Assembly (NCBI GenBank): GCA_963802255.1
Contig: CAWDHY010000001.1
Coordinates: forward strand, 235,842 to 299,841
DNA from: Candidatus Magasanikiibacteriota bacterium
GTDB taxonomy: Bacteria > Patescibacteriota > Patescibacteriia > Magasanikbacterales > GWA2-37-8
Reading direction: 5' to 3'
DNA length: 64,000 nucleotides
Part shown: positions 1-64,000 of the stretch, piece after piece
How the letters are laid out: each line of letters begins with the position of its first letter
How positions within the stretch are numbered: position 1 is the stretch's first letter
The notes under the pieces: model-generated
What the model was told of the DNA's origin: nothing
Database searches by the model: none
What the model saw: only the letters and a program-made list of their open reading frames with translations
Program-made: the position numbers and the translations under genes

Positions 1-3
1 AGT

Positions 4-549
4 TTATATCTTTTTAACCTGTAAAGCGTCAAGTTCCACCGGCGTTTCCCGCCCGAACATGGTAACCATAACTTTAATTTTTCCGCGTTCATGGTCAACC
101 GCACTTATTTTTCCTTCAAAATTTTTGAACGGCCCATCAACAATTCGGACAACATCGTTTTCTTCAACATCAATTTTATGTTGCGCTTCAACTGCGGTAA
201 CGCGTTTCATGAGCGCCTCAACTTCTTTATTATCAATCGGAGTCGGAGTTGTGCCGGAACCGACAAAGCCGGTGACATTGGGCGTATTGCGCACAACATA
301 CCACGAGTCGTCGTTTACAATCATTTCTACCAGCACGTAGCCCGGAAATATTTTTTCTTCAATAGTCGTGCGTTTTCCGTTTTTTATTTTTATTTTTTTC
401 TCTTTGGGAACAAGAATATTGAAAATCCTGTCGTTCATATCAAATGAATCAACGCGTTGTTCCAGGTTGCTTTTAACATTTTCTTCGTAGCCGCTATAAG
501 TGTGTAAAACATACCAGCGGCGGCCTAAATTTAGTGTTTGTTTAGCCAT
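4..549 (-). CDS. nusG: Transcription termination/antitermination factor NusG
   Basis: 181 aa. N-terminal NGN-type motif (YVLHTYSGYEENV) and C-terminal KOW-type motif (FEGKISAVD). secE lies immediately upstream on the same strand, the classic secE-nusG pair. Confidence 0.9.
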   Translation of the reverse strand: MAKQTLNLGRRWYVLHTYSGYEENVKSNLEQRVDSFDMNDRIFNILVPKEKKIKIKNGKRTTIEEKIFPGYVLVEMIVNDDSWYVVRNTPNVTGFVGSGTTPTPIDNKEVEALMKRVTAVEAQHKIDVEENDVVRIVDGPFKNFEGKISAVDHERGKIKVMVTMFGRETPVELDALQVKKI

Positions 550-560
550 ATCCTCCTAGC

Positions 561-746
561 TTAGCGGGTAATTAATTTCTCAATACCCAAATTAAAGACA
601 TAATCAAGCGCTACAAAAAAGAACGCAAAACCGACAGATAATCCGATGACCAGCACTGAATAGTTGAAGGTCTGTTTTTTTGTAGGCCAAGAAACCTTTT
701 TTGCTTCAGCCCAGGAACTTTTGAAATAGTTGATGATTTTTTCCAT
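561..746 (-). CDS. secE: Preprotein translocase subunit SecE
   Basis: 61 aa with a single C-terminal TM helix (VLVIGLSVGFAFFFVALDYVF). Sits directly upstream of nusG on the same strand. The call rests on size, topology and synteny. Confidence 0.7.
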   Translation of the reverse strand: MEKIINYFKSSWAEAKKVSWPTKKQTFNYSVLVIGLSVGFAFFFVALDYVFNLGIEKLITR

Positions 747-833
747 ATTTTTTGGACTTAAAAACGGCCTGTGGCCGGTATGGCGATAATATACATTATA
801 TACTTTTTTTTGTCAAGAGAAGCGAAAAATACG

Positions 834-3166
<2,333 letters not shown>

Positions 3167-3202
3167 TTATCACATTTAAACTTCTACGGCAAGAGATAAG
3201 TG

Positions 3203-3211
3203 TGGTATAAT
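3203..3211 (+). promoter_or_regulatory. Extended -10 promoter element (TGg TATAAT)
   Basis: tgtggtataat sits immediately upstream of the first in-frame ATG (3233) of the following ORF. The same TGnTATAAT pattern recurs upstream of other genes in this window. Confidence 0.35.
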
Positions 3212-3232
3212 ACACCGCGTAATATAATATAT

Positions 3233-4207
3233 ATGATAAATTTCTACAATCAGCAAAATCGTGATAATTATGTAGACAGCCATGGAGCCGGTACACCGGC
3301 ACCGGTAAAAAACGGCAAACCGGTAAAAGCCAATCTGTCCAAATATGTTGACCCGACAGGGGAGTTTGGGTCCGGTCAATTTAAGTGGGCAATGTGGTAT
3401 GTAAAAAATAAAGTAATGCTCTACCGACTAGCTGTAATATTGCTTATTATTTTTTCCGTCACAACGATCAGCTTTTCGCTTTGGAAGGCGGTAAATATTC
3501 TTGTTTATGATTTGACTGAAAAGCCAATCATTGAACAGCAGTTATCAGCGTCAATTGATTATACTGTTTTACATCCGCGTTTTTCTCCGTTTCCGATTGA
3601 AATTTTGAACACCTATGTTTTGCCCGGAGGCACCGAAAGAGTAGATGCTTTGGCAGAAGTTGTTAATCCGAACGAACGCTATATCGCCACCTTTGACTAT
3701 TATTTTGATTTTGGTACCACATCAACCGCGAGACAAACAGCCATATTGCTACCTCTGGAAAATAAGCCGGTCGCTATTTTCGGGTTGGATTCGGCTGAAT
3801 ATGCCGGCGGATCAAATTTTATGATTGAAAATTTGCATTGGTCGCGTGTATCCGCGCACGAAGTTGCTGATGTACGTTCATGGCAGGAAGACCGGTTGTT
3901 GTTCAATATAGAAAATTTTGTATTTGGTTTTGCCGATAGTGCCGGCGAGGCAAACGCGAACTCAATCCGTTTTTCATTGAAAAACGATACGGCGTACGGT
4001 TATAAAAACCCTCTTTTTTATATCGGTCTTTACCAAGGGGGAACTCTTGCAGGCGTAATGAAATTTGACCTGCTGGATTTTCAGTCGCTTGAAACTCGCC
4101 AGATTGACTTGCGTAATTTTGTTCAAAATTTAAGTGTATCCGAAATCAAGATATTCCCGGTTATTGACCTGTATAACAAAGAAGTGTATCTTGCACCGAG
4201 AAAGTAA
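3233..4207 (+). CDS. Hypothetical membrane-anchored protein
   Basis: The ORF-track ORF 3200-4207 begins with a GTG inside the putative promoter. The first ATG is at 3233, and further in-frame ATGs sit at 3392 and 3416 just before a TM helix (LYRLAVILLIIFSVTTISF). No recognisable catalytic motifs. The start is uncertain. Confidence 0.4.
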   Translation: MINFYNQQNRDNYVDSHGAGTPAPVKNGKPVKANLSKYVDPTGEFGSGQFKWAMWYVKNKVMLYRLAVILLIIFSVTTISFSLWKAVNILVYDLTEKPIIEQQLSASIDYTVLHPRFSPFPIEILNTYVLPGGTERVDALAEVVNPNERYIATFDYYFDFGTTSTARQTAILLPLENKPVAIFGLDSAEYAGGSNFMIENLHWSRVSAHEVADVRSWQEDRLLFNIENFVFGFADSAGEANANSIRFSLKNDTAYGYKNPLFYIGLYQGGTLAGVMKFDLLDFQSLETRQIDLRNFVQNLSVSEIKIFPVIDLYNKEVYLAPRK

Positions 4208-4212
4208 TATCT

Positions 4213-5313
4213 ATGATTTTATTTGACCGCTTATCTTGGCGCGGTTTTGACTGGGCGCTGATTGTAGCCGCAGTGTTTTTGTGCGCCATCGGATTTGCCG
4301 CTATTTACAGTGTTGACTTATCACAAGGTGCTGAATTGATCTTTACCAAGAAACAATTAATTGCGTTCGGTATCGGCACAATATTAATGATGTGGGCGGC
4401 ATTTGTCGCTCATACTTTTTTTAAAGCATACGCCAAGTGGATATATCTATTTGCTGTAGTGCTGCTTGTTGCTGTATTAATTTTTGGACGTACTATCCGC
4501 GGTACGAAAGGCTGGTTTGCGTTTCCCGGATTTTCTTTACAGCCTGTGGAATTTGCAAAAATCGGATTAATTTTAATGCTGTCATATGTGACTGCGCATT
4601 TCGGACGTCGTTTTGAAAAACCGTTGTTTTTTTTGGGAACCGGAGCAATCGCACTTTTAATGATTGCATTGGTTTTGCTTCAGCCGGATTTGGGGTCAGC
4701 TATTCTGCTGGGTTTAATCTGGTTTGGCCTAATGTGGCTGGTTGGCACGCGAAAAATTTATCTGGTTTTGCTGACGCTTGCTCTTGTCTTGTTCAGTTTT
4801 GTTGCCTGGTCGTACTTGCTTGCGCCTTACCAAAAAGAACGCCTGCTAACATTTGTGGACCCAGGGCGCGATCCGCTTGGCTCGGGGTACAATACAATCC
4901 AGGCAACGATAGCTATCGGATCGGGAGGTGCTTTCGGCCGCGGTCTGGGATTTGGTTCACAAAGCCAACTGCGTTTTTTACCTGAAACGCAAACAGACTT
5001 TATTTTTTCGGTTATTGGCGAAGAACTTGGTTTCGCCGGAGTAATTGTGGTAATGTCGCTATATGGTCTCCTTTTTTACCGCTTGCTAAGCATTGCCCGT
5101 TCGACAAAAGATGATTTTGTGGCACTGACAGCCAGCGGGGCAGCCATCTTGTTTTTTTCTCAATTTTTTATTAATATCGGAGCTAACGTCGGTCTTTTGC
5201 CTGTAACCGGTGTTACCATGCCGTTTGTCAGTTATGGAGGGTCATCTCTTGTCGCCAACATGCTTTTAATAGGTGTTGTTGAAAGTTTAAATAGAAGAAC
5301 CAAATCAGTATGA
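4213..5313 (+). CDS. SEDS-family peptidoglycan glycosyltransferase (FtsW/RodA/SpoVE family)
   Basis: 366 aa polytopic membrane protein. Family-typical motifs include GSQSQLRFLPETQTDFIFSVIGEELGF and PVTGVTMPFVSYGGSSL. Confidence 0.85.
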   Translation: MILFDRLSWRGFDWALIVAAVFLCAIGFAAIYSVDLSQGAELIFTKKQLIAFGIGTILMMWAAFVAHTFFKAYAKWIYLFAVVLLVAVLIFGRTIRGTKGWFAFPGFSLQPVEFAKIGLILMLSYVTAHFGRRFEKPLFFLGTGAIALLMIALVLLQPDLGSAILLGLIWFGLMWLVGTRKIYLVLLTLALVLFSFVAWSYLLAPYQKERLLTFVDPGRDPLGSGYNTIQATIAIGSGGAFGRGLGFGSQSQLRFLPETQTDFIFSVIGEELGFAGVIVVMSLYGLLFYRLLSIARSTKDDFVALTASGAAILFFSQFFINIGANVGLLPVTGVTMPFVSYGGSSLVANMLLIGVVESLNRRTKSV

Positions 5314-6686
5314 AGAAGAAAAAAAATCGTTTGTCGCGGTATAAAAAAATTTGGCGGTTGGGTATGGAAGAATACAACACCGATCATTTTGATATCTCCA
5401 AAGATGGGGAGTTGGTTGTAAGAGAAGGAAATTTTCAATACAACATTTATGACATTGTTAAAAAGTATGGCACGCCAACCGAGATTGCTTTTCCCACTAT
5501 AATAGAAAATCGTGTGCGTGATCTGATTGAGACTTTTAACGCATATATAAAGATATTGGGTTATAAAGGAAAGTTTTTTTATCATTACGCGATGAAGGTA
5601 AATCAAAATAAGGAAGTGGTGTTGCCGGCCGTGGCAGAAGGCGCCAATTTAGAAGTGTCTTCGGCCAATGAATTATTTTTGGTAAAAAGAATTTTTGAAC
5701 AGGAAAAATTTCACGCTAAAATTCGGGTTGTCTGCAATGGGCCCAAAACAGAGAAATATATGAGTCTGATTGAGGAACTCCGGGCTAAAGGGCTGATCAT
5801 TATACCGATTATTGAAGATTACACCGAGCTTGAGCGGATGAAAAAATTTAACGGACCGGTGGGTATCCGTGTGAATTTGAATATACGGGTACAAAGCCAT
5901 TGGGATAAAAAATACAATCGTTACGGTTTTACCGAAGAAGAAATTATTAAAATCGGGCGGGTGCGTAATTTGCAGATTTTACATTATCATATCTCCAGTC
6001 AGGTGGATAAAATTGAGGGGCTGGTAAGGCCGGTGCGCCGCGCATTGGAGCTATTTGCCAAGCTGAAAGAAAAGAATATTGGTCTTGATACTTTGGATAT
6101 CGGCGGTGGCGCCGGCGTGCCATATGAAAAAAAGAAAAAATATTATACAGCTAAAAGCGTTATCAGCCATATTGTCCGAGCGGCAAAAAGACAGTGCGAG
6201 CGTTTGGGGATCAAGCATCCGAACCTGATAGTGGAGTGGGGCCGGTATGTGGTTGCGCCGGCGCAGATTACAATTTATAAAATATTAACTGAAAAGCCGA
6301 TTGAAAATAAAGCGGATACTCTCTGGTATTCAATAGACGGGTCACTGATCAACGACTTGTCGGATACCTGGGCGATCCATCAGAAATGGCATGTGGTGCC
6401 GGTCAATAATATCGCCAAATTAAAAATGAAAAAAGTTTGGATTGCCGGCTCGTCCTGTGATAGTGATGACCGCTATACCGGCGGAGATTATGTTTCGCTT
6501 CCCCGTCTGGAAGATGGCGAAGAACAGTTTATCGCTTTTTTTGACACCGGCGCTTATCAGGATCCGTTGTCATCTCATCATTGTCTTTTGTCTTCTCCTG
6601 CAAAATTGGTGGCGGCAAACGGCGAGATGAAACAAATCCGGCGCCGTGAAACGCCGGAGGAAATCGGAAAAATGTTCGGTTGGTAA
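5310..6686 (+). CDS. PLP-dependent Orn/DAP/Arg decarboxylase-family enzyme, SpeA (biosynthetic arginine decarboxylase)-like
   Basis: 458 aa. PLP-lysine motif HYAMKVNQN, as in SpeA YPIKVNQ. LDIGGGAGVPY glycine-rich loop. Late C(D/S)SDD-type motif (GSSCDSDD). The fold family is confident. The substrate is not. Confidence 0.55.
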   Translation: MKKKKNRLSRYKKIWRLGMEEYNTDHFDISKDGELVVREGNFQYNIYDIVKKYGTPTEIAFPTIIENRVRDLIETFNAYIKILGYKGKFFYHYAMKVNQNKEVVLPAVAEGANLEVSSANELFLVKRIFEQEKFHAKIRVVCNGPKTEKYMSLIEELRAKGLIIIPIIEDYTELERMKKFNGPVGIRVNLNIRVQSHWDKKYNRYGFTEEEIIKIGRVRNLQILHYHISSQVDKIEGLVRPVRRALELFAKLKEKNIGLDTLDIGGGAGVPYEKKKKYYTAKSVISHIVRAAKRQCERLGIKHPNLIVEWGRYVVAPAQITIYKILTEKPIENKADTLWYSIDGSLINDLSDTWAIHQKWHVVPVNNIAKLKMKKVWIAGSSCDSDDRYTGGDYVSLPRLEDGEEQFIAFFDTGAYQDPLSSHHCLLSSPAKLVAANGEMKQIRRRETPEEIGKMFGW

Positions 6687-6689
6687 TAT

Positions 6690-7763
6690 ATGAATGAACG
6701 CCTAAAAAAATTGCGTGAAAAAATTATTGAGACTGCTAAATTGTTAAAGCTTGACGATCTCAAGATGAAAATGGAACAGCTCTCGGCTGAGATGAATAAT
6801 CCGGATTTTTGGAATAACCCCGAAAATGCCCAAGCCATATCCGCTGATTACAACGACATAAAAAAAGAAATTGAAAAGTGGGACGGGATAAGAAATGAAA
6901 CAGATGAGCTGATAGAATTATCCGGTGATAATGATGCCGGTATGGCGGACGAGCTTGAAAAACAAATTGAAATGCTGGAAAAAAAATTCGAGGACTATGA
7001 ATTTTTTTTATTACTAAATGGACCGTATGATGCGAACGGCGCGGTGGTAGCCATTCACGCCGGTTCGGGTGGTACAGAAGCACAAGACTGGGCTGAAATG
7101 CTAACCCGGATGTTGATGCGTTTTTCCGAGAAAATGGGCTGGCGTACGCGGGTAGTGGATGAATCCCGCGGACAGGAAGCCGGCTATAAATCAATCACTT
7201 TTGAGATTAAAGGACGCTACGCTTATGGTTATCTAAAGTCCGAACATGGCGTACATCGGCTGGTGCGTATTTCACCGTTTGATGCGGAAAAAATGCGGCA
7301 TACTTCCTTTGCTTTGGTGGAAGTTTTGCCTGAGCTGCCGGAAAAGGAAGAGGTACCGGTTGACCCGAAAGATTTACGGATTGATACTTTTATGTCGGGC
7401 GGTCATGGCGGTCAAAGCGTGAACACCACTTATTCGGCTGTACGCGTCGTTCATATCCCAACGGGTATCAGTGTGTCTTGTCAGAATGAAAGATCACAAC
7501 AGCAAAACAAAGATACGGCGATGAAAATTTTGAAAGCAAAGTTGTTTCGGTTGGAGCTGGAAAGAAAAGCAAAAGAACGTGAAGATTTGCGCGGTGAATA
7601 TAAATCGGCAGAGTGGGGGAACCAAATTCGTTCCTATGTTTTACATCCGTATCACATGGTAAAAGACCATCGCACTGAATATGAATCCGCCGACCCTGAA
7701 GGAGTGTTGGAAGGGGAATTACAACCACTTTGTGAAGCGTACCTGAAATGGATAAAAAAATAA
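6690..7763 (+). CDS. prfB: Peptide chain release factor 2
   Basis: 357 aa. SPF tripeptide (RISPFD) specific to RF2. GGQ motif (SGGHGGQSVNTT). GSGGTEAQDWAEML and DFWNNPENAQ closely match E. coli RF2. The ORF is uninterrupted, so there is no programmed +1 frameshift site. Confidence 0.85.
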   Translation: MNERLKKLREKIIETAKLLKLDDLKMKMEQLSAEMNNPDFWNNPENAQAISADYNDIKKEIEKWDGIRNETDELIELSGDNDAGMADELEKQIEMLEKKFEDYEFFLLLNGPYDANGAVVAIHAGSGGTEAQDWAEMLTRMLMRFSEKMGWRTRVVDESRGQEAGYKSITFEIKGRYAYGYLKSEHGVHRLVRISPFDAEKMRHTSFALVEVLPELPEKEEVPVDPKDLRIDTFMSGGHGGQSVNTTYSAVRVVHIPTGISVSCQNERSQQQNKDTAMKILKAKLFRLELERKAKEREDLRGEYKSAEWGNQIRSYVLHPYHMVKDHRTEYESADPEGVLEGELQPLCEAYLKWIKK

Positions 7764-7764
7764 T

Positions 7765-9492
7765 ATGCTTCGATTTAGAAAAGATAACATTTCAGAAATT
7801 GCCGCCTTATTTTTAGGCGGCAATATTATTGTCATACCTACAGAGACATCATATGGTTTGGGCTGTGACGCGACAAACAGCAAGGCGGTTGATAAAATTT
7901 TTACAGTAAAAAAACGGCCCGTCAATAATCCGCTGCTTGTTATTTTGCCAAACACGGCAAGCGCGAAAAAGTATTTGGTTTGGAATAATACTATAGATGA
8001 ATTAGCCAATAATTATTGGCCGGGACCACTGACGATTGTCGGAAAATATGCCGGCGGCGATTTGGTCAAAGGGGTTATCGCGTCTGACGGGACTATTGCC
8101 GTGCGCGTTACCGCTGACCCATGGTTAAGCGAATTATGCCGGAAAACGGGGCGTCCGCTTGTCGCCACATCGGCAAATATTTCCGGACGAGGAGATATTT
8201 ATGACGCAAAAATAATTGAGAATCATTTTAACGGCCAAACAGAAACACCAGACGCGATTGTTGACGCCGGAGAATTGCCGGCCAATCCGCCGACAACTAT
8301 CGTGGCTGTAAGTTCCGGTAAATTAAAAATATTAAGGCAAGGCTCACTGTCTGTTAAAAAAACGGAAAAGAGAAAAAATTGGCTGGATTATTTTTTTATT
8401 GGAGCGGCCGCTGTTGCAGTCGCAATAATTATCGGATACTTTTGGAATGTAGCGCTTATTGATATTGAAAATAATACACTTTTAACCGCCTCATTTTTTG
8501 AACAGCGCTATGTTAAAGGCGTAAAGAATCCGCTTAAAACAGTGAAGGGTCTTTATCTCACGGCTTACTCCGCCGGCAGTAAAACAAAAATTAATGAAAT
8601 AATAAATTTGATTAAACAAACTGAACTGAACGCCGTTGTAATTGATATAAAAGATTATAGCGGTTTAGTTCTTTACGACAGTCAGTTACCGGTGGTGAAT
8701 GAATTACGCACAAAAGATGACCGGTTAGGCGATGTTCAGGCGTTGGTAAAAAAATTGCATGATAACAAAATATATGTGATTGCGCGTCAGACAGTTTTTC
8801 AGGATCCTATATTGGCCGAAAAAAAACCGGATTGGGCAATAAAGAAAAAAAGCGGGGGAGTGTGGCGCGACCGCAAGGGTCTTGCCTGGGTTGATCCGAC
8901 AAGGCGGGAAGTATGGGAATACAATTTGGCAATTGCCAAAGAAGCGGTGCAGTTTGGCTTTGATGAGATAAATTTTGATTATGTCCGTTTTCCCTCTGAC
9001 GGCAATATGAGCGAGGTGGTTTATACGGTCGGTGACAGAAAAAAATATGAAGTAATGGCCGATTTTTATGAATTTTTGAGCCATCGTTTGTCGCTTGAAC
9101 CGGTTTGGCTGTCACTTGACCTTTTTGGCTTTGTTATGGAAAAAAGCGGCGAAGATGATATGAATATCGGACAGCGTCTGATGGATACGGTAGACAACGC
9201 AGATTATGTTTGCCCGATGATGTATCCGTCGCATTATCCGGCCGGACATTTGGGGCTAGCGAACCCGGCAAACTATCCGGCGCAAGTATTTGAAAATGGT
9301 TTCCAAAAAGGAATGCCCAAGGTTGCAGGACGCCGGGCGAAAATAAGGCCGTGGATTCAGGCTTTTAATCTGGGCGCAGTATATGATGCGGAAAAAATCC
9401 GCGCGCAAATAGAGGTGACGGAAAAATATTCCGATGCCGGGTGGTTATTATGGAATGCGTCCAACCGGTACACTGAAGCGGGACTAAAATAA
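7765..9492 (+). CDS. L-threonylcarbamoyladenylate synthase (TsaC/YrdC domain) fused via a TM helix to a C-terminal TIM-barrel glycoside-hydrolase-like domain (DUF4015/GHL-type)
   Basis: The N-terminal ~190 aa carry YrdC/Sua5 motifs (IIVIPTETSYGLGCDATN, KKRPVNNPLLVIL, VATSANISG). A hydrophobic helix follows (WLDYFFIGAAAVAVAIIIGYFW). The remaining ~350-aa domain (NAVVIDIKDYSG, FDEINFDYVRFP) resembles putative extracytoplasmic glycosidase-like domains. The ORF is continuous at 575 aa. Confidence 0.65.
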   Translation: MLRFRKDNISEIAALFLGGNIIVIPTETSYGLGCDATNSKAVDKIFTVKKRPVNNPLLVILPNTASAKKYLVWNNTIDELANNYWPGPLTIVGKYAGGDLVKGVIASDGTIAVRVTADPWLSELCRKTGRPLVATSANISGRGDIYDAKIIENHFNGQTETPDAIVDAGELPANPPTTIVAVSSGKLKILRQGSLSVKKTEKRKNWLDYFFIGAAAVAVAIIIGYFWNVALIDIENNTLLTASFFEQRYVKGVKNPLKTVKGLYLTAYSAGSKTKINEIINLIKQTELNAVVIDIKDYSGLVLYDSQLPVVNELRTKDDRLGDVQALVKKLHDNKIYVIARQTVFQDPILAEKKPDWAIKKKSGGVWRDRKGLAWVDPTRREVWEYNLAIAKEAVQFGFDEINFDYVRFPSDGNMSEVVYTVGDRKKYEVMADFYEFLSHRLSLEPVWLSLDLFGFVMEKSGEDDMNIGQRLMDTVDNADYVCPMMYPSHYPAGHLGLANPANYPAQVFENGFQKGMPKVAGRRAKIRPWIQAFNLGAVYDAEKIRAQIEVTEKYSDAGWLLWNASNRYTEAGLK

Positions 9493-9506
9493 TTTAGAGT
9501 ATCTTT

Positions 9507-10403
9507 ATGAATGATAAACTTTTCAACCCGGATTATCTTTACTCTCTCTGTAAAAATTACGGCCTTCAACCGTCAAAAAAATACGGTCAGAATTATTTAG
9601 TTAATCCGGAAATTTTAGAAAAAATAATTGAAGCAGGTGATTTGGGAAAAACCGACACTGTTGTGGAAGTCGGTCCCGGTTTTGGCGTGCTCACTTTTGC
9701 TTTGGCGGAACGCGTGAAACGGGTGGTGGCTTTTGAAATTGAGAAAAAAATTTTTAAATATTGGGAAGACAGAAAGCCGAAAAATTTAGAGATTATTTGG
9801 GACAATATTTTAAAGCAGGCTAAAAAATTTCCGGCCGGTGATTATAAAGTTGTTGCCAATCTGCCGTATCAAATCACTTCGGCGGTAATTCGACCTTTTT
9901 TTGAAGCAGAAAACCCGCCCGAATCGATGACACTCATGGTACAAAAAGAAGTGGCTGAAAGAATTTGTGCCAAACCAGGGGATATGTCGCTTTTATCGGT
10001 GGCTGTACAATATTATGCTGATGCTGAAATTGTGGATCATGTGGCCCGTGAGAATTTTTGGCCGGAACCGAAAGTCGATTCGGCGATAATTAAATTGTCA
10101 TTACGAAGTGACAGAGAACATACCATTGTCATTCCCGCGGAGGCGGGAATCCAATCGTGCGTCATCCCGGGCGAAGTTGCGGGATCCCCCCGAAAGAATT
10201 TTTTCCGCCTGGTTAAATCCGGTTTTGCCAGCAGGCGTAAATTATTGATTAAAAATATTCTTCCAATAATCGGCAAAAAAAATAGAGAACTTTTAAAGAA
10301 AATCTTTGCCGATATTGGCCTGAAAGAAACCGCCAGGGCCCAAGAATTATCAGTTGAACAGTGGATTCGACTGACTGAGGGCATGCGGGAATTTAGTGGT
10401 TAG
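9507..10403 (+). CDS. rsmA: 16S rRNA (adenine1518/1519-N6)-dimethyltransferase RsmA/KsgA, carrying an in-frame 21-aa insertion
   Basis: KKYGQNYLVNPEILEKI and VVEVGPGFGVLT SAM-binding motifs, and NLPYQITS catalytic motif. At 298 aa the protein is about 20 aa longer than typical KsgA. The extra segment corresponds to the hairpin repeat at 10128-10185. Confidence 0.85.
   Translation: MNDKLFNPDYLYSLCKNYGLQPSKKYGQNYLVNPEILEKIIEAGDLGKTDTVVEVGPGFGVLTFALAERVKRVVAFEIEKKIFKYWEDRKPKNLEIIWDNILKQAKKFPAGDYKVVANLPYQITSAVIRPFFEAENPPESMTLMVQKEVAERICAKPGDMSLLSVAVQYYADAEIVDHVARENFWPEPKVDSAIIKLSLRSDREHTIVIPAEAGIQSCVIPGEVAGSPRKNFFRLVKSGFASRRKLLIKNILPIIGKKNRELLKKIFADIGLKETARAQELSVEQWIRLTEGMREFSG
10128..10185. repeat. 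Tandem double-hairpin palindromic element (gtcat-tcccgc-ggag-gcggga-at ... gtcat-cccggg-cgaagtt-gcggga-t) inserted in frame within rsmA
   Basis: Two adjacent stem-loops, each starting with gtcat. They encode IVIPAEAGIQSCVIPGEVAGSP on the + strand and ...GMTHDWIPASAGMT... on the - strand. The architecture resembles the elements at 60008-60063 and 52060-52125. Confidence 0.5.
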
Positions 10404-10558
10404 AATTTTTCCGGCTTTATCCACTGTATAAGTATTTGGCCCGGAGCGTTATTGTGATATAATAATATTGTATATATTTGCCAATCTATAAGCGAACGCA
10501 GGTGAGGAAATTTGTCCGGCCTTACCGGATATATTTCTGAACTGAGAAGCTTATATAT

Positions 10559-11245
10559 ATGGGTTTAACACCCTGCGGTTCATCCCGCAGTGCATATATG
10601 GCTGAAGAAAATCCGCATCTGTCCAAGGAACAGAAAATCGGTTTGGTTTTACTGTCTGCTTTTGTTTTGCTGGCAGTGACTCTTGGATTAATTCAAATGC
10701 GGAATACTCTGTACAGTCCTTTTGCTTTAAATACTTCTATACCGCCGATGATCGGGCAGGAAGTAAATACTCCCGAAGCTCTTCGTTATCGCGACACGGA
10801 CATGGATGGGTTAAGCGATTATGATGAATTGTATATTTTTACCACCAGCCCATATTTAGCCGATTCGGATTCAGACGGTATCACCGATAAACAGGAAATT
10901 GATCAGGGGAAAAATCCCAATTGCGCCGAAGGGAAAAATTGTATTGGTAATGTCGGAGAAAATGCGTCTACTGTTGCCGGACAAGCCGACATACCAACAC
11001 TGTTTGATTACCGCATGCCGACAACAATTGAAGAGCTAATTTCCAGCCCGGAACAAATGCGGGAGATTCTTTTGCAGTCAGGCGTGGAACAATCGGTGGT
11101 AGACCAGATATCAGACGATGATTTAATGATAATGGCCTCGGAAATTTTTGCTTCCAGCACTATTATGGGTGATATTGTCACAGCCACAAGCACGCAAAAT
11201 ACTACGGCGACGGCTCAATTTATAAACGAGATGATGTCAGAATAG
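10559..11245 (+). CDS. Membrane-anchored secreted protein with thrombospondin-type-3-like Ca-binding Asp-rich repeats
   Basis: N-terminal TM/signal anchor (IGLVLLSAFVLLAVTLGLI). DxDxDGxxDxxE motifs (DTDMDGLSDYDE, DSDSDGITDKQE). Lies directly upstream of the giant protein gene. Confidence 0.5.
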   Translation: MGLTPCGSSRSAYMAEENPHLSKEQKIGLVLLSAFVLLAVTLGLIQMRNTLYSPFALNTSIPPMIGQEVNTPEALRYRDTDMDGLSDYDELYIFTTSPYLADSDSDGITDKQEIDQGKNPNCAEGKNCIGNVGENASTVAGQADIPTLFDYRMPTTIEELISSPEQMREILLQSGVEQSVVDQISDDDLMIMASEIFASSTIMGDIVTATSTQNTTATAQFINEMMSE

Positions 11246-11260
11246 AAGAGACAACCAATT

Positions 11261-14200
11261 ATGATAACAAAAACAAAAAAATTCGGTTTAGCGGCAATAC
11301 TCGCCAGTTTTGTTTTTGCTTTTGTTTTTGGTCTGGCTCTTTTTAGCCCGAAGCCGGCGCAGGCGCAATTAGTAACTTCAAATCCTGATGTTATGGGTTG
11401 GTTAACCGGACAAACAGTAAAAGATACTCAAAAATCCTTTTTAGAAAAAGTAAAAACAGAAGGCCTGCTCATGGTCGCGTCAATGCTGATGAACGGCTTA
11501 AATTATTTTCTGAATAAGATTGCCTATGATATGGCCGTATATTTGGCGGCCGGTGATTTTGGCCAGGGGCCGTTTGCCAGCAGTGAGAACTTTGGCAACT
11601 ATTTGGCGCAAACAGCCGGCGACGCGCTCGGTGAAGCGCTTTATACTCTAAGCGAGGATCTTGGTTTGGATTTGTGTAATTTGCCCGACCTACGTCTTGA
11701 TTTGATGTTAAAATTAGGCTTTCATTTTAACTATGGCCCACCAACACCGCGTTGTACCTGGCAACAATTAAAAAGCGCTTATAATGTTGAAAATATCAGA
11801 AGCAAATATGCCTCACAAGAGGGTTTGGCGAGCCGGCTGGGCATGGGCGTCCAGGTTGAAGACAGTGATTTTGGTGTATGGTTTTCCGGCAAAGAGAAAA
11901 TTGATACTTATGCCGCTGAACAAACGACCGGCGCTCAGCTTGACCGTGAGGAGGGTAGTGGTATATTTGCCGCTTCTGAAATTATTTCACACAAACAGAC
12001 AATCCCGGCCACTGTAATGCGGGAAGAATTTAATGCTCAATCCGCCTCTGCACAAAAAGAAGGCCGTCAGGCGACTGCCATGACCGGGATGGCTTCGGCT
12101 TTGGAAAAGGGAGGTACCTCTTTGGCGCTGAATACAGTTAGTACTTTCGTTAATACTCTTCTTGGCACTGTTTTAAATAATTTTATTACAAAAGGACTTT
12201 TGCCTGGCGGTAAAAAAGTTTGTAATCCGGGTTTAAGCATTTCCGGTGTGGGCTGGGACCAGTGCGAAGATGACGATTCGGCTGAAAGCATGGCCGCCAG
12301 CTATTACTCATCCGGAAGCGCGGGTACCAGCAATCGCCGGGCGGCGCAAGAAATGTTTAGCGAATATTTAAAACCGAAAATTCAGACCATGGAGAATTAT
12401 GATATTTCGCCAAATATGGCTGAATGTTCAGAAGATAATTTATTGCCTGAATCTTGTATCGTTGATCAGTCGTTTTTACAAATTTTGCAACAGGCTAATA
12501 CGGGCGAACCATTCACTATTAAGCAAGCGATGGAACGCGGACTTTTGCATGCTGACTGGAAATTGATTCCGGATGAAGACGCGGCCAACAACCAGAAGTT
12601 CGACTGTTCCCAGTCGGCCTATTGCCATAGGAATATCAGATATCTGCGGTTGGCGCGCGTTTTGCCGTTGGGTTTTGAAATCGCCGCAAATATTTCCTCA
12701 AAAGACAACCCTCCCACTCTAAAGGAAGTAGTTGAAGGTTATTATGACCCCACTTCAAATTATTACCGCCTAGTTAATCCGCATTGGGTGATTAAACTAC
12801 CGAAAATGCGTTGTAAATCCTATGTTTATAGCGCTATCGTATCGAATGGCGCCCGTTTGCAAACCTGCGCTGATATTCAGCATTGCGTTGGTTTTAATAA
12901 AGATGGTTCGTGCCAGGCATGGGGATATTGTTTAAGAGAAAAACCGATTTGGAAATTTAAAGCTGATTATTGCGATTCACAATACAATACTTGCCGGGCA
13001 TTTACCGGTTCAGATGGTGATACTGTCGGATATTTAACCCGTACACTTGATACGGAGAATTGCAATTCGGAGAATGACGGCTGTTCGCACTATGCCAATA
13101 CAAAACATTATTTTTCCGCCACTTCCACCGATTGGTATTTGCCGAGGATAAGCACCTCTTCGGGCAGTTTTTTCAACACCAGCATATCATTTAATAAAAA
13201 AGCGACTTTATGTGGCGCTTCCAATGATGGTTGTAGCGCATATCAGGTGGCGGCAAAGCCGGAAACAGTGGTGTATTTAAAAAAAGCGCCGGATTATCTG
13301 TTTTGTTATGATGCCGATTCCACGCTTGAGTCAAATAATTACGAGCAGACATTCGCCCGGCTGGCAAACGGTATCAGCTGGCCGCAGACAGTTGCCGACT
13401 TGAGTTTGTTACGCCCGGCTGACGCGGAAAAGTGCAAAGAATATGCGCAAGTTTGTTTGCCTGAAGAAGAAAATTGTAATTTATACACTTCCGCTTTGAC
13501 CAGGGAAATTATTCCGGGCAAATTTCAGCCGGCGGTCATTTCCGGCGGTTTGGTCACATGGAATGACCAGTGCGACGCAAAATGCGTTGGCTATGCCGCG
13601 TATCAGGAAGTGCCGAGCAACTACTCAAACGGCAACCCGCTCGCATATATTATTCCCTCGTCCGGAAATTCCTGCGGTTCGTCTGATGCCGGTTGTAGTG
13701 CATTCACAAATTTGTCCACTGATACGGGCGGTCTTGAACAGACAGAATATTTTTCATATTTGCGTTTGTGCATCTTGCCTGACGCAAATAAACAGAAAAA
13801 CTTTTATGTATATGAGAGCTCTGAAAAAAGCGGTTATCAATTAAAAACGTATACTTTTGAAAAAGACAATCTTGGCGGGCCAAAACAAATTTATCATGAC
13901 CCGGAAGAAATGGATCTGTATACCGGTGATTCTGGTTTGTGTGATGAAGAAAGCTATTTAGCCGGCACTGCCGATCCTGATTGCCATCAATTTAACGATG
14001 ATCAGGGCGATAGTTATTACGCCATGTTGTCAAAAACGGTAATTGTTTCTGACACATGCACACCATACAGATTGAACAGCCCCGAGCTTGTGACAGGTTT
14101 TTCGCCAACTGATCTTCGTTGTCCGTATGATTTTGAACCGACTGATACAGACAATAGAGCGGGAGATACGGTTGAATTGAAAGAAAATTCCTGCTATTAC

Positions 14201-17200
14201 ATGGGATTTACGGGCAATACTAATGGAGCAGGCGATGCCAGATCGTGCACTAAAGAGGCTGATTCATGCCGGGGATATAAAGGCAATGCCGGCAACAATG
14301 TCCGTTCGCTAGTTTCTGATAATTTTGAAAATACAATTGAAGATTGGGCGGGGGATAGTATTACGCATATCGCCACTTCATCAGAATCAACTCAATTAGG
14401 CGGTCATTCATTGAAAGTGTCGGCAACTACAAATGGCATTGCCGATTCTTCGGCCCACCGCAGTTTTGATTCAGTACAAAAAGGGAAAAGTTATTTTCTT
14501 ACTTTTTGGGCAAAAGGTAATTTACCAATAGACCGGATAACCATAAGGGGAGGCGCCGGTGAGCAGGAATTCGTAAACAGCATTTCTGTTTCTGATGTGT
14601 GGCGTTATTATTCTTATGGTCCGCTTGAATATAATGGCGAAAGTGGTGATGGAGTTTTGTCTTTTTACGTCGGTAATGGCGGAGGGACTGAAAAATCATT
14701 CTTCCTTGATAATGTATCGTTAAAAGAGGTTACTGATTATATTTATTTGGTAAAAAATTCTTTAAGTGTTGATCCGATTTGTGACAGCAATCCGGCTGAT
14801 AATTTGCCGGGCGAAGCACTGGGCTGTATGGCATATACTGATCCGGCAAAAAATACATATAATTTAACAAATTTCAGTTATTTGTGCCGTGAAGATGCAG
14901 TCGGTTGTACCGCCTTGCTTGACACAGGCAATACGCCGAATGATCCGCTGGCCAGAGCCTATAATGTATGGGTAAAAGGTTCATCAGGATCGTTGGCTAG
15001 TGTATCGGTTGAAGGTACTTCATATTCATGTCAAGTGCCGGTTGGCAAAGATGGTTGTTACACAAACATTCTAGATATTAACAGTCTCGGAAATCTTTAC
15101 GCATTACAAGGGAGCGAAATTACATTAACTAATTCAACAGTAATTGTTCCTCCGGATACGCCTTCTTCCTCGCCAATTTATCTTGTTGCCAGTAAAAATG
15201 TAACCTGCAAAGCGGAAAATATGGGCTGTCAGGTTCTTGGAAAAGGCAAGTATACGCCTAGCGGTAATACTTTTTCTGTTGCTACCGGCGAAGTCACCCA
15301 CTATGAGGTTTTTGAAGAAGTGGCGGTAAAAAATGATCCGGCGCTATATGATACAAGCTTGTGCAAGTCGGAAGAAAACGGGTGTAAATCATGGAAATCA
15401 GGCGATAGTGTTTATTATTTCAAAGATCCGATGCAAAATGGAAAAATGGTGTGCAAATATATTTCGCCGGCTGCTTCCACTTTCCATATGGAAGCGATGA
15501 CCATTGTCACACCGGATTTTCAGGTGGTAAGTTTCCCGGAAATGGATATAAATTATTCTCTTGGTGGCTGGGCGTGGAAAGATGTTGGTATTTGTAGCGG
15601 AGCCGCCAAATGGTGCATGAACGACAGTGAATGCGGCGAAGGAAATACGTGTTTGTACAAAAATAAGATTCCTTGTTCGCCAGGATTTTTCAGTGTGGCA
15701 GACGGCTGGGGTTTGTGGTCTTATGGTAATAAAGATAAATATAGAGGTTTTGTCGGTGAATGTCCGGTTGAACAATCCGGTTGTACTGAGTTTGTTGACC
15801 ATAGCTCTTCCGGAGATGAGAAAAGATGCGCCATGTCAGGCCAGAAATGTGAAAGCAATAGCGACTGTACGGAAGAATCGACGGATGATATCTGTGTGGT
15901 AAATACATCAAATGCATATTATCTGATTGATAATAATAATTTGAGCGAGCAGAAGTCCGTTTGTAACGGCCAAGTTAGCCAGGCCGAGGGTTGTGTTCTT
16001 CTGGACAATACAAACCAGCCGACAAAGATGTATGATACTGAAGCAACATATCAGGCGTCTATTGATGCGAAAGACGCGTTGATTAACCCGTTAAGTAGCG
16101 GTGACAGCAATGACGCGAATACTATTATAAAAGTAACTCATGACCGAATTTGTGGTGAGTGGGCGTATTGTGATTTGAAGCAGGAATTTGAAGATGAAGA
16201 AACGGGCGAGGCCACTTCGCGCTGTTATCATTTAGGTGTGTGCGAAAAAGCCGGCGCGGTTGATAATATTGCCGGAAAAGTAGTAAAAGAATGCGCAGTA
16301 ACAGTACTTGATTGGCCGACAAAAGATTTGGTACTGACAAAATGGCAATATCAGAACACTCAAGAAAATTGGGATTCTTTGAACTATTCAGGATACTCCA
16401 CATATAACACCTATCAAGTGCCGGATTTGTCGGCGAGGAAAGTAAGCAGTACATATCGTCTGGTTTATGTTGATTCGGAATTTAGCTTTAAAGGTAGCGG
16501 CACCCCTTCAAGCGAGCGCTGTCTTAATCCGACTGATCCAGCTTATGAGGATGGGCAAGAATGCAGTACGGAAGAATATGCAGAATGTTATAATGGTGAA
16601 TGTTTAGTTGCCTATAATAATAGCGGAGCGGAATATTCACGTTCTCTCCAATGCCGCGCTTATCCGGAGATGACAAGTCCGTTTCCGTATCATGTACTGA
16701 CAGATCCAAGCAATGATGTTTTGGAATTTAAAGATAGTTTTGACGGCGTTAATTTATGTAAAACTAATAATGGCAACTATACATCACTCTGTGAAACAGA
16801 GTGTGGATACAGAAAAATCAAGACTGACGGGGGAGAAGTTTTTGAACCGATCTCCCGGCCTATGGAAGGAAGCTACGTTTGCGCGACAGGACCGCAAACC
16901 GGCGAATTTTGCAGTGGACCGGAATCAACTGAATGTGGCGATGGCGAAATCTGTTCAAAAATAAAAAGTTTCCAGATATTAAACGGCTGGATGGGGTATT
17001 GTCTGGAACGCGACGCAACTTATCGTATTAATGGAACAAATACACAAAACTGTATGACCTGGTGGCCGATTGAATCTCCGCCTGGAGTACCTAATTTGTG
17101 GGATACTGATCCGAAGGCGGGTTATGAAATTGCCGACGGTCCGCAAGACAGATTTATGTGTATTGAAAATGAGCCGATATTTAATAGAGATAGTATCTTA

Positions 17201-17257
17201 TGCTTCAAGCGAAGCAAATGGCAAAGTAAATCTTGGCGGTTTACTTGTGGGTATTGA
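11261..17257 (+). CDS. Giant Cys-rich secreted/cell-surface protein (N-terminal part, 1998 aa)
   Basis: Signal peptide (FGLAAILASFVFAFVFGLALFSPKPAQA). Very high Cys content in CxxC/CxnC patterns throughout. No enzymatic motifs. The 3' end overlaps the next ORF, which is in the +1 frame. Confidence 0.6.
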   Translation: MITKTKKFGLAAILASFVFAFVFGLALFSPKPAQAQLVTSNPDVMGWLTGQTVKDTQKSFLEKVKTEGLLMVASMLMNGLNYFLNKIAYDMAVYLAAGDFGQGPFASSENFGNYLAQTAGDALGEALYTLSEDLGLDLCNLPDLRLDLMLKLGFHFNYGPPTPRCTWQQLKSAYNVENIRSKYASQEGLASRLGMGVQVEDSDFGVWFSGKEKIDTYAAEQTTGAQLDREEGSGIFAASEIISHKQTIPATVMREEFNAQSASAQKEGRQATAMTGMASALEKGGTSLALNTVSTFVNTLLGTVLNNFITKGLLPGGKKVCNPGLSISGVGWDQCEDDDSAESMAASYYSSGSAGTSNRRAAQEMFSEYLKPKIQTMENYDISPNMAECSEDNLLPESCIVDQSFLQILQQANTGEPFTIKQAMERGLLHADWKLIPDEDAANNQKFDCSQSAYCHRNIRYLRLARVLPLGFEIAANISSKDNPPTLKEVVEGYYDPTSNYYRLVNPHWVIKLPKMRCKSYVYSAIVSNGARLQTCADIQHCVGFNKDGSCQAWGYCLREKPIWKFKADYCDSQYNTCRAFTGSDGDTVGYLTRTLDTENCNSENDGCSHYANTKHYFSATSTDWYLPRISTSSGSFFNTSISFNKKATLCGASNDGCSAYQVAAKPETVVYLKKAPDYLFCYDADSTLESNNYEQTFARLANGISWPQTVADLSLLRPADAEKCKEYAQVCLPEEENCNLYTSALTREIIPGKFQPAVISGGLVTWNDQCDAKCVGYAAYQEVPSNYSNGNPLAYIIPSSGNSCGSSDAGCSAFTNLSTDTGGLEQTEYFSYLRLCILPDANKQKNFYVYESSEKSGYQLKTYTFEKDNLGGPKQIYHDPEEMDLYTGDSGLCDEESYLAGTADPDCHQFNDDQGDSYYAMLSKTVIVSDTCTPYRLNSPELVTGFSPTDLRCPYDFEPTDTDNRAGDTVELKENSCYYMGFTGNTNGAGDARSCTKEADSCRGYKGNAGNNVRSLVSDNFENTIEDWAGDSITHIATSSESTQLGGHSLKVSATTNGIADSSAHRSFDSVQKGKSYFLTFWAKGNLPIDRITIRGGAGEQEFVNSISVSDVWRYYSYGPLEYNGESGDGVLSFYVGNGGGTEKSFFLDNVSLKEVTDYIYLVKNSLSVDPICDSNPADNLPGEALGCMAYTDPAKNTYNLTNFSYLCREDAVGCTALLDTGNTPNDPLARAYNVWVKGSSGSLASVSVEGTSYSCQVPVGKDGCYTNILDINSLGNLYALQGSEITLTNSTVIVPPDTPSSSPIYLVASKNVTCKAENMGCQVLGKGKYTPSGNTFSVATGEVTHYEVFEEVAVKNDPALYDTSLCKSEENGCKSWKSGDSVYYFKDPMQNGKMVCKYISPAASTFHMEAMTIVTPDFQVVSFPEMDINYSLGGWAWKDVGICSGAAKWCMNDSECGEGNTCLYKNKIPCSPGFFSVADGWGLWSYGNKDKYRGFVGECPVEQSGCTEFVDHSSSGDEKRCAMSGQKCESNSDCTEESTDDICVVNTSNAYYLIDNNNLSEQKSVCNGQVSQAEGCVLLDNTNQPTKMYDTEATYQASIDAKDALINPLSSGDSNDANTIIKVTHDRICGEWAYCDLKQEFEDEETGEATSRCYHLGVCEKAGAVDNIAGKVVKECAVTVLDWPTKDLVLTKWQYQNTQENWDSLNYSGYSTYNTYQVPDLSARKVSSTYRLVYVDSEFSFKGSGTPSSERCLNPTDPAYEDGQECSTEEYAECYNGECLVAYNNSGAEYSRSLQCRAYPEMTSPFPYHVLTDPSNDVLEFKDSFDGVNLCKTNNGNYTSLCETECGYRKIKTDGGEVFEPISRPMEGSYVCATGPQTGEFCSGPESTECGDGEICSKIKSFQILNGWMGYCLERDATYRINGTNTQNCMTWWPIESPPGVPNLWDTDPKAGYEIADGPQDRFMCIENEPIFNRDSILCFKRSKWQSKSWRFTCGY

Positions 17258-19637
17258 CACGGCGATACATGACTCCTCACAAACTTGCTTGAATGATTAC
17301 TCTGTTCAAACAATGCCAAAAAATAATTCTTATAAGATAATAAATCAGTCTGACTTGGGCATGGGTGATAATTCAAAATTCGCTTTTACAAATTTACCAT
17401 CTAATGTTGCGGTTTCCGGTTGTTATACAGCTGATAACGAAGGAGAATATGTATGGGGGATGGCCGCGAAATATTCAGCAGCCATGTATTGTCCGATAAA
17501 TCGTGATACTCTTATTTTGGATGGTGATAAAGGTGCGGGGCCATCGTCATGGGTAGGCGAAACAATGGCTTTATGCACATCAATTCAGGGAACGGGAACT
17601 GATGGAATGCGTTACGATGATGAACAGGAACGCTGGGAATGCGATGGCTGGAATCCTTGGCAGGATAATTACTTCACCGGTGGGCCTTACCATTGGAACA
17701 ATGCGAAATGGGCGGAAGGTTATGGATCGAAATTTTTTAACCGTAATGAGATTGAAAGAATAGATGTTTTTATTGATGAAATGAATAGCAAGGTGCGCAG
17801 TAATGGGTGGGTTAGTTTTATCCGCGATGCAGTAAATGCTGATGAAGGTGACGGAGATCGTTCATTTGTTGCGGAGCAATCGTGGGTTTATCCTGATGGC
17901 GATTCCAGTATCCATACTATTTCATTAGATGATCAAGGTAAATATGGCTGGACAGCATGGCAATATTATGGCGGCTCTGGGGCGGCTGGTTGGACTATTT
18001 CCGATGGCACAAATGACAAGGGCAGAATAATATCGCAAGGGCTGGATACCGACACCTACCATTTTGAAGATGTGGAATCAACAGCGGCAAATACCAAAAA
18101 TATTGGCATTCGTGTTGTTTGGGATGAAAGTAATAATTTACGGGGAATTTGGCTTAATTTGGAAGGAACCGATGGCGATGCTGATTATATAGGAGATGGT
18201 GACTGCGAACCTGGTTTGGACATGGGCACTGCCTTTATCATTCATTTCACTCACGGTAAGTGCAAGAAGTTTGCGCAAATATCTAATTCCGCCTCTTCAA
18301 CCGGTATTGATTTTAAACCCTATCCTAATTATTTGAATAACAATGAGGTTTCGTTATATGAATCTGACGCCTCCCGTTATCCGGGCAAAACCACGTGGGA
18401 TAATGAATTATATTACGCAAGACGAACTGATGATTTGAACGGAGGTAAATATGGCTTGGCTTTTAGTACGGAAGACGGATATGTTGATATTAGAAATAAA
18501 ACGGCGGCTTTTATTAATCCATTCACATATTACAAAAAAATTGTGCACGATAGGGAGTTTTTTCACACCCAATCAGGTGATATAAATGCAAATTATGAGT
18601 TTACCGGATATAATGCTGGTGTAGCTTTAGTTTCGGCTGATTCGCGAACAGCTAAAAGCAATAACCCCGATTTTTACGACTATACTTTTTCAGATATACC
18701 CAATTCAACTCCGTACGGTAAAATGTTAACGAAAATGTTTGCCAGAGCCGGTAGTTTTTGGGAGCTGGTTTATGATGGCGGATATAATAATGGATATTCA
18801 TCATATTATGGCAGTGTTGACGCCTCAAAACCGAGAACTTCGACGGGCCCGGTTGACCAAATGAATCGTTTTCCACCCCGTGTGGCGGCACCGTCGGGTG
18901 ATACATGGGAATTGGATAAAATATCTGTAAATGGACAAACTGAGGGGAATATTTATCTCTACTCCGGCTCGCAAACACACATAAAGTTTTATGCCTGGGC
19001 TCATGGTAATCAGATGCCGATTCGTCAAATAGTGGTAGATAAAGGCGATGCTCCGGATACGCGTATTGATTCCGGTATGGTAAGTTCCATTGGAAATCGC
19101 AAACCGGTTTGTGCTGATAAAGCGTGCGGGACAACTGCTGAACTTACTCAATATCCATGTTCCGACAGCAGTGATTGCGATGCAGGGGAAGTTGATTTAG
19201 GTACTTGTTCAATTTTAACCCATGAATATCAAAAATTTGGCAATACTGATGATACCGGGTGTAAAGCCAAGCCGTGGGATTTTGTCACTGATTATAATTG
19301 CCCTTATGGAACAATGGACATTGTGGACAATGGCGAACAAATTAGTGGCTCAAATATTGATTGGAATAAAATACGAACGGAATTTTACAATGCCCCGTAT
19401 GTCTGTCTTGCCCGTCCGCAAATATTTGTAATGGATAATTGGGGTTGGTGTGCAAGCCGTGATCCTGATGACGGCGGATGTAATTATGAAAGTAATGCTA
19501 GTGTAAAAGGATACGGCTGTTACTATGAGGCTGGAAGTAGTGGAATTATAATCAGTGTGATTATAACGATAAAAGCGAACCATGGGTTAATTATGACGGC
19601 TATGTGGTTGTGGTTCCGTTGCCCGGAAGTTAAATAA
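17070..19637 (+). CDS. Probable continuation of the giant surface protein after a +1 frameshift (855 aa), or a separate gene
   Basis: Overlaps the previous ORF by 187 nt in the +1 frame. No signal peptide or TM at its N-terminus. Same W/G/D/Y/N/C-rich composition. A terminator follows at 19676. Confidence 0.5.
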   Translation: MNLRLEYLICGILIRRRVMKLPTVRKTDLCVLKMSRYLIEIVSYASSEANGKVNLGGLLVGIDTAIHDSSQTCLNDYSVQTMPKNNSYKIINQSDLGMGDNSKFAFTNLPSNVAVSGCYTADNEGEYVWGMAAKYSAAMYCPINRDTLILDGDKGAGPSSWVGETMALCTSIQGTGTDGMRYDDEQERWECDGWNPWQDNYFTGGPYHWNNAKWAEGYGSKFFNRNEIERIDVFIDEMNSKVRSNGWVSFIRDAVNADEGDGDRSFVAEQSWVYPDGDSSIHTISLDDQGKYGWTAWQYYGGSGAAGWTISDGTNDKGRIISQGLDTDTYHFEDVESTAANTKNIGIRVVWDESNNLRGIWLNLEGTDGDADYIGDGDCEPGLDMGTAFIIHFTHGKCKKFAQISNSASSTGIDFKPYPNYLNNNEVSLYESDASRYPGKTTWDNELYYARRTDDLNGGKYGLAFSTEDGYVDIRNKTAAFINPFTYYKKIVHDREFFHTQSGDINANYEFTGYNAGVALVSADSRTAKSNNPDFYDYTFSDIPNSTPYGKMLTKMFARAGSFWELVYDGGYNNGYSSYYGSVDASKPRTSTGPVDQMNRFPPRVAAPSGDTWELDKISVNGQTEGNIYLYSGSQTHIKFYAWAHGNQMPIRQIVVDKGDAPDTRIDSGMVSSIGNRKPVCADKACGTTAELTQYPCSDSSDCDAGEVDLGTCSILTHEYQKFGNTDDTGCKAKPWDFVTDYNCPYGTMDIVDNGEQISGSNIDWNKIRTEFYNAPYVCLARPQIFVMDNWGWCASRDPDDGGCNYESNASVKGYGCYYEAGSSGIIISVIITIKANHGLIMTAMWLWFRCPEVK

Positions 19638-19675
19638 ATGAAGGATGAGTGACAGAGATAGAATGTAAAAAAATA

Positions 19676-19707
19676 AAAATCCCGACGTAAAGTCGGGATT
19701 TTTAATC
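19676..19707. terminator. Rho-independent terminator hairpin (aaaatcccgacgtaaagtcgggatttttaatc)
   Basis: 8-bp GC stem plus T-run, with an A-run on the other side making it bidirectional. Sits between the convergent giant gene and the lipoprotein gene. Confidence 0.65.
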
Positions 19708-19763
19708 AAACCAGAAATTATTTTTTAATCATTTCTTGTTTGAAAAGGCCCGGATGATGTGAA

Positions 19764-20375
19764 TCAAATGGGCCGAGGCAGGATGTTTTTGCGGTGAGGT
19801 TTGTGGACTAGGAACTGATTAGCGTTCGTAATCGTTTTCATCGTTTGCAGATTAGCACCCCAGAAATTCACGTGAAGCACGGCGGTTGAAACGGTATCGT
19901 TCCGATAGATCTTTACATGCTGATCATCTTCAGCGTTGTATGTCTCAAGCGGGAGCTCGGTGCCGAACAAAGCGTAATAAAAAGTTGCGGCGCCGGTCGA
20001 TTCCACCTTGCATTCGTCGCCGGAGACGGTTAGGATGATGGTGAGGAGGTGATCGGGAATATGCGAGTAGTTCACGATGTACCAATCGCCCTCGATGTCG
20101 TAGCATCCGTTGTCGGGGTCTTCGGTCTTCAGGCAATCGCAGGCCGTGGGGTCGTCGGTCTCGGTGTCGGTATCCGTATCGGTGTCCGAATCCGTGTCAG
20201 AATCGGTATCCGTATCGGTGTCCGAATCCGTGTCGGAATCGGTGTCGCCGTCGGCATCCCCATCCACGCAGTCGCCGTTCTCGTCCTCCACACAGTCGTC
20301 GCCCTCGTCGCAAGCGGTGACGAACGCGGCCATCATGACGATGGCCATGAGCGCGAAAATGTTTCTCATCGTCAT
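19764..20375 (-). CDS. Putative lipoprotein with an acidic (D-T/D-S)n dipeptide repeat region; GC-rich compositional outlier
   Basis: Signal peptide with a lipobox-like AFVTAC. Residues ~36-75 are GDADGDTDSDTDSDTDTDTD... The DNA in the first half of the gene is visibly GC-rich compared with its neighbours. Confidence 0.5.
   Translation of the reverse strand: MTMRNIFALMAIVMMAAFVTACDEGDDCVEDENGDCVDGDADGDTDSDTDSDTDTDTDSDTDSDTDTDTDTETDDPTACDCLKTEDPDNGCYDIEGDWYIVNYSHIPDHLLTIILTVSGDECKVESTGAATFYYALFGTELPLETYNAEDDQHVKIYRNDTVSTAVLHVNFWGANLQTMKTITNANQFLVHKPHRKNILPRPI
20151..20270. repeat. Imperfect 6/12-nt tandem coding repeats (gtcggtatccgtatcggtgtccgaatccgtgtc...) encoding the (DT/DS)n tract
   Basis: Directly visible periodicity. 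The antisense frame gives a spurious SVSVSESVS ORF. Confidence 0.6.
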
Positions 20376-20767
20376 GGCTGACTCTCCTTTTTCTTCCCCC
20401 GCTCGTCGGGGGATTTGCTGTGATGATTTTCGCCCCTTGCGGGGTCCTTCGGTTATAGCCCAGGAATTTGGATGTATTTACTTTTTCTTCCCCTTCTGAC
20501 ATTGGTCAGAAATATATGTTCTATGGGAATCAATTTAAGATTTTCTTTCGCTACAAGCGTGTCAAAATTACTCTGTCATTTTTCAATATATCCAAATTTC
20601 TGGGCTATTGCCCGGTAGAGACCGTAAGGCATTCTACTGGGCCATGTATTTATTTATCCTGCCTATTTTGGCTAGAAATAGCGTTTCCGCTAAATATAGC
20701 ACTTTTGTAAAGATCTATTGTTATTTTAGGCCATTTTCAGGCACTTAACAACATATATTAGCACAAA

Positions 20768-20797
20768 TTGACGGGTTTGTCAAGGGGGGTGTATAAT
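20768..20797 (+). promoter_or_regulatory. Sigma70-like promoter (TTGACG-18-TATAAT, TG immediately upstream of the -10)
   Basis: ttgacgggtttgtcaaggggggtgtataat lies 37 nt upstream of the 20834 ATG. Confidence 0.4.
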
Positions 20798-20833
20798 ACC
20801 CACACTTAAAAAAAATCATCAATTTTATACATT

Positions 20834-21133
20834 ATGTCCGGTCAAGAAACCACAATTAATGAGCTGATGGAGTTTTTGCAGGAGGAGATGTTTTCCAAAG
20901 CCGATGGTAAAATGTTAGAAAAAAGGCTTGATGGAAAAATCAGCCAAGTTCATCTTGAACTTTCCGGACAACTCCGAATGATTGAAATTGATATTAAAGA
21001 TATTAAAGAGCGCCTAACGCGTTTAGAAAAAAGAACCATTGAAGATGCGGACGCAACCGCGAAGGATGTTTTGGAATTACGCCGCCGGATTGAGGCGCTG
21101 GAAAATAAAGTTCGTGAATTACAGCCGGCATAA
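20834..21133 (+). CDS. Hypothetical coiled-coil protein (99 aa)
   Basis: Heptad-like charged sequence (LTRLEKRTIEDADATAKDVLELRRRIEALENKVRELQ). No recognisable domain. Confidence 0.45.
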   Translation: MSGQETTINELMEFLQEEMFSKADGKMLEKRLDGKISQVHLELSGQLRMIEIDIKDIKERLTRLEKRTIEDADATAKDVLELRRRIEALENKVRELQPA

Positions 21134-21221
21134 TGGGCGCATCCGCATATTTGAATAGAAAAAAGCGGCTGGAAGTGTTTCCAGCCGCTTTTAATGAACG
21201 GAGAGATGTTGGCCGGCAGCC

Positions 21222-21698
21222 CTATTTGATTGAGGCTCGTATCCGTGCCGCGATCTGTTCTAATGTGCGGTCATCGGCTCTAGGGCCGTCGGCTGAAGTA
21301 AGGAACCCGTCGTATATTTCATTGAATCGAGGTTGGTCCGACAGAATGGGGCGCCAGCGCTTCATTTTTGTCCCATGCATCGGATAGAGCTTCGCGTGTG
21401 CGTGGTCAATTCCGAACCCCTCCACAATCATACCTGTTCTGCCAACATCACGGAAGTACTTGTTAAGGTGGGCGGTCACGATGCGGGATGCCTCCATCAG
21501 CCCCGCGTAAATTGGCCCGGGCAGGCTGAAGACATCGCTCGGGTAGTGTTTTTTCGTGATGACGATGGTTGCACCGGGAGTATTGGGGTAAATGGACAAA
21601 AAAGCCAGGTGGTTATCATCTTCCCATATCTTGTGGCATGGTTCAGCGCCGACTATAATGGCACAGAATATGCAATTCTGTTGATGAATTTTTTTCAT
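21222..21698 (-). CDS. HIT (histidine triad) superfamily nucleotide hydrolase, Hint-like, with a variant triad HAHAK
   Basis: N-terminal CIFCAII...EDDNHLAFLSIYPNTPGATIVITKKHYP matches the Hint consensus (IFxKII...ED...AFxDIxP...LVIPKKH). The triad region is GIDHAHAKLYP. The gene looks GC-richer than its neighbours by eye. Confidence 0.6.
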   Translation of the reverse strand: MKKIHQQNCIFCAIIVGAEPCHKIWEDDNHLAFLSIYPNTPGATIVITKKHYPSDVFSLPGPIYAGLMEASRIVTAHLNKYFRDVGRTGMIVEGFGIDHAHAKLYPMHGTKMKRWRPILSDQPRFNEIYDGFLTSADGPRADDRTLEQIAARIRASIK

Positions 21699-21870
21699 CG
21701 TATTCTCCTTTCCTGATTAAAAGAGCCACTCTCCGTTTTATCAATAAATTTATAAATTGTCAAGACTGGAGATAGTGTGCTTGACAAGCAATGCTGAACG
21801 CCCTAAACTATCATGTTAATAGGTACTATAAGTAATATGGCATTTTTTATCATATTAAAGCTCATATAGA

Positions 21871-22995
21871 GTGAATATGTTACCTGAATATTTGCTTAAT
21901 ATAATCCGGCAGGATGATGACAAATTTTTTGGACATGAGCGTTCCGACTATGCAATTCCGATGTACTCTCCGGAGAGGCATTATTTGGATTTAACCAGAA
22001 GCAAATATTATCACGCGCTTCTTATAATGCGGAATGCCGTTTCAGCTTTATGCGACCATTATTTTGGAATCGAATTCGGTGCGAAAAAAGTTGATCTTTT
22101 TATGATCACGCCGAGCATCTCTTCACCAATGGGCCCCGGATCGAATTCAGCGGCAGTTCCAATAAAATTCGGTCAGTTTGACTCATTTTTAGTTGATTCG
22201 GCGCAGTTCGGGTTTGAACCGTTGTTGTTAAATAATTTTTCAAAAGTTTACTGCTATTTGCCATCAATGCGCGGCGAAGACCACGATCGAAGGCATCTTA
22301 ATCAATTTTTTCATTGCGAGGCAGAAATAAAAGGAACTCTTCAGGATGTTTATCCGATTGTGGAAAATCTCGTAAGAAATCTTTGCCAGACTCTCTCGAG
22401 CATGCCGAATATTATTAATTTAATCAGCGCGAGTCCGGAAGACACGGCATTGCATCTTCAACAGACGGCAGAAGTCCTATCTTTCCCGAAGATTAGTTTT
22501 GATGAAGCTGTGGATGTATTAGTGAAAAATGGCATGCGAGATTGTGTCATATTTACCGATACTGGTCGCGATATTACAGCTAAAGGTGAAAATGAACTTG
22601 CTAAGCATTTGAATTCTAATACACCTTTTTGGTTAACCGGTTTTGACCGTGATCGGGTTCCTTTTTATCAGAAGCCTCATAGTAATAGTCCAGATAAAGT
22701 TATAAATGCTGACTTACTATTTCCCCAGATTACTCCTGAATCTTTTGGTGGAGAAGTTGTCGGGTGCGGTGAGCGACAAGATTGCGCGGAGGAGATGAGG
22801 AGGTCATTACAGCGCCAGGGAATATCCGCCGAACCTTATGACTGGTATATTAATCTTAGGAATCAGCCAGGATATCAAACGACCTCCGGATTTGGCCTTG
22901 GCATTGAACGGTTTCTTACATGGGCGCTTTGCAGACCTGATATCAAGGATGTAATTATTTACCCTCGTTTAAAAAATGTCCGAACTTATCCTTAA
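21871..22995 (+). CDS. Class II aminoacyl-tRNA-synthetase catalytic-core paralog lacking an anticodon-binding domain (AsnA / Asp-Asn-RS-like ligase)
   Basis: 374 aa. Class II motif-2-like MRGEDHDRRHLNQFFHCEAE. Motif-3-like TSGFGLGIERFLTWAL. No N-terminal OB fold. Confidence 0.5.
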   Translation: MNMLPEYLLNIIRQDDDKFFGHERSDYAIPMYSPERHYLDLTRSKYYHALLIMRNAVSALCDHYFGIEFGAKKVDLFMITPSISSPMGPGSNSAAVPIKFGQFDSFLVDSAQFGFEPLLLNNFSKVYCYLPSMRGEDHDRRHLNQFFHCEAEIKGTLQDVYPIVENLVRNLCQTLSSMPNIINLISASPEDTALHLQQTAEVLSFPKISFDEAVDVLVKNGMRDCVIFTDTGRDITAKGENELAKHLNSNTPFWLTGFDRDRVPFYQKPHSNSPDKVINADLLFPQITPESFGGEVVGCGERQDCAEEMRRSLQRQGISAEPYDWYINLRNQPGYQTTSGFGLGIERFLTWALCRPDIKDVIIYPRLKNVRTYP

Positions 22996-23845
22996 TTATA
23001 TGGATTATTACAGCGACGTAAAAGAATATTTTAATGAAAAAGCACGCGAATATGACGATGTTGATAAACAGTTATATTGGGTTTTATCTGACCAGTATTT
23101 CAAAAAAATTTTAAGGAATGAACTGGATGATTTTTTTTCCAATTTTGAAAATGCACGCATTCTTGACGCTGGTGCCGGGACTGGCCGCTGGACCTTAATT
23201 TTAGATGAACTATTCGGGGCAAAAATCGGTAGCGGAGTTTTGGTGGATATTTCTTCAAAAATGCTTGATGAGGCAAAAAAGAAAATTGAAAAAAGCAATT
23301 TGTCGTCCAAGTACTCATGCCAAGAGGGTAATATTGAGAGTTTGGATTTTATAGAAAACGGTTCAATTGATCTGGCAATTTCTTTTTATAACGTCATTAG
23401 TTTTGTGGAACATCCTGAAAAGGCGCTGAGGGAAATAAGCGAGAAATTGCGGACCGGGGGCATCCATATTAGTATAGTGGCGAATAAGTATCACGCATAC
23501 TATTTTTCCATTTTGACTAATAGGTTAAATGAGCTGGATAATATATTTCACAAGTCGCTGATACGATTTAACGACGCTATGCCGGCAATTCATTGTTATA
23601 CGCCCGAAGAAATCAGGCAGCTATATGCTCAAAACGGTTTTGCCGATATCCGTGTTTTCGGCGGGCCAAATTTTATCTATCCGGGCATGGAAGAAACGAA
23701 AGTACTCGGGAATACTGAGCAAATTGCGAATAAATTAAGCGATCGGTCGATTTTTGACAAGATACTGTCAATTGAAATGGAAAATTACAGCAATCCGAAT
23801 ATTGTCGGTCGCGGAAATGTTTTACTAGTAATCGCAAAAAAATAA
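22976..23845 (+). CDS. Class I SAM-dependent methyltransferase
   Basis: Motif I ILDAGAGTGRWT, and an acidic post-I residue (VLVDIS). 289 aa. Alternative start at the ATG at 23000. Confidence 0.6.
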   Translation: MSELILNYMDYYSDVKEYFNEKAREYDDVDKQLYWVLSDQYFKKILRNELDDFFSNFENARILDAGAGTGRWTLILDELFGAKIGSGVLVDISSKMLDEAKKKIEKSNLSSKYSCQEGNIESLDFIENGSIDLAISFYNVISFVEHPEKALREISEKLRTGGIHISIVANKYHAYYFSILTNRLNELDNIFHKSLIRFNDAMPAIHCYTPEEIRQLYAQNGFADIRVFGGPNFIYPGMEETKVLGNTEQIANKLSDRSIFDKILSIEMENYSNPNIVGRGNVLLVIAKK

Positions 23846-23846
23846 T

Positions 23847-24833
23847 ATGTATGAAATCAGACCCGGTGACACTATAGGAATTGTTTCTCCTTCAGCGCCG
23901 ATTGCCGGTTATTGTCCGAAACGCTTGGACAGGGGAGCGAAACTGTTGGAACATATGGGCTATAAGGTTAAACTGGGGAAAAATGTTTCACAAATAAGTG
24001 ATTATACTGCCGGTTCCGCTTCCGACAGGGTTTCAGATATTCATAGCATGTTTGAAGACGTTGAAATTATGGCTGTTATCGCTACGGTTGGCGGTTTTAA
24101 TGCCAACGACTTGCTTGACAAATTGGATTATAAATTTATTGCCGATCATAAAAAGATTTTTATTGGTTATAGTGATATCACAGTATTATTGTCAGCACTA
24201 TCAAAATTATCGGGTATTAAGGCAATTATGGGGCCGATGATTTTGCCGCAATTCGGCGAATTTCCTGGCATGCTGGAATTTACAAAGGATTCATTCCAGA
24301 AAGTTACGCAGGGAATTGGAAGCGGAGAAAAATATGTTTTGCCTCAATCGGATCAATGGACTGAAGAGATGCTGTTGTGGGACAAAGAGGACAATCGGCC
24401 GAGAAATATGGCTGCGAATGAAGGATGGAAAGTAGTCAGCGGGGGGATGTCCAGAGGCAGATTGGTTGCCGGTAATTTAAATTCCCTGGTCAAACTTATA
24501 GGAACTCCTTATATCTATGATTTTCAAGACGCGATTCTTTTTTTGGAAGACGACGACAGTGAGTCGCCGGCTACAGTACGGCGCATGCTTATGCAAATGA
24601 AACAAGCAAACTTATTGGTGGGAGTTAAGGGCTTTGTGTTCGGCAGGTTTCAAAAAAAGAGCAATATCGCGGAACAAGACATAAGAAATATTTTTGAAGT
24701 TCTTTATGAAAAAGTTGAAATACCGGTAATAATGAATGCGGATTTTGGGCATACGGACCCCATGTTATGTTTGCCAATTGGAAACGAGGTCGTAATTGAT
24801 ACGGAAAAATCCGGGATAACAGTTATTTTATAA
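23847..24833 (+). CDS. LD-carboxypeptidase / microcin C7 immunity MccF-family serine peptidase (peptidase S66)
   Basis: N-terminal GDTIGIVSPSAP. Nucleophile motif IFIGYSDITVL. Acidic FLEDDDSE and late DFGHT consistent with an S66 Ser-Glu-His triad. 328 aa. Confidence 0.7.
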   Translation: MYEIRPGDTIGIVSPSAPIAGYCPKRLDRGAKLLEHMGYKVKLGKNVSQISDYTAGSASDRVSDIHSMFEDVEIMAVIATVGGFNANDLLDKLDYKFIADHKKIFIGYSDITVLLSALSKLSGIKAIMGPMILPQFGEFPGMLEFTKDSFQKVTQGIGSGEKYVLPQSDQWTEEMLLWDKEDNRPRNMAANEGWKVVSGGMSRGRLVAGNLNSLVKLIGTPYIYDFQDAILFLEDDDSESPATVRRMLMQMKQANLLVGVKGFVFGRFQKKSNIAEQDIRNIFEVLYEKVEIPVIMNADFGHTDPMLCLPIGNEVVIDTEKSGITVIL

Positions 24834-24886
24834 GAAAAGTTCTTTACAATCAAAATTGACGCCACAGAAGAGATAGGAGGTTGATA

Positions 24887-26203
24887 ATGAAAATGGGCGA
24901 TTTGCTTCGCTTTGCTCCGGAGGGTACAGAGTTCTCCGGTCGGGTTCGCTTGCTGAGTAAACGGAGATTCGGCAAGATCTGTTTTTGTGGGGTGCGGTTT
25001 CATGAAGACCAGGTCCAGATCATGATGAACGCGGAATTGGTGAATTTTCACGAGATTTCTCGCTTGCCGCTCGGAAGCCTCATCGTGGTTCGCGGTGTTA
25101 AAACTCTCACAAAGATCGGTGAACCAACCCTTCGCGTCACTGAAGCGGTAGTGGAATTTGTGTTCGACGGAACGATGCCGGACAAGTTTCATGGTTTGTC
25201 GTCAGGGCACCGGTATCGCGATCGGGTCCAAGATCTGATGGTAAATCCGGATTCTTTTTTCTTCGCGCGCAAGATGACAGCCGCGCTTATGGCAATGCGA
25301 CAGTATCTTTATAAGCAAGGATTCCGTGAATTCATCACCGGAGTTCTTCAGGAGCAGTTTGAAGGCGGACAGGCAAACGCATTTTCAACCTTGTGCCGTG
25401 CGAACGGACATTTGCTGTATTTGAGTCTGACGAGCGAACTCAAATTGAAACGCCTGATCGTGTCCGGTTTCGAGCGCGTGTTCGAAATTGCCCAGTCATT
25501 CCGTAATGAGGGGATAGACGCCATTCACTCGCCGGAGTTTACTCTCCTTGAGATGTACGCCGCCGACCATGACTGTCACGAAATGATGATTCTCTTGGAG
25601 CGGATGGTTTGCGAAGTGGTTGCCGCTTGTGAAGGATCGCCTGAAATTTTGTTCGCGGTGGATGACAATTATAATCACATAGTATCATACCAGCCGCCGT
25701 TCAAGCGGTTGACGTTCAGGCAGGCGTTCGAAACATTTGTCGGTGGTTGGAATGAGTGTGATATCGGCCATCTTTCCCAATGCATGCCAGATTTGTTCAG
25801 TCGGTCAATGACGAGATTCACTTGGCTTATGAAGGTCATCGAAAAGATATTAGCTCCCAAGTTGATAGAACCCACTTTCCTCACGGAGCTTCCGATTGGG
25901 ATGTCTCCCTTCGTAAAAAATCACGAAAGAGGCGAAACAAGTGACAGGGCTTTCTTCATAGCACAAGGCGTGTTTCTCGCCGATATCTACACCGACGAAA
26001 ACAGAATCGGGAAGGTTGAAGAAGCATTGCGTGTTCAGGCGTCGGAGACAAACAACCCGCTCAATGAGGAATACCTTGACGCTTTGAGGCTTGGTATGCC
26101 CCCAACGGCGGGTATCGGGCTGGGCTTGAATCGGTTGCTGATGCTCATGTTACACGATCTCCCACAAAACATTAAGGAAACCATGTTGTATCCGATATTG
26201 TGA
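24887..26203 (+). CDS. Lysyl-tRNA synthetase-like class IIb aaRS (short, GC-rich)
   Basis: N-terminal OB fold. GHRYRDRVQDLMVN (LysRS RYRQRYLDL-like). Motif 1 FREFITGVLQ. Motif 2 FRNEGIDAIHSPEFTLLEMY. Motif 3 PPTAGIGLGLNRLLMLM. GGAGG RBS lies 6 nt before the ATG at 24887. Visibly higher GC than the flanking genes. Confidence 0.7.
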   Translation: MKMGDLLRFAPEGTEFSGRVRLLSKRRFGKICFCGVRFHEDQVQIMMNAELVNFHEISRLPLGSLIVVRGVKTLTKIGEPTLRVTEAVVEFVFDGTMPDKFHGLSSGHRYRDRVQDLMVNPDSFFFARKMTAALMAMRQYLYKQGFREFITGVLQEQFEGGQANAFSTLCRANGHLLYLSLTSELKLKRLIVSGFERVFEIAQSFRNEGIDAIHSPEFTLLEMYAADHDCHEMMILLERMVCEVVAACEGSPEILFAVDDNYNHIVSYQPPFKRLTFRQAFETFVGGWNECDIGHLSQCMPDLFSRSMTRFTWLMKVIEKILAPKLIEPTFLTELPIGMSPFVKNHERGETSDRAFFIAQGVFLADIYTDENRIGKVEEALRVQASETNNPLNEEYLDALRLGMPPTAGIGLGLNRLLMLMLHDLPQNIKETMLYPIL

Positions 26204-26282
26204 ATGGGAATTGTCACCAAAATTGTATGTGTCAAATAATAAGTCTAGCGATTTTTTTCAGCTTTTTTTGGATGTTCCTCCC

Positions 26283-26316
26283 GGCGCACTAATCACGATT
26301 AGTGCGCCGTTTTTTT
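26283..26316 (+). terminator. Rho-independent terminator (ggcgcactaatcacgattagtgcgcc + T8)
   Basis: Perfect 9-bp stem and T-run directly after the LysRS-like gene. Confidence 0.75.
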
Positions 26317-26354
26317 ACTAGTTTTCTGTGGATAAAATTAATCGGCATTTAGCT

Positions 26355-26383
26355 TTGTGGACGCAACTCTTTTGTGGTATAAT
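26355..26383 (+). promoter_or_regulatory. Promoter: TTGTGG-17-TGgTATAAT
   Basis: ttgtggacgcaactcttttgtggtataat lies 30 nt upstream of the 26413 ATG. Confidence 0.4.
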
Positions 26384-26412
26384 ATATATGTAAATTAAGC
26401 CAATCGGCTGAT

Positions 26413-29235
26413 ATGTTTAATTCCCTTCGTATAAAGGGAAAAATTCTTTGGGATGTCATAAAACCGCGCAACCGGCTGGGTTTATTGTCGGCTGTTTTTG
26501 TAGTGTCCGCATTGCTTGTACTCATTTTTGTTGTTGGTCCTCAGGCATACGCCTCATCAATTGGCGATGATATCGCCAGTATGATCGGGGAGTTGTTTTT
26601 ATGGATTGCGACAAAACTATTATCCCTTACTGTTTTCTTATTAAAATTTGTAATAGAAATTGCGAGCTACAACAATTACATCAATTCCGGAGCAGTCACG
26701 CTTGGCTGGATTTTAGTGCGCGATGTGACGAATATGTTTTTCGTCATCATTTTGATGGTCATCGCTTTTGGTACTGTGCTCGGCATTGAACAATATGAAT
26801 GGAAAAAATTATTGGTTAAATTTGTAATGGCGGCTATACTTGTAAATTTTTCCCGCGTTATTTGCGGAGTGATAATTGACGCGGCTCAAGTTTTTATGAT
26901 GACTTTTATTTCCGGCGTGGCTGCAGTTGCCGGCGGAAATCTTATCAACGCTTTAAAATTGGAGAGTATTTTGTCATACAGCAAGAACACTTCAGCCGAG
27001 GCTATGAAGCATATGAATGTTGTGGTCACTTCCATGTTCGCTTGTGTTTTCGCTTTTGCCACAGTGGTAGTTATGGGCGCGTATCTGGTGGTACTGATCG
27101 GACGCGCCATTACACTATGGGTGCTGATTATTTTATCGCCATTGTCCTTTGTGTTAAGTGTCATTCCAAAAACTCAGCAATATGCTTCGCAGTGGTGGAG
27201 TGAATTTAGCAACAACGTAATTGTCGGTCCGGTGCTTGCATTTTTTCTTTGGCTGGCGTTTGCCGTGGCCGGTGGGTCGGATGTTCATCAGGAGTTCTCA
27301 AGTGGTTCGGCATATCCGATGACAGACCCGGCGTCAGAGCAGGCGGCGATAGAGGCCATGGGTGCGCAGTCAGCCACAGAATCATCAGGTACAAATTTGA
27401 GCGCGGTGATGGAGTGGGATAATATGGCCAGTTTTATCATTGCCGTTGGCCTGCTTTTAGCCGGCGTCAAAACCGCGCAAAAACTTGGCACTGCCGGAGC
27501 CGGAGCGCTTGGTGCGGCCGGCGGAGCAGTCACTGGATTTGCTATGGCCGCGACCGGTGTGACCGCGGCCAGATGGGCGGCCAGAACGGGTGTGGGCGCG
27601 GCAAAAAGAGGGGCGATGAAAGCCGGAAAATTTGTTGCTATGAAAGCGCCGGTGGTTGGTGGTGATGCGTGGAAGAGGAGGGGGAGATCGATAAAGGCGG
27701 GTGTAGCGGAAAAATATCAGGATGTGATGAGGGGATATGAAGGAGCGACGAATAAATTGCGGAAAGGAAAGGGCTGGCGTCGTGCCTTGGGTTCTGTAGC
27801 GCCTTTAACGAGTTTTCAAAAAGAAAAAGATGTTCAGTTTAGAGAATCCATGGCAAAGGTAGCCAAAGAAGAGCGTGAAGAGTTGCATGGTAGGGGTGGA
27901 ACAGAACTCGGTAAAAGAGCCGGCAGAAGAAAGAAACACTTGGAACATGTGATTGAAGAAGAGGACTTTAATAAAAAAGCCGGTCTTATGCTTGCTGAAG
28001 CCGATGCATATAAGCGTGTCGGTAAAAATGAAATGGCGCAGAAAATATATAATGACCGGGATGCGATGATTTATGACAGAAAAATGAAACAGGATGTCGC
28101 CCACATGGACTATCCGCAATTAATGGGTGCGGCAGAAGCCGGCGCTCAAGCAACGGCGGATATAAAGAAAAAAATTGTAGAAGAGTATGGCAAAGGTGAT
28201 AAAGCTGATAAAAGTAAAATAGACGGCTATAGTGAAAAATTAAATGAGCAGCAATTACATAATACGCGACTTTTGGCACACGCAAGAGGAATGGGCGGCG
28301 CGACTGCTACGGATGTTAACAAAATGCTTTCTTCCTTTTCAGGCCAAGATGACACCGACCATAGCGCGGCAGCCGAGGCATCGCGGGTTTATGGTCTTGA
28401 CGCGAATAAGGAAAATGAGAAAAAAATATTAGAAGATTTAGTAAAAAAGTTTGGAAATAGCGGGCAGAATCAGGCGGCGATGAGCGCATTAGCAAAAGCA
28501 AATGCCGCTCTGATTAAGACCGATGCAACAAAAATTGGCGCAGCCGCTTCAATTAGCGAGGGAGTTGTAATTGATGAAAGGACAGGAGTAAGAAATGTTG
28601 TGCGAGGTTTCGGGAGGGGTGTTGGTGATTTTGATATAAAAGGAAAAAATCGAAAAGAAGAATATGAAAGATTGGATGAAAAAGAGAATCTCGCATTGCT
28701 GAGTGGGGATATTGAAAAAGCCGAGAAATTAGGAATAGAAAAAAAGGAACATGAATCAAATTCTTTTGAGACCAGTGAAGCAAAGGCCAAATATTTTAGT
28801 GAGGTTGCCGCAGTATCGTATCGGGAATCTACCGATGCTAACAGTATTGTTAGTTCGGCAAAAAGGGACTCGCAAGGAAATATCACTGATGTCGTAAAGT
28901 TTGATGACCGTCAGTTGGAGTCAATGAGCCGTTACCTTGGCGCCACGCCAGCCACTCAGATGAAGAAGGCTTTTCCACCGAGCATGATTGAGGCATTAAA
29001 TAAAATGGCGATGAGTGGAGAAAATGCCGCCTTTTTACTTAAAAGGTTGTCATCAAAAATGACCGATGATAATCAAATAAAGGCGCTCACGTCATTACTT
29101 GGGGGAATTGCCGGTAAAAGACCGGCGCAAGAAGCACAAACAACACCAGGAGGAAAAGCCCAGGCGGCGCGTGCGGCGACAGAAGAGAGTGATGAAATCG
29201 AAGCAGAAGAAGATGCAAAGTTTAACAAAAAATAA
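26413..29235 (+). CDS. VirB6/TrbL-like polytopic membrane protein with a long charged/coiled C-terminal extension (T4SS-like component)
   Basis: 940 aa. Multiple N-terminal TM helices over the first ~270 aa, then a Gly/Ala-rich segment, then a K/E/A-rich tail. The architecture matches VirB6/TrbL-type proteins. A VirB4 homolog lies downstream. Confidence 0.45.
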   Translation: MFNSLRIKGKILWDVIKPRNRLGLLSAVFVVSALLVLIFVVGPQAYASSIGDDIASMIGELFLWIATKLLSLTVFLLKFVIEIASYNNYINSGAVTLGWILVRDVTNMFFVIILMVIAFGTVLGIEQYEWKKLLVKFVMAAILVNFSRVICGVIIDAAQVFMMTFISGVAAVAGGNLINALKLESILSYSKNTSAEAMKHMNVVVTSMFACVFAFATVVVMGAYLVVLIGRAITLWVLIILSPLSFVLSVIPKTQQYASQWWSEFSNNVIVGPVLAFFLWLAFAVAGGSDVHQEFSSGSAYPMTDPASEQAAIEAMGAQSATESSGTNLSAVMEWDNMASFIIAVGLLLAGVKTAQKLGTAGAGALGAAGGAVTGFAMAATGVTAARWAARTGVGAAKRGAMKAGKFVAMKAPVVGGDAWKRRGRSIKAGVAEKYQDVMRGYEGATNKLRKGKGWRRALGSVAPLTSFQKEKDVQFRESMAKVAKEEREELHGRGGTELGKRAGRRKKHLEHVIEEEDFNKKAGLMLAEADAYKRVGKNEMAQKIYNDRDAMIYDRKMKQDVAHMDYPQLMGAAEAGAQATADIKKKIVEEYGKGDKADKSKIDGYSEKLNEQQLHNTRLLAHARGMGGATATDVNKMLSSFSGQDDTDHSAAAEASRVYGLDANKENEKKILEDLVKKFGNSGQNQAAMSALAKANAALIKTDATKIGAAASISEGVVIDERTGVRNVVRGFGRGVGDFDIKGKNRKEEYERLDEKENLALLSGDIEKAEKLGIEKKEHESNSFETSEAKAKYFSEVAAVSYRESTDANSIVSSAKRDSQGNITDVVKFDDRQLESMSRYLGATPATQMKKAFPPSMIEALNKMAMSGENAAFLLKRLSSKMTDDNQIKALTSLLGGIAGKRPAQEAQTTPGGKAQAARAATEESDEIEAEEDAKFNKK

Positions 29236-29268
29236 GATGCAAGTGATATATTTTCCATTTTAACGAAT

Positions 29269-30372
29269 ATGCGGAACTATAATCCACAGCAAAACAGTCA
29301 AACAAATTTTGCAGAATTGCAAAAAGATTTTTTTGAAACCGATATATTGGCGCCGGATGCTTTTGCGCCTATCAAAAAAGATTTGATTGATTATTTTAAT
29401 TCCGCCGACGCATCCGCTAAGAAAAATAGCAGGCAATTTTGGTTGTTGAACGTATATGCTACCTGGAAGTTCATTAATCAGCTTTCTCCGACTGAAGTAA
29501 TTGATTTTATGGTGGAACAAATTCCTGATGCCATACGGCTGGGATTTGATGTGACTGATAAATTGATCTGGTATATGGGGTTGAATGTTAATGATTTGGA
29601 AAATAGGATGATTTTTTATTCCGAGATAAGAACAAAAATTCTGACAGGAGATTTCTTTATTGACTCAGCCGGAAAAGAAATGACAATGAAAGATCTTTTC
29701 CAACAGATTCGCCTGCTTGACAGTTATGCGAATGACGCCATGCGGGCAGCTGAATTATATGAAAAGATTCAGCGAACATTATTCGCCGGTACGGAGAATG
29801 ATTCAATATATGAGTATTTAATAATTGACCACAGAGAGGCGGTAGAAAAAATGGTTGATTTGGTTAGCTTTATCAATACAGTAGAACCGGATAAGATTTG
29901 GGAAACGGTAGAAGGCGCCATATTTATTGAAACCACACAAACATCGCCGGATGAAGTGCCTGTACCGGTGGTGGAAAAACCGGAAATAATCAGACCGACA
30001 CCCGAATTGGAAATGAAAGCAAAGGCGCTTGCGGCTGCTGATATGAAACCGGGTTCAACTGAAAAACCTGTAAATTTGGCGACGGAGCCGGCAAAGCAAG
30101 CGGAACCTAAAAAATCTTTTCAACCGCCAAAATCTGTCCAGCCACCAAAGCCGGCAGAACCGGTACAACCAGTTACGCCAGTTAAGCCGTCCTATGCAGA
30201 AATTCGCAGAAAAATTGAAGCTGTGTTTCCGAAAGACGCGCAGGGTGAGTATACAAATTTAGACAGTTTACTTGCCGCTCTGCAGAGCGCAGCTGAGAAA
30301 TACAACGATCCGAAAATTTCCGAACTGATGTATTTTGACGAATCTGACAATAAATTTAAATGGAGCATATAA
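29269..30372 (+). CDS. Hypothetical protein with a C-terminal Pro/Lys-rich linker (T4SS-like cluster)
   Basis: 367 aa. PEPxKP repeats (KSFQPPKSVQPPKPAEPVQPVTPVKPS). No known domain. Confidence 0.4.
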   Translation: MRNYNPQQNSQTNFAELQKDFFETDILAPDAFAPIKKDLIDYFNSADASAKKNSRQFWLLNVYATWKFINQLSPTEVIDFMVEQIPDAIRLGFDVTDKLIWYMGLNVNDLENRMIFYSEIRTKILTGDFFIDSAGKEMTMKDLFQQIRLLDSYANDAMRAAELYEKIQRTLFAGTENDSIYEYLIIDHREAVEKMVDLVSFINTVEPDKIWETVEGAIFIETTQTSPDEVPVPVVEKPEIIRPTPELEMKAKALAAADMKPGSTEKPVNLATEPAKQAEPKKSFQPPKSVQPPKPAEPVQPVTPVKPSYAEIRRKIEAVFPKDAQGEYTNLDSLLAALQSAAEKYNDPKISELMYFDESDNKFKWSI

Positions 30373-30373
30373 T

Positions 30374-31357
30374 ATGGCTGAAAGTACAATGATTACGATA
30401 AAAAGACCGGATGGGACCATAGAAAAAATTTCTTTGGCAGAATTTATGGCGCGTAAGAAAAAAAAGACGGATGTGCCGGCGGCTTCTAAACCGGCCGTTG
30501 TCGTGGCTCCCGTAGTATCTGCGCCGCAAAAGACAAAACCGTCGATTCAGCCTTCAGAGTCCGTACCAAAGAATTTGCGCCCGCTGAACCATTCAAATAT
30601 TAAATCGCTTGTATCTGAAATTGTTAAGTCAAAGCCGATTGAAAAGTCGGCGACAACACCAAAAGTATCGGTTCCGGTTGTTGTGCCACCTGAAATAAAA
30701 AGGACTGAAGAGAAAAAAATATTTGTTCCGCAAAAACCCGTGGTTAATCCGCCGTCGGTTTCACGTTTTGAAAAATCTGACGCCGCTTCATTGCTTGATG
30801 AAGAAGTTCCACCCCCTGCGACAGTCAATAAACCATTGATCAAACCAATGGGAATGCCTACCGCCTTGATGAAAGAGAATGAAAACATCTTGCCGTCAAC
30901 CTCAGCCCCTGTAAATACTTTCGTGCATGCGCCTCAAACAATGCGAACTATGCAACCCCGTCATGAATCTGCTTTAAACAAGGAGAAGGATATAACAGCT
31001 CCGCCGGTCAGGCCGATGGTCCGTGATATATTTCCGGTGAAGCCATCAAACTTGGGGCCGGTTGATGAGATTGAATTTTTTACTTTAACTGATTTCCGGC
31101 GTTTATCTTCAAATCCGCCTGAAGCGGCGTCGCGTCTCAAACAGAAATTTTTGAATTTACGCGATGAATCGTATGTCTTGTTTATTGATGGCCTTGCCGC
31201 CTGGCGCCAGAGTCCGTTGTTTATTGAATATTCCGGTGCGGTCACTGAGGCATTAAATACAAAGAAGAAATTGTCGGACGTATTATTGTCTGACCCGAAT
31301 AAAATACAAATGAATGAAATTCAGGCTATAATACAAATGGAAAAAGATTTGATATAG
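30374..31357 (+). CDS. Hypothetical Pro-rich protein (T4SS-like cluster)
   Basis: GGAG RBS at 30362 and ATG at 30374 (MAESTMITIKRPDG). The ORF-track start at 30335 overlaps the upstream gene. Pro/Val/Ser-rich middle region. Confidence 0.4.
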   Translation: MAESTMITIKRPDGTIEKISLAEFMARKKKKTDVPAASKPAVVVAPVVSAPQKTKPSIQPSESVPKNLRPLNHSNIKSLVSEIVKSKPIEKSATTPKVSVPVVVPPEIKRTEEKKIFVPQKPVVNPPSVSRFEKSDAASLLDEEVPPPATVNKPLIKPMGMPTALMKENENILPSTSAPVNTFVHAPQTMRTMQPRHESALNKEKDITAPPVRPMVRDIFPVKPSNLGPVDEIEFFTLTDFRRLSSNPPEAASRLKQKFLNLRDESYVLFIDGLAAWRQSPLFIEYSGAVTEALNTKKKLSDVLLSDPNKIQMNEIQAIIQMEKDLI

Positions 31358-31363
31358 CGTCCT

Positions 31364-31795
31364 ATGCAAACACAATTTGTTGTGCCACAATTTATAGATG
31401 TTGAAGATAAGATTTTTGGTCCGGTTACGGCCAGGCAATTTGTGATATTACTTACCGCCGGCTTAACGTTATTTGTCGCTTTCAAACTTGCTGATTTCGC
31501 ATTATTCATTTTTTTAGCCGCGGTAATCGGTGGAGGAGCCCTGATTATCGCTTTTGTGAAAATTAACGGCCAGGCCTTTCATTATTTTTTGCTAAATATT
31601 ATTCAGACATTGAGGCGGCCTGCCTTGCGGATTTGGAATAAAGTTTATGAGACGAGTGAAATTAAGCGCATGCTTGCCGAGGGAATAGTGACAATACCGG
31701 AAGCGGCCAAACCGATTCCTCGGCTCTCATATAGCCGCATCCGCGATTTATCGCTGACAGTGAATACAGGCGGTTATTATCAGGCGGAAGATTAG
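31364..31795 (+). CDS. Small two-TM membrane protein, VirB3/PrgI-like candidate
   Basis: 143 aa with two hydrophobic helices (FVILLTAGLTLFVAFKLADFALFIFLAAVIGGGALIIAFV). Lies immediately upstream of the VirB4-like genes, as in Gram-positive-type T4SS. Confidence 0.35.
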   Translation: MQTQFVVPQFIDVEDKIFGPVTARQFVILLTAGLTLFVAFKLADFALFIFLAAVIGGGALIIAFVKINGQAFHYFLLNIIQTLRRPALRIWNKVYETSEIKRMLAEGIVTIPEAAKPIPRLSYSRIRDLSLTVNTGGYYQAED

Positions 31796-31819
31796 AAAAA
31801 ATATTAAAAAAGGTTGAGT

Positions 31820-32506
31820 ATGAAAAATAAAAAAGCAATAAATAAACGGGCGGCAATGTCAACGGCACAGAAAAATTTGTCTATTGCCGAGATCAAGAAT
31901 GATACCGTGGTGATGAAAGACGGAACTTTGCGGTCCGTGCTTATGGTTTCCAGCATTAATTTTTCCCTTAAAAATGAAGATGAACAGCAGGCGATTGTTT
32001 CATCATATGTGTCTTTTTTAAACGGCCTGGATCATCCATTACAAATAAATATTCAATCGCGTCAGCTTAACGTAAAACCGTATCTGGAAAAATTGGCAAA
32101 AAAAGAACGGGAACAGCCAAACGAACTTTTGAGAATGCAAATCGCTGATTACCGGTCGTTTGTTTCCGAACTGGTAAGCCTGGGCAAAATTATGAGCAAG
32201 CTTTTTTACGTAATTGTTCCATACGACCCGCTTTCAAACAAAAAACGCGGTTTCTGGTCGCGCGCTTCAGAGGTTATCAATCCGGCGATAACCGTGCGGC
32301 TGAAAGAAGAAAGGTTTATGAAAAGAAAATATGATTTGGATATGCGGGTGCGCCAGATTGAATCCGGCCTCACCAGTATGGGCTTGGAAGTGGTGCGTCT
32401 CGACACGCAATCATTAATAGAGCTTTTTTATACCACCTATAATCCGGATATTGCATTGTCCGAACCGCTCGCGTCGCTTGAAACATTAAACGTGGAAAAC
32501 ACATAA
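31820..32506 (+). CDS. VirB4-like N-terminal domain protein (apparent split of VirB4)
   Basis: ~228 aa, ending 4 nt before the ATPase ORF in a different frame. The two ORFs together (~850 aa) are VirB4-sized. Confidence 0.35.
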   Translation: MKNKKAINKRAAMSTAQKNLSIAEIKNDTVVMKDGTLRSVLMVSSINFSLKNEDEQQAIVSSYVSFLNGLDHPLQINIQSRQLNVKPYLEKLAKKEREQPNELLRMQIADYRSFVSELVSLGKIMSKLFYVIVPYDPLSNKKRGFWSRASEVINPAITVRLKEERFMKRKYDLDMRVRQIESGLTSMGLEVVRLDTQSLIELFYTTYNPDIALSEPLASLETLNVENT

Positions 32507-32510
32507 AAAT

Positions 32511-34379
32511 ATGGCATTTAAACCATCTGCGATTAGAGAACAAAAGCAGGCTACCAACAAACTTCATACTGAAACAAGCCAATTAAAGAAACAGGCGGCT
32601 GAAGAATTGGTAACGCTTGAAGAAGAAAAGATATATCGTGAAGGAGTGGTGTCTATCCGTGATTTAGTAGCACCGTCCGCTTTTCGTGTTGAATCGAGCT
32701 TTGTTCAACTTGGCGATGTTTTTTGCCGCACACTTTTTATCACCGCTTATCCGCGTTATATTTCCATTGGCTGGGCGTCTCCTGTCATCAATCTTTCCGT
32801 TACCATGGATTTGTCCATGTTTTTCTATCCGGTTAAATCTGCAGTGATTTTAAAACAATTAAAAAATAAAGTCGGTGCGCTTGAGGCGCAAATTAATGCC
32901 GATACGGAAAAAGGCGCTCCGCGTGATCCGATCCGTGAAACTGCATTGCGGGATATTGAACAGCTGCGTGATGATTTAACACAGGGCACGGAACATTTTT
33001 TTCAATTTTGTTTTTACGTTACGATATACGCGCGTAAAAGAGAAGAATTGGATCAGACAAGCGAGGATATAGAAAATATTTTCGGCGGCAAGCTCATTAT
33101 GACCCGCAAGGTGTTGTACCAATCGGAGCAGGGTTTTAATTCCACATTGCCTTTGTGCAATGACGAATTATATATCGCTTTTAACATGAACAGCTCCCCG
33201 ATTGCCGCATCTTTTCCGTTTATTTCCGCTGAATTGACATCTGACGACGGCATTCTTTATGGCATCAACCGGCATAATAACAGTTTGATATTATTTGAAA
33301 GATTTTCTCTGCAAAATGCCAATATGGTGGTTTTCGCCACGTCCGGCGCTGGTAAAAGTTACGCTATAAAGCTGGAAATTTTGCGTACCATGATGATGGG
33401 AGTTGATGTAATAGTTATTGACCCGGAAATGGAATACAAGCATTTAAGCGACGCGGTCGGCGGAACTTATGTCAACATCTCTCTTTCATCAGAGGCAAAA
33501 ATTAATCCGTTTGATTTGCCGCGTCCGATGGGTATGGAAATATCCACTGAAGACGTGATACGCGGCGCGGTTATTACTATGAAAGGGCTTTTGCGTATCA
33601 TGCTTGGTGGTTTAACGGTTGAGCAGGATGCGATTATTGACCGCGCTCTTATTGAAACCTATGCTAAAAAAGATATTACACCTGATGCTGATTTAGCCAC
33701 TGTGAAACCGCCGATTATGCAGGATTTGGTGGAAATATTAGAGGGAATGCAGGGTTCTGAAGAACTGGTACTGAAATTGCAGAAATATACGGAAGGAACT
33801 TTTAGCGGTCTGTTTAATTCGCCGACCAATGTTGACATGAAAAATCAGCTGGTTATTTATTCTGTCCGCGATCTTGAAGAAGAACTACGGCCGATTGCCA
33901 TATACTCAATCATAAATTATATTTGGAATGTTGTCCGTTCTGAAAGGAAAAAAAGAATATTGGTTATTGACGAAGCTTGGTGGCTGATGATGCACGAAGA
34001 TTCGGCGCGATTTATCTATGCATTGGTAAAGCGGTGCCGGAAATACTATTTGGGCGTCACTACCATTACTCAGGATGTCAACGACTTTCTAAAATCTCAG
34101 TACGGCCAGGCGATTGTGACCAACTCCGCTCTGCAATTACTTCTGCGTCAGTCGCCGGCATCAATTGACCTGATACAAAAAGTATTCGTACTTACTGACA
34201 GCGAAAAATATTTACTTTTGGAGTCTGGCGTCGGTGAGGGAATATTCTTTGCCGGCCGAAAGCATGCCGCCATCAAGATAGTGGCGTCTTACACTGAAGA
34301 TCAGATAGTTACCACAAATCCGGAACAGCTTTTAGCCATTGAAAAAGCCAAAAAAGAATTTAACGCGGAAAATAAATAA
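32511..34379 (+). CDS. VirB4/TraE/TrbE-family type IV secretion ATPase (ATPase domain)
   Basis: Walker A VVFATSGAGKSYAIK. Walker B ILVIDEAWWLMMHEDSARF. Downstream TITQDVNDF. 622 aa. Confidence 0.7.
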   Translation: MAFKPSAIREQKQATNKLHTETSQLKKQAAEELVTLEEEKIYREGVVSIRDLVAPSAFRVESSFVQLGDVFCRTLFITAYPRYISIGWASPVINLSVTMDLSMFFYPVKSAVILKQLKNKVGALEAQINADTEKGAPRDPIRETALRDIEQLRDDLTQGTEHFFQFCFYVTIYARKREELDQTSEDIENIFGGKLIMTRKVLYQSEQGFNSTLPLCNDELYIAFNMNSSPIAASFPFISAELTSDDGILYGINRHNNSLILFERFSLQNANMVVFATSGAGKSYAIKLEILRTMMMGVDVIVIDPEMEYKHLSDAVGGTYVNISLSSEAKINPFDLPRPMGMEISTEDVIRGAVITMKGLLRIMLGGLTVEQDAIIDRALIETYAKKDITPDADLATVKPPIMQDLVEILEGMQGSEELVLKLQKYTEGTFSGLFNSPTNVDMKNQLVIYSVRDLEEELRPIAIYSIINYIWNVVRSERKKRILVIDEAWWLMMHEDSARFIYALVKRCRKYYLGVTTITQDVNDFLKSQYGQAIVTNSALQLLLRQSPASIDLIQKVFVLTDSEKYLLLESGVGEGIFFAGRKHAAIKIVASYTEDQIVTTNPEQLLAIEKAKKEFNAENK

Positions 34380-34417
34380 TTATGTCCGCGCCGGCCGGCG
34401 TTAATATTAAATAATAT

Positions 34418-35008
34418 ATGACAACACTCCGATCCCGTTTATTCATCTTTATCAGTTTGGTGGTTTTGGTAATACTTGCCATAAGCATTGCCATTATTGT
34501 GTTTGTAAAACAGAAAGCGGCGGCGCCCGAAGAACAACCTGTTGAGGATACCTCGCAGATTGATTCGACAAATTTCCCGGTACAATTGACTCCGGAGCCG
34601 GTTAATATTCCGGCCGGGACACAAGTTAAACCGTTGACTACGGATGAGGCACTCAAAAACGGGGCAAAACAGATGGCTAAAATATTCACTGAGCGTTACG
34701 GCACATATTCATCCGACAGTGATTTTGCGAATGTTAGAGAAGTAGAATCATTAGTCACTAAAAGTTATTGGTCTGAACTTGAAAAAACAATCGGAACAGG
34801 AAAGCCGGCGATGTTCATTGGTGTAACTACCAATGCGGTGGCTTCCGAAGTCGCTGAATACGGAGGCGGAAAAGCGACAGTCAATGTATCTGTTCAGAAA
34901 ACAACGACCAGAGGGTCAAGCGTTACAGAATCCAGCGAAAAAGCGAAAGTATGGCTTATACAAAGCGGTGGTGTCTGGTTGGTTGATGATTTTGAATGGG
35001 TCAAATAG
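34418..35008 (+). CDS. Hypothetical N-terminally membrane-anchored protein
   Basis: 196 aa. TM helix LFIFISLVVLVILAISIAIIVFV, then a soluble domain with no recognisable motifs. Confidence 0.4.
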   Translation: MTTLRSRLFIFISLVVLVILAISIAIIVFVKQKAAAPEEQPVEDTSQIDSTNFPVQLTPEPVNIPAGTQVKPLTTDEALKNGAKQMAKIFTERYGTYSSDSDFANVREVESLVTKSYWSELEKTIGTGKPAMFIGVTTNAVASEVAEYGGGKATVNVSVQKTTTRGSSVTESSEKAKVWLIQSGGVWLVDDFEWVK

Positions 35009-35023
35009 ATTAAAAAAATATTA

Positions 35024-35046
35024 AGACGCCCGCAAGGGCGTCTTTG
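35024..35046 (+). terminator. Terminator hairpin (aagacgcccgcaagggcgtcttt)
   Basis: 8-bp GC stem with a gcaa tetraloop-like loop, directly after the stop at 35008. Confidence 0.6.
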
Positions 35047-35050
35047 TGAT

Positions 35051-35752
35051 ATGATTATTAAATTAATTAAAGAAATATTGTTTCCCGTTTTTTGCATTGA
35101 GTGCGGTGAAGAAGGGGAGTGGTGGTGCAAGCAGTGTTTTGAAAATAGCTTTATCAGCGTGGTTTTAAGATGCCCCGGCTGTGGCAAGACCAATCACGGT
35201 GAGACTTGCCAGGTGTGCAGAAGTTCTGTTTTTTTGGACGGCACCATAGCTTTAATGGAATATGCGGAGACAAAGCCGGCAGGAAAATTAATAAAAAATT
35301 TTAAATATAAATTTGCTCACGATACCCGGCCAGCTTGGGAAATGATCGCGGATAAATGCATACCGAAAATAATTTTGCCGGACAATGGTGTCATCACACC
35401 GGTACCGCTATATCCCAGGCGGGAAAGAGAACGCGGGTTTAACCAGTCGGATATTCTTGCCGGAATTTTTTTTGATAAAATTAAAAAATATTTTCCCGAA
35501 AGAAAATATGAAATAAATAATAAAATTCTCCGGCGCACGCGCGCCACAAATCAGCAAGCTAAGTTATCAAGAGAAGAACGTGAAAGAAATGTCAGCGGAG
35601 CCTTTTGCGTTAAAAATAAAATAGTCCCTTATTCTGTAATATTGGTTGATGATATTTTTACGACCGGTGCGACATTAAATGAATGCGCAAAAGAATTAAA
35701 ACAGAATGGAGTAAAAAAAGTCTGGGCGTTAACTTTGGCCAGGACTACCTGA
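35051..35752 (+). CDS. ComF-family phosphoribosyltransferase (ComFC-like) with an N-terminal double zinc ribbon
   Basis: CIECGEEGEWWCKQC...CPGCGKTNHGETCQVC zinc-ribbon cysteines. PRTase motif VILVDDIFTTGATLNE. 233 aa. Confidence 0.7.
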   Translation: MIIKLIKEILFPVFCIECGEEGEWWCKQCFENSFISVVLRCPGCGKTNHGETCQVCRSSVFLDGTIALMEYAETKPAGKLIKNFKYKFAHDTRPAWEMIADKCIPKIILPDNGVITPVPLYPRRERERGFNQSDILAGIFFDKIKKYFPERKYEINNKILRRTRATNQQAKLSREERERNVSGAFCVKNKIVPYSVILVDDIFTTGATLNECAKELKQNGVKKVWALTLARTT

Positions 35753-37313
35753 CTTTTTTCCAGACAATTGCGATATTATCTTCAAAAATAATTTGCCAGT
35801 TCGCGCTTTTTCTGAGCATTTTTTCCAATTGAGGCGGGTCAGGCACCTGCGCCTCGGCAATTCCTTTTTCCCCGAATATAATCTGATTAATTGCGTTTGG
35901 TTTTCTGTAGCTTGCGTAATATTGGCTAAGAAGCACATATTCAGCAGGGCTATTTTCAAGTTCACTGAATCCTCCGGCTTCATATTTTATTTTTCTGTAG
36001 CGTTCAAGACGGGTTTCGCTTTCATCGTATTTCCACGTCGCCGTGCCACGGCCGTCAAAATACAACAGAGCGTTTTGCATCGTCCAATTCAGGTATCCGC
36101 CCCAGCGAAATTCATTGAATAAATATATTTCTTTGCCGGCCGTTTCTTGCGAAAGGAATTCAACCGCATCGTAGGGGAATGGATATCGCAAAAGTAAATT
36201 TTTATCTAACCAGATATTACTGTTTGTTTTTATCGCAGGAGCGAAAAGAAAAATTAAAATTATGACCGCCAGCGCAGAAATAATTGATAAAATATTTGCT
36301 GAAAATTTTGCTTTTTTAAACGCTGTGAAAATTTTTTCTTTTGCCAGGCCGAATATGACAGTCAGAGCAGGTATACAAACTAATACAAGATACACATTAT
36401 TTCTTTTGTATTGCCAAGCAGAGTAAAAAATTGCAAAAAAAAGTAAAAGCTGCGGCAGAGTCACCTGTTTTCTTCGCCAGCCCCAAACAGCAAAAACTGC
36501 GGTAAAAGATCCGATAATAAGCGGCCAAACATACACGGGATAGGCATAGCTTGGCACCCATTCGGTAATAATCGTTTTAAAGTATCCGGAAGTAAAATAT
36601 TCTCCGACTTCCGTCCATATTTTTGTTCCATAAGGGTTAAAAAGAAGTAATAGGGCAGATATAGCTTGCCAGAAGAATGAAGCTATTATAGTGCTTTTTG
36701 TCCAGCCGGTCTCTTTTCCCGCAAAATGCGGAAGTCTGTTTTTGATTAACAAAAAGATAATGTTTCCGAAAGTATATATATTGATAATGATAAAGCCCAG
36801 TGCCCAGCTGCCATGCAGAGCCGACCAGAGCCAGAGAATGGGAGGCCATAAATAGTAAGATTTTATTTTCGGCAGTTTTTCTAAAGTCAGCCAAAGTAAT
36901 GAAAATAATATAAGAACTAAAAATGCCAGCCGCATGCTAAAAAGAAATTTTAGGGAAGCCACGCCTAAAAGTGAAAAAATTATTCCGGCAATAGTAATTT
37001 TTTTAATAAATATTTTTAGAGCCAGCAAAAATGAAAGCCAGATAGCAGCCGAAACAATCAGTACCAGCGAAAAGTAGCCAAAAGAAGAATAGAGCAGCCA
37101 AAAAAGCAAATCTCCGCCCCATTCATGATTAGTCCAATTTTGGCCGAAGTGTGGCCATGTGTAGGTATCCTGATATTGAAAATTGCCGGCAAAAGCATCA
37201 CGGCCAAAACGCAAATGCCAGCCAAAATCACCGTCAAATGTATTGGATACAAAGGATACAACCAGGACAAATCCGGCTATAATCAGAGCGATTTTTAGGA
37301 TTTTTTGTAGCAT
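35745..37313 (-). CDS. Large polytopic membrane protein with a C-terminal extracytoplasmic domain; possible GT-C-type glycosyltransferase
   Basis: 522 aa with about 12 predicted TM helices and a ~150-aa soluble C-terminus. Only a weak resemblance to GT-C glycosyltransferase topology, so the function is uncertain. Confidence 0.35.
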   Translation of the reverse strand: MLQKILKIALIIAGFVLVVSFVSNTFDGDFGWHLRFGRDAFAGNFQYQDTYTWPHFGQNWTNHEWGGDLLFWLLYSSFGYFSLVLIVSAAIWLSFLLALKIFIKKITIAGIIFSLLGVASLKFLFSMRLAFLVLILFSLLWLTLEKLPKIKSYYLWPPILWLWSALHGSWALGFIIINIYTFGNIIFLLIKNRLPHFAGKETGWTKSTIIASFFWQAISALLLLFNPYGTKIWTEVGEYFTSGYFKTIITEWVPSYAYPVYVWPLIIGSFTAVFAVWGWRRKQVTLPQLLLFFAIFYSAWQYKRNNVYLVLVCIPALTVIFGLAKEKIFTAFKKAKFSANILSIISALAVIILIFLFAPAIKTNSNIWLDKNLLLRYPFPYDAVEFLSQETAGKEIYLFNEFRWGGYLNWTMQNALLYFDGRGTATWKYDESETRLERYRKIKYEAGGFSELENSPAEYVLLSQYYASYRKPNAINQIIFGEKGIAEAQVPDPPQLEKMLRKSANWQIIFEDNIAIVWKKVR

Positions 37314-37375
37314 AGTATTTCTTGACTTCTCATTGATAATAATGATATAATTTTAGCGCAAAATTAGCAAATATT

Positions 37376-37467
37376 GGAGAGGTGGCTGAGTGGTCGAAAG
37401 CGGCACACTGCTAATGTGTTGTGCGGCTCTCAAGGTCGCACCGAGGGTTCGAATCCCTCCCTCTCCG
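37376..37467 (+). tRNA. tRNA-Ser (anticodon GCU)
   Basis: Cloverleaf: acceptor ggagagg/cctctcc; anticodon loop ctGCTaa; long variable arm (gttgtgcggctctcaaggtcgcacc); T-arm gagggttcgaatccctc. No encoded CCA. Confidence 0.8.
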
Positions 37468-37470
37468 CAT

Positions 37471-37510
37471 AAAATAAAACTTAGGCTTTGCCTAAGTTTT
37501 ATTTTATTTG
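37471..37510. terminator. Hairpin terminator after tRNA-Ser (aaaacttaggctttgcctaagtttt + T-rich)
   Basis: Perfect 8-bp stem and T-rich tail. Confidence 0.55.
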
Positions 37511-37539
37511 AAAAGATGGCAGGATGAGAAGTTTACACC

Positions 37540-37595
37540 CTGGAGCCCCGCTTGCTTGCAAGCGGAAAAAGGCGGAAGGGTGAATCCCTCCCTCT
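37540..37595 (+). other. Degenerate tRNA-like fragment repeating the 3' end of tRNA-Ser (gggtgaatccctccctctccgc)
   Basis: 22 of 24 nt identical to the T-arm and acceptor 3' strand of the upstream tRNA-Ser. An anticodon-arm-like hairpin cgcttgcttgcaagcg precedes it. Confidence 0.4.
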
Positions 37596-37835
37596 CCGCT
37601 CATACAAAAAATACCCGAAAGGGTTTTTTTTGTCTGCTATTCGTTTTCTTTGCCACTCCATAAATATCGTGTTATAATTACTTTTTAATTCATTTAAATT
37701 TTTCTATGGCGAAGGGAAATAATTCGCAGAAGAAGGAAAAAAAGAAACCGAAAAAAAAGAAGTAGAAAATAAAAATCCGCTTAATCGCGGATTTTTACGT
37801 ATCACGGAAAAATATATCGCTTTTTAAAAAAATAT

Positions 37836-38336
37836 TCAATCAATCTTTACAATTTTATATTCAATCTCATTATTTTCCGTTTTAATTTTTATTACATCTC
37901 CAACGCTTTTCCCCAAAAGTTTTTCACCCAAAGGTGAATTTTGAGAAATGATTCCTTTTTGCGGATCGGATTCCATTGAACCGAGTATCCGGTATGTTTT
38001 TTGTTTTTTACCATCATCAATTGTCACTGTATGTCCGAGCCCGACACTGTCGGTTTGTTGTTGGGGTTTGATAATTATCGCTCGCCGCAATTCTCCCTCA
38101 TAGTTAAGAATTTTTTGATTAACACTACGCAAACGCCCTTTGGCCGCCTGATATCCTGCATTTTCAGAAAAATCTCCGCCTTGAGCAAGTAGAGCGACTT
38201 CTTCCATAAGCTTTGGCTTGACCATTTTTTTTAATCTTTCAAGTTTTTTTTCAATTTCAACAACACGCGCTTCAGTGATGTGCGGGTCTTGAACCAAGTT
38301 TGTATATTTTCCGGGTTTTCGGTAGGGGATTTGCAT
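37836..38336 (-). CDS. greA: Transcription elongation factor GreA
   Basis: 166 aa. N-terminal coiled-coil. GDFSENAGYQAAK motif with the acidic tip (D, E). C-terminal FKBP-like domain (GLGHTVTIDDG...EIEYKIVKID). Confidence 0.85.
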   Translation of the reverse strand: MQIPYRKPGKYTNLVQDPHITEARVVEIEKKLERLKKMVKPKLMEEVALLAQGGDFSENAGYQAAKGRLRSVNQKILNYEGELRRAIIIKPQQQTDSVGLGHTVTIDDGKKQKTYRILGSMESDPQKGIISQNSPLGEKLLGKSVGDVIKIKTENNEIEYKIVKID

Positions 38337-38497
38337 GACCGTATAATAGCATATGATGCCAATATTTTCGAATTTACAGATTATATTTATATTATGCGCA
38401 ATCGAAATAATGAAAATACAAGCTTTTTTGGCTTAAATTAAACATTTTTTTACCTGTGCATATCTTGTTTGACAACAGTGTAATAATATCCTTTTGG

Positions 38498-38506
38498 TGC
38501 TATAAT
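38498..38506 (+). promoter_or_regulatory. Extended -10 promoter (TGcTATAAT) upstream of the giant adhesin gene; TTGACA at 38469-38474
   Basis: ttgaca ... tgctataat lies 66 nt before the ATG at 38572. Confidence 0.4.
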
Positions 38507-38571
38507 ATAGTTATATTTTTTAATAATTACAGTCTTCAAAGAGATTTTTGGAGACCTATATTTAAAGTTAT

Positions 38572-41500
38572 ATGTTAAGTAGACATCTCGCCAGGGGCCT
38601 GACAATAATAGGGTCCATGTTTGTATTATCTTTATTCATTGGTTCCGCGCCGGCATCGGCAGCAAGTCGTTATTCTGTTGCAAATGGAAACTGGAATTCG
38701 ACAGCCACATGGTCAGCAACTTCCGGAGGAGCGCCGGGAGCTAGCGTTCCTGTGGCTGGTGATACCGTAACTATTGAGGGTGCGCGTACCGTTACTTTAA
38801 CGGCTAATGCCGCCTGCGCAAGTATAACTTTTGTTGCATCTGCGACAGGAAATACGTTAAATCTTGGAACATTTCAACTTGATGTTTCGGGAGCAATCAC
38901 CATCCCAAGATCAGCCGCTGTACCAGCGAACCTTATCGCCGTTGGCGCCGGTACTTTGAATGCCGGAAGTATTACATTTACTAGCGCTGGCACTTCTGTG
39001 AGGCATCAACTAACAATTTCGACGGGGACAGTAACAGTCACAGGAAATATTACTGGAAGTGCTGGCAATACCAGCCCTACGATCACATTTACTGGCGCAG
39101 GGACTCTGAATGTAGGTGGTGCGCTGTTTGCTCCGGCCGACGGCACATTAACAACTTTTACGGGAAGTACAGTTAATTATAACGCAGCGGGAGCCCAAAC
39201 GGTTCAAATTTTTAATTACAGCAATCTAACTCTTTCCGGTTCTGGCGCAAAAACAGGCGCAGTTACCACTGTAAATGGCAACTTAACATTAGGCGGTACA
39301 GCCACATATGCCACAGGAGCTGCTTTAGCGGTAGGAGGCAATGTAAATGTTGGAGACGGCACCACTCTTACCGTGGCAGGTTTCAACTTTACGGTTACCG
39401 GAGCGACAAACATCGGTGGCGGCGCGAGTGGTAATTTAACTTTTTCCTCAACCGCGGGGACGAAGACATTTACTGGTTTGGTAACAATTAATTCCGGCGC
39501 GACATGGAACGATTCAGTCAATGAAGCTATTAATTTTCGTGGCGGTGTCACCAATGGCGGAACTTTTACCGCAGGTACAGGCGCCTATACTTTTACCAAC
39601 AACGCACAGGCAATAAATGGAACTATTTCAATTCCTACAGTCACGGTTACCACTATTACATTGACAAACAATGGTTCGCTTACGGTTGGAACGGCGTTGA
39701 CAGGAACCGGCGGATTAACGAACAGCGCGACTGGGGTGTTAAATATAGGAGGTACTTCAACCATTACAACTTTAACCGCAACGGCTGTAGGTAATGTGAT
39801 TGATTACACTGGAGCTAGCCAGACAGTAAAATCAACGACTTATGATATTCTTAGTTTTTCAGGTTCAGGTACAAAGACGCTGGGTGGCGTGGTCACAGCT
39901 GGGAATATAACGATTGGCGCCGGTACGACCTTGGATGTCAGTGGTAGTAATTATGCGCTGAATGTAAATGGAGATTGGGTTAACAATAATGTTTTTACGC
40001 CAAGAAGTGGCACAGTAACTTTTGGTAAATCGGGCGCGCAATCAATTGGAGGCACTACGGCTCCGGCATTTTATAATCTTACATTGACCGGGTCCGGAAC
40101 GAAAACATTTTCCGCTGCCGCTGCGATTGGAGGAGATTTGGCAATTACGGGTACAGCAGACGTTGATTTGGGATCTTATACTTCTAGCGCTAATACATTA
40201 TCGCTTGGCGCTGCAGGGCAATTACCCGGTTCTTGGGGTGGCACTGCTTCCGCGGCTACTTATCAAAATAGTACATATTTTGGGACGACCGCAACCGGTA
40301 TTTTAAATGTAGTTACCATGGCAAGTTTAGCAACGGATTATTTCCGGTCAGCAGGGACAGGAACCTGGGATGCAATAAGTACGTGGGAAAGTTCTTCTGA
40401 TGGTAGTACTAATTGGCACGCCGCCACCCTGGCGCCTTCAAATACCGCGAATACTATCACTATCCAGAACTCGCATGTGGTAACCATCAGCGCCGCGGCC
40501 ACATTATCAATTGATCAGGTCGTAGTTGAAGCAGGTGGTGAAATTGACTTGGCGAATTCAGCCGGCACCTTGACGATAGCTAATGGCGCAGGCACTGATC
40601 TGGACGTATATGGAACATTTAAAAATTTAAAAACGACAGCCATCACATTAACGGGTACGGCTGTATTTGAAAACGGAAGTATTTATGATCACGCAATGGC
40701 CGCTGGCACAATTCCATCAGCTACATGGGTTGATGGCTCAACGGTAAAAATTACTGGGGTGACCGGTTCGGCGCCGACGGCTACACTTAGCAGTATTGGG
40801 CAAAATTTTTACAATTTGACTTGGAATAGCCCGGGTCAGAGCTGGAATCCGACCACTGGTGCAGCTTCGGCTCTCACCATCAGGGGCACTTTTACTTTTG
40901 AGGATAGCGGAACAGGGAGTTATGTCTGGCCGTCTGCAGACTGTACCGTCGCAAATTATGTTCAAACGGGAGGTATCGACCGCCTCAGTTACACAGCAGC
41001 CAGAACCCATACTGTTGGAAATTTCTCGGTAAGCGGTGGCACAGCTGATTTTACGCAAAGTACGGGCGCCCCAGTTGTCAATATCAGTGGCGATGTATCC
41101 ATAACCGGAAGCGGGGCATTGATTATCAGCGGCGGGGGTGGTAGCGCTACTGTGAATTTTGCAGGTACAAGTTTACAAACTTTTTCATCAGGAGGCACTA
41201 TTTCCGGTGCCATCGGTTGGAATATCAATAGTGGAGCAATTGTTGATTTTGGGACTAGTGTGTTGAGTGGCGGTGCTTCAAGTAACTTTAGTGTGGCATC
41301 GGGTGGTAGTATTATTACAGCCAACACAGCTGGTTTGACGGCGAGCGGAGCGGCGGGCTCAATACAGGTGGGTGGAACAAGAACCTACAGCACAGGAGCC
41401 AATTATGAATATAACGGATCCGCAAATCAGGTAACGGGCGATGGTCTGCCTGCTACAGTTAATAATCTCGTAATTGATAATTCCGGCGCAGGTGGTGACA

Positions 41501-44361
41501 ACACGGTAACTCTCACCCAAGTGATTGCCGTAACGGGAGACTTATCGGTAACGAATGGCATGCTTGGTTTGGGAGTTTCAACCGCCCATACCGCCAACGC
41601 TTTGTATTTGGGTGGAACGCATCAAGCAAATGGCACATGGGGTTCGTCCGCTTCGGTAGCGACGCATCAAAATGACACCTATTTTTCCGGCTCGGGCTAC
41701 GTAACGATAGCGACCGGCTTGACTGATTCTGAAGAAGTGGCCAATGCCAAAGCGGCCCTCTTGGCGGCTTCACCGATGACCGCGACCGAAGGGGTAGATA
41801 CAGATGCTGTCACTATGGCTCAAGCTATTGTTGACGCCGCTGCATCCGGCGTGACTGTTTCCATGAACTCATCAGCTAATGGACATGTCGATGGCACTAC
41901 CGGAGCTATTACCTATGATGCTTCGGCGGAAACTGCTAACGTAACTTTTGATCTGGACAAAGGTGTGGCAAATGACAATCAGGTTGTATCTTTTATTGTT
42001 CCGGCACACATCCTGACTGATTCTGAAGAAGTGGCCAATGCCAAAGCGGCCCTCTTGGCGGCTTCACCGATGACCGCGACCGAAGGGGTAGATACAGATG
42101 CTGTCACTATGGCTCAAGCTATTGTTGACGCCGCTGCATCCGGCGTGACTGTTTCCATGAACTCATCAGCTAATGGACATGTCGATGGCACTACCGGAGC
42201 TATTACCTATGATGCTTCGGCGGAAACTGCTAACGTAACTTTTGATCTGGACAAAGGTGTGGCAAATGACAATCAGGTTGTATCTTTTATTGTTCCGGCA
42301 CACATCCTGACTGATTCTGAAGAAGTGGCCAATGCCAAAGCGGCCCTCTTGGCGGCTTCACCGATGACCGCGACCGAAGGGGTAGATACAGATGCTGTCA
42401 CTATGGCTCAAGCTATTGTTGACGCCGCTGCATCCGGCGTGACTGTTTCCATGAACTCATCAGCTAATGGACATGTCGATGGCACTACCGGAGCTATTAC
42501 CTATGATGCTTCGGCGGAAACTGCTAACGTAACTTTTGATCTGGACAAAGGTGTGGCAAATGACAATCAGGTTGTATCTTTTATTGTTCCGGCACACATC
42601 CTGACTGATTCTGAAGAAGTGGCCAATGCCAAAGCGGCCCTCTTGGCGGCTTCACCGATGACCGCGACCGAAGGGGTAGATACAGATGCTGTCACTATGG
42701 CTCAAGCTATTGTTGACGCCGCTGCATCCGGCGTGACTGTTTCCATGAACTCATCAGCTAATGGACATGTCGATGGCACTACCGGAGCTATTACCTATGA
42801 TGCTTCGGCGGAAACTGCTAACGTAACTTTTGATCTGGACAAAGGTGTGGCAAATGACAATCAGGTTGTATCTTTTATTGTTCCGGCACACATCCTGATA
42901 ACTCCGACATTGTCTATAACAAATTCGCCGGTCACCTACAATGGGTCCTCACAAGCTGCAACCGTGGTTGGTTCAGTGGCAGGTGTTGTAAGTGATAGAA
43001 AATATGATGGTTCATCCACAGTTCCAATCAATGTCGGCACTTATGCGGTAACAGCAGACTTTGTACCGGATGACACTATAAATTATAGCAGTCTAAATGA
43101 TGCCTCGGCTGGTAATTTAACAATCAATGCTAAATCCATCACTGTTACTGCAGTTGCTAAATCCAAAGTTGTTGGCGCTTCTGACCCAACTTTGACATAT
43201 ACTTCTTCTGACGGCTCCGCGACCTTCACAGGCTCTCTTGTTCGTGCAGCAGGTGAGGCAGTCGGAACCTATACCATTAGCCAAGGCACTTTAGCCGTGG
43301 TGGGTACAAATTTTACTATTTCATCTTTTATATCAGCCAACTTTACTATTACTGACAGTGGCGGTGGTTCTTTTTCCCTTCCTTCAGCGATTGGCGACGG
43401 CTCGGCTGATTTCAGCATTCCAATGGGGGCAACGGAGAATATTGGCAATGTGGGAGGCGGTGGAATCAATCTGTTGGGATATATCAATTCTCTTGCTAAC
43501 TTTACGGCACTTGTTAGCCATAATAGATTGTTAGAACAGCACGGCTTATCGATTATTGGTTTAGATCTGTTCAGCAACATCATAACTATTCGGATAGATT
43601 CAAATTCGCAGGAATTTTCCTTGAATTTGGGAGACACGGTGAAGGTGGATTTGGACGGTGATAATACGCAGGATGTTTCCGTCAAGTTTGAAGATGTCTT
43701 TATTAATCGCGCCGAATTAACAATAAAATCTTTGCTGGATTCGGGGCAAGACTGTCCGACGCTCTCCGCAGGCGACATGGTAAAAGTTATTGGTAAGCCG
43801 GCGATTTATGCACTTAACAACGCTTTGCAGGTACTGTATTTCCCTTCAGGCGATGAATTTAAATCCTGGCGTCCGACATACGGCGGATACATCTCTATTT
43901 CGCAATCATGTTTTGACACGTTGTCCGTTCCGAGTGCCTATCCTGGCGCTGTGAACTATCGTCCGGGTTCGTATATTGTTAAGCGTCCATCTCTTGATCA
44001 GTTATATGTCGTGGAGCCGGATAACACTTTAGCTACTATTTCACCTTCCGCTGCCGCTGGTCTGTATGGCGCCAATTACACGGTTATGACTGTGGCGGAT
44101 GTGTTCTGGCCACACTATATTAATCGCGGTACGGATATTTCCACTGCTACACCTCATCCGGGCATGTTGATCAAGGTTGATGGAGTCACCTACTATGTGG
44201 AAGCGGGCAATACACTGCGCGAAGTTACGTCAGCCGGCATGACCGCCAACGGCTTCCAGACGAAGTTTGTATATACGTTATCGAATAGCGTCGTAAATGG
44301 CTGGGCAAAAGGAAATAAGCTGGAAACCTCCGAACCTGTCCTAACCAATAAGACGCAATAG
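38572..44361 (+). CDS. Giant (1929 aa) secreted cell-surface adhesin-like protein with beta-helix-type G/T/A/N-rich repeats and four identical 98-aa tandem modules
   Basis: Signal peptide (IIGSMFVLSLFIGSAPASAASR). Degenerate GxxTLxGxxT-type repeats. 4 x 98 aa perfect repeats. C-terminal ~480-aa unique domain. Confidence 0.6.
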   Translation: MLSRHLARGLTIIGSMFVLSLFIGSAPASAASRYSVANGNWNSTATWSATSGGAPGASVPVAGDTVTIEGARTVTLTANAACASITFVASATGNTLNLGTFQLDVSGAITIPRSAAVPANLIAVGAGTLNAGSITFTSAGTSVRHQLTISTGTVTVTGNITGSAGNTSPTITFTGAGTLNVGGALFAPADGTLTTFTGSTVNYNAAGAQTVQIFNYSNLTLSGSGAKTGAVTTVNGNLTLGGTATYATGAALAVGGNVNVGDGTTLTVAGFNFTVTGATNIGGGASGNLTFSSTAGTKTFTGLVTINSGATWNDSVNEAINFRGGVTNGGTFTAGTGAYTFTNNAQAINGTISIPTVTVTTITLTNNGSLTVGTALTGTGGLTNSATGVLNIGGTSTITTLTATAVGNVIDYTGASQTVKSTTYDILSFSGSGTKTLGGVVTAGNITIGAGTTLDVSGSNYALNVNGDWVNNNVFTPRSGTVTFGKSGAQSIGGTTAPAFYNLTLTGSGTKTFSAAAAIGGDLAITGTADVDLGSYTSSANTLSLGAAGQLPGSWGGTASAATYQNSTYFGTTATGILNVVTMASLATDYFRSAGTGTWDAISTWESSSDGSTNWHAATLAPSNTANTITIQNSHVVTISAAATLSIDQVVVEAGGEIDLANSAGTLTIANGAGTDLDVYGTFKNLKTTAITLTGTAVFENGSIYDHAMAAGTIPSATWVDGSTVKITGVTGSAPTATLSSIGQNFYNLTWNSPGQSWNPTTGAASALTIRGTFTFEDSGTGSYVWPSADCTVANYVQTGGIDRLSYTAARTHTVGNFSVSGGTADFTQSTGAPVVNISGDVSITGSGALIISGGGGSATVNFAGTSLQTFSSGGTISGAIGWNINSGAIVDFGTSVLSGGASSNFSVASGGSIITANTAGLTASGAAGSIQVGGTRTYSTGANYEYNGSANQVTGDGLPATVNNLVIDNSGAGGDNTVTLTQVIAVTGDLSVTNGMLGLGVSTAHTANALYLGGTHQANGTWGSSASVATHQNDTYFSGSGYVTIATGLTDSEEVANAKAALLAASPMTATEGVDTDAVTMAQAIVDAAASGVTVSMNSSANGHVDGTTGAITYDASAETANVTFDLDKGVANDNQVVSFIVPAHILTDSEEVANAKAALLAASPMTATEGVDTDAVTMAQAIVDAAASGVTVSMNSSANGHVDGTTGAITYDASAETANVTFDLDKGVANDNQVVSFIVPAHILTDSEEVANAKAALLAASPMTATEGVDTDAVTMAQAIVDAAASGVTVSMNSSANGHVDGTTGAITYDASAETANVTFDLDKGVANDNQVVSFIVPAHILTDSEEVANAKAALLAASPMTATEGVDTDAVTMAQAIVDAAASGVTVSMNSSANGHVDGTTGAITYDASAETANVTFDLDKGVANDNQVVSFIVPAHILITPTLSITNSPVTYNGSSQAATVVGSVAGVVSDRKYDGSSTVPINVGTYAVTADFVPDDTINYSSLNDASAGNLTINAKSITVTAVAKSKVVGASDPTLTYTSSDGSATFTGSLVRAAGEAVGTYTISQGTLAVVGTNFTISSFISANFTITDSGGGSFSLPSAIGDGSADFSIPMGATENIGNVGGGGINLLGYINSLANFTALVSHNRLLEQHGLSIIGLDLFSNIITIRIDSNSQEFSLNLGDTVKVDLDGDNTQDVSVKFEDVFINRAELTIKSLLDSGQDCPTLSAGDMVKVIGKPAIYALNNALQVLYFPSGDEFKSWRPTYGGYISISQSCFDTLSVPSAYPGAVNYRPGSYIVKRPSLDQLYVVEPDNTLATISPSAAAGLYGANYTVMTVADVFWPHYINRGTDISTATPHPGMLIKVDGVTYYVEAGNTLREVTSAGMTANGFQTKFVYTLSNSVVNGWAKGNKLETSEPVLTNKTQ
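41720..42895 (+). repeat. Four perfect tandem copies of a 294-bp coding repeat
   Basis: Identical copies start at 41720, 42014, 42308 and 42602. Each encodes LTDSEEVANAKAALLAASPMTATEGVDTDAVTMAQAIVDAAASGVTVSMNSSANGHVDGTTGAITYDASAETANVTFDLDKGVANDNQVVSFIVPAHI. Confidence 0.9.
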
Positions 44362-44508
44362 CCGAAAAATTTCAGAATACGGAAAATATCAATCATATAT
44401 AACCAAAATATCAGCTCTGAGCTGATGTTTTGTTTTATGTTCAAATATTTGCCATTTTTGATACCGGTGGATATAATACTTAAGTAATTCATTGTTATCT
44501 ATTTATAT

Positions 44509-45570
44509 ATGTCAAAAGTGTTTGCTGGTCTCGTAGCCGTAGTCGTATTCGTCGGCGTAGTTTTTTTAGTCATCAGGTTTTCCTCTCCGGAAGATTCATG
44601 GTTATGCCAAAATGGTGCTTGGATTAAACATGGCAATCCCAGCGAGGCAATGCCGTTAACCGGTTGTGAATTGCAGTCGGCGGATCAAGAAAATAATGCC
44701 GGCATGGCAAATCCTGCTTCAGTAAATTGCGTGGATAAAGGCGGTAAAGTGGAAATAGAAAATGACGCGAGTGGCGGGCAATATGGAATGTGTGTTTTTC
44801 CGGATGGCAAACAGTGTGAAGAATGGGCAATGTTTAGAGGCGAATGCCCGGTTGGCGGAGAAATGCCGCGTGAAACTTCAGTTAAATTTCCGCTTATTTC
44901 AGAACCAATGATAAGTCCGTTAAGCATCAAAGGCACAATGCCTGGTTCATGGTATTTTGAGGCAACTGCGCATGCGGAGTTGTATGATGCGAATGGAAAA
45001 CAGATTGCCGCTGTGCCGGTGCAGGCTATCGGCGAATGGATGACTGAAGCGCCGGTTGAATTTGAAGCGGTTCTCAAATTTGAAAACCCGGAAACAGCTA
45101 CCGGTACCTTGGTTTTCAAAAACGATAATCCTTCCGGCTTGCCGGAGAATAGCAAATCTGACTCTTATCCTGTTTTTTTCGGGCAAACGGTTAAAGCATT
45201 TTTTAGCAATAGTGAAATGAATCCTGGAATGCTGGATTGCAAACCAGTTTATGGTGTTGATAGAACCATCAAGAAAACCACGGCTGTCGGCCGGGCGGCT
45301 TTGGAAGAACTGCTAAAAGGTCCGACCGAAGAGGAAAAGAGCGGTAAATATTTTACCAGTATCAATTCGGGCGTGTCGATAAACAGTCTGACCATCGAGA
45401 ATGGTATCGCCAAAGTCGATTTTGATAAGCAGATTGAATACCAGTTAGGCGGTTCTTGTCGTGTATCAGCGATAAGATCGCAAATTGAAGAAACTTTAAA
45501 GCAGTTTTCTACAGTTTCATCGGTGGTCATCTCAGTTGATGGCCGGATTGAAGACGCTCTTCAGCCATAG
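44509..45570 (+). CDS. Secreted protein with an N-terminal DUF333-like Cys-containing domain and a C-terminal GerMN-like domain
   Basis: Signal anchor (FAGLVAVVVFVGVVFLVI). NGAWIKHGNP...CVDKGGKVEIENDASGGQYGMCVFPDGKQCEEW resembles DUF333. The C-terminal ~100 aa (GIAKVDFDKQIEYQLGGSCRVSAIRSQIEETLKQFSTVSSVVISVDG) resembles GerMN. A TGgATATAAT promoter-like motif lies upstream (~44465). Confidence 0.45.
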   Translation: MSKVFAGLVAVVVFVGVVFLVIRFSSPEDSWLCQNGAWIKHGNPSEAMPLTGCELQSADQENNAGMANPASVNCVDKGGKVEIENDASGGQYGMCVFPDGKQCEEWAMFRGECPVGGEMPRETSVKFPLISEPMISPLSIKGTMPGSWYFEATAHAELYDANGKQIAAVPVQAIGEWMTEAPVEFEAVLKFENPETATGTLVFKNDNPSGLPENSKSDSYPVFFGQTVKAFFSNSEMNPGMLDCKPVYGVDRTIKKTTAVGRAALEELLKGPTEEEKSGKYFTSINSGVSINSLTIENGIAKVDFDKQIEYQLGGSCRVSAIRSQIEETLKQFSTVSSVVISVDGRIEDALQP

Positions 45571-45638
45571 ATATTGTTTTCAATAGGGCGGTTTTTTTAT
45601 GTCACAAATGACATTTTTTTACGTTATCTATCGTAGTT

Positions 45639-46211
45639 ATGCTTAATAATGGCGGAGATCCGCGTGATTTATTAATACGGGCAAAAGAAGGCGATTCCCA
45701 AGCATTTGCTTTGCTTTATGATGAGTATTACACGCCGGTTTTCCGTTATCTCTATGGCCGCCTTCGGGACAAAGATCAAGCAAATGATCTGGCTCAAACT
45801 GTTTTTTTGAAGGTATATGAAGCATTGGGCCGCGTTGAAGTGCGAGAAACACCATTGAAATATTTTTTCACTGTTGCGAGAAATTCTCTCATTGATTATT
45901 GGCGCAAGAAAAAAACACTACGCCTTGACGACAATGATGATGCCCGGCAAAACATACCGGACAAAAGCGGTGGCCAGATAGAAATATTGGAGAGTATGGA
46001 AATGTCAGTATTTGTGAAACGTGCCTTGGATAATCTAAATGATGATGATCAGGAAATTATAATCTTAAAATATTTTAACGGGTTTTCGGCAAGAGAAATT
46101 GGTGAACAGATTGGGATTAGCGAGGATGCTGTGCGTCAGCGACAGTGCCGCGCCTTAAAGCTGTTAAAAGAAATACTGGGTCCCTTGAAAGACGCCTCGC
46201 CATTAATATGA
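45639..46211 (+). CDS. ECF-family RNA polymerase sigma factor (sigma-70 regions 2 and 4)
   Basis: Region 2 (DLAQTVFLKVYE, ...SLIDYWRKK). Region 4 HTH (FSAREIGEQIGISEDAVRQRQCRALKLLKE). 190 aa. Confidence 0.75.
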   Translation: MLNNGGDPRDLLIRAKEGDSQAFALLYDEYYTPVFRYLYGRLRDKDQANDLAQTVFLKVYEALGRVEVRETPLKYFFTVARNSLIDYWRKKKTLRLDDNDDARQNIPDKSGGQIEILESMEMSVFVKRALDNLNDDDQEIIILKYFNGFSAREIGEQIGISEDAVRQRQCRALKLLKEILGPLKDASPLI

Positions 46212-46237
46212 TTTGTACGAAATATATTTAAATAAAT

Positions 46238-46747
46238 ATGGAGAATGAATTTGATAAAATTGAACAACTGCTTTTTTCCGAAGGAAAAAAGATTAAGCCG
46301 TCTGCCGAAGGGCTCCGGTCCGCTTTAGGGCGGATGACCGTGCCGGTCACAAATATTTCTGACAATCGTTTTAATAATATGGAGGCGAAAAAAGGTCGGG
46401 CCTTAACCAATAATTTATTTGAACATATCAATAATATTATGAATTCATTTTGGAAAGTTGCAGTGCCGGTCGGTCTCGTTGTGGTCATAGTTGCCGCAAT
46501 CGGCTACTGGCGCTTCTCAATCGTTCCTTCAAATCAATTGGCAAATCAGCAAAAGGCCGTACAGCAAATTATCAATGTTCCTGTGGAATTTGCGTCCGCC
46601 GAAGTTTCAGCGTCGGTTGATGAGATAATTAATAATATAATAGATGATGAGGCTATTATTACCGCGGACACGGAAGATGTGTTTTTAGGTGATTATGACG
46701 CCGAGGCTTTAATGGCATTTGACAGTGTAACTACTTTGTATGAATAA
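46238..46747 (+). CDS. Putative membrane-spanning anti-sigma factor
   Basis: 169 aa. Single central TM (VAVPVGLVVVIVAAIGYW). Lies immediately downstream of the ECF sigma gene. Inferred from context only. Confidence 0.35.
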   Translation: MENEFDKIEQLLFSEGKKIKPSAEGLRSALGRMTVPVTNISDNRFNNMEAKKGRALTNNLFEHINNIMNSFWKVAVPVGLVVVIVAAIGYWRFSIVPSNQLANQQKAVQQIINVPVEFASAEVSASVDEIINNIIDDEAIITADTEDVFLGDYDAEALMAFDSVTTLYE

Positions 46748-47549
46748 AAAATATTTATCTATCGCATTGACCGTTGCTGTGGCCGGAACAATGGTGGCAG
46801 CGCCTGTTTTCGCGGTTGTGCGCGCTCCCGGAAATGATGCGGCTCCAATGTTGCAACAAAAGATCGGAGAAACATTTTGCTCTCGTTTGGGCTCTGCTAA
46901 CGCCGCTAAGGAAACAAAAATGGCTGAATTGGAAAACAGATTATCTTTAAAAAGATCCGAACAGGCGGGTGAACTGGAGAAACGCCGGCTTGAAAGAGAA
47001 AATAAATTGGCTGAAAAGATATCCGAGTCGGACAGTAAGCGCCTGGCCGGATATGAAAAATTGCTTGAAAAGGCGACGACCGATGAGCAGAAAGCCGCTG
47101 TAGAACAGTTTAAATTAACCGTTGAAACAGCGGTATCTACAAGACGCGCGGCGATTGATCTGGCAGTTGATGAATTTCGTGCTGGTTTGGACAGTATTAT
47201 CGCTGAACGTAAAACAGCAAATGATGCTGCGCTTACCAGACTAAAGGCGGCAATAAAAACAGCCGAGGGTAAAGCGGAAGCCGATTGCGGAGCAGGTATT
47301 GATCCGGCTACAGTTAGAACTCAATTACGAAGTTCTATAGAAGCCGCGAGAAATGTGTTTAAGACAGAGCGCGAGTCAATGGTAAAAATAGGAGAACAGG
47401 TTAAAACTTTAAACACCGCAAGAAAAACCGCTTTTGACAAGGCAAAAGCTGATTTTAAAGCAACGGTTGAATCTGCCATCAATGAATTGAAAGCTGTATT
47501 CCCGGTGAAAGGACCGGCTAATTCCACAACGACTGCAACAGTTGAATAA
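46740..47549 (+). CDS. Secreted alpha-helical/coiled-coil protein (hypothetical)
   Basis: Signal peptide (LSIALTVAVAGTMVAAPVFA). K/E/A-rich helical repeats. 269 aa. Confidence 0.4.
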   Translation: MNKKYLSIALTVAVAGTMVAAPVFAVVRAPGNDAAPMLQQKIGETFCSRLGSANAAKETKMAELENRLSLKRSEQAGELEKRRLERENKLAEKISESDSKRLAGYEKLLEKATTDEQKAAVEQFKLTVETAVSTRRAAIDLAVDEFRAGLDSIIAERKTANDAALTRLKAAIKTAEGKAEADCGAGIDPATVRTQLRSSIEAARNVFKTERESMVKIGEQVKTLNTARKTAFDKAKADFKATVESAINELKAVFPVKGPANSTTTATVE

Positions 47550-47564
47550 TTGGCTGAAGAATAT

Positions 47565-47606
47565 AAAAATCCGTCCTTTTCAATAATGTTAGGGACGGAT
47601 TTTAAA
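47565..47606 (+). terminator. Terminator hairpin (aaaaatccgtcc ... ggacggatttt)
   Basis: 8-bp stem (atccgtcc/ggacggat) and a T-run. Lies 15 nt after the stop at 47549. Confidence 0.55.
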
Positions 47607-47703
47607 TTCTTTAGCTTATACTTGACAATTATCAATTTTTTATGCATTATACAATGTTGTTCATTAATAACTAAACAAGCAATGCCAATGGCAGAAAGAG
47701 GGG

Positions 47704-48525
47704 ATGATGGGTGCTTCAAAAGTCCATCGTGTTGACCCCTCTATTTTGAGGGAATTCAACTCACTGGTTGCTGAACTTCAGGATCAGTTGTTGAGCGCGG
47801 AACCGGCGAAAGCGATGCGGATATTAAAAAATTTGCGTTGCATTGCCGAGGGGCAGTATGTGGATCAGGAACACCGGATTACCCTGCCACCGCAAATACC
47901 GAATTTTAATTCGCCATATTTTGTCAGTCCCACCAATCAATTCGTTAATGTGCTTGAGTGGAACGAGCGCTTTAACTGGAAGATTCCTGAATTGGTATTT
48001 ACGGCGTTCCAAAATGATCCGCCAAAATGGCCGTCAAAGAAATTGTCGGCCGTTGTACTGACGGTCTATCTGGAGACAGCGCAAAGGACATACGAAGCGC
48101 TTTGGGAGGTGATAGCCCGCAATATGCGTGAGAATAGTATTCAAACATATAGAAATGAGAAGGGATTTCCCGAATTGTTGCCGGATATTTGCCATCCCGG
48201 TTTTTGTCTGCGCTGGGAAACGATTGATTTTTCTCCGCACCATATCGGCGCTAAACCGGTTGATGTGCGGAGTCCTGATAATTCGCCTCACGCCGGCATA
48301 ATGTCGGCAGCGGCACATTTTCCGAATTGGCTTCTGGCAATGGATGGAGATGAGGTTCCTTTTGCTTGGCTTCATGGATATATGGTCAATCTTGGCAATG
48401 ATGAACCCTGGCCGAACCGGGTTCCTCTCCTTGGCTGGGATAAAGACCGCGCGGAGCTATCGCTGGAACTTTATGCCGAGAGCCGCGGTAATCCGCGGGC
48501 CGCTTTTCCTTGGCGGGTGGATTGA
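47704..48525 (+). CDS. Hypothetical protein (273 aa), Trp/Pro-rich, no recognisable domain
   Basis: Long ORF whose codon usage looks somewhat GC-richer than neighbours. No motifs recognised. Confidence 0.35.
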   Translation: MMGASKVHRVDPSILREFNSLVAELQDQLLSAEPAKAMRILKNLRCIAEGQYVDQEHRITLPPQIPNFNSPYFVSPTNQFVNVLEWNERFNWKIPELVFTAFQNDPPKWPSKKLSAVVLTVYLETAQRTYEALWEVIARNMRENSIQTYRNEKGFPELLPDICHPGFCLRWETIDFSPHHIGAKPVDVRSPDNSPHAGIMSAAAHFPNWLLAMDGDEVPFAWLHGYMVNLGNDEPWPNRVPLLGWDKDRAELSLELYAESRGNPRAAFPWRVD

Positions 48526-48636
48526 TCTATGTTGTGCTCGTTTTTTCAAGCCGAGAGGGGACACTGTTCCTTCTCGGCTTTTTTGTTTCTTTTTTTATGG
48601 AAATGTACTATAATAATAACAATAACCATTATAAAT

Positions 48637-49080
48637 ATGCCGGCGGAAAGCACAAAAAAGTATTTTTTACCAGTAGAAATGACGGACGATTTAAACGGCG
48701 ACCTGCCCTTTTTTTCGTCTCTTCAAAACGTTTCTGAAATTGAAGACCATCACGAGGGACAACTCTCGGTTGATGTGGCTGAAACAAAAAATGAGTTAAT
48801 AATTATCGCCCCGATGGCAGGCGCGCCAAAAGGTAAGGTTGAATTGCATTTGCACAATGACTTACTCACCATCCGTGGCGACAGAAAATCACCGGTGCCT
48901 GATGGCGCTTACTATCATTTTAGCGAATGTTATTGGGGTAAGTTTTCGCGTAGTATTGTTTTACCTGTTGATGTTCACCTTGAATCAGCCAAAGCTGAAT
49001 ATCATTTTGGACTATTGACAGTTCGTTTGCCAAAAGTCAAAATTGATCAGTCAATTCCGATTACAATCGTTGAGGAGTAG
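48637..49080 (+). CDS. Hsp20/alpha-crystallin family small heat-shock protein
   Basis: ACD hallmarks: LSVDVAETKNELIIIAPMAGAPKGKVELHLHNDLLTIRGDR ... GKFSRSIVLPVDVHLESAKAEYHFGLLTVRLPK. Start taken at the internal ATG at 48637, because the ORF-track N-terminus is low-complexity. Confidence 0.75.
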   Translation: MPAESTKKYFLPVEMTDDLNGDLPFFSSLQNVSEIEDHHEGQLSVDVAETKNELIIIAPMAGAPKGKVELHLHNDLLTIRGDRKSPVPDGAYYHFSECYWGKFSRSIVLPVDVHLESAKAEYHFGLLTVRLPKVKIDQSIPITIVEE

Positions 49081-49085
49081 TTATA

Positions 49086-51097
49086 TGAAAGAAGAAGAAA
49101 TCAAGGAGCAGAATGCGGTAGTGGTTGCCGCTCCCGAAAAATCATGGCGACATATTATCTGGATAGCGATATCGTTTATCGCAGTATTTTTTTTGGTGTC
49201 TCTGATTTTTTGCGGTTCGGTATTCGGCTATACAAAAAAATACGCCGGAAAAGTTTATCCGGGTGTCTATCTGGGCGATTATCCTTTGGGCGGGATGGAT
49301 GAAGATTCGATAAGGCAGTTTATTGACGGGTTGAATAACAGATTAAATAAGGAGGGGGTAATATATATATATGATGACGCGGGTGAAAAAAAGCGGGTTC
49401 AAGTTGATACGACAATCCGCGAAAGTGACGCTATTATTGAATTAATATCGCTTGGCCACGACGGCATTGAGAAAGTTGCGTTTGATGCCGGACGAGGAAG
49501 TATCAGCGCCTGGCGAAAATATATTGACCCGGTACTTTTGAGAATAAAAAATTTACACATTTTTTTGCCGGTAAATGTTCAGAAAGATAAATTTATTGAA
49601 ATAATAAAAAGTGAGTTGTCTTCAGTTGAGAAAATACCGCAAAATGCCGGAATAAAAATTATCTCCCGCGATCCTTTAAAATACGAAATAATAGAGGAGC
49701 AAGCCGGAGAAATTTTTAATTATGATAAAATTGTTGATGACACTGTGGCGCGACTATCGGCTTTGAATTTGGACGAACAAGTTATTGAAAAAGAAATCGT
49801 TGTGCCAAAAACAGAAGCAAAATATCTGGATGGCCTGGAAGAAAAAATTGCCAGGGTTATTGGATATGGAGATATTATTCTCACTTATGTGGATCCAAAA
49901 ACGGCTGAAACCAAAACCGGAAAAATTACTTCCGACGAGATTTGTGCTTCTTTCGCCCCTCAAGTTGACGAAAGCGGTAATGTTTGGCTTGCTTTGGATG
50001 AAGAAAAAATTAGTAAATATCTGGAAAATTTTAAATATATATTGGACATACCGGCGGAAGAGTCAAAGTTTGTTATTGAGAACGGTAAAGTGAAAGAATT
50101 CAAAAGCGGGTCTGTCGGTCAGATGTTAAATATTGAGAAAACGCTTGCTTCAATTAACGGTCTGATGCAGGGCCGGAACAATGGGTCGGTTACGGCCACT
50201 GCCACTATTTCTTTAATTGTTGATCCAAGTGAGCCGAAAATTAAATTGGCTGATGTGAATAATTTGGGCATCACCTCAATTATCGGGACCGGATTTTCAA
50301 CTTTTTACGACAGCCATACAAACAGAATAAAAAATATCGCTCATGCTGTGGAAAGGCTGAATGGGACTATTATTGCTCCGGGGGAAGAATTTTCATCAAT
50401 TCGTTATGCCGGGCCGTTCACTTCTGAGAACGGGTATTTGCCGGAAGAGGTAATAAAAGGAAACCAGATAAAAAAAGAGATTGGCGGCGGGATGTGCCAG
50501 ATCGGCACTACACTTTTCCGCATGGCCATGAATTCCGGCATGCCAATAACAGAGCGTACTAATCATTCGTTGGTGGTCGGTTATTATGCTGATCCGGTAA
50601 ACGGTAACCCGGGCACTGACGCAACACTTTATGAACCGATACTCGATTTTAAATTTTTAAATGATACCGGCGGTTATCTTTTACTTGAAACGGAAATTAA
50701 TTACAAAAGCCAGCGTCTTACGTTTACTCTTTGGGGAAAACCGGATGGAAGGACCGGATCGTTTACTCATCCGCTTGTGAGCAAATGGATTCCGGCAGGA
50801 GAACCGCAAGAGACATATACGACCACTTTGGCTCCCGGAGAAAGAAAATGTCAGAATGCATTCCGGGGTGCGGTGGCTAGTTTTACTTATACTCGCTATA
50901 CTTCAACTACGGAAAAAATTGATCGGGTTTTTACAAGCTATTACCGGCCTCTGCCAAAAAGTTGTTTGGTCGGAGTTGACCCGGTGGCTTGTCCTGATTT
51001 AACAAATTGCGCTTCAACGGAGGGCAGTGGCACGGCATCAAGCTCGACGCCCGCCCCAGCCCCAGTTGCCTCAAGCACGGTTACCACCACCATATAA
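49086..51097 (+). CDS. VanW-family protein (membrane-anchored, extracytoplasmic)
   Basis: N-terminal TM (IIWIAISFIAVFFLVSLIF). VanW-type motif GGGMCQIGTTLFRMAMNSG. S/T-rich C-terminus. GGAG RBS before the ATG at 49086. Confidence 0.65.
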
Positions 51098-51108
51098 TTA
51101 GTAAATAC

Positions 51109-51143
51109 AAAACTCCTCCCCGAAAGGGGAGGAGGTTTTTTTT
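51109..51143. terminator. Rho-independent terminator (aaaactcctccccgaaaggggaggagg + T8)
   Basis: Perfect 10-bp stem and T-run. Bidirectional, with an A-run on the 5' side. Confidence 0.8.
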
Positions 51144-51433
51144 GCAGGGGGTAAAAATAATCCCCCTTTTGTTTCCGTATTCAAGAAGATGTGATAAGGG
51201 CGAAGGCGAGCCGTAGCCTGCACTTGCCGATACCACATCCCCATGCTTGTGTGAATACGGGAAAGTATCCGCCTCTCTCGGGGCAAAAAAGCCCGCGGGC
51301 ACTTTTCCGCATTTCAAGCTAGAATTTTTATGGAACTTATAAGTATAGCATATATTGGCGGTTTTGTCAAGAGGCACATCCCATAATAACAAAAAATCCG
51401 CTTATTTCAGCGGATTTTTCAACTATTTTATGC

Positions 51434-52030
51434 TTATTCAAGCACTTTGTCTATCAAACCATACTTCTTTGCGTCGCTGGCTGTCATAAAATTATCTCTG
51501 TCCGTATCTTTTTCCACAGTTGTTATCGGCTGACCCGTAAGCCCGGACAGTATTTTGTTTAGCCGTTCTTTCATTTTTAAGATTCTTTCAGCGTGAATTT
51601 TGATATCACTAGCCTGGCCTTCCATTCCGCCCATTACCTGGTGAATCATTATTTCCGAATTTGGTAAGGCGAATCTTTTGCCTTTTTTTCCTGCCGCCAA
51701 TAATACTGCCGCCATACTCGCCGCCATGCCGATACAAATGGTTGAAACGTCGGACTTCACATATTGGATAGTGTCATAGATAGCCATACCGGCTGTGACA
51801 GAACCACCGGGAGAATTAACATATATCTTAATGTCTTTGTCTGAGTTTTGATTATCTAAAAATAATATCTGAGCAATAATAGTGTTCGCCACGGCGTCGT
51901 CTATCGGTCCGCCTAAAAATACGATTCTGTCCTGAAGCAGACGGGAATAAATGTCATATGAGCGCTCACCAAAGTTTGTTTTTTCAACTACGATGGGAAT
52001 GAGATGTTGGGAAGAGGGATTTTTGTTCAT
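51434..52030 (-). CDS. clpP: ATP-dependent Clp protease proteolytic subunit
   Basis: 198 aa. [30 protein letters not shown] (Ser nucleophile), [13 protein letters not shown] (His), and the D of the triad in [14 protein letters not shown]. Confidence 0.9.
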
Positions 52031-52059
52031 ATATTTTGATTTTATGATTTATGTCGCGC

Positions 52060-52134
52060 GTCATGCTGAACTTGTTTCAGCATCTTTACGGCGTCCGATA
52101 GATCCTGAAACAAGTTCAGGATGACAAATGTCAT
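52060..52134. repeat. Near-perfect palindromic element in the clpP upstream region: gtcat-gctgaacttgtttcagc-atct...agat-cctgaaacaagttcagg-atgac, followed by atgacaaatgtcat
   Basis: 15-bp perfect inverted repeat ctgaacttgtttcag / ctgaaacaagttcag separated by 24 nt and flanked by gtcat/atgac. Same architecture as the insertion in the 16S gene (60008-60063). Confidence 0.55.
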
Positions 52135-52140
52135 TATATC

Positions 52141-53106
52141 TTATTTTTTGTTCAGCGTCAAAATGCGTTCAATGACCTCGTCAATCGTGCCGTCGGCGGT
52201 AAAACCGGCCGCTTTTTTATGGCCGCCGCCGCCAAATTTTTTTGCTAAAGCTGAAACATCAATGTCTTCTGCGGTAGTGCGGAAGCTGCCTTTTACTTTT
52301 CCGTCTGTCGTTTCTTTGAGAATGAGTGTAATATCCGCGCCATCAATATTATTCATAAAATTTGCCAGGCCGTCACCGTCATTTTCGGAAAGGTCCGTGT
52401 TTTGAAAATCCGAGAGTTTTAAATATGTGTAAGCCAGGTTCAACTCATCATTTTTCCGCAACCGGCTAAGAGCCGAACCCCAAAGACGCAAAATATTCAT
52501 TGATTTATCTTTTTGAGTAAAGAAGTTTATCATTTTAAAATTAGCGCCAAGACGGACAAGCTCTCCGGCAGTAGCGAGAGAGGATGGGGTGGTGGCGGAG
52601 TTTGTAAAATTATCCGTATCTGTAATCAGGCCGGTAAGAATATTCGTCGCCATATGTCGGCTGACCGGTATGCGGTTTATTTCAAAGTAGCGGTAGAGTA
52701 CTTCAGTGGTTGATGAAGCATTTGTTTTGACCAAATTGAAATGGCCGTAATTTTCATTAGTGGCATGATGGTCGATATTAATAATATACGCCGGATGGTT
52801 TTTAACTATTTTATTAATGCCGGCATACCGAAGGTCGCCTGAATCAAGCACAACAATCGTGTCGATTTTGTAATCGAAAAAGATTGATTCGTCAGTGTGA
52901 ACGAAGGGTGTGTTCGGCAAAAAATTTAATTTCTGACCAATTGGCGTTGAACAAAATATTATGCTTTCACGGCCATTTGCTATTAAATATTCGTTCAAAG
53001 CACAGGCGGAACCCAAAGCATCACCGTCCGGATTTGGGTGAGGGACGATGACCACTTTTCGGGCATTTATAAGATGATTATGGATTTGTTCGGCTTGAAT
53101 TTGCAT
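52141..53106 (-). CDS. DHH-DHHA1 family phosphoesterase (NrnA-like oligoribonuclease / pAp phosphatase)
   Basis: HPNPDGDALGS motif I. DHH motif (INIDHHATN). DHHA1 GGGGHKKAAGF. 321 aa. Confidence 0.75.
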   Translation of the reverse strand: MQIQAEQIHNHLINARKVVIVPHPNPDGDALGSACALNEYLIANGRESIIFCSTPIGQKLNFLPNTPFVHTDESIFFDYKIDTIVVLDSGDLRYAGINKIVKNHPAYIINIDHHATNENYGHFNLVKTNASSTTEVLYRYFEINRIPVSRHMATNILTGLITDTDNFTNSATTPSSLATAGELVRLGANFKMINFFTQKDKSMNILRLWGSALSRLRKNDELNLAYTYLKLSDFQNTDLSENDGDGLANFMNNIDGADITLILKETTDGKVKGSFRTTAEDIDVSALAKKFGGGGHKKAAGFTADGTIDEVIERILTLNKK

Positions 53107-53142
53107 AGCTCTTTTTTCATTGAACCTGGCAGTATATTCCTA

Positions 53143-53173
53143 TTGCCCGTGTCTGTCAAGATGTGATATAATT
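53143..53173 (+). promoter_or_regulatory. Promoter candidate (TTGCCC-19-TGaTATAAT) upstream of smc
   Basis: tgtgatataat extended -10, 24 nt upstream of the ATG at 53197. Confidence 0.3.
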
Positions 53174-53196
53174 ACGTAAAATTACGGTTGTATATT

Positions 53197-56100
53197 ATGT
53201 ATTTGAAACGATTGGAACTTGCGGGTTTCAAATCATTTGCCAAAAAAACAGTAGTTGATTTTTTGCCGCCGAAAGACGGCCGTTTTAGTGTTACGGCAGT
53301 TGTCGGGCCAAACGGGTCAGGCAAATCTAATATTGTTGATGCAATTCGCTGGGTAATGGGCGAACAGAGCATGAAAGCGGTCCGAGGTAAAAAAAGTGAA
53401 GACGTGATATTTAACGGCTCGGAAACAAAAGGCCAAATGGGCGTGGCAGAAGTAGTGATGACGCTTGATAACAGCGACGGTAAAATTTTAAAAGATTATC
53501 CGGAAATTGTTGTTAGCCGCCGTCTGTACCGTTCCGGAGAAAGTGAATATATTATTAATAATAATCAGGTTCGGTTATTTGATATTCATCTGGTGATGGC
53601 GCAAGCGCAATTTGCCGAAGGATCATATGGTATTATCGGACAGGGTATGATTGACCGGATGCTTTTGCTTAGTCCGTCTGAGCGCAAAGATTTTTTGGAT
53701 GAAGCGGCCGGGATAAAGGAATTTAAAATAAAACGTCATCAGGCGGAATTAAAGCTCGGCCGCACAATCGATAATATGGATCAGGCGGAGCGTTTAATGC
53801 AGGAAGTTGAACCGCGTTTGAAAATTCTTCAAAGGCAGGTTCGTAAGTTGGAAAAACGGCAGGTGGTGGAAATGGAACTCCGCGATACGCAGGAAAAATA
53901 TTATTCCACCTTGTATTGGCGCAATAAAAAAGAGCTGGATGAAATTTCGGCTGCGTTAAAATTATCCGATGAGCGGTATGCTGTTTTATACAAGGATCTT
54001 AACGTTGTCCAAAATGAATTGGCGGATTTTTCCCGTTCGGCAAGCAGACAGGAAGTGTTTGCCGATTTGCAAAAAAAACACGAGGAGGCGGTAAGGTCAA
54101 GAAACGAGATAGATCGGCAAGCGGCAATTATTGATGGACAGATGCATGCCGAGTATGGCCGTGAAGGCAAACAGAATATTACTTGGTTGGAAAATAAGTT
54201 TAATGAATTAAATTTTCAGAAAGAAAAATTGGAATCCGATATCAGCTCATTAAACGTTCAGGAAGAAAAGACAAACGAAGATATTTGGAAGCTAAAAAAG
54301 AAAATTGACGACCGGTCGGCCGAGAAAGCGGAGCGCATGGTAAAAATATCAAGACTCCAGAGCGAGATGATTGAAGGGCAATCAGAGCAGAGTTATCTTC
54401 AGGCATCGGGTTTGTCAACGGTAAAAGCGGTGCTTGACGCAAGAACTCAGCTTGGAAAGATTTATGGAGTGGTGGCCGAACTTGGGGAAACAGAAGAAAA
54501 TTATCGCCTGGCATTGGATGTTGCCGCCGGTGGAAATTTGTCTTCAGTGGTTGTTGAGTCAGACGAGGTAGCCAGGGCGTCAATAAATTATTTGCGTGAA
54601 AAACGATTGGGCATAGCCACTTTTTTGCCATTGAACAAAATAGCCGAACGGCCGGAAGACGCGGAAATATCCGTTCTGATTGGCGAGCAGGATGTTGTCG
54701 GGCGGGCAATTGATTTGGTGCGTTTTGATTCTAAATTTGCCAACATTTTTTCCCACGCTCTCGGCAATACTCTTGTTGTTAAAGACTTAAAAGCCGCCCA
54801 GCGCATTGGTATCGGCCGGGTGAGAATGGTTACTTTAGACGGCGACCTGGTTGAAAAGAGGGGTGTGATGAAAGGCGGTTGGCGCCGTGAGCGGTTTAAC
54901 GCCTTAGGTTTTTCCGCAAAGATGGCGCTTGGCGCAGGGAACAGGCTGAAAGACTGCCAGCAGGAATTAACGGTGGAACAGCAGAATCTCCTGGATATTG
55001 AACAGGCGCTAGAAACAGTTAAGCGGGAATTGCAGACGCTTGAAATAAAAAAAGGATCAAGCGTGGCGAAAAGGCAGATGCTTGAAAGTGAAAAACAAAA
55101 CGGGCAAAAGGAGCTTGCCCGGCTTGAACGAGAATTGTCTTTTTTCAAAATGAGTCCGGAAGAATTCGGTGTTAAGTTATCTGAATTAAATCGCGAAAAG
55201 GAAAAGATGGTTCTGGAAATGGAAGTAAAAACGAAAATTGTTGAATCGCTTGAAAAAGACATGCGAGTTTTCAATGAGAGAGAGGAAGAAAAGAAACAGC
55301 GGGTTTTTTCTCTTCAGGAAGAAATGCAAAAAAAGCAAAATGAGCTGAATCAGGTATCTTCAGAACGTAATGATCATAGGGTGCGGTTGGCCAGGCTTGA
55401 AACCCGCGCCGAATCATTGTCTGAAGAAGTGCAAAATGACATGAATGTTTCGCTAGAATCAATTATTGACCGGCGGTCAGACGACACAAGTGCGGAAGAT
55501 GTTGAAAAATTAGCGGCTGAAATACAAAAATTAAAGTACCAATTAAATTTAATCGGCGGAATCGACGAAGAAGTGATCAGCGAATTTGAAACGACAAAAG
55601 AACGCTTCAATTTCTTATTTAATCAATTGACTGATTTACGTCAGGCAACGGATGACTTAACAAAAATGATTGTTGAGCTTGATGATCTGATGAAAACCAA
55701 GCGCGCCACCGCTTTTAGAAATATCAAAAAAGAATTTAATCGGTTCTTTAAAATATTGTTTGATGGAGGAACAGCGGACCTAGTTGAAATGTACGAAGAA
55801 GAAGTAGAAGAAGGTGAAATGTCCGGTGAAATGCCGGTGGAAACAATGGTTGAGACGCCGGTTGAAACCAATCAAAAAAAGAAGAAAAAGGAAAAGATTC
55901 TTGCCGGTATTGAAGTGATTGCCAACCCGCCCGGGAAAAAAATAAAAAGTTTGAATTCTTTATCAGGCGGAGAGCGCACTCTGACTTCAATAGCTCTTAT
56001 CTGCGCCGTATTGAATTATAATCCGTCGCCATTCGTGGTATTAGATGAAGTAGAAGCGGCGCTTGATGAAGCCAACACCGTGCGTTTTACCAAAATTATA

Positions 56101-56256
56101 GAAGAATTGTCACGACATGCTCAGTTTATTCTTATTACTCACAACCGCGTTACCATGCACTCTGTTGACGCTCTTTTTGGCGTCGCTATGGCAGCCGACG
56201 GCGTCTCGCGTCTTTTGAGTGTAAACATGGAAGATGCTCCAGCAATGGCAGATTAG
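53197..56256 (+). CDS. smc: Chromosome segregation protein SMC
   Basis: N-terminal Walker A GPNGSGKSNIVDAIRWV. Long coiled coils. Hinge region. C-terminal signature LSGGERTLTSIAL and Walker B FVVLDEVEAALD. Start taken at the ATG at 53197. Confidence 0.85.
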   Translation: MYLKRLELAGFKSFAKKTVVDFLPPKDGRFSVTAVVGPNGSGKSNIVDAIRWVMGEQSMKAVRGKKSEDVIFNGSETKGQMGVAEVVMTLDNSDGKILKDYPEIVVSRRLYRSGESEYIINNNQVRLFDIHLVMAQAQFAEGSYGIIGQGMIDRMLLLSPSERKDFLDEAAGIKEFKIKRHQAELKLGRTIDNMDQAERLMQEVEPRLKILQRQVRKLEKRQVVEMELRDTQEKYYSTLYWRNKKELDEISAALKLSDERYAVLYKDLNVVQNELADFSRSASRQEVFADLQKKHEEAVRSRNEIDRQAAIIDGQMHAEYGREGKQNITWLENKFNELNFQKEKLESDISSLNVQEEKTNEDIWKLKKKIDDRSAEKAERMVKISRLQSEMIEGQSEQSYLQASGLSTVKAVLDARTQLGKIYGVVAELGETEENYRLALDVAAGGNLSSVVVESDEVARASINYLREKRLGIATFLPLNKIAERPEDAEISVLIGEQDVVGRAIDLVRFDSKFANIFSHALGNTLVVKDLKAAQRIGIGRVRMVTLDGDLVEKRGVMKGGWRRERFNALGFSAKMALGAGNRLKDCQQELTVEQQNLLDIEQALETVKRELQTLEIKKGSSVAKRQMLESEKQNGQKELARLERELSFFKMSPEEFGVKLSELNREKEKMVLEMEVKTKIVESLEKDMRVFNEREEEKKQRVFSLQEEMQKKQNELNQVSSERNDHRVRLARLETRAESLSEEVQNDMNVSLESIIDRRSDDTSAEDVEKLAAEIQKLKYQLNLIGGIDEEVISEFETTKERFNFLFNQLTDLRQATDDLTKMIVELDDLMKTKRATAFRNIKKEFNRFFKILFDGGTADLVEMYEEEVEEGEMSGEMPVETMVETPVETNQKKKKKEKILAGIEVIANPPGKKIKSLNSLSGGERTLTSIALICAVLNYNPSPFVVLDEVEAALDEANTVRFTKIIEELSRHAQFILITHNRVTMHSVDALFGVAMAADGVSRLLSVNMEDAPAMAD

Positions 56257-56369
56257 CGTCTGTTGACAAAAAAGCCCTTATATTGTATATTTATCACGCT
56301 CTCTAAGAGCCCGAGGTCCACGAAACCCGGGTTGAAACAGTCGGTTATATATAAAGATATTGATTATTT

Positions 56370-56954
56370 ATGTTGATTATCCGTTTACAGCGCGTGGGTA
56401 AGAAGAAATTTCCGACCTACCGCATAATTATTTCGGAAAAAACCAAAGATACTCAAGGTACTTATCTTGAGAAACTGGGTACTTTTAATCCGCACATAAA
56501 AGAAAACCAGTTAAATATTGATGCTGAGAAAGTTAAATATTGGATTTCCAAAGGTGCGCAAATGTCAGAAACTGTAAATAATTTATTGGTGGAAAACAAA
56601 ATTATTGAAGGGAAAAAAGCAAAATCTGTTTATTTGTCGAAAAAACGCAAATCAAAATTAGAGGAAAAGGATAAAGCAAAAGTTGAGGCGGCTGCAAAAA
56701 ATAAAGCTGAAGCAGAAGCCAAAGCAAAGGCTGAAGAAGAGGCAAAAGCAGCTGCGGAAGAGGCGGTAAAAGTTGAGGCGGAAATTCCCACTGTGCAAGA
56801 AGAGTCTCCGTCTGAAGTAGTTGTTGAAGAAAAAAGTGAAACTGAAATTCAAGCGCCCGCTGCCGTAGTTGAGGAGCCAAAAGCAGAACCGGCACCGGCT
56901 GAAGAATCAGTCCCCGCTGTGGATGCTCCACCCGCAGAAGATGTAGTGGCTTAA
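56370..56954 (+). CDS. rpsP: 30S ribosomal protein S16 with a ~110-aa K/A/E-rich C-terminal extension
   Basis: N-terminal MLIIRLQRVGKKKFPTYRIIISEKTKD...GTFNPH matches S16. The C-terminal tail is (KAEAEAKAKAEEEAKAAAEE)-like low complexity. Confidence 0.85.
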   Translation: MLIIRLQRVGKKKFPTYRIIISEKTKDTQGTYLEKLGTFNPHIKENQLNIDAEKVKYWISKGAQMSETVNNLLVENKIIEGKKAKSVYLSKKRKSKLEEKDKAKVEAAAKNKAEAEAKAKAEEEAKAAAEEAVKVEAEIPTVQEESPSEVVVEEKSETEIQAPAAVVEEPKAEPAPAEESVPAVDAPPAEDVVA

Positions 56955-57088
56955 TTGGGGGATCTTGACGCACAGATACTTTACTGATATAATTGTACCA
57001 GAATCGTGGTGGCTTGCGCCGGTTTGTCAGTTCTGGCAGACCGCATGTCGAACAAGTTACCCGTTCATTAAAAATTAAGTTAGTCTCT

Positions 57089-57406
57089 ATGAATAGCGAT
57101 CAGCAATTTCTAGAATTCGTCGTTAAAGCGATTGTTAACAATCCGAACGATGTAAAGGTTGAACGCGTGATTGACGAAAGAGGAGTTCTCCTCACTTTGG
57201 ATGTCAATCCGAGTGATATGGGTTATGTGATTGGCAGAAGCGGACAGACCGCCAGATCCATTCGCACTTTGCTCAAAATTGTAGGAGCGAAGAACAATGC
57301 CCGCGTGAATCTGAAGATCAATGAACCTGTCGGCGGACGCGGTCCAAGAACCGCTCGCGCTGAAGAGCCAGTTGATACCAGTGCAGTAGATAATCTGGAT
57401 ATATAA
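57089..57406 (+). CDS. KH-domain RNA-binding protein (YlqC/UPF0109-like) of the rpsP operon
   Basis: VIGRSGQTARSIRTLL GxxG KH loop. Conserved position after rpsP. Start at the ATG at 57089 (MNSDQQFLEF). Confidence 0.7.
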   Translation: MNSDQQFLEFVVKAIVNNPNDVKVERVIDERGVLLTLDVNPSDMGYVIGRSGQTARSIRTLLKIVGAKNNARVNLKINEPVGGRGPRTARAEEPVDTSAVDNLDI

Positions 57407-57412
57407 ATTTTA

Positions 57413-57452
57413 AAAACCACCCCGGCAATTTGTCGGGGTGGTTTTGTATAGT
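57413..57452 (+). terminator. Rho-independent terminator (aaaaaccaccccggcaatttgtcggggtggttttgt)
   Basis: 10-bp stem ccaccccggc/gtcggggtgg with a mismatch, then a T-rich tail. Confidence 0.65.
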
Positions 57453-57686
57453 ATGCTGTGATAAGATATAAAAAAAGAAGCCACCGACTTCGGACGTAAG
57501 GGTGCCGTGGGGGTGGCGGTACCCATACTGGAGGTTGACCGTGTCGGTGGCTAGGCAAAAAAAGAGCTTTTACAAAGGAGAAAACGCACTTCTGTCGTTG
57601 TGCTCGGCCATCGCGGGTTTTTGCCCAATTGACCGCAATGTATATTCACACTAACATGATGCTAATGTTTTGTCAATGTTATTCCT

Positions 57687-58340
57687 ATGAAATTTGATAT
57701 ATTAACTTTATTCCCGGATATTATATATAGCTATTCATCAGAGAGTATTTTAAAGCGCGCTCAAAAAGCCGGCTTGGTGAAAATCGCCGCATATAATTTT
57801 CGTGATTTTACTAAAGACAAACAGCATCATGTTGATGATAGGCCGTATGGTGGCGGTGCCGGAATGGTGCTTCAGATTCAGCCGATATATGATTGTTTAA
57901 AAAAAATTAAAGCCGTTAAAGGAAAAATCAAAAGAACAAAAATTGTAATCATGGATCCGGCCGGTAAAAAATTTGACCAGCGCATGGCCGAAAAATTTTC
58001 AAAATTGGACCGCCTTGTTTTAATCTGCGGACGCTATGAAGGTTTTGATGAGCGTGTTAATAAACTGGTTGATGAAAAAATTTCTGTGGGAGATTATGTA
58101 ATTTCCGGAGGAGAATTGCCTGCCCTAACCATTGTTGAAGCAGTGGCACGATTGATTCCGGGAGTGCTTGGCAATGAAGAATCTTTGTACGAAGAAACTC
58201 ATGGCGGAAAGGATAAAATACTTCGCGAATACCCGCAATACACGCGGCCGGAAAACTTTTTAGGACTGAAAGTTCCTAAGATATTATTATCAGGTGATCA
58301 TGAAGAAATTTTAAAATGGCGAAAAAAACACAGTAAATAA
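57687..58340 (+). CDS. trmD: tRNA (guanine37-N1)-methyltransferase TrmD
   Basis: MKFDILTLFPDI N-terminus. SPOUT knot motifs (LICGRYEGFDERV, GDYVISGGELPALTIVEAVARLIPGVLG). Confidence 0.9.
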   Translation: MKFDILTLFPDIIYSYSSESILKRAQKAGLVKIAAYNFRDFTKDKQHHVDDRPYGGGAGMVLQIQPIYDCLKKIKAVKGKIKRTKIVIMDPAGKKFDQRMAEKFSKLDRLVLICGRYEGFDERVNKLVDEKISVGDYVISGGELPALTIVEAVARLIPGVLGNEESLYEETHGGKDKILREYPQYTRPENFLGLKVPKILLSGDHEEILKWRKKHSK

Positions 58341-58835
58341 GCCAAAAATTAGGTATTTTTTTATTTTTGCGGCGGTTTAGAAGAATGACTTTTACTATCC
58401 ACAGGGCGGTGGATATCGCTAGCTCTTGACAAAAAAAGGCTATTAGTGTATTTTTAACATACTAAAAATTATTGAAACGGTCTTCATCTTTCAAACCAAA
58501 AAATATTTTTTCTAAGTCCGACCGAATGTAAACCGTCTAAGGCGGTGTTCAGGCCGAGAAACTGGAAAGAGAAAAGAGCAAGTCATGTTGGCTTTCTCTT
58601 TTTTCTTTCTTATTAAAATGTTATTCATCATCCACCGATAGGCGGACCAGAATAACAAAAATAGAAAGACGAACTTTGACAACATAAGTGTGACAAAAAC
58701 CACACAAGAATCCCATCAACAGATCCGCTTTGCGGGGATGTTATGGGATATATCGTTTATTCCAAAACAATAACAACTATTATTTCTCCTTTGAAACGCT
58801 TGGCGTTTTTTGGAGAAAACTTCAAATTCTTATTA

Positions 58836-60478
<1,643 letters not shown>

Positions 60479-60594
60479 TGGAGAAACTCTTCGCGAAAGC
60501 GAAGCGATCTCAGTCGAGTTCTGATATAAGATTAATTTCTTATCGGAGCGGAGTAAACGATCAAGGTTTTTGTCACATTTGTGCTGTTAAAAAA

Positions 60595-60627
60595 TTGACC
60601 GCTTTTTGCGGTCAATTTTATTTTTCC
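60595..60627 (+). terminator. Hairpin (ttgaccgctttttgcggtcaa) plus T-run downstream of the 16S
   Basis: 8-bp stem and T-rich tail ~115 nt after the 16S 3' end. Confidence 0.5.
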
Positions 60628-60681
60628 ACATTTTTTACTCTTGATTATTTTTTGATTTTGTTGTATTATTTTTTCACAAAA

Positions 60682-60755
60682 GGGCGGCTAGCTCAGTTGG
60701 TTAGAGCGCCACATTGACATTGTGGAGGTCACAGGTTCGATTCCTGTGTCGCCCA
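60682..60755 (+). tRNA. tRNA-Val (anticodon GAC)
   Basis: Acceptor gggcggc/gtcgccc. D-arm tagctcagttggttagagc. Anticodon arm ccaca-ttGACat-tgtgg. T-arm acaggttcgattcctgt. Discriminator a. No CCA. Confidence 0.8.
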
Positions 60756-60848
60756 CGACGCAAGCGTCGTGATTGGAACACTGGGCGTTCCACTGACATC
60801 GTGAACTTGATAATAATTTATAAAAATGCTATTATTGTTCGCGAATTA

Positions 60849-60996
60849 GGGCAATTAGCTCAGATGGTTAGAGCGCGTCACTGCTAATTGCCAGGGAGTG
60901 ATAAAATGAAAATTTATTTTCATTTTCCACGAGCGCCGCAATTATTCCGCCCGAAGGGACGCTAAGCGTTTCGAAGGGCGGTTAATGACGAGGTCA
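60849..60996 (+). pseudogene. Disrupted partial copy of tRNA-Ile: 5' half identical to the downstream tRNA-Ile, ~110-nt insert, then a taatgacgaggtc fragment, no T-arm
   Basis: gggcaattagctcagatggttagagcgcgtcactg is identical to 61021-61055. The anticodon loop is altered (ctgctaattgcc). A later ggttaatgacgaggtc matches the 3' anticodon stem. The T-arm and acceptor 3' strand are missing. Confidence 0.5.
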
Positions 60997-61020
60997 TGAA
61001 TTTACAACTTATGTAAAAAC

Positions 61021-61095
61021 GGGCAATTAGCTCAGATGGTTAGAGCGCGTCACTGATAATGACGAGGTCGGAGGTTCGATTCCTCCATTGCCCAC
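61021..61095 (+). tRNA. tRNA-Ile (anticodon GAU)
   Basis: Acceptor gggcaat/attgccc. Anticodon arm cgtca-ctGATaa-tgacg. T-arm ggaggttcgattcctcc. Discriminator a. Confidence 0.85.
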
Positions 61096-61130
61096 AAAAC
61101 AACACACCTGGAACAGGTGTGTTGTTTTGT
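61096..61130 (+). terminator. Terminator hairpin (aaaacaacacacctggaacaggtgtgttgttttgt)
   Basis: 12-bp stem and T-run immediately after tRNA-Ile. Confidence 0.7.
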
Positions 61131-61259
61131 ATAGTAGATAATAGATGCGCAGTAAAAATGTCCATCTGCTTATTGTGGTATTGACAAGAAAGTAATTTGG
61201 TGATATTTTAATTTGTCCGGATACAAATAGTGTTCATTCAAAAAAGGAGATTTTTTTCC

Positions 61260-61871
61260 ATGGTTAAACATATAGCGATCTGCCTGATTACCATGTTGCT
61301 TTTCTGTTGGATTGCTTCGGCCGAAGAACGAATTGATTTCGCCCTTGAGACGGGCGTTCCAGACGACTTGCTGATAATTGCTCTGGACAAGAGCATTGAG
61401 CGGCTGGTGAACAAATTTGGAGAAAAACACTGGCTTTATGGCAAGAAAAATAGAGAACGCCATATTATATCCGAGCAGATCCTTACTTCGTCTAAACTTC
61501 ACACTGTGCCTCCGTTTTTGGTGGTAACTGTCATCTATCGGGAAAGCAAATTTAATCCAAAAATGAAGGGTAAAAGAGGGGAGATTGGTCTGATGCAGAC
61601 ACATGGAGTCGCCATTAGTGGCTGTGACCTGTCAACCCCGGAGGGACAGATCGATTGTGGAACAAAATACATTCGCACTTCAATTGACTACTGTGGTGGC
61701 ATATCATTATTGCGGGGACTTGCGGTTTACGCATCCGGCTATTGCGACCCCAATGATGAAGTCAAAAAGAAGATGGAGGACAGGCTGGATATGTACTTGT
61801 CACTTTGGCGAGATGCAAAAAATGATTTGACCGAAGGTCAGTTTTCCGTTGAGTTGGCTGCCAATGATTAA
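61260..61871 (+). CDS. Secreted lytic transglycosylase (SLT domain)
   Basis: Signal peptide (HIAICLITMLLFCWIASA). SLT motifs RESKFNP ... GEIGLMQ ... AYASG. AAGGAG RBS 10 nt before the ATG at 61260. Confidence 0.7.
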   Translation: MVKHIAICLITMLLFCWIASAEERIDFALETGVPDDLLIIALDKSIERLVNKFGEKHWLYGKKNRERHIISEQILTSSKLHTVPPFLVVTVIYRESKFNPKMKGKRGEIGLMQTHGVAISGCDLSTPEGQIDCGTKYIRTSIDYCGGISLLRGLAVYASGYCDPNDEVKKKMEDRLDMYLSLWRDAKNDLTEGQFSVELAAND

Positions 61872-62068
61872 ATCTTTTTTAGCCGATACTGCGTTTGTCT
61901 TGAGGCAATAACCGTGGAAATATATTCCGGCGTGGGTTCTAGCTGTTTTTGGCTAGTTCTTGCGCCGGAATTTTGTATTTCGCCATCCTTGCCAAAGGCG
62001 AAAAAGTAGTGTATATTGGTATAAGTGAAAAAATGAAATTTTCTATTTTTTTAGCACAATACAATACT

Positions 62069-62677
62069 ATGGAAAATTCAAATGACAAGTGGGGTGAGAT
62101 AAGGAAAAAAATATTGAAATTTTTGGCATCCGCCGGGTTATTTTTGTTTGAGATGGTAAAAATTGCTGTTTTAGCGGGTATTACCATCGGGTTAATTCGC
62201 TATTATCTGTTTAAACCCTTTTACGTTAAGGGCGCTTCCATGGAACCGAATTTTTTTGAAAAAGAATATCTGATAATTGACGAGTTGTCTTACCGGTTTC
62301 GTGAACCGCAAAGAGGAGAGGTAGTTGTATTCCGTTATCCGGAAAATCCGAAAGAATATTTTTTAAAGCGTATTATTGGTTTGCCGGGAGAGACGATAAA
62401 AATTACCGGCGGACAAGTGACAATATATAATTCCAATCATCCGGAAGGGGTGATGATTGATGAATCATATTTGCCGTTAGATTTAAAAACCGAAGGCGAC
62501 AGAGTGATAAAAATCAGCGACACTCAATATTTTTTAATGGGGGATAACCGCCCAAATAGTTACGACTCTCGTCGTTTCGGGCCGGTTGACCGCAGTTTAA
62601 TTGTCGGCCGTGCCTGGGTTAGAGGATGGCCGGTATCCAGAGCGCAAACATTTAAAGCGCCAGAGTTTAATATATAG
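62069..62677 (+). CDS. lepB: Signal peptidase I
   Basis: TM anchor, then box B GASMEPNF (Ser nucleophile), box D with the general-base Lys in YFLKRIIGLPGE, and box E GDNRPNSYDSRRFGPV. Start chosen at the ATG at 62069. Confidence 0.8.
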   Translation: MENSNDKWGEIRKKILKFLASAGLFLFEMVKIAVLAGITIGLIRYYLFKPFYVKGASMEPNFFEKEYLIIDELSYRFREPQRGEVVVFRYPENPKEYFLKRIIGLPGETIKITGGQVTIYNSNHPEGVMIDESYLPLDLKTEGDRVIKISDTQYFLMGDNRPNSYDSRRFGPVDRSLIVGRAWVRGWPVSRAQTFKAPEFNI

Positions 62678-62683
62678 CGCATT

Positions 62684-64000
62684 ATGCCAATAAAAAAGTC
62701 AAAAGATAAGAAGAAGCAAGCGCTGAAAAAAAATAGAGAACAAAAGCCGAAAACAAAAAAGAAAGAAATTGACAGTAAGGATCACGGGCAGGCGGAAAAA
62801 GGAAAAAGGGCTTATAGCGTTTTACGGGGCATGCATGACATTTTGCCTCGAGAAGAAAAATATTGGAAGCCACTGTATCACAATGCGGAAAATTTGGCTG
62901 ATCATTTTCAGTATGGACGCATAGAAACTCCGATAATGGAAGAGGTTGGCTTGTTTGTCAGATCACTCGGAAAAGGTACTGACGTGGTGGAAAAAGAAAT
63001 GTATATTTTTGAAAATGATGAAATTGGGCGAGTTTGTTTGCGTCCGGAAGCCACTGCTTCGGTTGCTCGCGCCTTTATCAACGGCGGCATGTGGAATTAT
63101 CCGCAACCGGTAAAGCTCTGGTATTGGGGACCGATGTTCCGCCATGACCGTCCGCAGGCCGGCCGTTATCGCCAATTTTTTCAGGTTGGATATGAAATTT
63201 TGGGAGCTGAAGACCCGGCTATGGATGCCGAATTGGTCTTAATTGCATTCAATTTTTATAAAGACATCGGCTATCCAGTGGAGATCAGAATCAACAGTAT
63301 TGGTTTGCCGGAAGAGCGCGAACGCTATAAAAATGAATTGGCAAATTTTTATCGGACAAAGAAAAGTTATTTATGCGAGGACTGCCGCAAGCGTCTGCTA
63401 AAAAATCCTCTAAGACTTTTGGATTGTAAGGAAGACCAATGTCAGCCGATAAAAGATGAAGCGCCGCAAATAGTTGACTGGTTGTCAGATTCATCGAAAA
63501 GTTATTTTATGAAAGTTTTAGAACATCTGGATGAATTAGGAGTGCCGTACAGCCTGGATCCGACACTGGTGAGAGGGTTGGATTATTACACCCACACTGT
63601 GTTTGAGGTATATTCAAATATTCCGGCTGAAAATCCAGAGGAAGAAAAATCTCAAAGCGCGCTTGGCGGAGGGGGCCGTTATGATTTGTTGGTTGAAGAA
63701 ATGGGCGGCCGTCCAACTCCCGCTGCCGGTGTGGCACTTGGGATAGATCGGTCCATAGCCATGCTCAAACAGTATGCTGAAAAAAATTCTTTAAATTTGC
63801 CCAAGCCGGTGTATGACATCTTTTTTGCTCAGCTTGGCGATAGGGCAAAAGGAAGAGCCTTAAAGATGATCAATGATTTGCGTTCCAGTGGTTTAAAAGT
63901 CGGGTTTAATCTGTATAAAAATTCGTTGAAAACTCAGTTGGAATTAGCGAATGACCTGAAAGTGCCGTATGCTCTTATTATCGGTCAAAAAGAGGTTCAG
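62684..64000 (+). CDS. hisS: Histidyl-tRNA synthetase (3' end truncated by the window edge)
   Basis: Not in the ORF track, presumably because there is no stop inside the window. The ORF runs from the ATG at 62684 to the window end. Class IIa motifs: motif 2 FRHDRPQAGRYRQFFQ, His-specific GLDYYTHTVFE, and GGGRYD. N-terminal K-rich extension. Confidence 0.85.
   Translation, partial: MPIKKSKDKKKQALKKNREQKPKTKKKEIDSKDHGQAEKGKRAYSVLRGMHDILPREEKYWKPLYHNAENLADHFQYGRIETPIMEEVGLFVRSLGKGTDVVEKEMYIFENDEIGRVCLRPEATASVARAFINGGMWNYPQPVKLWYWGPMFRHDRPQAGRYRQFFQVGYEILGAEDPAMDAELVLIAFNFYKDIGYPVEIRINSIGLPEERERYKNELANFYRTKKSYLCEDCRKRLLKNPLRLLDCKEDQCQPIKDEAPQIVDWLSDSSKSYFMKVLEHLDELGVPYSLDPTLVRGLDYYTHTVFEVYSNIPAENPEEEKSQSALGGGGRYDLLVEEMGGRPTPAAGVALGIDRSIAMLKQYAEKNSLNLPKPVYDIFFAQLGDRAKGRALKMINDLRSSGLKVGFNLYKNSLKTQLELANDLKVPYALIIGQKEVQ

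Follow-up and report, generated by a model that had tools for sequence, protein, structure and literature searches.

The rsmA (ksgA) gene in the window, which is the whole 64-kb stretch of DNA that was analysed, carries an in-frame insert of 63 nucleotides composed of two head-to-tail hairpin units that each follow a C/TGTC tag. The reading that we hold with good confidence, taken as a whole, is that the insert is a cluster of two CGTC-tagged REP units that landed in the loop between the domains of the RsmA protein and is carried there as a passenger. The element occupies positions 10127 to 10189 on the + strand and supplies codons V208 to P228 (VIPAEAGIQSCVIPGEVAGSP), while limits drawn in the codon register run from 10128 to 10190. 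The first-pass annotation of this DNA had reported a double-hairpin element inside rsmA at 10128 to 10185. Such an element is present where it was placed, and both of its stems and their GTCAT heads can be read directly. The position was right, and the true element is slightly wider.

Structurally, unit 1 (TGTCATTCCCGCGGAGGCGGGAATCCAA; 10127 to 10154, + strand) begins with the tag TGTC (10127 to 10130), which is followed by the stem arm ATTCCCGC (10131 to 10138), the loop GGAG (10139 to 10142), the opposing arm GCGGGAAT (10143 to 10150) and a CCA tail (10151 to 10153). Unit 2 (10160 to 10189, + strand) is a degenerate CGTC-tagged unit with the tag CGTC (10160 to 10163), the stem arms ATCCCG (10164 to 10169) and CGGGAT (10180 to 10185), the intervening loop GGCGAAGTTG and a CCCC tail. 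By direct reading and a repeat search, the first hairpin is formed by eight perfect pairs closing a 4-nt loop and the second by six perfect pairs closing a 10-nt loop. GTCAT precedes both hairpins, and one base further out the tags read TGTC at 10127 and CGTC at 10160. The G+C content of the insert is 64%, compared to 40% for the remainder of rsmA. Folding, which had been proposed as a check on the element, gives modest z-scores for the region (−2.4 as DNA and −1.6 as RNA).

Several other identities for the insert were rejected. For a miniature element of the MITE type, terminal inverted repeats of 15–30 bp and a target-site duplication were the criteria applied. The insert carries two internal hairpins only and lacks terminal inverted repeats, with an outer complementarity of only 6 nt (TCCCGC/GCGGGA). 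Direct reading of the flanks (ACCAT before the insert and CGAAAG after it) revealed no target-site duplication. A direct repeat of 9 nt (ATTGTCATT, at 10094 and 10125) was considered as such a duplication and discarded, because seven of its nine bases are the head of the element itself. A terminator role was likewise set aside, as no run of T nucleotides lies beside either stem and nothing terminator-like is seen at the insert.

The identity of the element is evident from its similarity to a described family of repeats. The Neisseria Transformation Sequence (NTS) is a 28-nt motif with the consensus CGTCATTCCCGCGMAVGCGGGAATCYRG, for which a degenerate Ssn-related motif (SRM) has also been defined (Chenal et al. 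2025, PMC11893778). Unit 1 agrees with this consensus at 25 of 28 positions. When up to three mismatches are permitted, the consensus has a single match in the 64-kb window, which is unit 1, and no match in any of 100 shuffled versions of the window. The SRM pattern HGTCWYN(0-2)YYVSBRHN(0-5)WNVSBRGN(0-2)RNCYNB also matches the window only once, at unit 2, with 0.15 matches expected. Unit 1 departs from the SRM pattern at a single position, a G at the start of its loop. In a set of 162 NTS-type units collected from viral and prophage contigs, eight have the GGAG loop and ten have an AA tail, both of them real variants, if minority ones. In 96% of this set, GTC is preceded by C or T. Searching the window for YGTCAT followed by a perfect hairpin yielded five occurrences compared to 0.26 expected. 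The element is thus above chance level, both because of the shuffled controls for NTS and because of this excess of tagged hairpins.

The same structure corresponds to a class of repeats defined independently. CGTC REPs carry an unpaired CGTC tag (with TGTC and CCTC as variants), a stem that starts with A-T and a CCA tail, and their CGTC-1 type has an 8-bp stem with a 4-nt loop and has been equated with Neisseria dRS3 and with RPE-6 of Rickettsia conorii (Di Nocera, De Gregorio & Rocco 2013, PMC3733652). Unit 1 exhibits all of the CGTC-1 features, namely the unpaired C/TGTC tag, the 8-bp stem with an AT start, the 4-nt loop and the CCA tail. Unit 2 does not, with its 6-bp stem, 10-nt loop and CCCC tail. 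Also consistent with CGTC-1 are the location inside an ORF, the grouping as dimers or larger groups that encode 20–30 amino acids, and the lack of a known dedicated transposase. There are also differences. Patescibacteria are not among the five phyla of the CGTC study, rsmA is not named as a host gene in its main text, the density here is low at one NTS-type unit per 64 kb, and the complete unit is joined head to tail to the degenerate unit 2. Head-to-tail order is negligible for CGTC elements outside clustered arrays (PMC3733652).

The repeat is scarce in the window. No second copy of gtcattcccgcg is present in the 64 kb, and the other tagged copies belong to a different stem family. Likewise, the window holds no further copies of GTCATTCCCGCG, and matches to it with two mismatches occur at chance level. 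Hairpins with ATCCCG stems at 837 and 19679 were considered as relatives and rejected, since they are ordinary bidirectional terminators with runs of A and T. A scan of metagenome contigs for the junction between the two units (GGGAATCCNNTCGNGCNTCATCCC) gave one match that lacks hairpin context, in a collection that is incomplete to the extent that a fitting locus (L001, see below) was not recovered. When the doubled insert peptide served as a protein query, no significant match resulted, and even the query's own protein was not recovered. The window contains only one NTS-type unit, and such units are also seen in three related loci (L004, L005 and L007). In other words, the window is not repeat-rich in the manner of Neisseria or Rickettsia.

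An alternative is that the insert is an ordinary lineage-specific linker that is palindromic by chance, or else an assembly artefact. Inter-domain linkers do vary in length in many protein families, and the exact sequence has a single copy in the window. However, neither version accounts for a match at 25 of 28 positions to a consensus from an unrelated phylum that no shuffled window reproduces, for the abrupt rise in G+C content of an insert that is in frame and is seen in two independent assemblies, or for other members of the tagged-hairpin superfamily at the same site in other orthologs. This alternative is effectively refuted.

The host gene is clearly rsmA, which encodes the dimethyltransferase that modifies A1518 and A1519 of 16S rRNA. 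Its named homologues indicate that the window comes from a Patescibacteria genome near Candidatus Magasanikbacteria. Its coding sequence (9507 to 10403, + strand; 298 amino acids) was established from the ORF list together with Pfam, PDB and AlphaFold results. The product matches PF00398 (RrnaAD) with an E-value of 4e-51. In an HMMER comparison with the PDB, solved KsgA structures, including those of Bacillus subtilis KsgA, match with an E-value of 1e-43 in two stretches (residues 2–201 and 230–293), and the residues between 201 and 230 are left unaligned. The SAM-binding residues E54, G56, G58 and G60 and the motif N118-L-P-Y121 are invariant in the RsmA alignment and intact in the window. 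An AlphaFold2 model built with 35 orthologs as input has a mean pLDDT of 88.8 and a pTM of 0.86. The only segment with pLDDT below 50 comprises residues 205–225, between a strand (192–199) and a helix (228–239), and this loop joins the Rossmann methyltransferase domain to the C-terminal helical domain. From the model and the intact motifs, the enzyme appears to tolerate a disordered surface loop of 21 residues.

Comparison with orthologs demonstrates that the insert occupies this permissive inter-domain loop in frame. The genes compared are true orthologs, because the synteny of Sua5/DUF4015 upstream of rsmA is conserved across them. Between the flanking motifs VDSAII and FF.LVK, the RsmA of the window has 48 residues and the closest orthologs with empty sites have 27. 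These are P0002 (locus L002), which is about 69–70% identical, and the ortholog at locus L009, which is 67% identical. After removal of V208 to P228, the 12 plus 3 linker residues that remain equal the 15 found at the empty sites. The earlier estimate that about 21 amino acids had been added in frame is therefore exact, at 21 codons. The proposed alignment with orthologs places the extra residues in the inter-domain linker, absent from both P0002 and L009, in the sole segment of low model confidence. The insert therefore shares the defining traits of a Rickettsia palindromic element (RPE), which are in-frame insertion, an intact protein gene and a structurally permissive position.

These observations are consistent with a simple mechanism. 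A two-unit cluster would have landed in the loop between the Rossmann domain and the C-terminal helical domain and, with a length of 63 nt that is a multiple of three, would be read through as a disordered surface loop of 21 residues that the enzyme tolerates. The frame of the insert is open over 21 codons with no stop, and unit 1 is free of stop codons in five of its six reading frames. Because of this property and the length, the insert is presumably just translated. It is presumably also harmless and a passenger. Most likely, the element is selfish or neutral rather than a functional part of RsmA.

The same two-unit insert, in the same place and with the same spacer, was found in one other ortholog only, P0003 at locus L001. 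That copy retains a recognisable, partly decayed palindrome, so the 21-residue segment does not occur among orthologs as a peptide devoid of palindromic DNA, which is the finding that had been named in advance as one that would count against the insertion of a palindromic element. In L001, loop 1 is 12 nt longer and the 3ˊ arm of the second hairpin is degraded, with uncompensated changes that break the pairing. Hairpin 1 remains perfect in the window although the two host genes are only about 72% identical. Third codon positions of the insert are identical between the two at 19 of 21 sites (0.90) compared to about 0.50 elsewhere in the gene (binomial p=1e-4), a statistic that was itself chosen after looking and comes from a small sample of 21 codons. 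The highest value in a sliding window outside the insert is 0.73. Amino acid identity is 0.62 for the insert and 0.77 for the N-terminal domain. A coding sequence as old as its host gene does not evolve in this manner. Because of the difference at silent sites, the insert is either younger than the split of the two host genes or constrained at the DNA level, where it may be held similar to other copies.

Alternatively, the insert might have been co-opted. For example, a longer flexible linker could suit an unusual ribosome, or two stable hairpins in the mRNA could delay translation so that the domains fold one after the other, or could make the transcript more stable. The location exactly at a domain boundary, the perfect hairpin 1 and the conserved silent sites would fit such a role, as would the many orthologs with some insert at the same place and the fact that the 16S rRNA substrate in the same organism has its own expansion. 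Against this, the closest orthologs have no insert at all, and in L001 the longer loop 1 and the broken hairpin 2 indicate that neither structure is maintained. Moreover, the insert is less conserved in amino acid sequence than the N-terminal domain, the inserts of other orthologs come from unrelated families of repeats and have neither a peptide nor a length in common, and the folding z-scores are modest. We therefore consider co-option quite improbable and prefer the interpretation of the insert as a passenger.

The distribution of the insert among relatives bears on its age. The clade-mates of P0003, namely P0011, P0014 and P0015, have its N-terminal insert of 18 amino acids and lack the linker insert, and the RsmA of the window groups with the insert-free P0002. 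Two lineages thus carry the insert while their nearest relatives do not. This pattern could reflect one ancient insertion that was inherited vertically and then precisely lost several times, such that the element is long dead and the likeness between the window and L001 is due to ancestry only. In agreement with this possibility, the two copies share their units, spacer and position, the junction between the units was not found elsewhere (in the contig scan that also failed to recover L001), and the RsmA tree is weakly resolved, with pairwise identities of 70–73%. However, a neutral relic of the same age is expected to be at least as diverged as the flanking synonymous sites, and the insert is instead 81% identical in nucleotides and 90% identical in third positions compared to about 50–60% for those sites. 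In addition, the empty linkers of P0011, P0014, P0015 and P0002 would require several exact deletions of 63 nt. A single ancient gain is consequently a rather unlikely history, though less so than co-option. We favour a recent or repeated acquisition, or a recombinational exchange, over a single old insertion with multiple precise deletions. The unusual DNA evolution of the insert argues for recent or continuing activity of the repeat in this lineage, and its silent sites give a hint that movement of the repeats continues. Mobility of the insert is inferred, as empty and filled alleles were not seen within any one species.

Additional evidence for an insertion origin comes from the linker itself, which is a recurrent site of insertion. 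Among the best 120 RsmA homologues aligned, all Patescibacteria orthologs, about 30 carry extra residues in the same linker, and RsmA varies in length from 270 to 376 amino acids among orthologs. The linker peptides include VIPAQAGIQ, LSLRGAKRRGNP, VIARS..TKQS and CHSERSEES, peptides of the kind that G+C-rich hairpin repeats typically yield on translation. TGTC-tagged hairpins are present in the linker of each of the four other insert-bearing loci that were read as DNA (L001, L004, L005 and L007). The L004 linker contains TGTCATTCCCGCGCAGGCGGGAATCCAG, which matches NTS at 27 of 28 positions, and the linkers of L005 and L007 hold doublets of other stem families with their tags pointing outward. 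The inserts of these other orthologs derive from unrelated repeat families and share neither peptide nor length.

Inserts also accumulate in three more stretches of the RsmA alignment, after residues ~32–36, 88–91 and 104–109 of P0002. A relative has an in-frame doublet of NTS type within a gene of the Wzy_C family. Given this doublet and the repeats in the linkers of other RsmA orthologs, the rsmA insert is one example of a broader tendency of proteins in this group to carry repeats. Repeat-decorated proteins have already been described for Rickettsia and others, and the rsmA insert reveals no new mechanism. The recurrence of varied repeat families in the linker and in three other stretches of RsmA, together with a doublet at a helix tip of 16S rRNA, suggests that selection decides where such insertions survive.

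The window includes two more members of the tagged-hairpin superfamily, both CGTC-2-like doublets, so that its five tagged units are spread over rsmA (two units), an intergenic doublet and a 16S rRNA doublet. Both doublets have 8-bp stems (ATSCTGAA) and 5-nt loops, and this stem family differs from that of the rsmA units. The intergenic doublet (52059 to 52126) lies between two ORFs on the − strand (51434 to 52030 and 52141 to 53106), and its tags point outward from 8-bp stems (ATGCTGAA/ATCCTGAA) with the loop CTTGT. It is almost identical to a doublet at 20189 to 20252 of L007 that occupies a non-syntenic place, which points to mobility.

The second doublet (60009 to 60062) is located inside the 16S rRNA gene (58829 to 60477), which has 1649 nt compared to the 1533 positions of the Rfam SSU model. 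The doublet forms most of a 79-nt insert (about 59997 to 60075) that replaces the 4-nt loop of a hairpin at Rfam model positions ~1149–1170 (given as 79 in place of 4 in the alignment to the model), which we take to be helix 40. Folding of the insert gives a single long stem with a predicted energy of −64.3 kcal/mol (z=−7.6). In this respect it resembles an rRNA intervening sequence, which likewise extends the end of an rRNA helix into a long stem. The rRNA insertions of the candidate phyla radiation reportedly (Brown and co-workers, 2015) run for the most part to hundreds of bases and frequently carry homing endonuclease genes, whereas the one here has 79 nt and is built from a REP doublet.

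The double-hairpin element had been likened to RPEs, and this comparison is supported by the published equation of CGTC-1 with RPE-6 (PMC3733652), through which the analogy may be close to literal for short RPEs. In both cases, palindromic repeats reside in frame within genes that keep their function, where the protein fold can accommodate them. One difference is in number, as Rickettsia has dozens of inserts per genome and the window has inserts in one protein gene and one rRNA gene per 64 kb. RPEs were reportedly described by Ogata and co-workers in 2000 and 2002, and the classical RPE-1 is much longer than the present units, at about 100–150 bp. A comparison with GTAG REPs and REPINs is also instructive. 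Both kinds of element are short hairpins, rich in G+C, that carry a tag of four unpaired nucleotides, and doublets can fold as one long hairpin, as do those at 52059–52126 and 60009–60062. However, membership in the GTAG class was rejected, as the tags here are TGTC and CGTC and not GTAG. CGTC elements have no known association with RAYT, the Y1 transposase of IS200/IS605 type (PMC3733652).

The similarity to NTS and SRM raises the question of how such units might spread. The only enzymes known to recognise the motif are small GIY-YIG nucleases (Ssn), which bind and cut the NTS/SRM hairpin in single-stranded DNA (PMC11893778). Because Ssn acts on the hairpin in this state, hairpin-dependent spread at a single-strand stage would be the most likely route. 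A layout in which NTS units flank ssnA has been called IS-like, and mobilisation was not demonstrated in that study (Chenal et al. 2025, PMC11893778). Similarly, no dedicated transposase has been found for CGTC REPs (Di Nocera et al. 2013, PMC3733652). One further difference from the NTS/SRM system is that the rsmA element lies inside a coding sequence, and the word 'intragenic' is absent from the main text describing that system (PMC11893778). The rsmA insert nevertheless resembles it in that unit 1 agrees with NTS at 25 positions, unit 2 fits SRM, and in another phylum a GIY-YIG gene has the same motif on either side. To our knowledge, no one has demonstrated the copying step of such repeats.

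This GIY-YIG locus (L022), from Margulisiibacteriota, served as a positive control. It contains a 97-amino-acid GIY-YIG gene flanked on both sides by TGTCATTCCCGCGAA(A/G)GCGGGAATCCAGG units that are near-identical to unit 1 (TGTCATTCCCGCGAAGGCGGGAATCCAGG), and units of the form TGTCATCCCGGC...GCCGGGATCC, which are like unit 2, alternate with the NTS units beside the gene. Searches of the window with a motif, tblastn and a profile all gave no Ssn-like GIY-YIG gene. The profile was built from 120 real homologues, with a single-domain GIY-YIG protein (cd10448) as the criterion. Extending the search to the window plus ~310 kb of related Patescibacteria loci gave no Ssn-like gene, with a best E-value of 2.2 and about 10% of the source genome covered, in which respect the region differs from the NTS/SRM system. 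Among SRM-rich genomes, 19% are without ssn (PMC11893778). Given this proportion and the part of the genome covered, the lack of ssn lowers the claim to SRM membership without excluding it.

Viewed more broadly, the insert brings the candidate phyla radiation into the known range of a class of repeats that comprises dRS3/NTS, CGTC REPs and the short Rickettsia RPEs. A full-text literature search for such repeats in this radiation returned nothing relevant, and neither the CGTC study (PMC3733652) nor the NTS study (PMC11893778) includes it. Translated repeats explain part of the variation in protein length in these small genomes, as in the range of RsmA lengths. Flagging odd peptides such as VIPAxAGIQ, CHSERSEES and LSLRGAKRRSNP as translated repeats helps annotation and the masking of alignments. 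The recurrent linker inserts and the 16S doublet also constitute a natural experiment on protein and rRNA sites that tolerate insertion. A bolder and speculative proposal, to which we give only a low probability, is that Patescibacteria harbour active cross-phylum CGTC/SRM repeats that enter permissive loops of essential translation genes (the four stretches of RsmA and the helix tip in 16S rRNA), possibly without a resident Ssn and hence by a copying route not yet described. If so, hairpin repeats would quite generally supply these reduced genomes with expansion segments in protein loops and rRNA. In that case, the conserved TTGTCATT codons, where the last beta-strand ends, could offer the repeats a favoured place to land or to prime.

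A further hairpin lies just upstream of the insert, at 10096 to 10113 (+ strand; TGTCATT/ACGA/AGTGACA), where it overlaps codons L197 to S201 (KLSLRS) and is predicted in both the DNA and RNA folds. Its status is uncertain, as it might be native or might be the leftover head of an older unit of the TGTCATTGCGAG type. At the same place L001 has TTGTCATTGCGAGAGCGC, and in L007 a full TGTCATTGCGAGCCCCC... unit begins at the same codons. A native origin is favoured over a third upstream unit, because the 12 plus 3 native linker residues already account for the 15 residues of the empty sites.

The 16S rRNA gene (58829-60477) carries a 79-nt insert at 59997-60075, which replaces a 4-nt hairpin loop. 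The interrupted hairpin corresponds to positions of about 1149-1170 in the Rfam model, which we take to be helix 40. Most of the insert consists of a doublet of CGTC-tagged REP units (60009-60062) whose tags point outward (TGTCATCCTGAATATATTTCAGGATCTAGATGCTGAAACTAGTTCAGTATGACA), and the 79-nt sequence is predicted to fold into a single long stem (−64.3 kcal/mol, z = −7.6). The gene is followed, within positions 60682-61095, by genes for tRNA-Val(GAC) and tRNA-Ile(GAT). A third tRNA-like Rfam match at 60849-60929 is weak and has no ARAGORN call, and there is no match to 23S rRNA above the Rfam threshold in the last 3 kb of the window.

A CGTC-2-like heterodimer is located at 52059-52126, in the intergenic region between two minus-strand ORFs. 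It is formed by the stems ATGCTGAA and ATCCTGAA with the loop CTTGT, and again the tags point outward. A near-identical doublet is present at a non-syntenic site (20189-20252) in locus L007, which derives from a relative whose RsmA protein is only about 67% identical to that encoded in the window. The occurrence of such similar copies at non-syntenic sites in these two genomes suggests that the doublet is a mobile, REPIN-type element.

Insertions into protein-coding genes extend beyond the inter-domain linker of RsmA. In the alignment of 120 RsmA orthologs (P0001-P0120), various proteins carry repeat-like inserts in three more stretches, which follow residues of about 32-36, 88-91, and 104-109 of P0002, the closest ortholog lacking the linker insert. 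Some orthologs have inserts at three places, as exemplified by P0024 (346 aa). In addition, an NTS-type (Neisseria Transformation Sequence) doublet composed of CGTCATTCCCGCCGCAAGCGGGAATCCAG and an inverted partner is found at 1876-1949 of L005, a locus from another relative. This doublet resides inside a membrane-protein gene of the Wzy_C family (993-2444), where it reads in frame as SFPPQAGIQAIGSDTRFPLAAGMT.

In the Margulisiibacteriota locus L022 (contig JBHPKE010000001.1), positions 4460-5350 hold a gene for a 97-aa GIY-YIG protein together with flanking repeats, and the genes for ATP synthase beta and epsilon are located one on each side. Ahead of the GIY-YIG gene lies an array in which at least four NTS-type units alternate with TGTCATCCCGGC-type units, and a single NTS unit in inverted orientation comes after the gene. 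The order matches the published NTS-ssn-NTS layout, here in yet another phylum. Each of the two hairpin families also occurs in over 100 contigs from viruses or prophages in IMG/VR, where the NTS-type total is a lower bound. Among the matches listed, a few contigs carry 5-7 copies, and only 4 of the 237 repeat-bearing loci encode a GIY-YIG protein from the Ssn-like family.

Downstream of rsmA, the ORF at 10559-11245 has a small hairpin (CTGCGG-TTCATC-CCGCAG, within 10559-10600) directly behind its first ATG, with TATATATGG/CATATATGG on its flanks. One possibility is that the hairpin has a regulatory function; another is that the ORF actually starts at the ATG at 10598-10600. Elsewhere in the window, a 294-nt unit is tandemly repeated 4.0 times (41720-42898), with a period that is divisible by 3 (98 codons if coding). 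The units are 100% identical and lack indels, and this perfect identity suggests that the repeat either was amplified very recently or reflects a collapse in the assembly.

Follow-up and report, generated by a model that had tools for sequence, protein, structure and literature searches.

A mobile cassette of tRNA-synthetase paralogs and microcin-C-type hydrolases: a candidate MccB-independent pathway

The window, the 64,000-nucleotide stretch of DNA analyzed here, carries a gene cassette in which two repurposed copies of tRNA synthetases accompany two types of enzyme that are known to destroy microcin-C-type antibiotics. More than 100 bacteria, mostly ultra-small, carry this cassette. The best reading that we can infer is an MccB-independent pathway for a microcin-C-like mimic, equipped with its own hydrolases; we judge the case evenly balanced that the cassette handles such an aminoacyl-adenylate mimic, dispensing with both an MccA precursor peptide and a ThiF-type MccB. 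If the proposal is true, the cassette would constitute a previously undescribed way to make and disarm a microcin-C-type "fake aminoacyl-AMP" compound. Our literature search found no paper describing such a cassette.

Organization and conservation of the cassette

All five genes claimed by a first-pass annotation of this DNA were present, essentially at the positions it gave. Four of them form a forward-strand operon spanning positions 21877 to 26203: an AsnRS-derived class II core, here called ASNcore (21877..22995; 372 amino acids [aa]); a class I SAM methyltransferase-fold gene (22976..23845; 289 aa); an MccF-type S66 serine hydrolase (23847..24833; 328 aa); and a LysRS-like paralog with an OB domain and a class II core (24887..26203; 438 aa). 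For ASNcore and the LysRS-like gene, these lengths are those of the database gene models, which begin two codons downstream of the open reading frame (ORF) starts at 21871 and 24881. The four genes overlap or are separated by gaps of at most 48 bp, which fits a single operon. The fifth gene, encoding an MccH-clade-type HIT hydrolase (21222..21698; 158 aa), lies on the reverse strand, divergent from the operon. A promoter-like site, a consensus match only, is located 5′ of the operon (21781..21809, forward strand; TTGACA-17-TAAACT, 10/12 matches), and a TTGACA box is also found upstream in two related loci (L005 and L007). The operon ends in a terminator-like hairpin (26282..26309, forward strand; 12-bp stem with 7 GC pairs, then TTTTTTT) that begins 79 bp past the LysRS-like stop codon, and another follows the HIT gene (21161..21192, reverse strand; 14-bp stem with 7 GC pairs and a T-tract). 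The strong terminators noted earlier near 19676 and 26283 were recovered as a terminator-like hairpin at 19674..19704 on the reverse strand and as the operon-end hairpin, respectively. Because regional promoter and terminator counts did not rise above those expected from shuffled sequence, these sites are informative only through their placement.

Two neighboring genes fall outside the conserved unit. A D/T/S-repeat lipoprotein gene (19764-20375), previously thought to bracket the island, brackets no unit, since among the cassette loci compared it was found again only in the closest relative (L005); a 99-aa coiled-coil ORF (20834-21133) was absent from all relatives' loci compared. The proposed compositional deviance held moderately for the GC content of the LysRS-like gene (0.494, against 0.431 on average over the window; z = 2.3, within the top 3% among 1.3-kb windows) but not for the tetranucleotide signature of the whole cassette, which showed no deviation (rank 41%).

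ASNcore orthologs were detected in 103 GTDB species representatives, and 80 of these loci were retrieved; neighborhoods were counted in 82 non-redundant loci that encode an ASNcore ortholog in other genomes. An S66 gene lies within 6 kb of ASNcore in 76 of the 82, an association far beyond chance that marks the gene set as a co-conserved unit, one of the points on which the first-pass annotation had said that its proposal could fail. Most of the 82 loci also contain a methyltransferase-fold gene. The exact window layout (HIT, then ASNcore, methyltransferase, S66 and LysRS-like) is repeated in L005 and L006, the order of the last four genes is repeated in L007, and variant layouts are seen in L028, L089 (Desulfonauticus), and L093. 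The loci include copies on a Calothrix plasmid and in IS-flanked regions of Bradyrhizobium symbiosis plasmids. At one syntenic genomic position, the window and L005 have the Lys-type, whereas L020 has the Ala-type. Judged by gene order and genomic location, the cassette is conserved and horizontally mobile.

This distribution bears on whether the genes are merely chance neighbors with housekeeping roles, namely, AsnA in asparagine synthesis, LdcA in murein recycling, lysS in translation, and Hint in the clearing of adenylates. Every domain family involved does have a housekeeping member, and the compactness of CPR genomes often brings unrelated genes together. However, co-conservation of the gene set across phyla and on plasmids already largely refutes this explanation, which we consider hardly tenable: every curated equivalog cutoff was missed by a wide margin, the S66 protein is MccF-like, and the LysRS-like family lacks Mg2+-ligand glutamates, with a true lysS directly adjoining the paralog in three loci (L007, L028, and L091).

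The two synthetase paralogs

In a Pfam search, ASNcore matched PF00152 (111 bits) over residues 35 to 367 of its 374-residue ORF, and no OB or anticodon-binding domain was detected, as expected from its initial description as a class II aaRS core without the latter. Its scores against the curated asnS (148; cutoff, 343) and AsnA (128; cutoff, 389) models fell far short, and an identity as AsnA, to which the protein had earlier been likened, was therefore rejected. Among relatives with solved structures, the best match is P. horikoshii AsnRS (1e-31), and the AF2 model (pLDDT 79) aligned with AsnRS-Asn-AMP structures at a TM score of 0.71. Motif 2 residues R132 and E134, the acidic pair D279/E293, R300, and motif 3 residue R345 are invariant in the family. 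The best 120 of 854 homologs range from 369 to 386 aa and show identities of 56% or more, and identity among cassette loci is 50 to 60% everywhere, across phyla. Together, these features mark ASNcore as the cassette's constant enzyme, with an intact adenylation site (ATP/Mg2+) and an AsnRS-type amino acid pocket.

Such a core could alternatively serve as an AsnA-like amide ligase for a non-nucleotide conjugate (X-Asn or a β-aspartyl dipeptide or amide), with the S66 enzyme acting in trimming or recycling like an LD-carboxypeptidase. AsnRS paralogs without an anticodon domain are known to form amides (archaeal AsnA, a weak match to ASNcore), plasmids of Bacillus, Xenorhabdus, and Pantoea encode relatives approximately 35% identical to ASNcore that carry an AsnA annotation or a fused GNAT domain, and Asp-X dipeptides are cleaved by S51/PepE-type peptidases. 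We nevertheless consider this alternative unlikely: the tryptophan that tells MccF from LdcA (W186 in MccF) is present in 67 of the 70 S66 proteins from cassettes, the HIT protein is of the MccH type, the phosphoramidate phosphate is the substrate site of MccD-like transferases in McC, and accessory genes for HD, NUDIX, HAD, and RpiB proteins hint at chemistry on nucleotides or ribose.

The LysRS-like protein scored 276 bits against NCBIfam lysS (cutoff, 468), and it belongs to a separate family of 420 to 443 aa, which shares no more than 35% identity with canonical LysRS. The complete LysRS fold is present in its AF2 model (pLDDT 91; TM score, 0.83 to 0.88). F356 and F363 stand in the place of LysU E414 and E421, which we take from class IIb synthetase structures to be Mg2+ ligands, and D370 stands for E428. 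Family-wide (n = 90), the E414 and E421 positions are occupied by phenylalanine in 72 and 57 proteins, respectively, and never by glutamate, and the E428 position is aspartate in 89. Residues R262, E264, H270, F274, E240, E278, Y280, and R480 are retained in 86 to 90 of the 90, and OB residues R72, F84, and Q95, presumably the anticodon U35 contacts by the same structures, in 100%. This pattern indicates that the paralog keeps its tRNA anticodon and adenine contacts without the glutamates needed for Mg-ATP chemistry. The slot itself is variable: sister cassettes contain AlaRS-like or, tentatively, HisRS-like cores in it. By its residues and family membership, then, the LysRS-like gene is neither a housekeeping lysS nor a resistant target copy; the latter idea, put forward in the first-pass annotation, was rejected on the grounds of the separate paralog family, the missing glutamates and the variable slot.

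The complete retention of the OB residues would also suit macromolecule modification, in which the aaRS paralogs aminoacylate tRNA, protein or an envelope precursor, the methyltransferase and an RlmN-like enzyme act on the same target, and the S66 enzyme is an eraser. Precedents exist in EpmA acting on EF-P, GluQRS on tRNA-Asp, and LysX/MprF and Fem ligases on lipids and the cell wall. Some cassettes do encode an RlmN/Cfr-type radical SAM RNA methyltransferase (187 bits to RlmN), and S66 enzymes include LdcA, which acts on peptidoglycan peptides. Several observations make such a role improbable, however. The AlaRS-like family and a third aaRS-like family share the slot without any tRNA-binding domain; the S66 protein resembles MccF and has the tryptophan that stacks on the nucleotide; MccD- and MccE-like genes and nucleotide hydrolases indicate a small nucleotide substrate; EF-P, EpmB, MprF, and Fem genes were not linked to the cassettes inspected; and scoring against EpmA models stays under the cutoff (123; cutoff, 287).

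Hydrolases and tailoring enzymes

The S66 protein, matched by both Pfam Peptidase_S66 and S66C, is 33% identical to E. coli MccF over its full length and is closer to solved MccF structures (1e-50 to 1e-52) than to LdcA (1e-25). Ser109, Glu234, and His302 correspond to catalytic MccF residues S118, E243, and H311, and Trp178 corresponds to W186, which stacks on adenine (PMC8323819); equivalents of all four are kept in 67 to 70 of 70 cassette S66 proteins. The original assignment to the MccF family was thus upheld, and an LdcA-like murein-recycling enzyme was rejected.

The HIT protein (Pfam HIT, 26 bits) contains the motif E93-x5-H99-x-H101-x-K103 (EGFGIDHAHAKLY), which fits the published MccH-clade signature ExxxxxHxHxKxx and corroborates the suggestion that it is of the MccH type, a phosphoramidase-type protein. 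Its N-terminal catalytic histidine is replaced (Ala43), and a C-terminal extension is present. ExxxxxHxHxK occurs in all of the 120 best HIT homologs and HxHxH in none. The same gene adjoins the cassette in L005 and L006 and is nearby in L007, L016, and L060; across the 82 loci, it lies within 6 kb of ASNcore in few. The MccH-type family has a great many members in CPR and DPANN genomes (2,080 hits), and its genes are also found next to ordinary genes for class IIb aaRS; the association with the cassette may therefore be an instance of a general HIT-aaRS link. An MccH-like protein from Parcubacteria was apparently inactive against McC when tested (PMC7157772).

The window methyltransferase matched Methyltransf_25/11/31 and UbiE-like models, and its nearest solved proteins (a UbiE-related methyltransferase, LahSB, and CmoM) are all weak matches. 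It had been compared to MccD-type tailoring enzymes, an identity that we rejected given E = 0.049 against MccD and no match by phmmer. The methyltransferase tracks cassette type, with 58 to 76% identity in LysRS-type cassettes and approximately 30% or no match elsewhere, and both it and the S66 protein covary with the type of second ligase. MccD homologs are encoded in 19 sister loci (E = 1e-14 to 3e-31; 26% full-length identity, E = 2e-30), and the order ASNcore, MccD-like, S66, PLP decarboxylase recurs in L029, L036, and L085. The PLP decarboxylase of sister cassettes shares 27% identity with the N-terminal domain of MccE (E = 6e-17), and S51 peptidases of the MccG family flank ASNcore in L013 and L018. 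ATP-grasp and kinase genes are also found in sister cassettes, and accessory genes across loci encode HD, NUDIX, HAD phosphatase, APH-like kinase, RpiB, and RlmN/Cfr-like radical SAM proteins. Neither MccB, whose absence had been noted at the outset, nor MccC had a match in any cassette locus, and the cassettes contain no precursor peptide gene. ABC exporters occur within approximately 5 kb in only 8 loci, and the window cassette has no exporter gene.

The missing exporter would be compatible with detoxification or immunity alone, whereby the S66 and HIT enzymes guard epibiotic cells against aminoacyl-nucleotide antibiotics of their neighbors or hosts, the aaRS-like proteins act as high-affinity decoys or scavengers of these inhibitors or reuse released amino acids, and nothing is synthesized. 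MccF-, MccH-, and MccG-type proteins are all known immunity enzymes, with most homologs standing alone (PMC8323819, PMC7157772, PMC9239234), and the LysRS-like protein is decoy-like in retaining adenylate-binding residues without the catalytic Mg2+ ligands. We give this explanation a small chance of being right: all adenylate-forming catalytic residues of ASNcore are under strong constraint across phyla, the methyltransferase is almost constantly present, and the sister tailoring enzymes (MccD-like, MccE-N-like decarboxylase, ATP-grasp, and kinases) would be superfluous for immunity.

Proposed pathway and known counterparts

In the microcin-C-like pathway that we favor, ASNcore would activate free asparagine with ATP to yield an Asn/Asp-linked adenosine nucleotide; the route that we find most attractive leads from Asn-adenylate through a succinimide to N-P chemistry. 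The LysRS-like protein would not charge tRNA; its former active site would hold an adenosine-containing acceptor, onto which it may move a lysyl group, probably from Lys-tRNA, as the variable aminoacyl part. In sister cassettes, this function would fall to AlaRS-like or, tentatively, HisRS-like cores. The methyltransferase would tailor the product, and self-protection or maturation would be the task of the S66 (amide bond) and HIT (P-N bond) enzymes, which would hydrolyze the product or its toxic core. Candidate targets of the product are class II aaRS such as AspRS, AsnRS, and LysRS. We know of no precedent for N-P bond formation by an AsnRS-like enzyme, nor, to our knowledge, are CPR bacteria known to produce antibiotics. 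The first-pass notion of an mcc-related aminoacyl-nucleotide module without MccB thus stands as regards co-conservation, MccF and MccH hallmarks, and MccD, MccE-N, and MccG homologs in sister cassettes, whereas its suggestions of a resistant LysRS target copy, MccD-type tailoring, an AsnA relationship, and a lipoprotein bracket do not.

McC chemistry strictly requires Asn (PMC8323819). MccB carries out its succinimide and N-P chemistry on a C-terminal Asn; ASNcore is proposed to use free asparagine. In the ascamycin system, AcmF, an inactivated AlaRS-like enzyme, acylates an adenosine analogue from Ala-tRNA, and in the AcmD/AcmF pair a hydrolase undoes this acylation step (PMC12945691). For a class IIb paralog, AcmF-type transfer is proposed only by analogy, and the true lysS beside the LysRS-like paralog may be likened to the AcmD/AcmF arrangement.

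Operon layout and surroundings in the window

Gene calls from a six-frame open reading frame (ORF) listing with Pfam and NCBIfam scans agreed with those of the first-pass annotation, which had described five neighboring genes concerned with aminoacyl-adenylate chemistry. Four packed genes on the plus strand encode, in order, a class II aminoacyl-tRNA synthetase (aaRS) catalytic core without an anticodon domain (ASNcore, 372 aa; 21877-22995), a class I S-adenosylmethionine (SAM) methyltransferase (MT, 289 aa; 22976-23845), a two-domain S66 peptidase (328 aa; 23847-24833), and a short LysRS-like protein with an OB domain (438 aa; 24887-26203). A HIT protein (158 aa; 21222-21698) is encoded divergently on the minus strand. 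A promoter-like site upstream of the operon (21781-21809) and two strong hairpin/T-tract terminators, one at the operon end (26282-26309, plus strand), where a terminator had already been noted near 26283, and one at the end of the HIT gene (21192-21161, minus strand), frame what is predicted to be one operon plus the divergent HIT gene. We refer to ASNcore, MT, S66, and a second aaRS-like ligase together as the cassette, and to other loci with ASNcore orthologs as sister cassettes.

Neither the D/T/S-repeat lipoprotein gene (19764-20375) nor a 99-aa coiled-coil ORF (20834-21133) is conserved with the cassette. The lipoprotein-like gene (minus strand, GC content 0.547, with a long acidic (DTDS)n repeat) is shared with the closest relative, locus L005, alone, and its proposed role as a border of the island was abandoned. 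Upstream of ASNcore, no conserved short ORF resembling an MccA precursor peptide was found in the window, L005, or L007, and none of the short ORFs there ends in Asn. The LysRS-like and HIT genes are moderately GC rich (0.494 and 0.507, against a window mean of 0.431), and the MT gene is AT rich (0.374). In its tetranucleotide signature, the cassette does not stand out. The GC richness first ascribed to the LysRS-like gene thus holds in moderate form, and recent horizontal transfer was rejected as a reading of composition.

Several other features of the window were recorded. Three giant proteins, Cys rich or secreted, are encoded at 11261-19637 and 38572-44361: one of 1998 aa, one of 855 aa from an overlapping ORF, and one of 1929 aa. 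The 1998-aa protein is also encoded upstream of the cassette in L005 and L020. The operon is directly followed by a type-IV-secretion-like block (26413-34379), which encodes a TraC/VirB4/TraG-like ATPase (31814-34379) and a 940-aa TrbL/VirB6-like (CD3337/EF1877-type) membrane protein with syntenic counterparts in L005 and L020. An unusual fusion of a Sua5/YciO/YrdC domain (t6A synthesis family) with a DUF4015 putative glycosyl-hydrolase domain (7765-9492) precedes KsgA (9507-10403). At 1649 nt against 1533 model positions, the bacterial 16S rRNA gene (58829-60477) probably contains an insertion. Genes for tRNA-Val(GAC) and tRNA-Ile(GAT) come next (60682-61095), with a weak tRNA-like match of 81 nt (60849-60929, 31 bits) between them; because no 23S gene was found in the remaining 3 kb of the window, the rRNA genes appear to be unlinked.

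AsnRS-like core, hydrolases, and methyltransferase

ASNcore scored 148 bits against the asnS model TIGR00457 (cut-off 343) and at best 128 bits against the AsnA equivalog models of NCBIfam (cut-off 389), a range of 128 to 148 bits against curated AsnA/AsnS cut-offs of 322 to 414. The AsnA-like identity proposed at first was rejected, since the protein falls below all AsnA cut-offs. ASNcore has no OB domain, its Pfam match being limited to the core (residues 35-367). Its nearest solved relatives are AsnRSs, whereas the archaeal AsnA in the PDB was matched only at E = 2e-6, and its AlphaFold model (pLDDT 79) superposed best on AsnRS-Asn-AMP complexes (TM 0.71). Residues R132 and E134 of motif 2, the acidic pair D279/E293, R300, and R345 of motif 3 are invariant in the family. 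The pocket motifs, DSAQFGFE and HCEAE, are AsnRS-like (compare SAQLYLE and HLELE) and lack the AspRS lysine of QSPQLFKQ. The family is tight (372-aa proteins, 50 to 75% identity), with members 50 to 60% identical to the window copy across all cassette types. Given the AsnRS-type matches, the intact catalytic residues, and the AsnRS-like pocket, ASNcore is most likely a working enzyme that adenylates asparagine with ATP and is unable to recognize a tRNA anticodon. Relatives of about 35% identity, annotated as 'asparagine synthetase A', occur on plasmids of Pantoea agglomerans, Bacillus, Exiguobacterium, and Xenorhabdus. On Pantoea agglomerans plasmids (L099, 7392-10215), such a relative is joined in one protein to a GNAT acetyltransferase, with an MFS transporter and a metallophosphoesterase encoded next; this arrangement may represent another small-molecule pathway built on an AsnRS-like core.

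The window S66 protein matched solved MccF proteins at E = 1e-50 to 4e-52 (about 175 to 181 bits), against E = 2e-25 (93 bits) for LdcA, and scored 138 bits against the LdcA equivalog model (cut-off 378). Over its full length, it shares 33% identity with E. coli MccF, for which the mcc operon of plasmid pRPEC180_47 served as reference. MccF has the catalytic triad S118/E243/H311 and is set apart from LdcA by a catalytic-loop insertion bearing W186, which stacks on adenine (PMC8323819). Window Ser109, His302, and Glu234 align with S118, H311, and E243 of MccF, and Trp178 aligns with W186. Among cassette S66 proteins, Ser and His are kept in 70/70, the Glu position is E or D in 70/70, and the Trp position is Trp in 67/70 and Tyr in the other 3/70; pocket positions 183, 220, 246, and 247 vary by cassette type. 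By these alignments, the window S66 belongs with the MccF clade, the microcin C (McC) immunity type, and not with LdcA, in line with the MccF-like peptidase first suggested. A conjugate of asparagine with something other than a nucleotide would also draw on an Asn-activating core; beside a hydrolase that keeps the triad and the position for adenine stacking, we consider it unlikely.

The HIT protein carries the motif E93-GFGID-H99-A-H101-A-K103-LY, an exact match to the ExxxxxHxHxKxx signature that defines the MccH clade, in which the third His is replaced by an essential Lys and a Glu is added (PMC7157772). All of the best 120 HIT homologs have ExxxxxHxHxK, and none (0/120) has HxHxH. MccH has also lost the N-terminal catalytic His, with Phe44 in its place (PMC7157772); the position is Ala43 in the window protein and Phe in 100 of the 112 scorable homologs. 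On its motif, the window HIT is classed as an MccH-clade protein of the McC immunity type. A Parcubacteria MccH-like homolog was apparently inactive on McC (PMC7157772). The HIT family to which the window protein belongs has very many members in CPR and DPANN genomes, also adjoins ordinary class IIb synthetase genes, and lies within 6 kb of only a few cassettes. One locus first considered a Lys-type cassette (named for its second ligase), L097, proved to be a different aaRS-paralog cluster, from another CPR genome and without an S66 gene. It encodes an MccH-type HIT, Amidohydro_2, an AspRS-type protein of 437 aa, an AsnRS-type protein of 463 aa, a methyltransferase, and an AspRS-like core of 269 aa in which the lysine of the AspRS motif 'QSPQAYKQ' is retained (6001-12034).

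The E. coli Mcc proteins were compared with every ORF of the window and 88 loci by phmmer. The MccF query gave 86 matches, whereas the ThiF-like adenylyltransferase MccB had no match at E <= 1e-3, which extends the absence of MccB from the window, already noted at first, to the 88 loci; MccC likewise had no match in this set. Homologs of MccD, the acp transferase, are clear in 19 sister loci (E = 1e-14 to 3e-31), one aligning over its full length (26% identity, E = 2e-30). In L029, L036, and L085, the gene order is ASNcore, MccD-like, S66, and a pyridoxal phosphate (PLP) decarboxylase with 27% identity (E = 6e-17) to the N-terminal domain of MccE. In L013 and L018, S51 peptidases, the family of MccG (PMC9239234), follow ASNcore. 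The window MT is another matter: with a BLASTP E of 0.049 to E. coli MccD and no phmmer match, MccD-type tailoring, suggested in the first reading, was rejected, and the methyltransferase of Ala-type cassettes (with an AlaRS-derived second ligase) is likewise not MccD-like. Recurrent cassette neighbors include HD, NUDIX, and HAD phosphohydrolases, APH-like kinases, RpiB, an ATP-grasp ligase, an RlmN/Cfr-like radical SAM enzyme, and ABC exporters.

The variable second ligase and the distribution of the cassette

The gene adjoining the ASNcore/S66/MT set varies among cassettes. The slot is occupied by a LysRS-like protein of about 438 aa in the window and in L005 to L007, L023, L028, L072, L089, and L093; by a core of about 365 aa derived from AlaRS in 26 loci, whose profile matches solved AlaRS N-terminal domains (E = 3.5e-7); and by a third family of about 383 aa in 25 loci. 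This third family is tentatively designated HisRS-like (Pfam tRNA-synt_His, 19 bits, E = 8e-4; PDB profile search not significant, E = 0.44).

The LysRS-like family comprises 90 full-length members (420 to 443 aa, 33 to 72% identical); canonical LysRSs (about 500 aa) are at most 35% identical to it, and the most distant members checked still sit in a cassette. The window protein scored 276 bits against the lysS model (cut-off 468), and its AlphaFold model (pLDDT 91) has the full LysRS fold (TM 0.83 to 0.88). We aligned the family to E. coli LysU, with LysU numbering rebuilt from the PDB alignment. The equivalents of E240, R262, E264, H270, F274, E278, Y280, and R480 are kept in 86 to 90 of the 90 proteins. 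E414 is replaced by Phe in 72/90; E421 is Phe in 57/90 and Glu in none; E428 is Asp in 89/90 and N424 Asp in 75/90. Canonical LysRSs have both E421 and E428 in 21/21 sequences. The window protein has F356, F363, D370, and D366 at E414, E421, E428, and N424, respectively. We take E414 and E421 to be Mg2+ ligands and E428 to be the ligand of the Lys epsilon-amine; no source for the LysU Mg2+ ligands was found in the literature. About 45 aa corresponding to the N-terminal helix are lacking, and the OB residues equivalent to R72, F84, and Q95, which presumably read anticodon base U35 as in class IIb structures, are kept in 90/90.

The first-pass annotation had also raised the idea that the LysRS-like gene is a resistant copy of an antibiotic target. 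A bona fide lysS (518 to 562 bits; cut-off 468) directly adjoins the paralog in L007, L028, and L091, so that the paralog is not the housekeeping enzyme and is implausible as a resistant copy; as a separate family that misses the lysS cut-off and has lost E414 and E421, it was rejected in both roles. No canonical lysS adjoins the operon in the window. A system that modifies a macromolecule rather than a small molecule would accommodate a synthetase paralog with retained anticodon-reading positions, but we give it a low probability. One precedent, the EF-P lysylase EpmA/PoxA, was rejected, as an OB domain is present and TIGR00462 gave 123 bits against a cut-off of 287, and neither EF-P nor EpmB genes were found near the cassette in the window and the examined neighborhoods.

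In four of the five Lys-type cassettes compared, S66 is 42 to 70% and MT 58 to 76% identical to the window copies; outside those cassettes, S66 is about 30 to 35% identical, and MT is about 30% identical or has no alignable match. The hydrolase and methyltransferase therefore co-vary with the second ligase. In Desulfonauticus (L089, 3428-4333), the S66 and LysRS-like genes are separated by the gene for a truncated radical SAM methyltransferase resembling RlmN/Cfr (RlmN score 187 bits, cut-off 290), and a radical SAM family matching Pfam Radical_SAM only lies near the cassette in CPR loci L026, L066, and L072. Such an enzyme could C-methylate the adenine of a product or methylate rRNA or tRNA for self-resistance.

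The database holds 854 ASNcore homologs, of which the best 120 are all 369 to 386 aa long and at least 56% identical. Carriers were scanned with one genome per GTDB species (103 carriers, 80 loci fetched), and ORFs of the loci were classified with phmmer seeds. An S66 gene lies within 6 kb of ASNcore in 76 of 82 non-redundant loci, the exceptions being mostly short contigs. The genes of the island are thus conserved as a unit, as the first reading required, and a coincidence of housekeeping genes is essentially excluded, notwithstanding the kinship of two of these proteins with AsnRS and LysRS. The window layout, with HIT divergent from ASNcore-MT-S66-LysRS-like, recurs exactly in L005 and L006, and L007 has the same plus-strand order; some CPR genomes and a plasmid of Calothrix parasitica show a second layout ([HD]-MT-365-aa protein-S66-ASNcore). 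One syntenic slot, from the giant secreted protein to the TrbL/VirB6-like membrane protein, holds a Lys-type cassette in the window and L005 and an Ala-type cassette in L020, which points to cassette exchange.

Related loci are mostly from Patescibacteria/CPR. Desulfonauticus submarinus carries the cassette beside a transposase fragment and a NUDIX gene. In Bradyrhizobium barranii and B. elkanii (including USDA 76), it lies on conjugative symbiosis plasmids as a minimal, IS-flanked S66-ASNcore-HAD phosphatase-methyltransferase block adjoining nodU. In B. barranii (L098, pBb323S2a 401796-420911), this block stands in the symbiosis region between IS1380, IS5, and IS3 elements, and a role in legume symbiosis or rhizosphere competition is a possibility. 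Some cassettes are embedded in aaRS-rich islands: the Ala-type cassette of L004 also encodes an aminotransferase, an IS1595 transposase, and a ThrRS-like protein of 585 aa (1252-6940), and in L035, ASNcore is followed by another S66 gene, an 815-aa class I aaRS, and more class IIb aaRS genes (9368-15817). Phage carriage was rejected, as no ASNcore relative was found among IMG/VR viral contigs. A known anti-phage defense system was likewise rejected, since PADLOC models gave a single generic methyltransferase-level match (mad2) and nothing for the other operon proteins. We found no description of the cassette in the literature.

A proposed pathway and its relation to known systems

McC chemistry strictly requires Asn: MccB acts on a C-terminal Asn only, adenylating its carboxylate, from which a succinimide and then an N-P bond with a second ATP are formed, and MccD and MccE1 subsequently aminopropylate the phosphate (PMC8323819). 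The toxic aspartamide-adenylate is destroyed by MccF, MccH, and MccG (PMC8323819, PMC7157772, PMC9239234). Proteins of the MccF clade cut the aminoacyl-N amide bond of aminoacyl-nucleotides, and those of the MccH clade cut the P-N bond of aspartamide-adenylate and confer McC resistance. Cassettes combine a probably Asn-specific adenylating enzyme with MccF-type hydrolases, some also with MccH, MccD, MccE-N, or MccG types and none with MccA, MccB, or MccC. They are thus most simply read, from gene content, as an alternative, non-ribosomal way to make and control an McC-related aminoacyl-adenylate mimic. The module proposed in the first-pass annotation, related to mcc without MccB, stands in its main thrust, shorn of the resistant LysRS copy, the MccD-type methyltransferase, and the lipoprotein border.

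In ascamycin biosynthesis, AcmF, an AlaRS-like protein without ATP-activation residues, acylates an adenosine analogue with Ala-tRNA supplied by the adjacent AlaRS AcmD, and the hydrolase AcmE reverses the step (PMC12945691). By analogy, the LysRS paralog, putatively disabled and yet tRNA competent, parallels AcmF in its residue pattern; given this parallel, the second ligase is proposed to add a variable aminoacyl group. From gene content, conserved residues, and co-occurrence, we infer the following chemistry. ASNcore would convert free asparagine and two ATP, via an adenylate, a succinimide, and an N-P route, into an isoasparaginyl (aspartamide)-adenylate warhead; the disabled LysRS-, AlaRS-, and HisRS-like paralogs would add a variable amino acid from aminoacyl-tRNA; and the co-varying S66 would recognize the group so added. 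Alternatively, ASNcore and S66 might generate adenosine 5'-phosphoramidate, which the second ligase would acylate. Taken together, it is possible, and we propose it tentatively, that an AsnRS-derived enzyme replaces precursor peptide and MccB, that disabled aaRS paralogs diversify the product, and that the cassettes make combinatorial non-ribosomal mimics with matched MccF-/MccH-type hydrolases, mainly in CPR/Patescibacteria, with occasional carriage on plasmids in Bradyrhizobium, Calothrix, and other hosts.

If true, this would be the first McC-type aminoacyl-nucleotide route without a ribosomal peptide or ThiF-like enzyme. Three kinds of tRNA-synthetase paralogs would then acquire new catalytic functions, including a class IIb counterpart of the AcmF reaction, itself a recent discovery. 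The cassette would also represent one among very few candidate specialized-metabolite pathways in CPR bacteria, which are thought to live attached to other cells and, to our knowledge, to have almost no secondary metabolism. A variable ligase with a matched hydrolase would constitute a ready-made toolkit for making and resisting aaRS inhibitors. Because the cassette occurs in cultured, genetically tractable Bradyrhizobium elkanii USDA 76, B. barranii, and Calothrix parasitica NIES-267, the idea is directly testable.

Compared with archaeal-type AsnA and AsnRS, ASNcore has the same class IIb catalytic fold, is closest in sequence and structure to AsnRS, retains the residues of motifs 2 and 3 together with the acidic Mg2+ pair, and, like AsnA, has no anticodon-binding domain. 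Neither enzyme is linked to an MccF-type hydrolase, whereas ASNcore, as a family of its own, is (76/82 loci).

The ascamycin system of Streptomyces sp. 80H647 (AcmD/AcmE/AcmF) resembles the cassette in a truncated aaRS paralog whose residue pattern points to lost ATP activation and retained tRNA recognition, in an adjacent full-length synthetase of the same amino-acid type (in L007, L028, and L091), and in a hydrolase partner that may undo aminoacylation; its product is an aminoacyl-adenylate mimic. However, AcmF is AlaRS-like (class IIc) and acts on 5'-O-sulfamoyl adenosine, and the LysRS-like protein has no sequence relationship to it. The cassette has no sulfamate-biosynthesis genes, its hydrolase is S66/MccF-type rather than an alpha/beta hydrolase, its AsnRS-like core has no counterpart in ascamycin, and the window has no adjacent canonical lysS.

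Homologs of MccF and MccH that stand alone, such as MccF of B. anthracis and MccH of Salmonella and Pseudomonas, have the same hallmark residues and give resistance to peptidyl- or aminoacyl-adenylates outside any mcc cluster. An island devoted to immunity only would extend this precedent. We think it improbable; unlike the stand-alone proteins, the cassette versions share an operon with enzymes for adenylate formation and methyl transfer, and the type of S66 changes with that of its partner ligase.

The cassette differs from mcc clusters in having no MccA precursor gene, ThiF-type MccB, or MccC exporter, in its AsnRS-derived adenylating core and second, variable aaRS paralog, and in a window MT unrelated to MccD; an McC-like product would stem from free amino acids or aminoacyl-tRNA, not from a ribosomal peptide. 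Like mcc clusters, it has an MccF-type S66 with the triad and adenine-stacking Trp, and a HIT protein with the MccH-clade ExxxxxHxHxK motif; its sister cassettes add full-length homologs of MccD, a PLP decarboxylase resembling the MccE N-terminal domain, and peptidases of the S51 (MccG) family. The AsnRS-type pocket of ASNcore implies Asn-specific chemistry, and McC synthesis has a strict requirement for Asn; in several hosts the cassette, like mcc, is plasmid borne or IS flanked. It is thus akin to McC- or ascamycin-type aminoacyl-nucleotide systems.

Follow-up and report, generated by a model that had tools for sequence, protein, structure and literature searches.

The window analysed here, a 64-kb stretch of a 628,439-bp contig, carries a cassette in which genes for an AgnA-like enzyme, a SAM-dependent methyltransferase, an MccF-type hydrolase and, in fourth place, a protein resembling lysyl-tRNA synthetase (LysRS) follow one another. 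The cassette and its immediate surroundings comprise the following features:

21222–21698, minus strand: HIT-family gene (158 aa), divergent and beside the cassette; Pfam HIT, 26 bits
21781–21809, plus strand: promoter-like site (TTGACA-17-TAAACT) preceding the four genes of the cassette; a consensus match only, 10/12
21877–22995, plus strand: AgnA-like enzyme (372 aa), an AsnRS-derived class II catalytic core without anticodon-binding domain; reading frame open from GTG 21871
23000–23845, plus strand: class I SAM-dependent methyltransferase (281 aa); Methyltransf_25/11/31, E 1e-14 to 1e-17
23847–24833, plus strand: MccF-type S66 serine hydrolase (328 aa) with Peptidase_S66 N- and C-terminal domains
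24875–24880, plus strand: Shine-Dalgarno sequence (AGGAGG) for the LysRS-like gene, as seen in the DNA itself; ATG 24887 lies 6 nt on
24887–26203, plus strand: LysRS-like gene (438 aa); OB anticodon-binding domain (approximately residues 13–91) and class II core with a remodelled active site
26282–26316, plus strand: intrinsic-terminator-like hairpin with T-run at the end of the cassette; 12-bp stem with 7 G-C pairs, loop of 4, TTTTTTT

The frame of the LysRS-like gene is open from TTG 24881, with ATG 24887 as the likely start, and ends at 26203. A preliminary description of this DNA, made from the letters alone, had recognised the reading frame correctly, although it comprises 438 and not 439 amino acids, and had credited the gene with a strong ribosome-binding site and a terminator of its own. 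Both signals are present, the latter as a terminator-like hairpin proper at 26282–26309 followed by seven T residues. No riboswitch or T-box was found, as Rfam searches at gathering thresholds returned 16S rRNA and tRNAs only, and a PADLOC search for anti-phage defence gave no match save generic methyltransferase similarity.

The relationship to LysRS proposed in that description is confirmed by a match to Pfam tRNA-synt_2 (177 bits), by LysRS as the best solved relatives (9slz, E 6e-64) and by the predicted fold: the AF2 model (pLDDT 91.8) shows an intact fold including the OB barrel, and Foldseek superimposes it on LysRS with a TM score of 0.85. Alignments with LysRS start around LysU residue 67, hence the N-terminal helical extension is missing and the protein is indeed shorter than a typical bacterial LysRS. 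Against the lysS models NF001756 and TIGR00499 it scores 275.7 bits (cutoff 468) and 246.7 bits (cutoff 427.6), whereas the lysS genes adjoining the cassette at two related loci (L009 and L011) reach 541 and 518 bits, above the cutoff. Searching a database of 5.8 billion proteins, we found that the protein belongs to a family of approximately 100 clusters (409–457 aa, 36–72% identity), hosted mostly by CPR/Patescibacteria and labelled ‘amino acid--tRNA ligase-related protein’ by NCBI; no publication on the family turned up in a literature search. True LysRSs are at most 35% identical to the window protein, and a profile search of genome contigs with the family alignment yielded, among the matches listed, only canonical LysRSs at no more than 35% identity. 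Assignments as EpmA, LysX or LysU were ruled out on domain content and scores.

To locate the changes within the protein, 91 family members were compared with 24 canonical LysRSs and then with 118 more (LysU numbering unless stated otherwise). The family keeps R72, R77, F84, Q95, E240, E278, Y280, R262, E264, H270, F274 and R480. What it shares with LysS and LysU is, apart from the fold, the lysine pocket (E240, E278, Y280), the adenine site, the arginines of motifs 2 and 3 and an OB domain with the class IIb triad (Arg/Phe/Gln) that recognises U35. In the window protein the triad consists of R26, F33 and Q44, the counterparts of LysU R77, F84 and Q95; these residues are invariant or nearly so (51 sequences) and conserved in both the family and the canonical group. 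The differences from LysS and LysU lie, besides the absent N-terminal helix, in the active site. Glu421, the Mg2+-binding carboxylate, is present in 23 of 24 canonical LysRSs (all but P0114, itself a basal member of the family) and in 118 of the 118 further ones, whereas F (56), N (10), D (9), H (6) and S (4) account for most of the 91 family members at this position. Position 414 is always hydrophobic, the motif-1 residue P208 is replaced by glycine in 96% of the family (it is proline in 96% of canonical LysRSs), and further changes comprise G215 to E, E428 to D, L429 to E and D479 to N. The two groups have 63 conserved positions in common, whereas at 13 others each conserves a residue of its own; as read from these alignments, such a pattern reflects selection acting on a changed function. 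E215, D424 and E429, acidic residues gained by the family, might rebuild a metal site, and a residual adenylation activity could in principle exist. We conclude that the gene encodes a neofunctionalised LysRS paralogue and not a housekeeping LysRS, in agreement with the paralogue considered earlier, and that labels such as ‘lysyl-tRNA synthetase class 2’ are wrong on these proteins of 430–440 aa.

The LysRS-like gene has a GC content of 0.493, compared to 0.413, 0.374 and 0.410 in the three genes upstream (GC3 0.365–0.404), 0.453 in the gene downstream and 0.431 in the whole window, so that the higher GC seen by eye was real. Its GC3 of 0.583 lies 2.6 SD above the mean of the other 42 ORFs of the window (0.410±0.067) and ranks second or third among 43; GC1 and GC2 are ordinary, hence the compositional shift resides in synonymous sites. 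Synonymous codon usage differs from that of the rest of the window (chi2 = 133, 41 df; fourth of 43 by scaled codon-usage distance), with AAG, TTC, CAC, ATC, CAG and GAC enriched, and also sets the gene apart from the core genes of the window, NusG, GyrB, RF, S16, ClpP, GreA and TrmD, with GC3 values of 0.30–0.43. Two nearby ORFs equal or exceed the LysRS-like gene in GC3, namely the HIT gene (0.585) and a gene for a TD-repeat lipoprotein (0.71).

Such a composition would be expected of a housekeeping LysRS obtained horizontally from a GC-richer donor and now acting as the sole lysine-charging enzyme of the genome, one of the two origins first envisaged. The nearest true LysRSs indeed come from other phyla (33–36% identity, CPR LysRSs just 26–31%), and no canonical lysS was found within the window or, for its contig, among the best 120 relatives of a related lysS, although the lysS search in this contig covered 64 kb of 628 kb. 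However, the GC3 excess over the cassette neighbours is also present in LysRS-like orthologues at 72% and 66% identity, and the same contrast recurs in 14 of 17 lineages. The GC contrast is thus old and spread over lineages, recent horizontal transfer is ruled out as its source, and the anomaly taken alone leads to a wrong story. In addition, for at least 25 related clusters the contig that encodes a protein of this type also carries a bona fide lysS, which is usually the neighbouring gene. Together with the loss of Glu421 and the motif-1 proline and the scores below the lysS cutoffs, this makes an acquired or replaced housekeeping synthetase extremely improbable. A recent tandem duplication of lysS was ruled out as well: the adjacent lysS proteins are only 26–31% identical, below LysRSs of other phyla.

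The AgnA-like protein matches tRNA-synt_2 with 111 bits and scores 148 bits against asnS (cutoff 343) and 128 bits against asparagine synthetase A. Compared with the AsnRS of P. horikoshii (1x54), it keeps motifs 2 and 3 as well as the Mg ligands; AgnA of pAgK84 is 33% identical over 336 aa (E 8e-46) and a homologue on a Bradyrhizobium plasmid 56%. The methyltransferase gene, which always adjoins or lies near the AgnA-like gene, starts at ATG 23000 in a frame that is open from 22976 and there overlaps the AgnA-like gene; relatives measure 281–283 aa, and no specific similarity was found between AgnB1 and the window protein. The S66 hydrolase aligns with solved MccF and MccF-like structures at 174–181 bits compared to 58–93 bits for LdcA, and AgnC5 is 31% identical to it. 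Ser109, His302, Glu/Asp234 and Trp178 are conserved in 15 of 15 lineages, and Trp178 aligns with W186 of E. coli MccF, the residue that stacks on adenine. The Ser-His-Glu triad, this tryptophan and the greater closeness to MccF than to LdcA place the hydrolase in the MccF clade. The HIT protein has 3imi, another HIT protein, as its best solved relative (E 6e-11) and carries the motif DHAHAKL (HxHxK); its gene is found at the related loci L001 and L003 and is missing from L004 and from distant loci, and is hence an accessory part limited to the closest relatives of the window.

Across 21 dereplicated lineages, the LysRS-like gene is accompanied by the AgnA-like and methyltransferase genes wherever the flank exists, and by the S66 gene in most, with gene order and orientation reshuffled in distant lineages. 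No further recurrent neighbour (transporter or exporter, precursor peptide) was found across the lineages, and there are no tRNA-Lys genes near any cassette. In most other lineages a canonical lysS directly adjoins the LysRS-like gene, and in many CPR lineages cassette and lysS are co-oriented and approximately 15 bp apart; in the window and its closest relatives (L001, L004) T4SS-like genes follow instead. The pattern L271/Q414/K424 in cassette-adjacent lysS was considered as a resistance signature and rejected, since it marks a widespread LysRS subtype and is thus no evidence of resistance. We also found sister cassettes in which the LysRS-like protein is replaced by one of 363–367 aa whose resemblance to the AlaRS core is weak (E 1e-3 to 2e-2), with the AgnA-like enzyme staying the same; one of these cassettes contains a bona fide thrS. 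While the AgnA-like enzyme is 55–64% identical across all cassette types, the S66 hydrolase and the methyltransferase co-vary with the type of partner. In Bradyrhizobium, the trio of AgnA-like enzyme, methyltransferase and S66 hydrolase occurs without any aaRS paralogue. Symbiosis plasmids of Bradyrhizobium and a plasmid of Calothrix carry cassettes, as does a contig that also contains an integrase fragment, and the pairing of AgnA-like enzyme and methyltransferase was also seen on plasmids of Streptomyces, Bacillus, Bradyrhizobium and Calothrix.

Does this cassette serve primary metabolism? The AgnA-like protein could be an AsnA-type asparagine synthetase, given its nearly equal scores against asparagine synthetase A and asnS, the S66 protein an LD-carboxypeptidase and the LysRS-like protein a tRNA-dependent helper, all of them engaged in making or salvaging, for instance, an amino acid or a cell-wall peptide by a tRNA-linked route. 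Co-orientation with the essential lysS, the lack of a conserved transporter and hosts with minimal genomes would fit such a role in metabolism or translation. We nevertheless consider it improbable, as the distribution is patchy and mobile (the rarity of the family and the plasmid locations given above), the S66 protein with its adenine-stacking tryptophan is far from LdcA, and the closest annotated contexts of AgnA-like and methyltransferase pairs are secondary-metabolite clusters.

Three known systems bear on the alternative of a small-molecule pathway. MccF (S66) and MccH (HIT) are immunity enzymes of microcin C, and the cassette, judged from its sequence, resembles that system in an MccF-like S66 protein with the triad and the tryptophan and in the HIT protein beside it. 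It differs in that MccA peptide, MccB (ThiF-like) and MccC pump are lacking, and the HIT protein, unlike MccH, has an HxHxK motif and is not conserved with the cassette. In the agrocin 84 plasmid pAgK84, agnA is followed by the SAM-methyltransferase-like agnB1 and by agnB2, encoding a resistant LeuRS, with an MccF-like protein, AgnC5, encoded nearby; AgnA is the proposed maker of the agrocin 84 phosphoramidate (PMC8323819). An AsnA/AsnRS-like adenylating enzyme, a SAM-dependent enzyme, an aaRS gene and an MccF-like S66 protein are thus common to both. However, AgnB2 is a full, active LeuRS, and AgnC1–C7 (except for the AgnC5-like S66 protein), AgnD–G and the export pump AgnG have no counterparts in a cassette of four to five genes. 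Since AgnA and AgnC5 are only 31–33% identical to their counterparts and the methyltransferase is not AgnB1-like, the parallel is one of family membership and arrangement, not orthology. In the ascamycin pathway, the AlaRS-like protein AcmF, which lacks the residues for activation, takes Ala-tRNA supplied by the clustered AlaRS AcmD and acylates sulfamoyl-adenosine, AcmE takes the alanine off again, and SbzA (SB-203208) performs the same reaction as AcmF with Ile-tRNA (PMC12945691). Like AcmF and SbzA, the LysRS-like protein derives from an aaRS, keeps the residues for tRNA recognition and has lost residues for activation (E421, P208), with position 414 being hydrophobic; AcmF, AcmD and AcmE would find their counterparts in the LysRS-like protein, the adjacent lysS of most lineages and the MccF-type S66 hydrolase. 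The parent here is a class IIb LysRS instead of AlaRS or the class I IleRS, without sequence orthology, and the hosts are CPR bacteria, not Streptomyces sp. 80H647 as for AcmF. Moreover, adenine-site residues and motif 2/3 arginines are kept in the LysRS-like family, whereas most ATP-binding residues are lost in AcmF.

By analogy with AcmF and SbzA, and from the residue pattern, we suggest with a probability of roughly 0.5 that the LysRS-like protein acts as a lysyl transferase dependent on Lys-tRNA, its product being a lysyl-nucleotide that imitates an aminoacyl-adenylate. Such an enzyme would have given up lysine activation with ATP. An ordinary LysRS would supply Lys-tRNA(Lys), which would dock by the anticodon-binding domain, while the old active site would hold the lysyl group and the adenosine moiety. 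Lysine would then be moved from the tRNA onto a nitrogen nucleophile of a nucleotide scaffold, e.g. a phosphoramidate (AMP-NH2) or an Asx-adenylate, built by the AgnA-like enzyme and the methyltransferase. The scaffold is probably of the phosphoramidate type because, unlike the ascamycin pathway, the cassette has no sulfamate genes. The product would belong with agrocin 84, microcin C and ascamycin among the synthetase inhibitors. By cleaving the aminoacyl-N or P-N bond, the MccF-type hydrolase, in the window perhaps together with the HIT protein, might protect the producer or process the product. A transfer of lysine to a non-tRNA acceptor by a LysRS derivative would have a parallel in EpmA (PoxA, GenX), the EF-P beta-lysine ligase, which is likewise a LysRS paralogue and passes a lysine-type residue to a non-tRNA acceptor. 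EpmA, however, lacks the OB domain (approximately 325 aa) that is present here and keeps ATP-dependent activation, and the LysRS-like protein scores only 122.7 bits against TIGR00462 (cutoff 286.9) and lies outside any epmB/efp context. In a narrower and more tentative form, which we hold with less than even confidence, tRNA charging may have been reversed in this LysRS lineage, such that lysine passes from Lys-tRNA(Lys) onto a phosphoramidate-type adenosine nucleotide from the AgnA-like enzyme and a non-hydrolysable lysyl-adenylate mimic results.

If such a mimic is made, why should the LysRS-like protein not simply be the resistant synthetase that protects the producer? As an active LysRS insensitive to the lysyl-adenylate mimic of the cassette, it would keep tRNA-Lys charged in the manner of AgnB2 and AcmD. 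Its gene sits in the position of the resistant LeuRS gene agnB2 after agnA-agnB1, and a MetRS is carried likewise by actinobacterial agn-like clusters (PMC8323819). The family keeps the U35-reading triad, the lysine pocket and the arginines of motifs 2 and 3, and the acidic E215, D424 and E429 might stand in for the lost metal ligands. Owing to this position, the ‘antibiotic-resistant paralog’ also proposed in the preliminary description came nearer the mark: its antibiotic context stands, its resistant working synthetase is the less likely part. Glu421, a feature of all canonical LysRSs examined, is lost throughout the family and the motif-1 proline has become glycine, the scores fall far short of the lysS cutoffs, and in most lineages a normal lysS adjoins that shows no cassette-specific substitutions. 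In the sister cassettes, the partner is an AlaRS-like fragment of 365 aa that cannot be a working AlaRS, and in Bradyrhizobium the trio dispenses with an aaRS paralogue altogether. Self-immunity thus appears unlikely, if still worth serious consideration; the altered active site and the AlaRS-like counterpart instead point towards a biosynthetic enzyme that uses aminoacyl-tRNA.

The same losses might also indicate a protein that has ceased to be an enzyme. Such a pseudo-enzyme, binding tRNA-Lys, a lysyl-adenylate-like ligand or both, could sequester a toxic product as a decoy. Alternatively, it could be a subunit that regulates the AgnA-like enzyme or lends it specificity, a role comparable to that of HisZ or SLIMP. 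The protein has lost catalytic metal ligands but still has the residues for binding ligand and tRNA, and the losses of the two proteins are complementary, as the AgnA-like core has Mg ligands and no anticodon domain. We regard this as quite unlikely, because the 13 positions conserved to a new residue, located at or around the active site (among them E215, G217, D428, E429, N479 and G208), suggest a site with a new geometry for catalysis or substrate and not one in decay. Moreover, the AgnA-like enzyme is equally conserved in cassettes without a LysRS-like partner, and by analogy the cassette already has hydrolases that would destroy such compounds.

If the transferase reading is correct, the LysRS-like protein would be the first AcmF-type enzyme to derive from a class IIb aaRS, and class IIb LysRS would become the third independent aaRS lineage known to use charged tRNA for aminoacyl-adenylate mimics, after AcmF (from AlaRS) and SbzA (from IleRS). 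The cassette would be modular, with an exchange of the aaRS-like partner (LysRS-like or AlaRS-like) changing the warhead, and compact enough to be mined from genomes by its constant AgnA-like enzyme, exchangeable aaRS-like partner, hydrolase and methyltransferase; its products could be new inhibitors of the synthetases for lysine, alanine or threonine. A testable role would thereby be given to AgnA-type enzymes, whose chemical contribution to agrocin 84 is to our knowledge not yet established. For the ultra-small CPR/Patescibacteria, this would be the first pathway to an aminoacyl-tRNA-synthetase inhibitor, and episymbiotic members of this group, which are almost without biosynthetic capacity, may thus keep a small-molecule weapon or signal directed against translation.

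The LysRS-like gene is the last of four tightly spaced genes on the same strand.

Cassette and flanking features in the window (position, strand, description)
21222-21698, minus strand, HIT gene, divergent, upstream of the cassette
21781-21809, plus strand, promoter-like site upstream of the four-gene cassette
21877-22995, plus strand, AgnA-like enzyme: AsnRS-derived catalytic core without anticodon domain
23000-23845, plus strand, class I SAM methyltransferase
23847-24833, plus strand, S66 hydrolase
24887-26203, plus strand, LysRS-like gene, with a terminator at its 3' side
26282-26309, plus strand, intrinsic-terminator-like hairpin (12-bp G+C-rich stem, then T7)

The first start codon of its frame is a TTG at 24881; the ATG at 24887, with AGGAGG (24875-24880) located 6 nt upstream, yields a product of 438 aa, a form that is also an entry in a public protein collection. 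The preliminary description of the gene, i.e. its high GC content, ribosome binding site, terminator and shortness, was borne out with minor corrections such as the length of 438 aa. With a GC content of 0.493 and a GC3 of 0.583, the gene differs from the three genes upstream (GC 0.37-0.41, GC3 0.365-0.404) and from the entire window (GC 0.431). GC1 and GC2 are ordinary, indicating that the shift is synonymous. Its GC3 is 2.6 SD above the remaining 42 ORFs, its codon usage is distinct from that elsewhere in the window (chi2 133, 41 df; rank 4/43) and is atypical compared to core genes (NusG, GyrB, RF, S16, ClpP, GreA, TrmD; GC3 0.30-0.43). The proposed horizontal acquisition, at least as a recent transfer into this genome, did not hold up: orthologues in the two closest relatives' loci, L001 (72% identity) and L004 (66%), display a like GC3 excess of +0.20 and +0.13 over the three other cassette genes, and GC3 exceeds that of this trio in 14 of 17 lineages (mean +0.089; Wilcoxon p = 2e-4, the lineages not being independent). 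The anomaly is real, but shows no sign of recent transfer. It may result from the trio and the LysRS-like gene having originated separately or from gene-specific codon pressures. The HIT gene, encoding a protein with HxHxK (DHAHAKL) in place of the HxHxH triad, is equally atypical (GC3 0.585); it is present in L001 and in a further locus, L003, and replaced by a nucleotidyltransferase/HepT pair in L004. A separate GC spike at 20.0-20.4 kb is due to a GC3 of 0.71 in a 203-aa secreted or lipoprotein-like ORF (19764-20375, minus strand) with signal peptide, VTAC lipobox-like site and long (T/S)D repeat, whose L001 and L004 orthologues have a GC3 of 0.74 and 0.71.

The window, part of a 628-kb contig, represents unremarkable chromosomal DNA from a CPR/Patescibacteria-type bacterium and contains 16S rRNA, gyrB, ftsW, prfA-like, ksgA, smc and clpP genes. 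The 16S rRNA (region 58829-61095, plus strand) has 1649 nt compared to a model of 1533 positions, corresponding to an insertion of approximately 115 nt; after it come tRNA-Val(GAC), a weak tRNA-like match (60849-60929; 31 bits, not called by ARAGORN), tRNA-Ile(GAT) and protein genes, with no 23S rRNA adjoining it in this region. A single 575-aa ORF (7765-9492, plus strand) combines a Sua5/TsaC domain (t6A synthesis) with a DUF4015 glycoside-hydrolase-like domain. Two ORFs of 1998 aa and 855 aa (11261-17257 and 17070-19637, plus strand) overlap by 187 nt in different frames and jointly match one gene in L001 and L004 (2802 and 2751 aa, both running past the locus ends). A giant surface-protein gene may here be frameshifted, misassembled or a pseudogene. 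Directly 3' of the cassette lies a type IV secretion-like block (26413-35008, plus strand). It encodes a VirB6/TrbL-like 940-aa membrane protein (with a stretch of 58% GC between 27.2 and 27.8 kb), PrgI, a TraC-like protein and a VirB4-type ATPase. As this block is syntenic only in L001 and L004, it probably does not belong to the cassette.

The LysRS-like protein adopts the complete LysRS fold. It matches Pfam tRNA-synt_2 with 177 bits (OB match weak), and its closest solved structures are LysRSs (E 6e-64). Its AF2 model (pLDDT 91.8, pTM 0.90) comprises a five-stranded OB barrel (residues 15-91) and a class II core, and matches T. thermophilus LysRS in Foldseek (TM 0.85). Alignments begin around residue 67 of E. 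coli LysU, so that the N-terminal helix is absent. Curated lysS cutoffs are missed widely (275.7 vs 468; 246.7 vs 427.6). A search of 5.8 billion proteins revealed a separate family of about 100 clusters (409-457 aa, 36-72% identity), mostly labelled as Patescibacteria (Magasanikbacteria, Staskawiczbacteria, Paceibacterota, Moranbacteria) and named 'amino acid--tRNA ligase-related protein' by NCBI, while genuine LysRSs (~498 aa) reached only ≤35% identity. A 2022 review names LysU, PoxA/EpmA and LysX as the known LysRS paralogues (PMC9437257). None of these fits, and our literature search found nothing on the family or its cassette in CPR bacteria. Relatives of a cassette-adjacent canonical lysS (see below) also included LysRSs fused to an N-terminal HD phosphohydrolase domain (P0288-P0291; 687-691 aa; PF01966 + OB + tRNA-synt_2), one of them (P0288) labelled Spirochaetes/Spirochaetota.

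Comparing 91 family members with canonical LysRS (LysU numbering), we found R72, R77, F84 and Q95 to be kept. In class IIb synthetases, an Arg/Phe/Gln triad reads the anticodon base U35. Likewise kept are E240, E278 and Y280, which contact the α- and ε-amino groups of lysine, as well as R262, E264, H270 and F274 (motif 2 and adenine stacking) and R480 of motif 3. The position of Glu421, whose equivalent in class II synthetases holds the Mg2+ that bridges the α- and β-phosphates of ATP when the amino acid is activated, is occupied by F (56), N (10), D (9), H (6) or S (4), and position 414 is hydrophobic throughout. Glu421 is found in every canonical LysRS compared, the sole apparent exception, P0114, being a basal member of the LysRS-like family; since a large LysRS subtype has Gln at 414, only Glu421 is truly universal. 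Further replacements are P208 to G in motif 1 (96%), E428 to D (99%), G215 to E, A217 to G, R236 to S, L429 to E and D479 to N. Two subtypes carry F/F/D/Y (including the window protein) and V/H/T/S at 414/421/424/426. The family and canonical LysRS agree at 63 conserved positions and differ at 13 that each group conserves to its own residue, a pattern pointing to a new function under purifying selection with an active site remodelled, not decayed. A protein that binds its ligands without catalysis appears quite unlikely.

The three other cassette genes surround relatives of the LysRS-like gene at 72%, 66%, 50% and 46% identity. For wider sampling, a metagenome collection was scanned with a family-specific degenerate DNA pattern (QSFRNEG-x4-H-x-PEF), which matched 10 family loci and 0/80 canonical loci in a control, and cassette genes were mapped at all loci with purpose-built HMMs. 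After dereplication at 90% identity, 21 lineages with the LysRS-like gene were obtained; the AsnRS-like and methyltransferase genes occur in every lineage with flanking DNA and the S66 gene in most. Gene order and orientation are altered in distant lineages (L097, L106, L108, L118, L119, L120, L125), which favours a link by function over synteny by inheritance. No recurrent neighbour beyond the cassette genes was found among the mapped loci. A NUDIX gene lies 3' of the cassette in two lineages, and in four, representing one cassette subtype, the S66 and LysRS-like genes are separated by an insert encoding the core of an RlmN/Cfr-like radical-SAM adenine C-methyltransferase (~301 aa) that has no N-terminal RNA-binding region, hinting at C-methylation of adenine in the product or in tRNA.

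RlmN/Cfr-like inserts (locus, position)
L007, 3428-4333
L107, 2202-3125
L115, 10071-10979
L121, 1491-1802

At L116 (123-1222), the LysRS-like gene is broken into two ORFs of 242 and 131 aa and may be a pseudogene; the 4.4 kb downstream contain no cassette genes.

The S66 protein scores higher with solved MccF proteins (174-181 bits) than with LdcA (58-93 bits), which places it by sequence in the MccF clade. Ser109, His302, Glu/Asp234 and Trp178 are all kept in 15/15 lineages, and Trp178 aligns with W186 of E. coli MccF, the residue against which the adenine of processed microcin C stacks. The AsnRS-like protein retains motifs 2 and 3 and both metal ligands, and should therefore still adenylate. 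Its family is far more conserved than the LysRS-like family (56-60% identity, >120 clusters) and is distantly related to AgnA, the 'agrocin 84 synthetase' of pAgK84 (33% identity, E 8e-46). Outside CPR it occurs on a Calothrix parasitica plasmid and, next to nodU, on symbiosis plasmids of Bradyrhizobium barranii and B. elkanii, where the gene order is S66, AsnRS-like, HAD, methyltransferase. On plasmid pBb323S2a of the soybean symbiont B. barranii (L128, 7988-11773 of the locus), the AgnA-like protein shares 56% identity with that of the window and an aaRS-like partner is absent. A role of the cassette in primary metabolism is quite unlikely; AgnA-like and SAM-methyltransferase pairs reside on Streptomyces, Bacillus and Pantoea plasmids in secondary-metabolite-like contexts.

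The pAgK84 cluster continues after agnA with the SAM-dependent agnB1 and then agnB2, an agrocin-resistant LeuRS, and also includes the MccF-like AgnC5. AgnA was proposed to couple an acyl-amide with AMP by means of a phosphoramidate linkage, AgnB2 confers self-immunity, related actinobacterial clusters carry MetRS, and detoxification of aminoacyl-nucleotide phosphoramidates is a task of MccF and of MccH, a HIT enzyme (PMC8323819). By analogy with AgnB2, the LysRS-like protein could be a resistant, working LysRS; given the replaced Glu421, we consider this unlikely.

In relatives, a canonical lysS usually lies beside the cassette. The gene adjoining the LysRS-like gene in L009/L011 scores 541/518 bits on the lysS model, above the cutoff, and lysS also neighbours the cassette in L093, L097, L102, L103, L111, L127 and L136, mostly as fifth operon gene with a gap of ~15 bp. 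Using one cassette-adjacent lysS as query, we collected 25 canonical LysRS clusters with a longest contig identical in size to those of 25 LysRS-like clusters, and hence on the same contigs. The LysRS-like proteins share 26-31% identity with their own adjacent lysS product, excluding a recent duplication, and 32-36% with Chloroflexota-, Deinococcota- and Eremiobacterota-type LysRS. The adjacent lysS genes have no cassette-specific substitutions, and their GC3 equals or exceeds that of the LysRS-like genes. No lysS adjoins the cassette in the window or in the two relatives closest to it, the T4SS-like genes being there instead, and the genome's own lysS was not located within the 64-kb window. 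That the LysRS-like gene has replaced the housekeeping synthetase, as also proposed initially, is nevertheless hardly credible given its co-occurrence with lysS elsewhere.

In sister cassettes, which come from two metagenomic genomes and the Calothrix plasmid, a protein of 363-367 aa replaces the LysRS-like one; S66 and methyltransferase genes are present, as is the gene of the AgnA-like enzyme, which shares 56-64% identity with that of the window.

Sister-cassette features (locus, position)
L135, 1252-3009 and 5041-6132
L134, 5897-7000
L130, 7838-8935

The three partners form one family (38-43% identity) with a DPT-x-x-F-x-G motif and weak similarity to the N-terminal catalytic part of AlaRS (alaS models, E 8.5e-4 and 1e-3; 1riq, E 0.017). 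One sister cassette has a bona fide thrS (664 bits) and an aminotransferase, another a GNAT gene. Identity matrices revealed that the AgnA-like enzyme is equally conserved in both cassette types and the partner-less Bradyrhizobium version, whereas S66 and methyltransferase divide by partner type (~30% identity between, 35-86% within types). The simplest reading is that the scaffold-making enzyme stays constant, while the tailoring step and the hydrolase are each specific to the partner.

The LysRS-like family resembles the AcmF system in that tRNA-recognition elements are kept and the activation metal ligand is lost, with the cognate canonical synthetase adjacent in most related lineages and a hydrolase of aminoacyl-N bonds in the cluster. 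AcmF of the ascamycin pathway is a truncated AlaRS-like enzyme without the residues for ATP binding and alanine activation, which uses Ala-tRNA(Ala) made by AcmD, a canonical AlaRS of the cluster and at the same time the copy with greater resistance, to acylate the sulfamoyl NH2 of dealanylascamycin, yielding an alanyl-adenylate mimic; AcmE hydrolyses the alanyl group, and the IleRS-like SbzA performs an analogous reaction with Ile-tRNA (PMC12945691, which cites Zheng et al., ACS Catal 2024, as primary report). The 363-367 aa proteins are candidates for AcmF-like enzymes outside Streptomyces, one of them on the Calothrix parasitica plasmid.

We suggest, with a probability of about 0.5, that the LysRS-like protein is a Lys-tRNA-dependent lysyl transferase which makes a lysyl-nucleotide adenylate mimic. 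Lys-tRNA(Lys) would be bound in the canonical way, an adenosine-containing acceptor supplied by the AgnA-like enzyme and the methyltransferase would occupy the former ATP/AMP site, and its N-nucleophile would attack the lysyl ester. Such a transfer would in effect reverse the tRNA-charging step without need for the Mg2+/pyrophosphate site, which would explain the hydrophobic Glu421 and 414 positions. Speculatively, the acceptor is a phosphoramidate, e.g. AMP-NH2 or its methyl ester, leading to a lysyl-adenylate mimic, or the α-amine of an Asx-adenylate mimic, leading to a dipeptidyl nucleotide. The S66 protein, here together with the HIT protein, might serve producer protection or compound processing; its co-variation with partner type favours a product whose partner-derived amino acid is recognised by the hydrolase. 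Both agn- or mcc-type clusters and aaRS-derived enzymes that depend on aminoacyl-tRNA to make adenylate mimics are already known; a LysRS-derived member, its compact modular cassette and the occurrence in CPR bacteria would be new.
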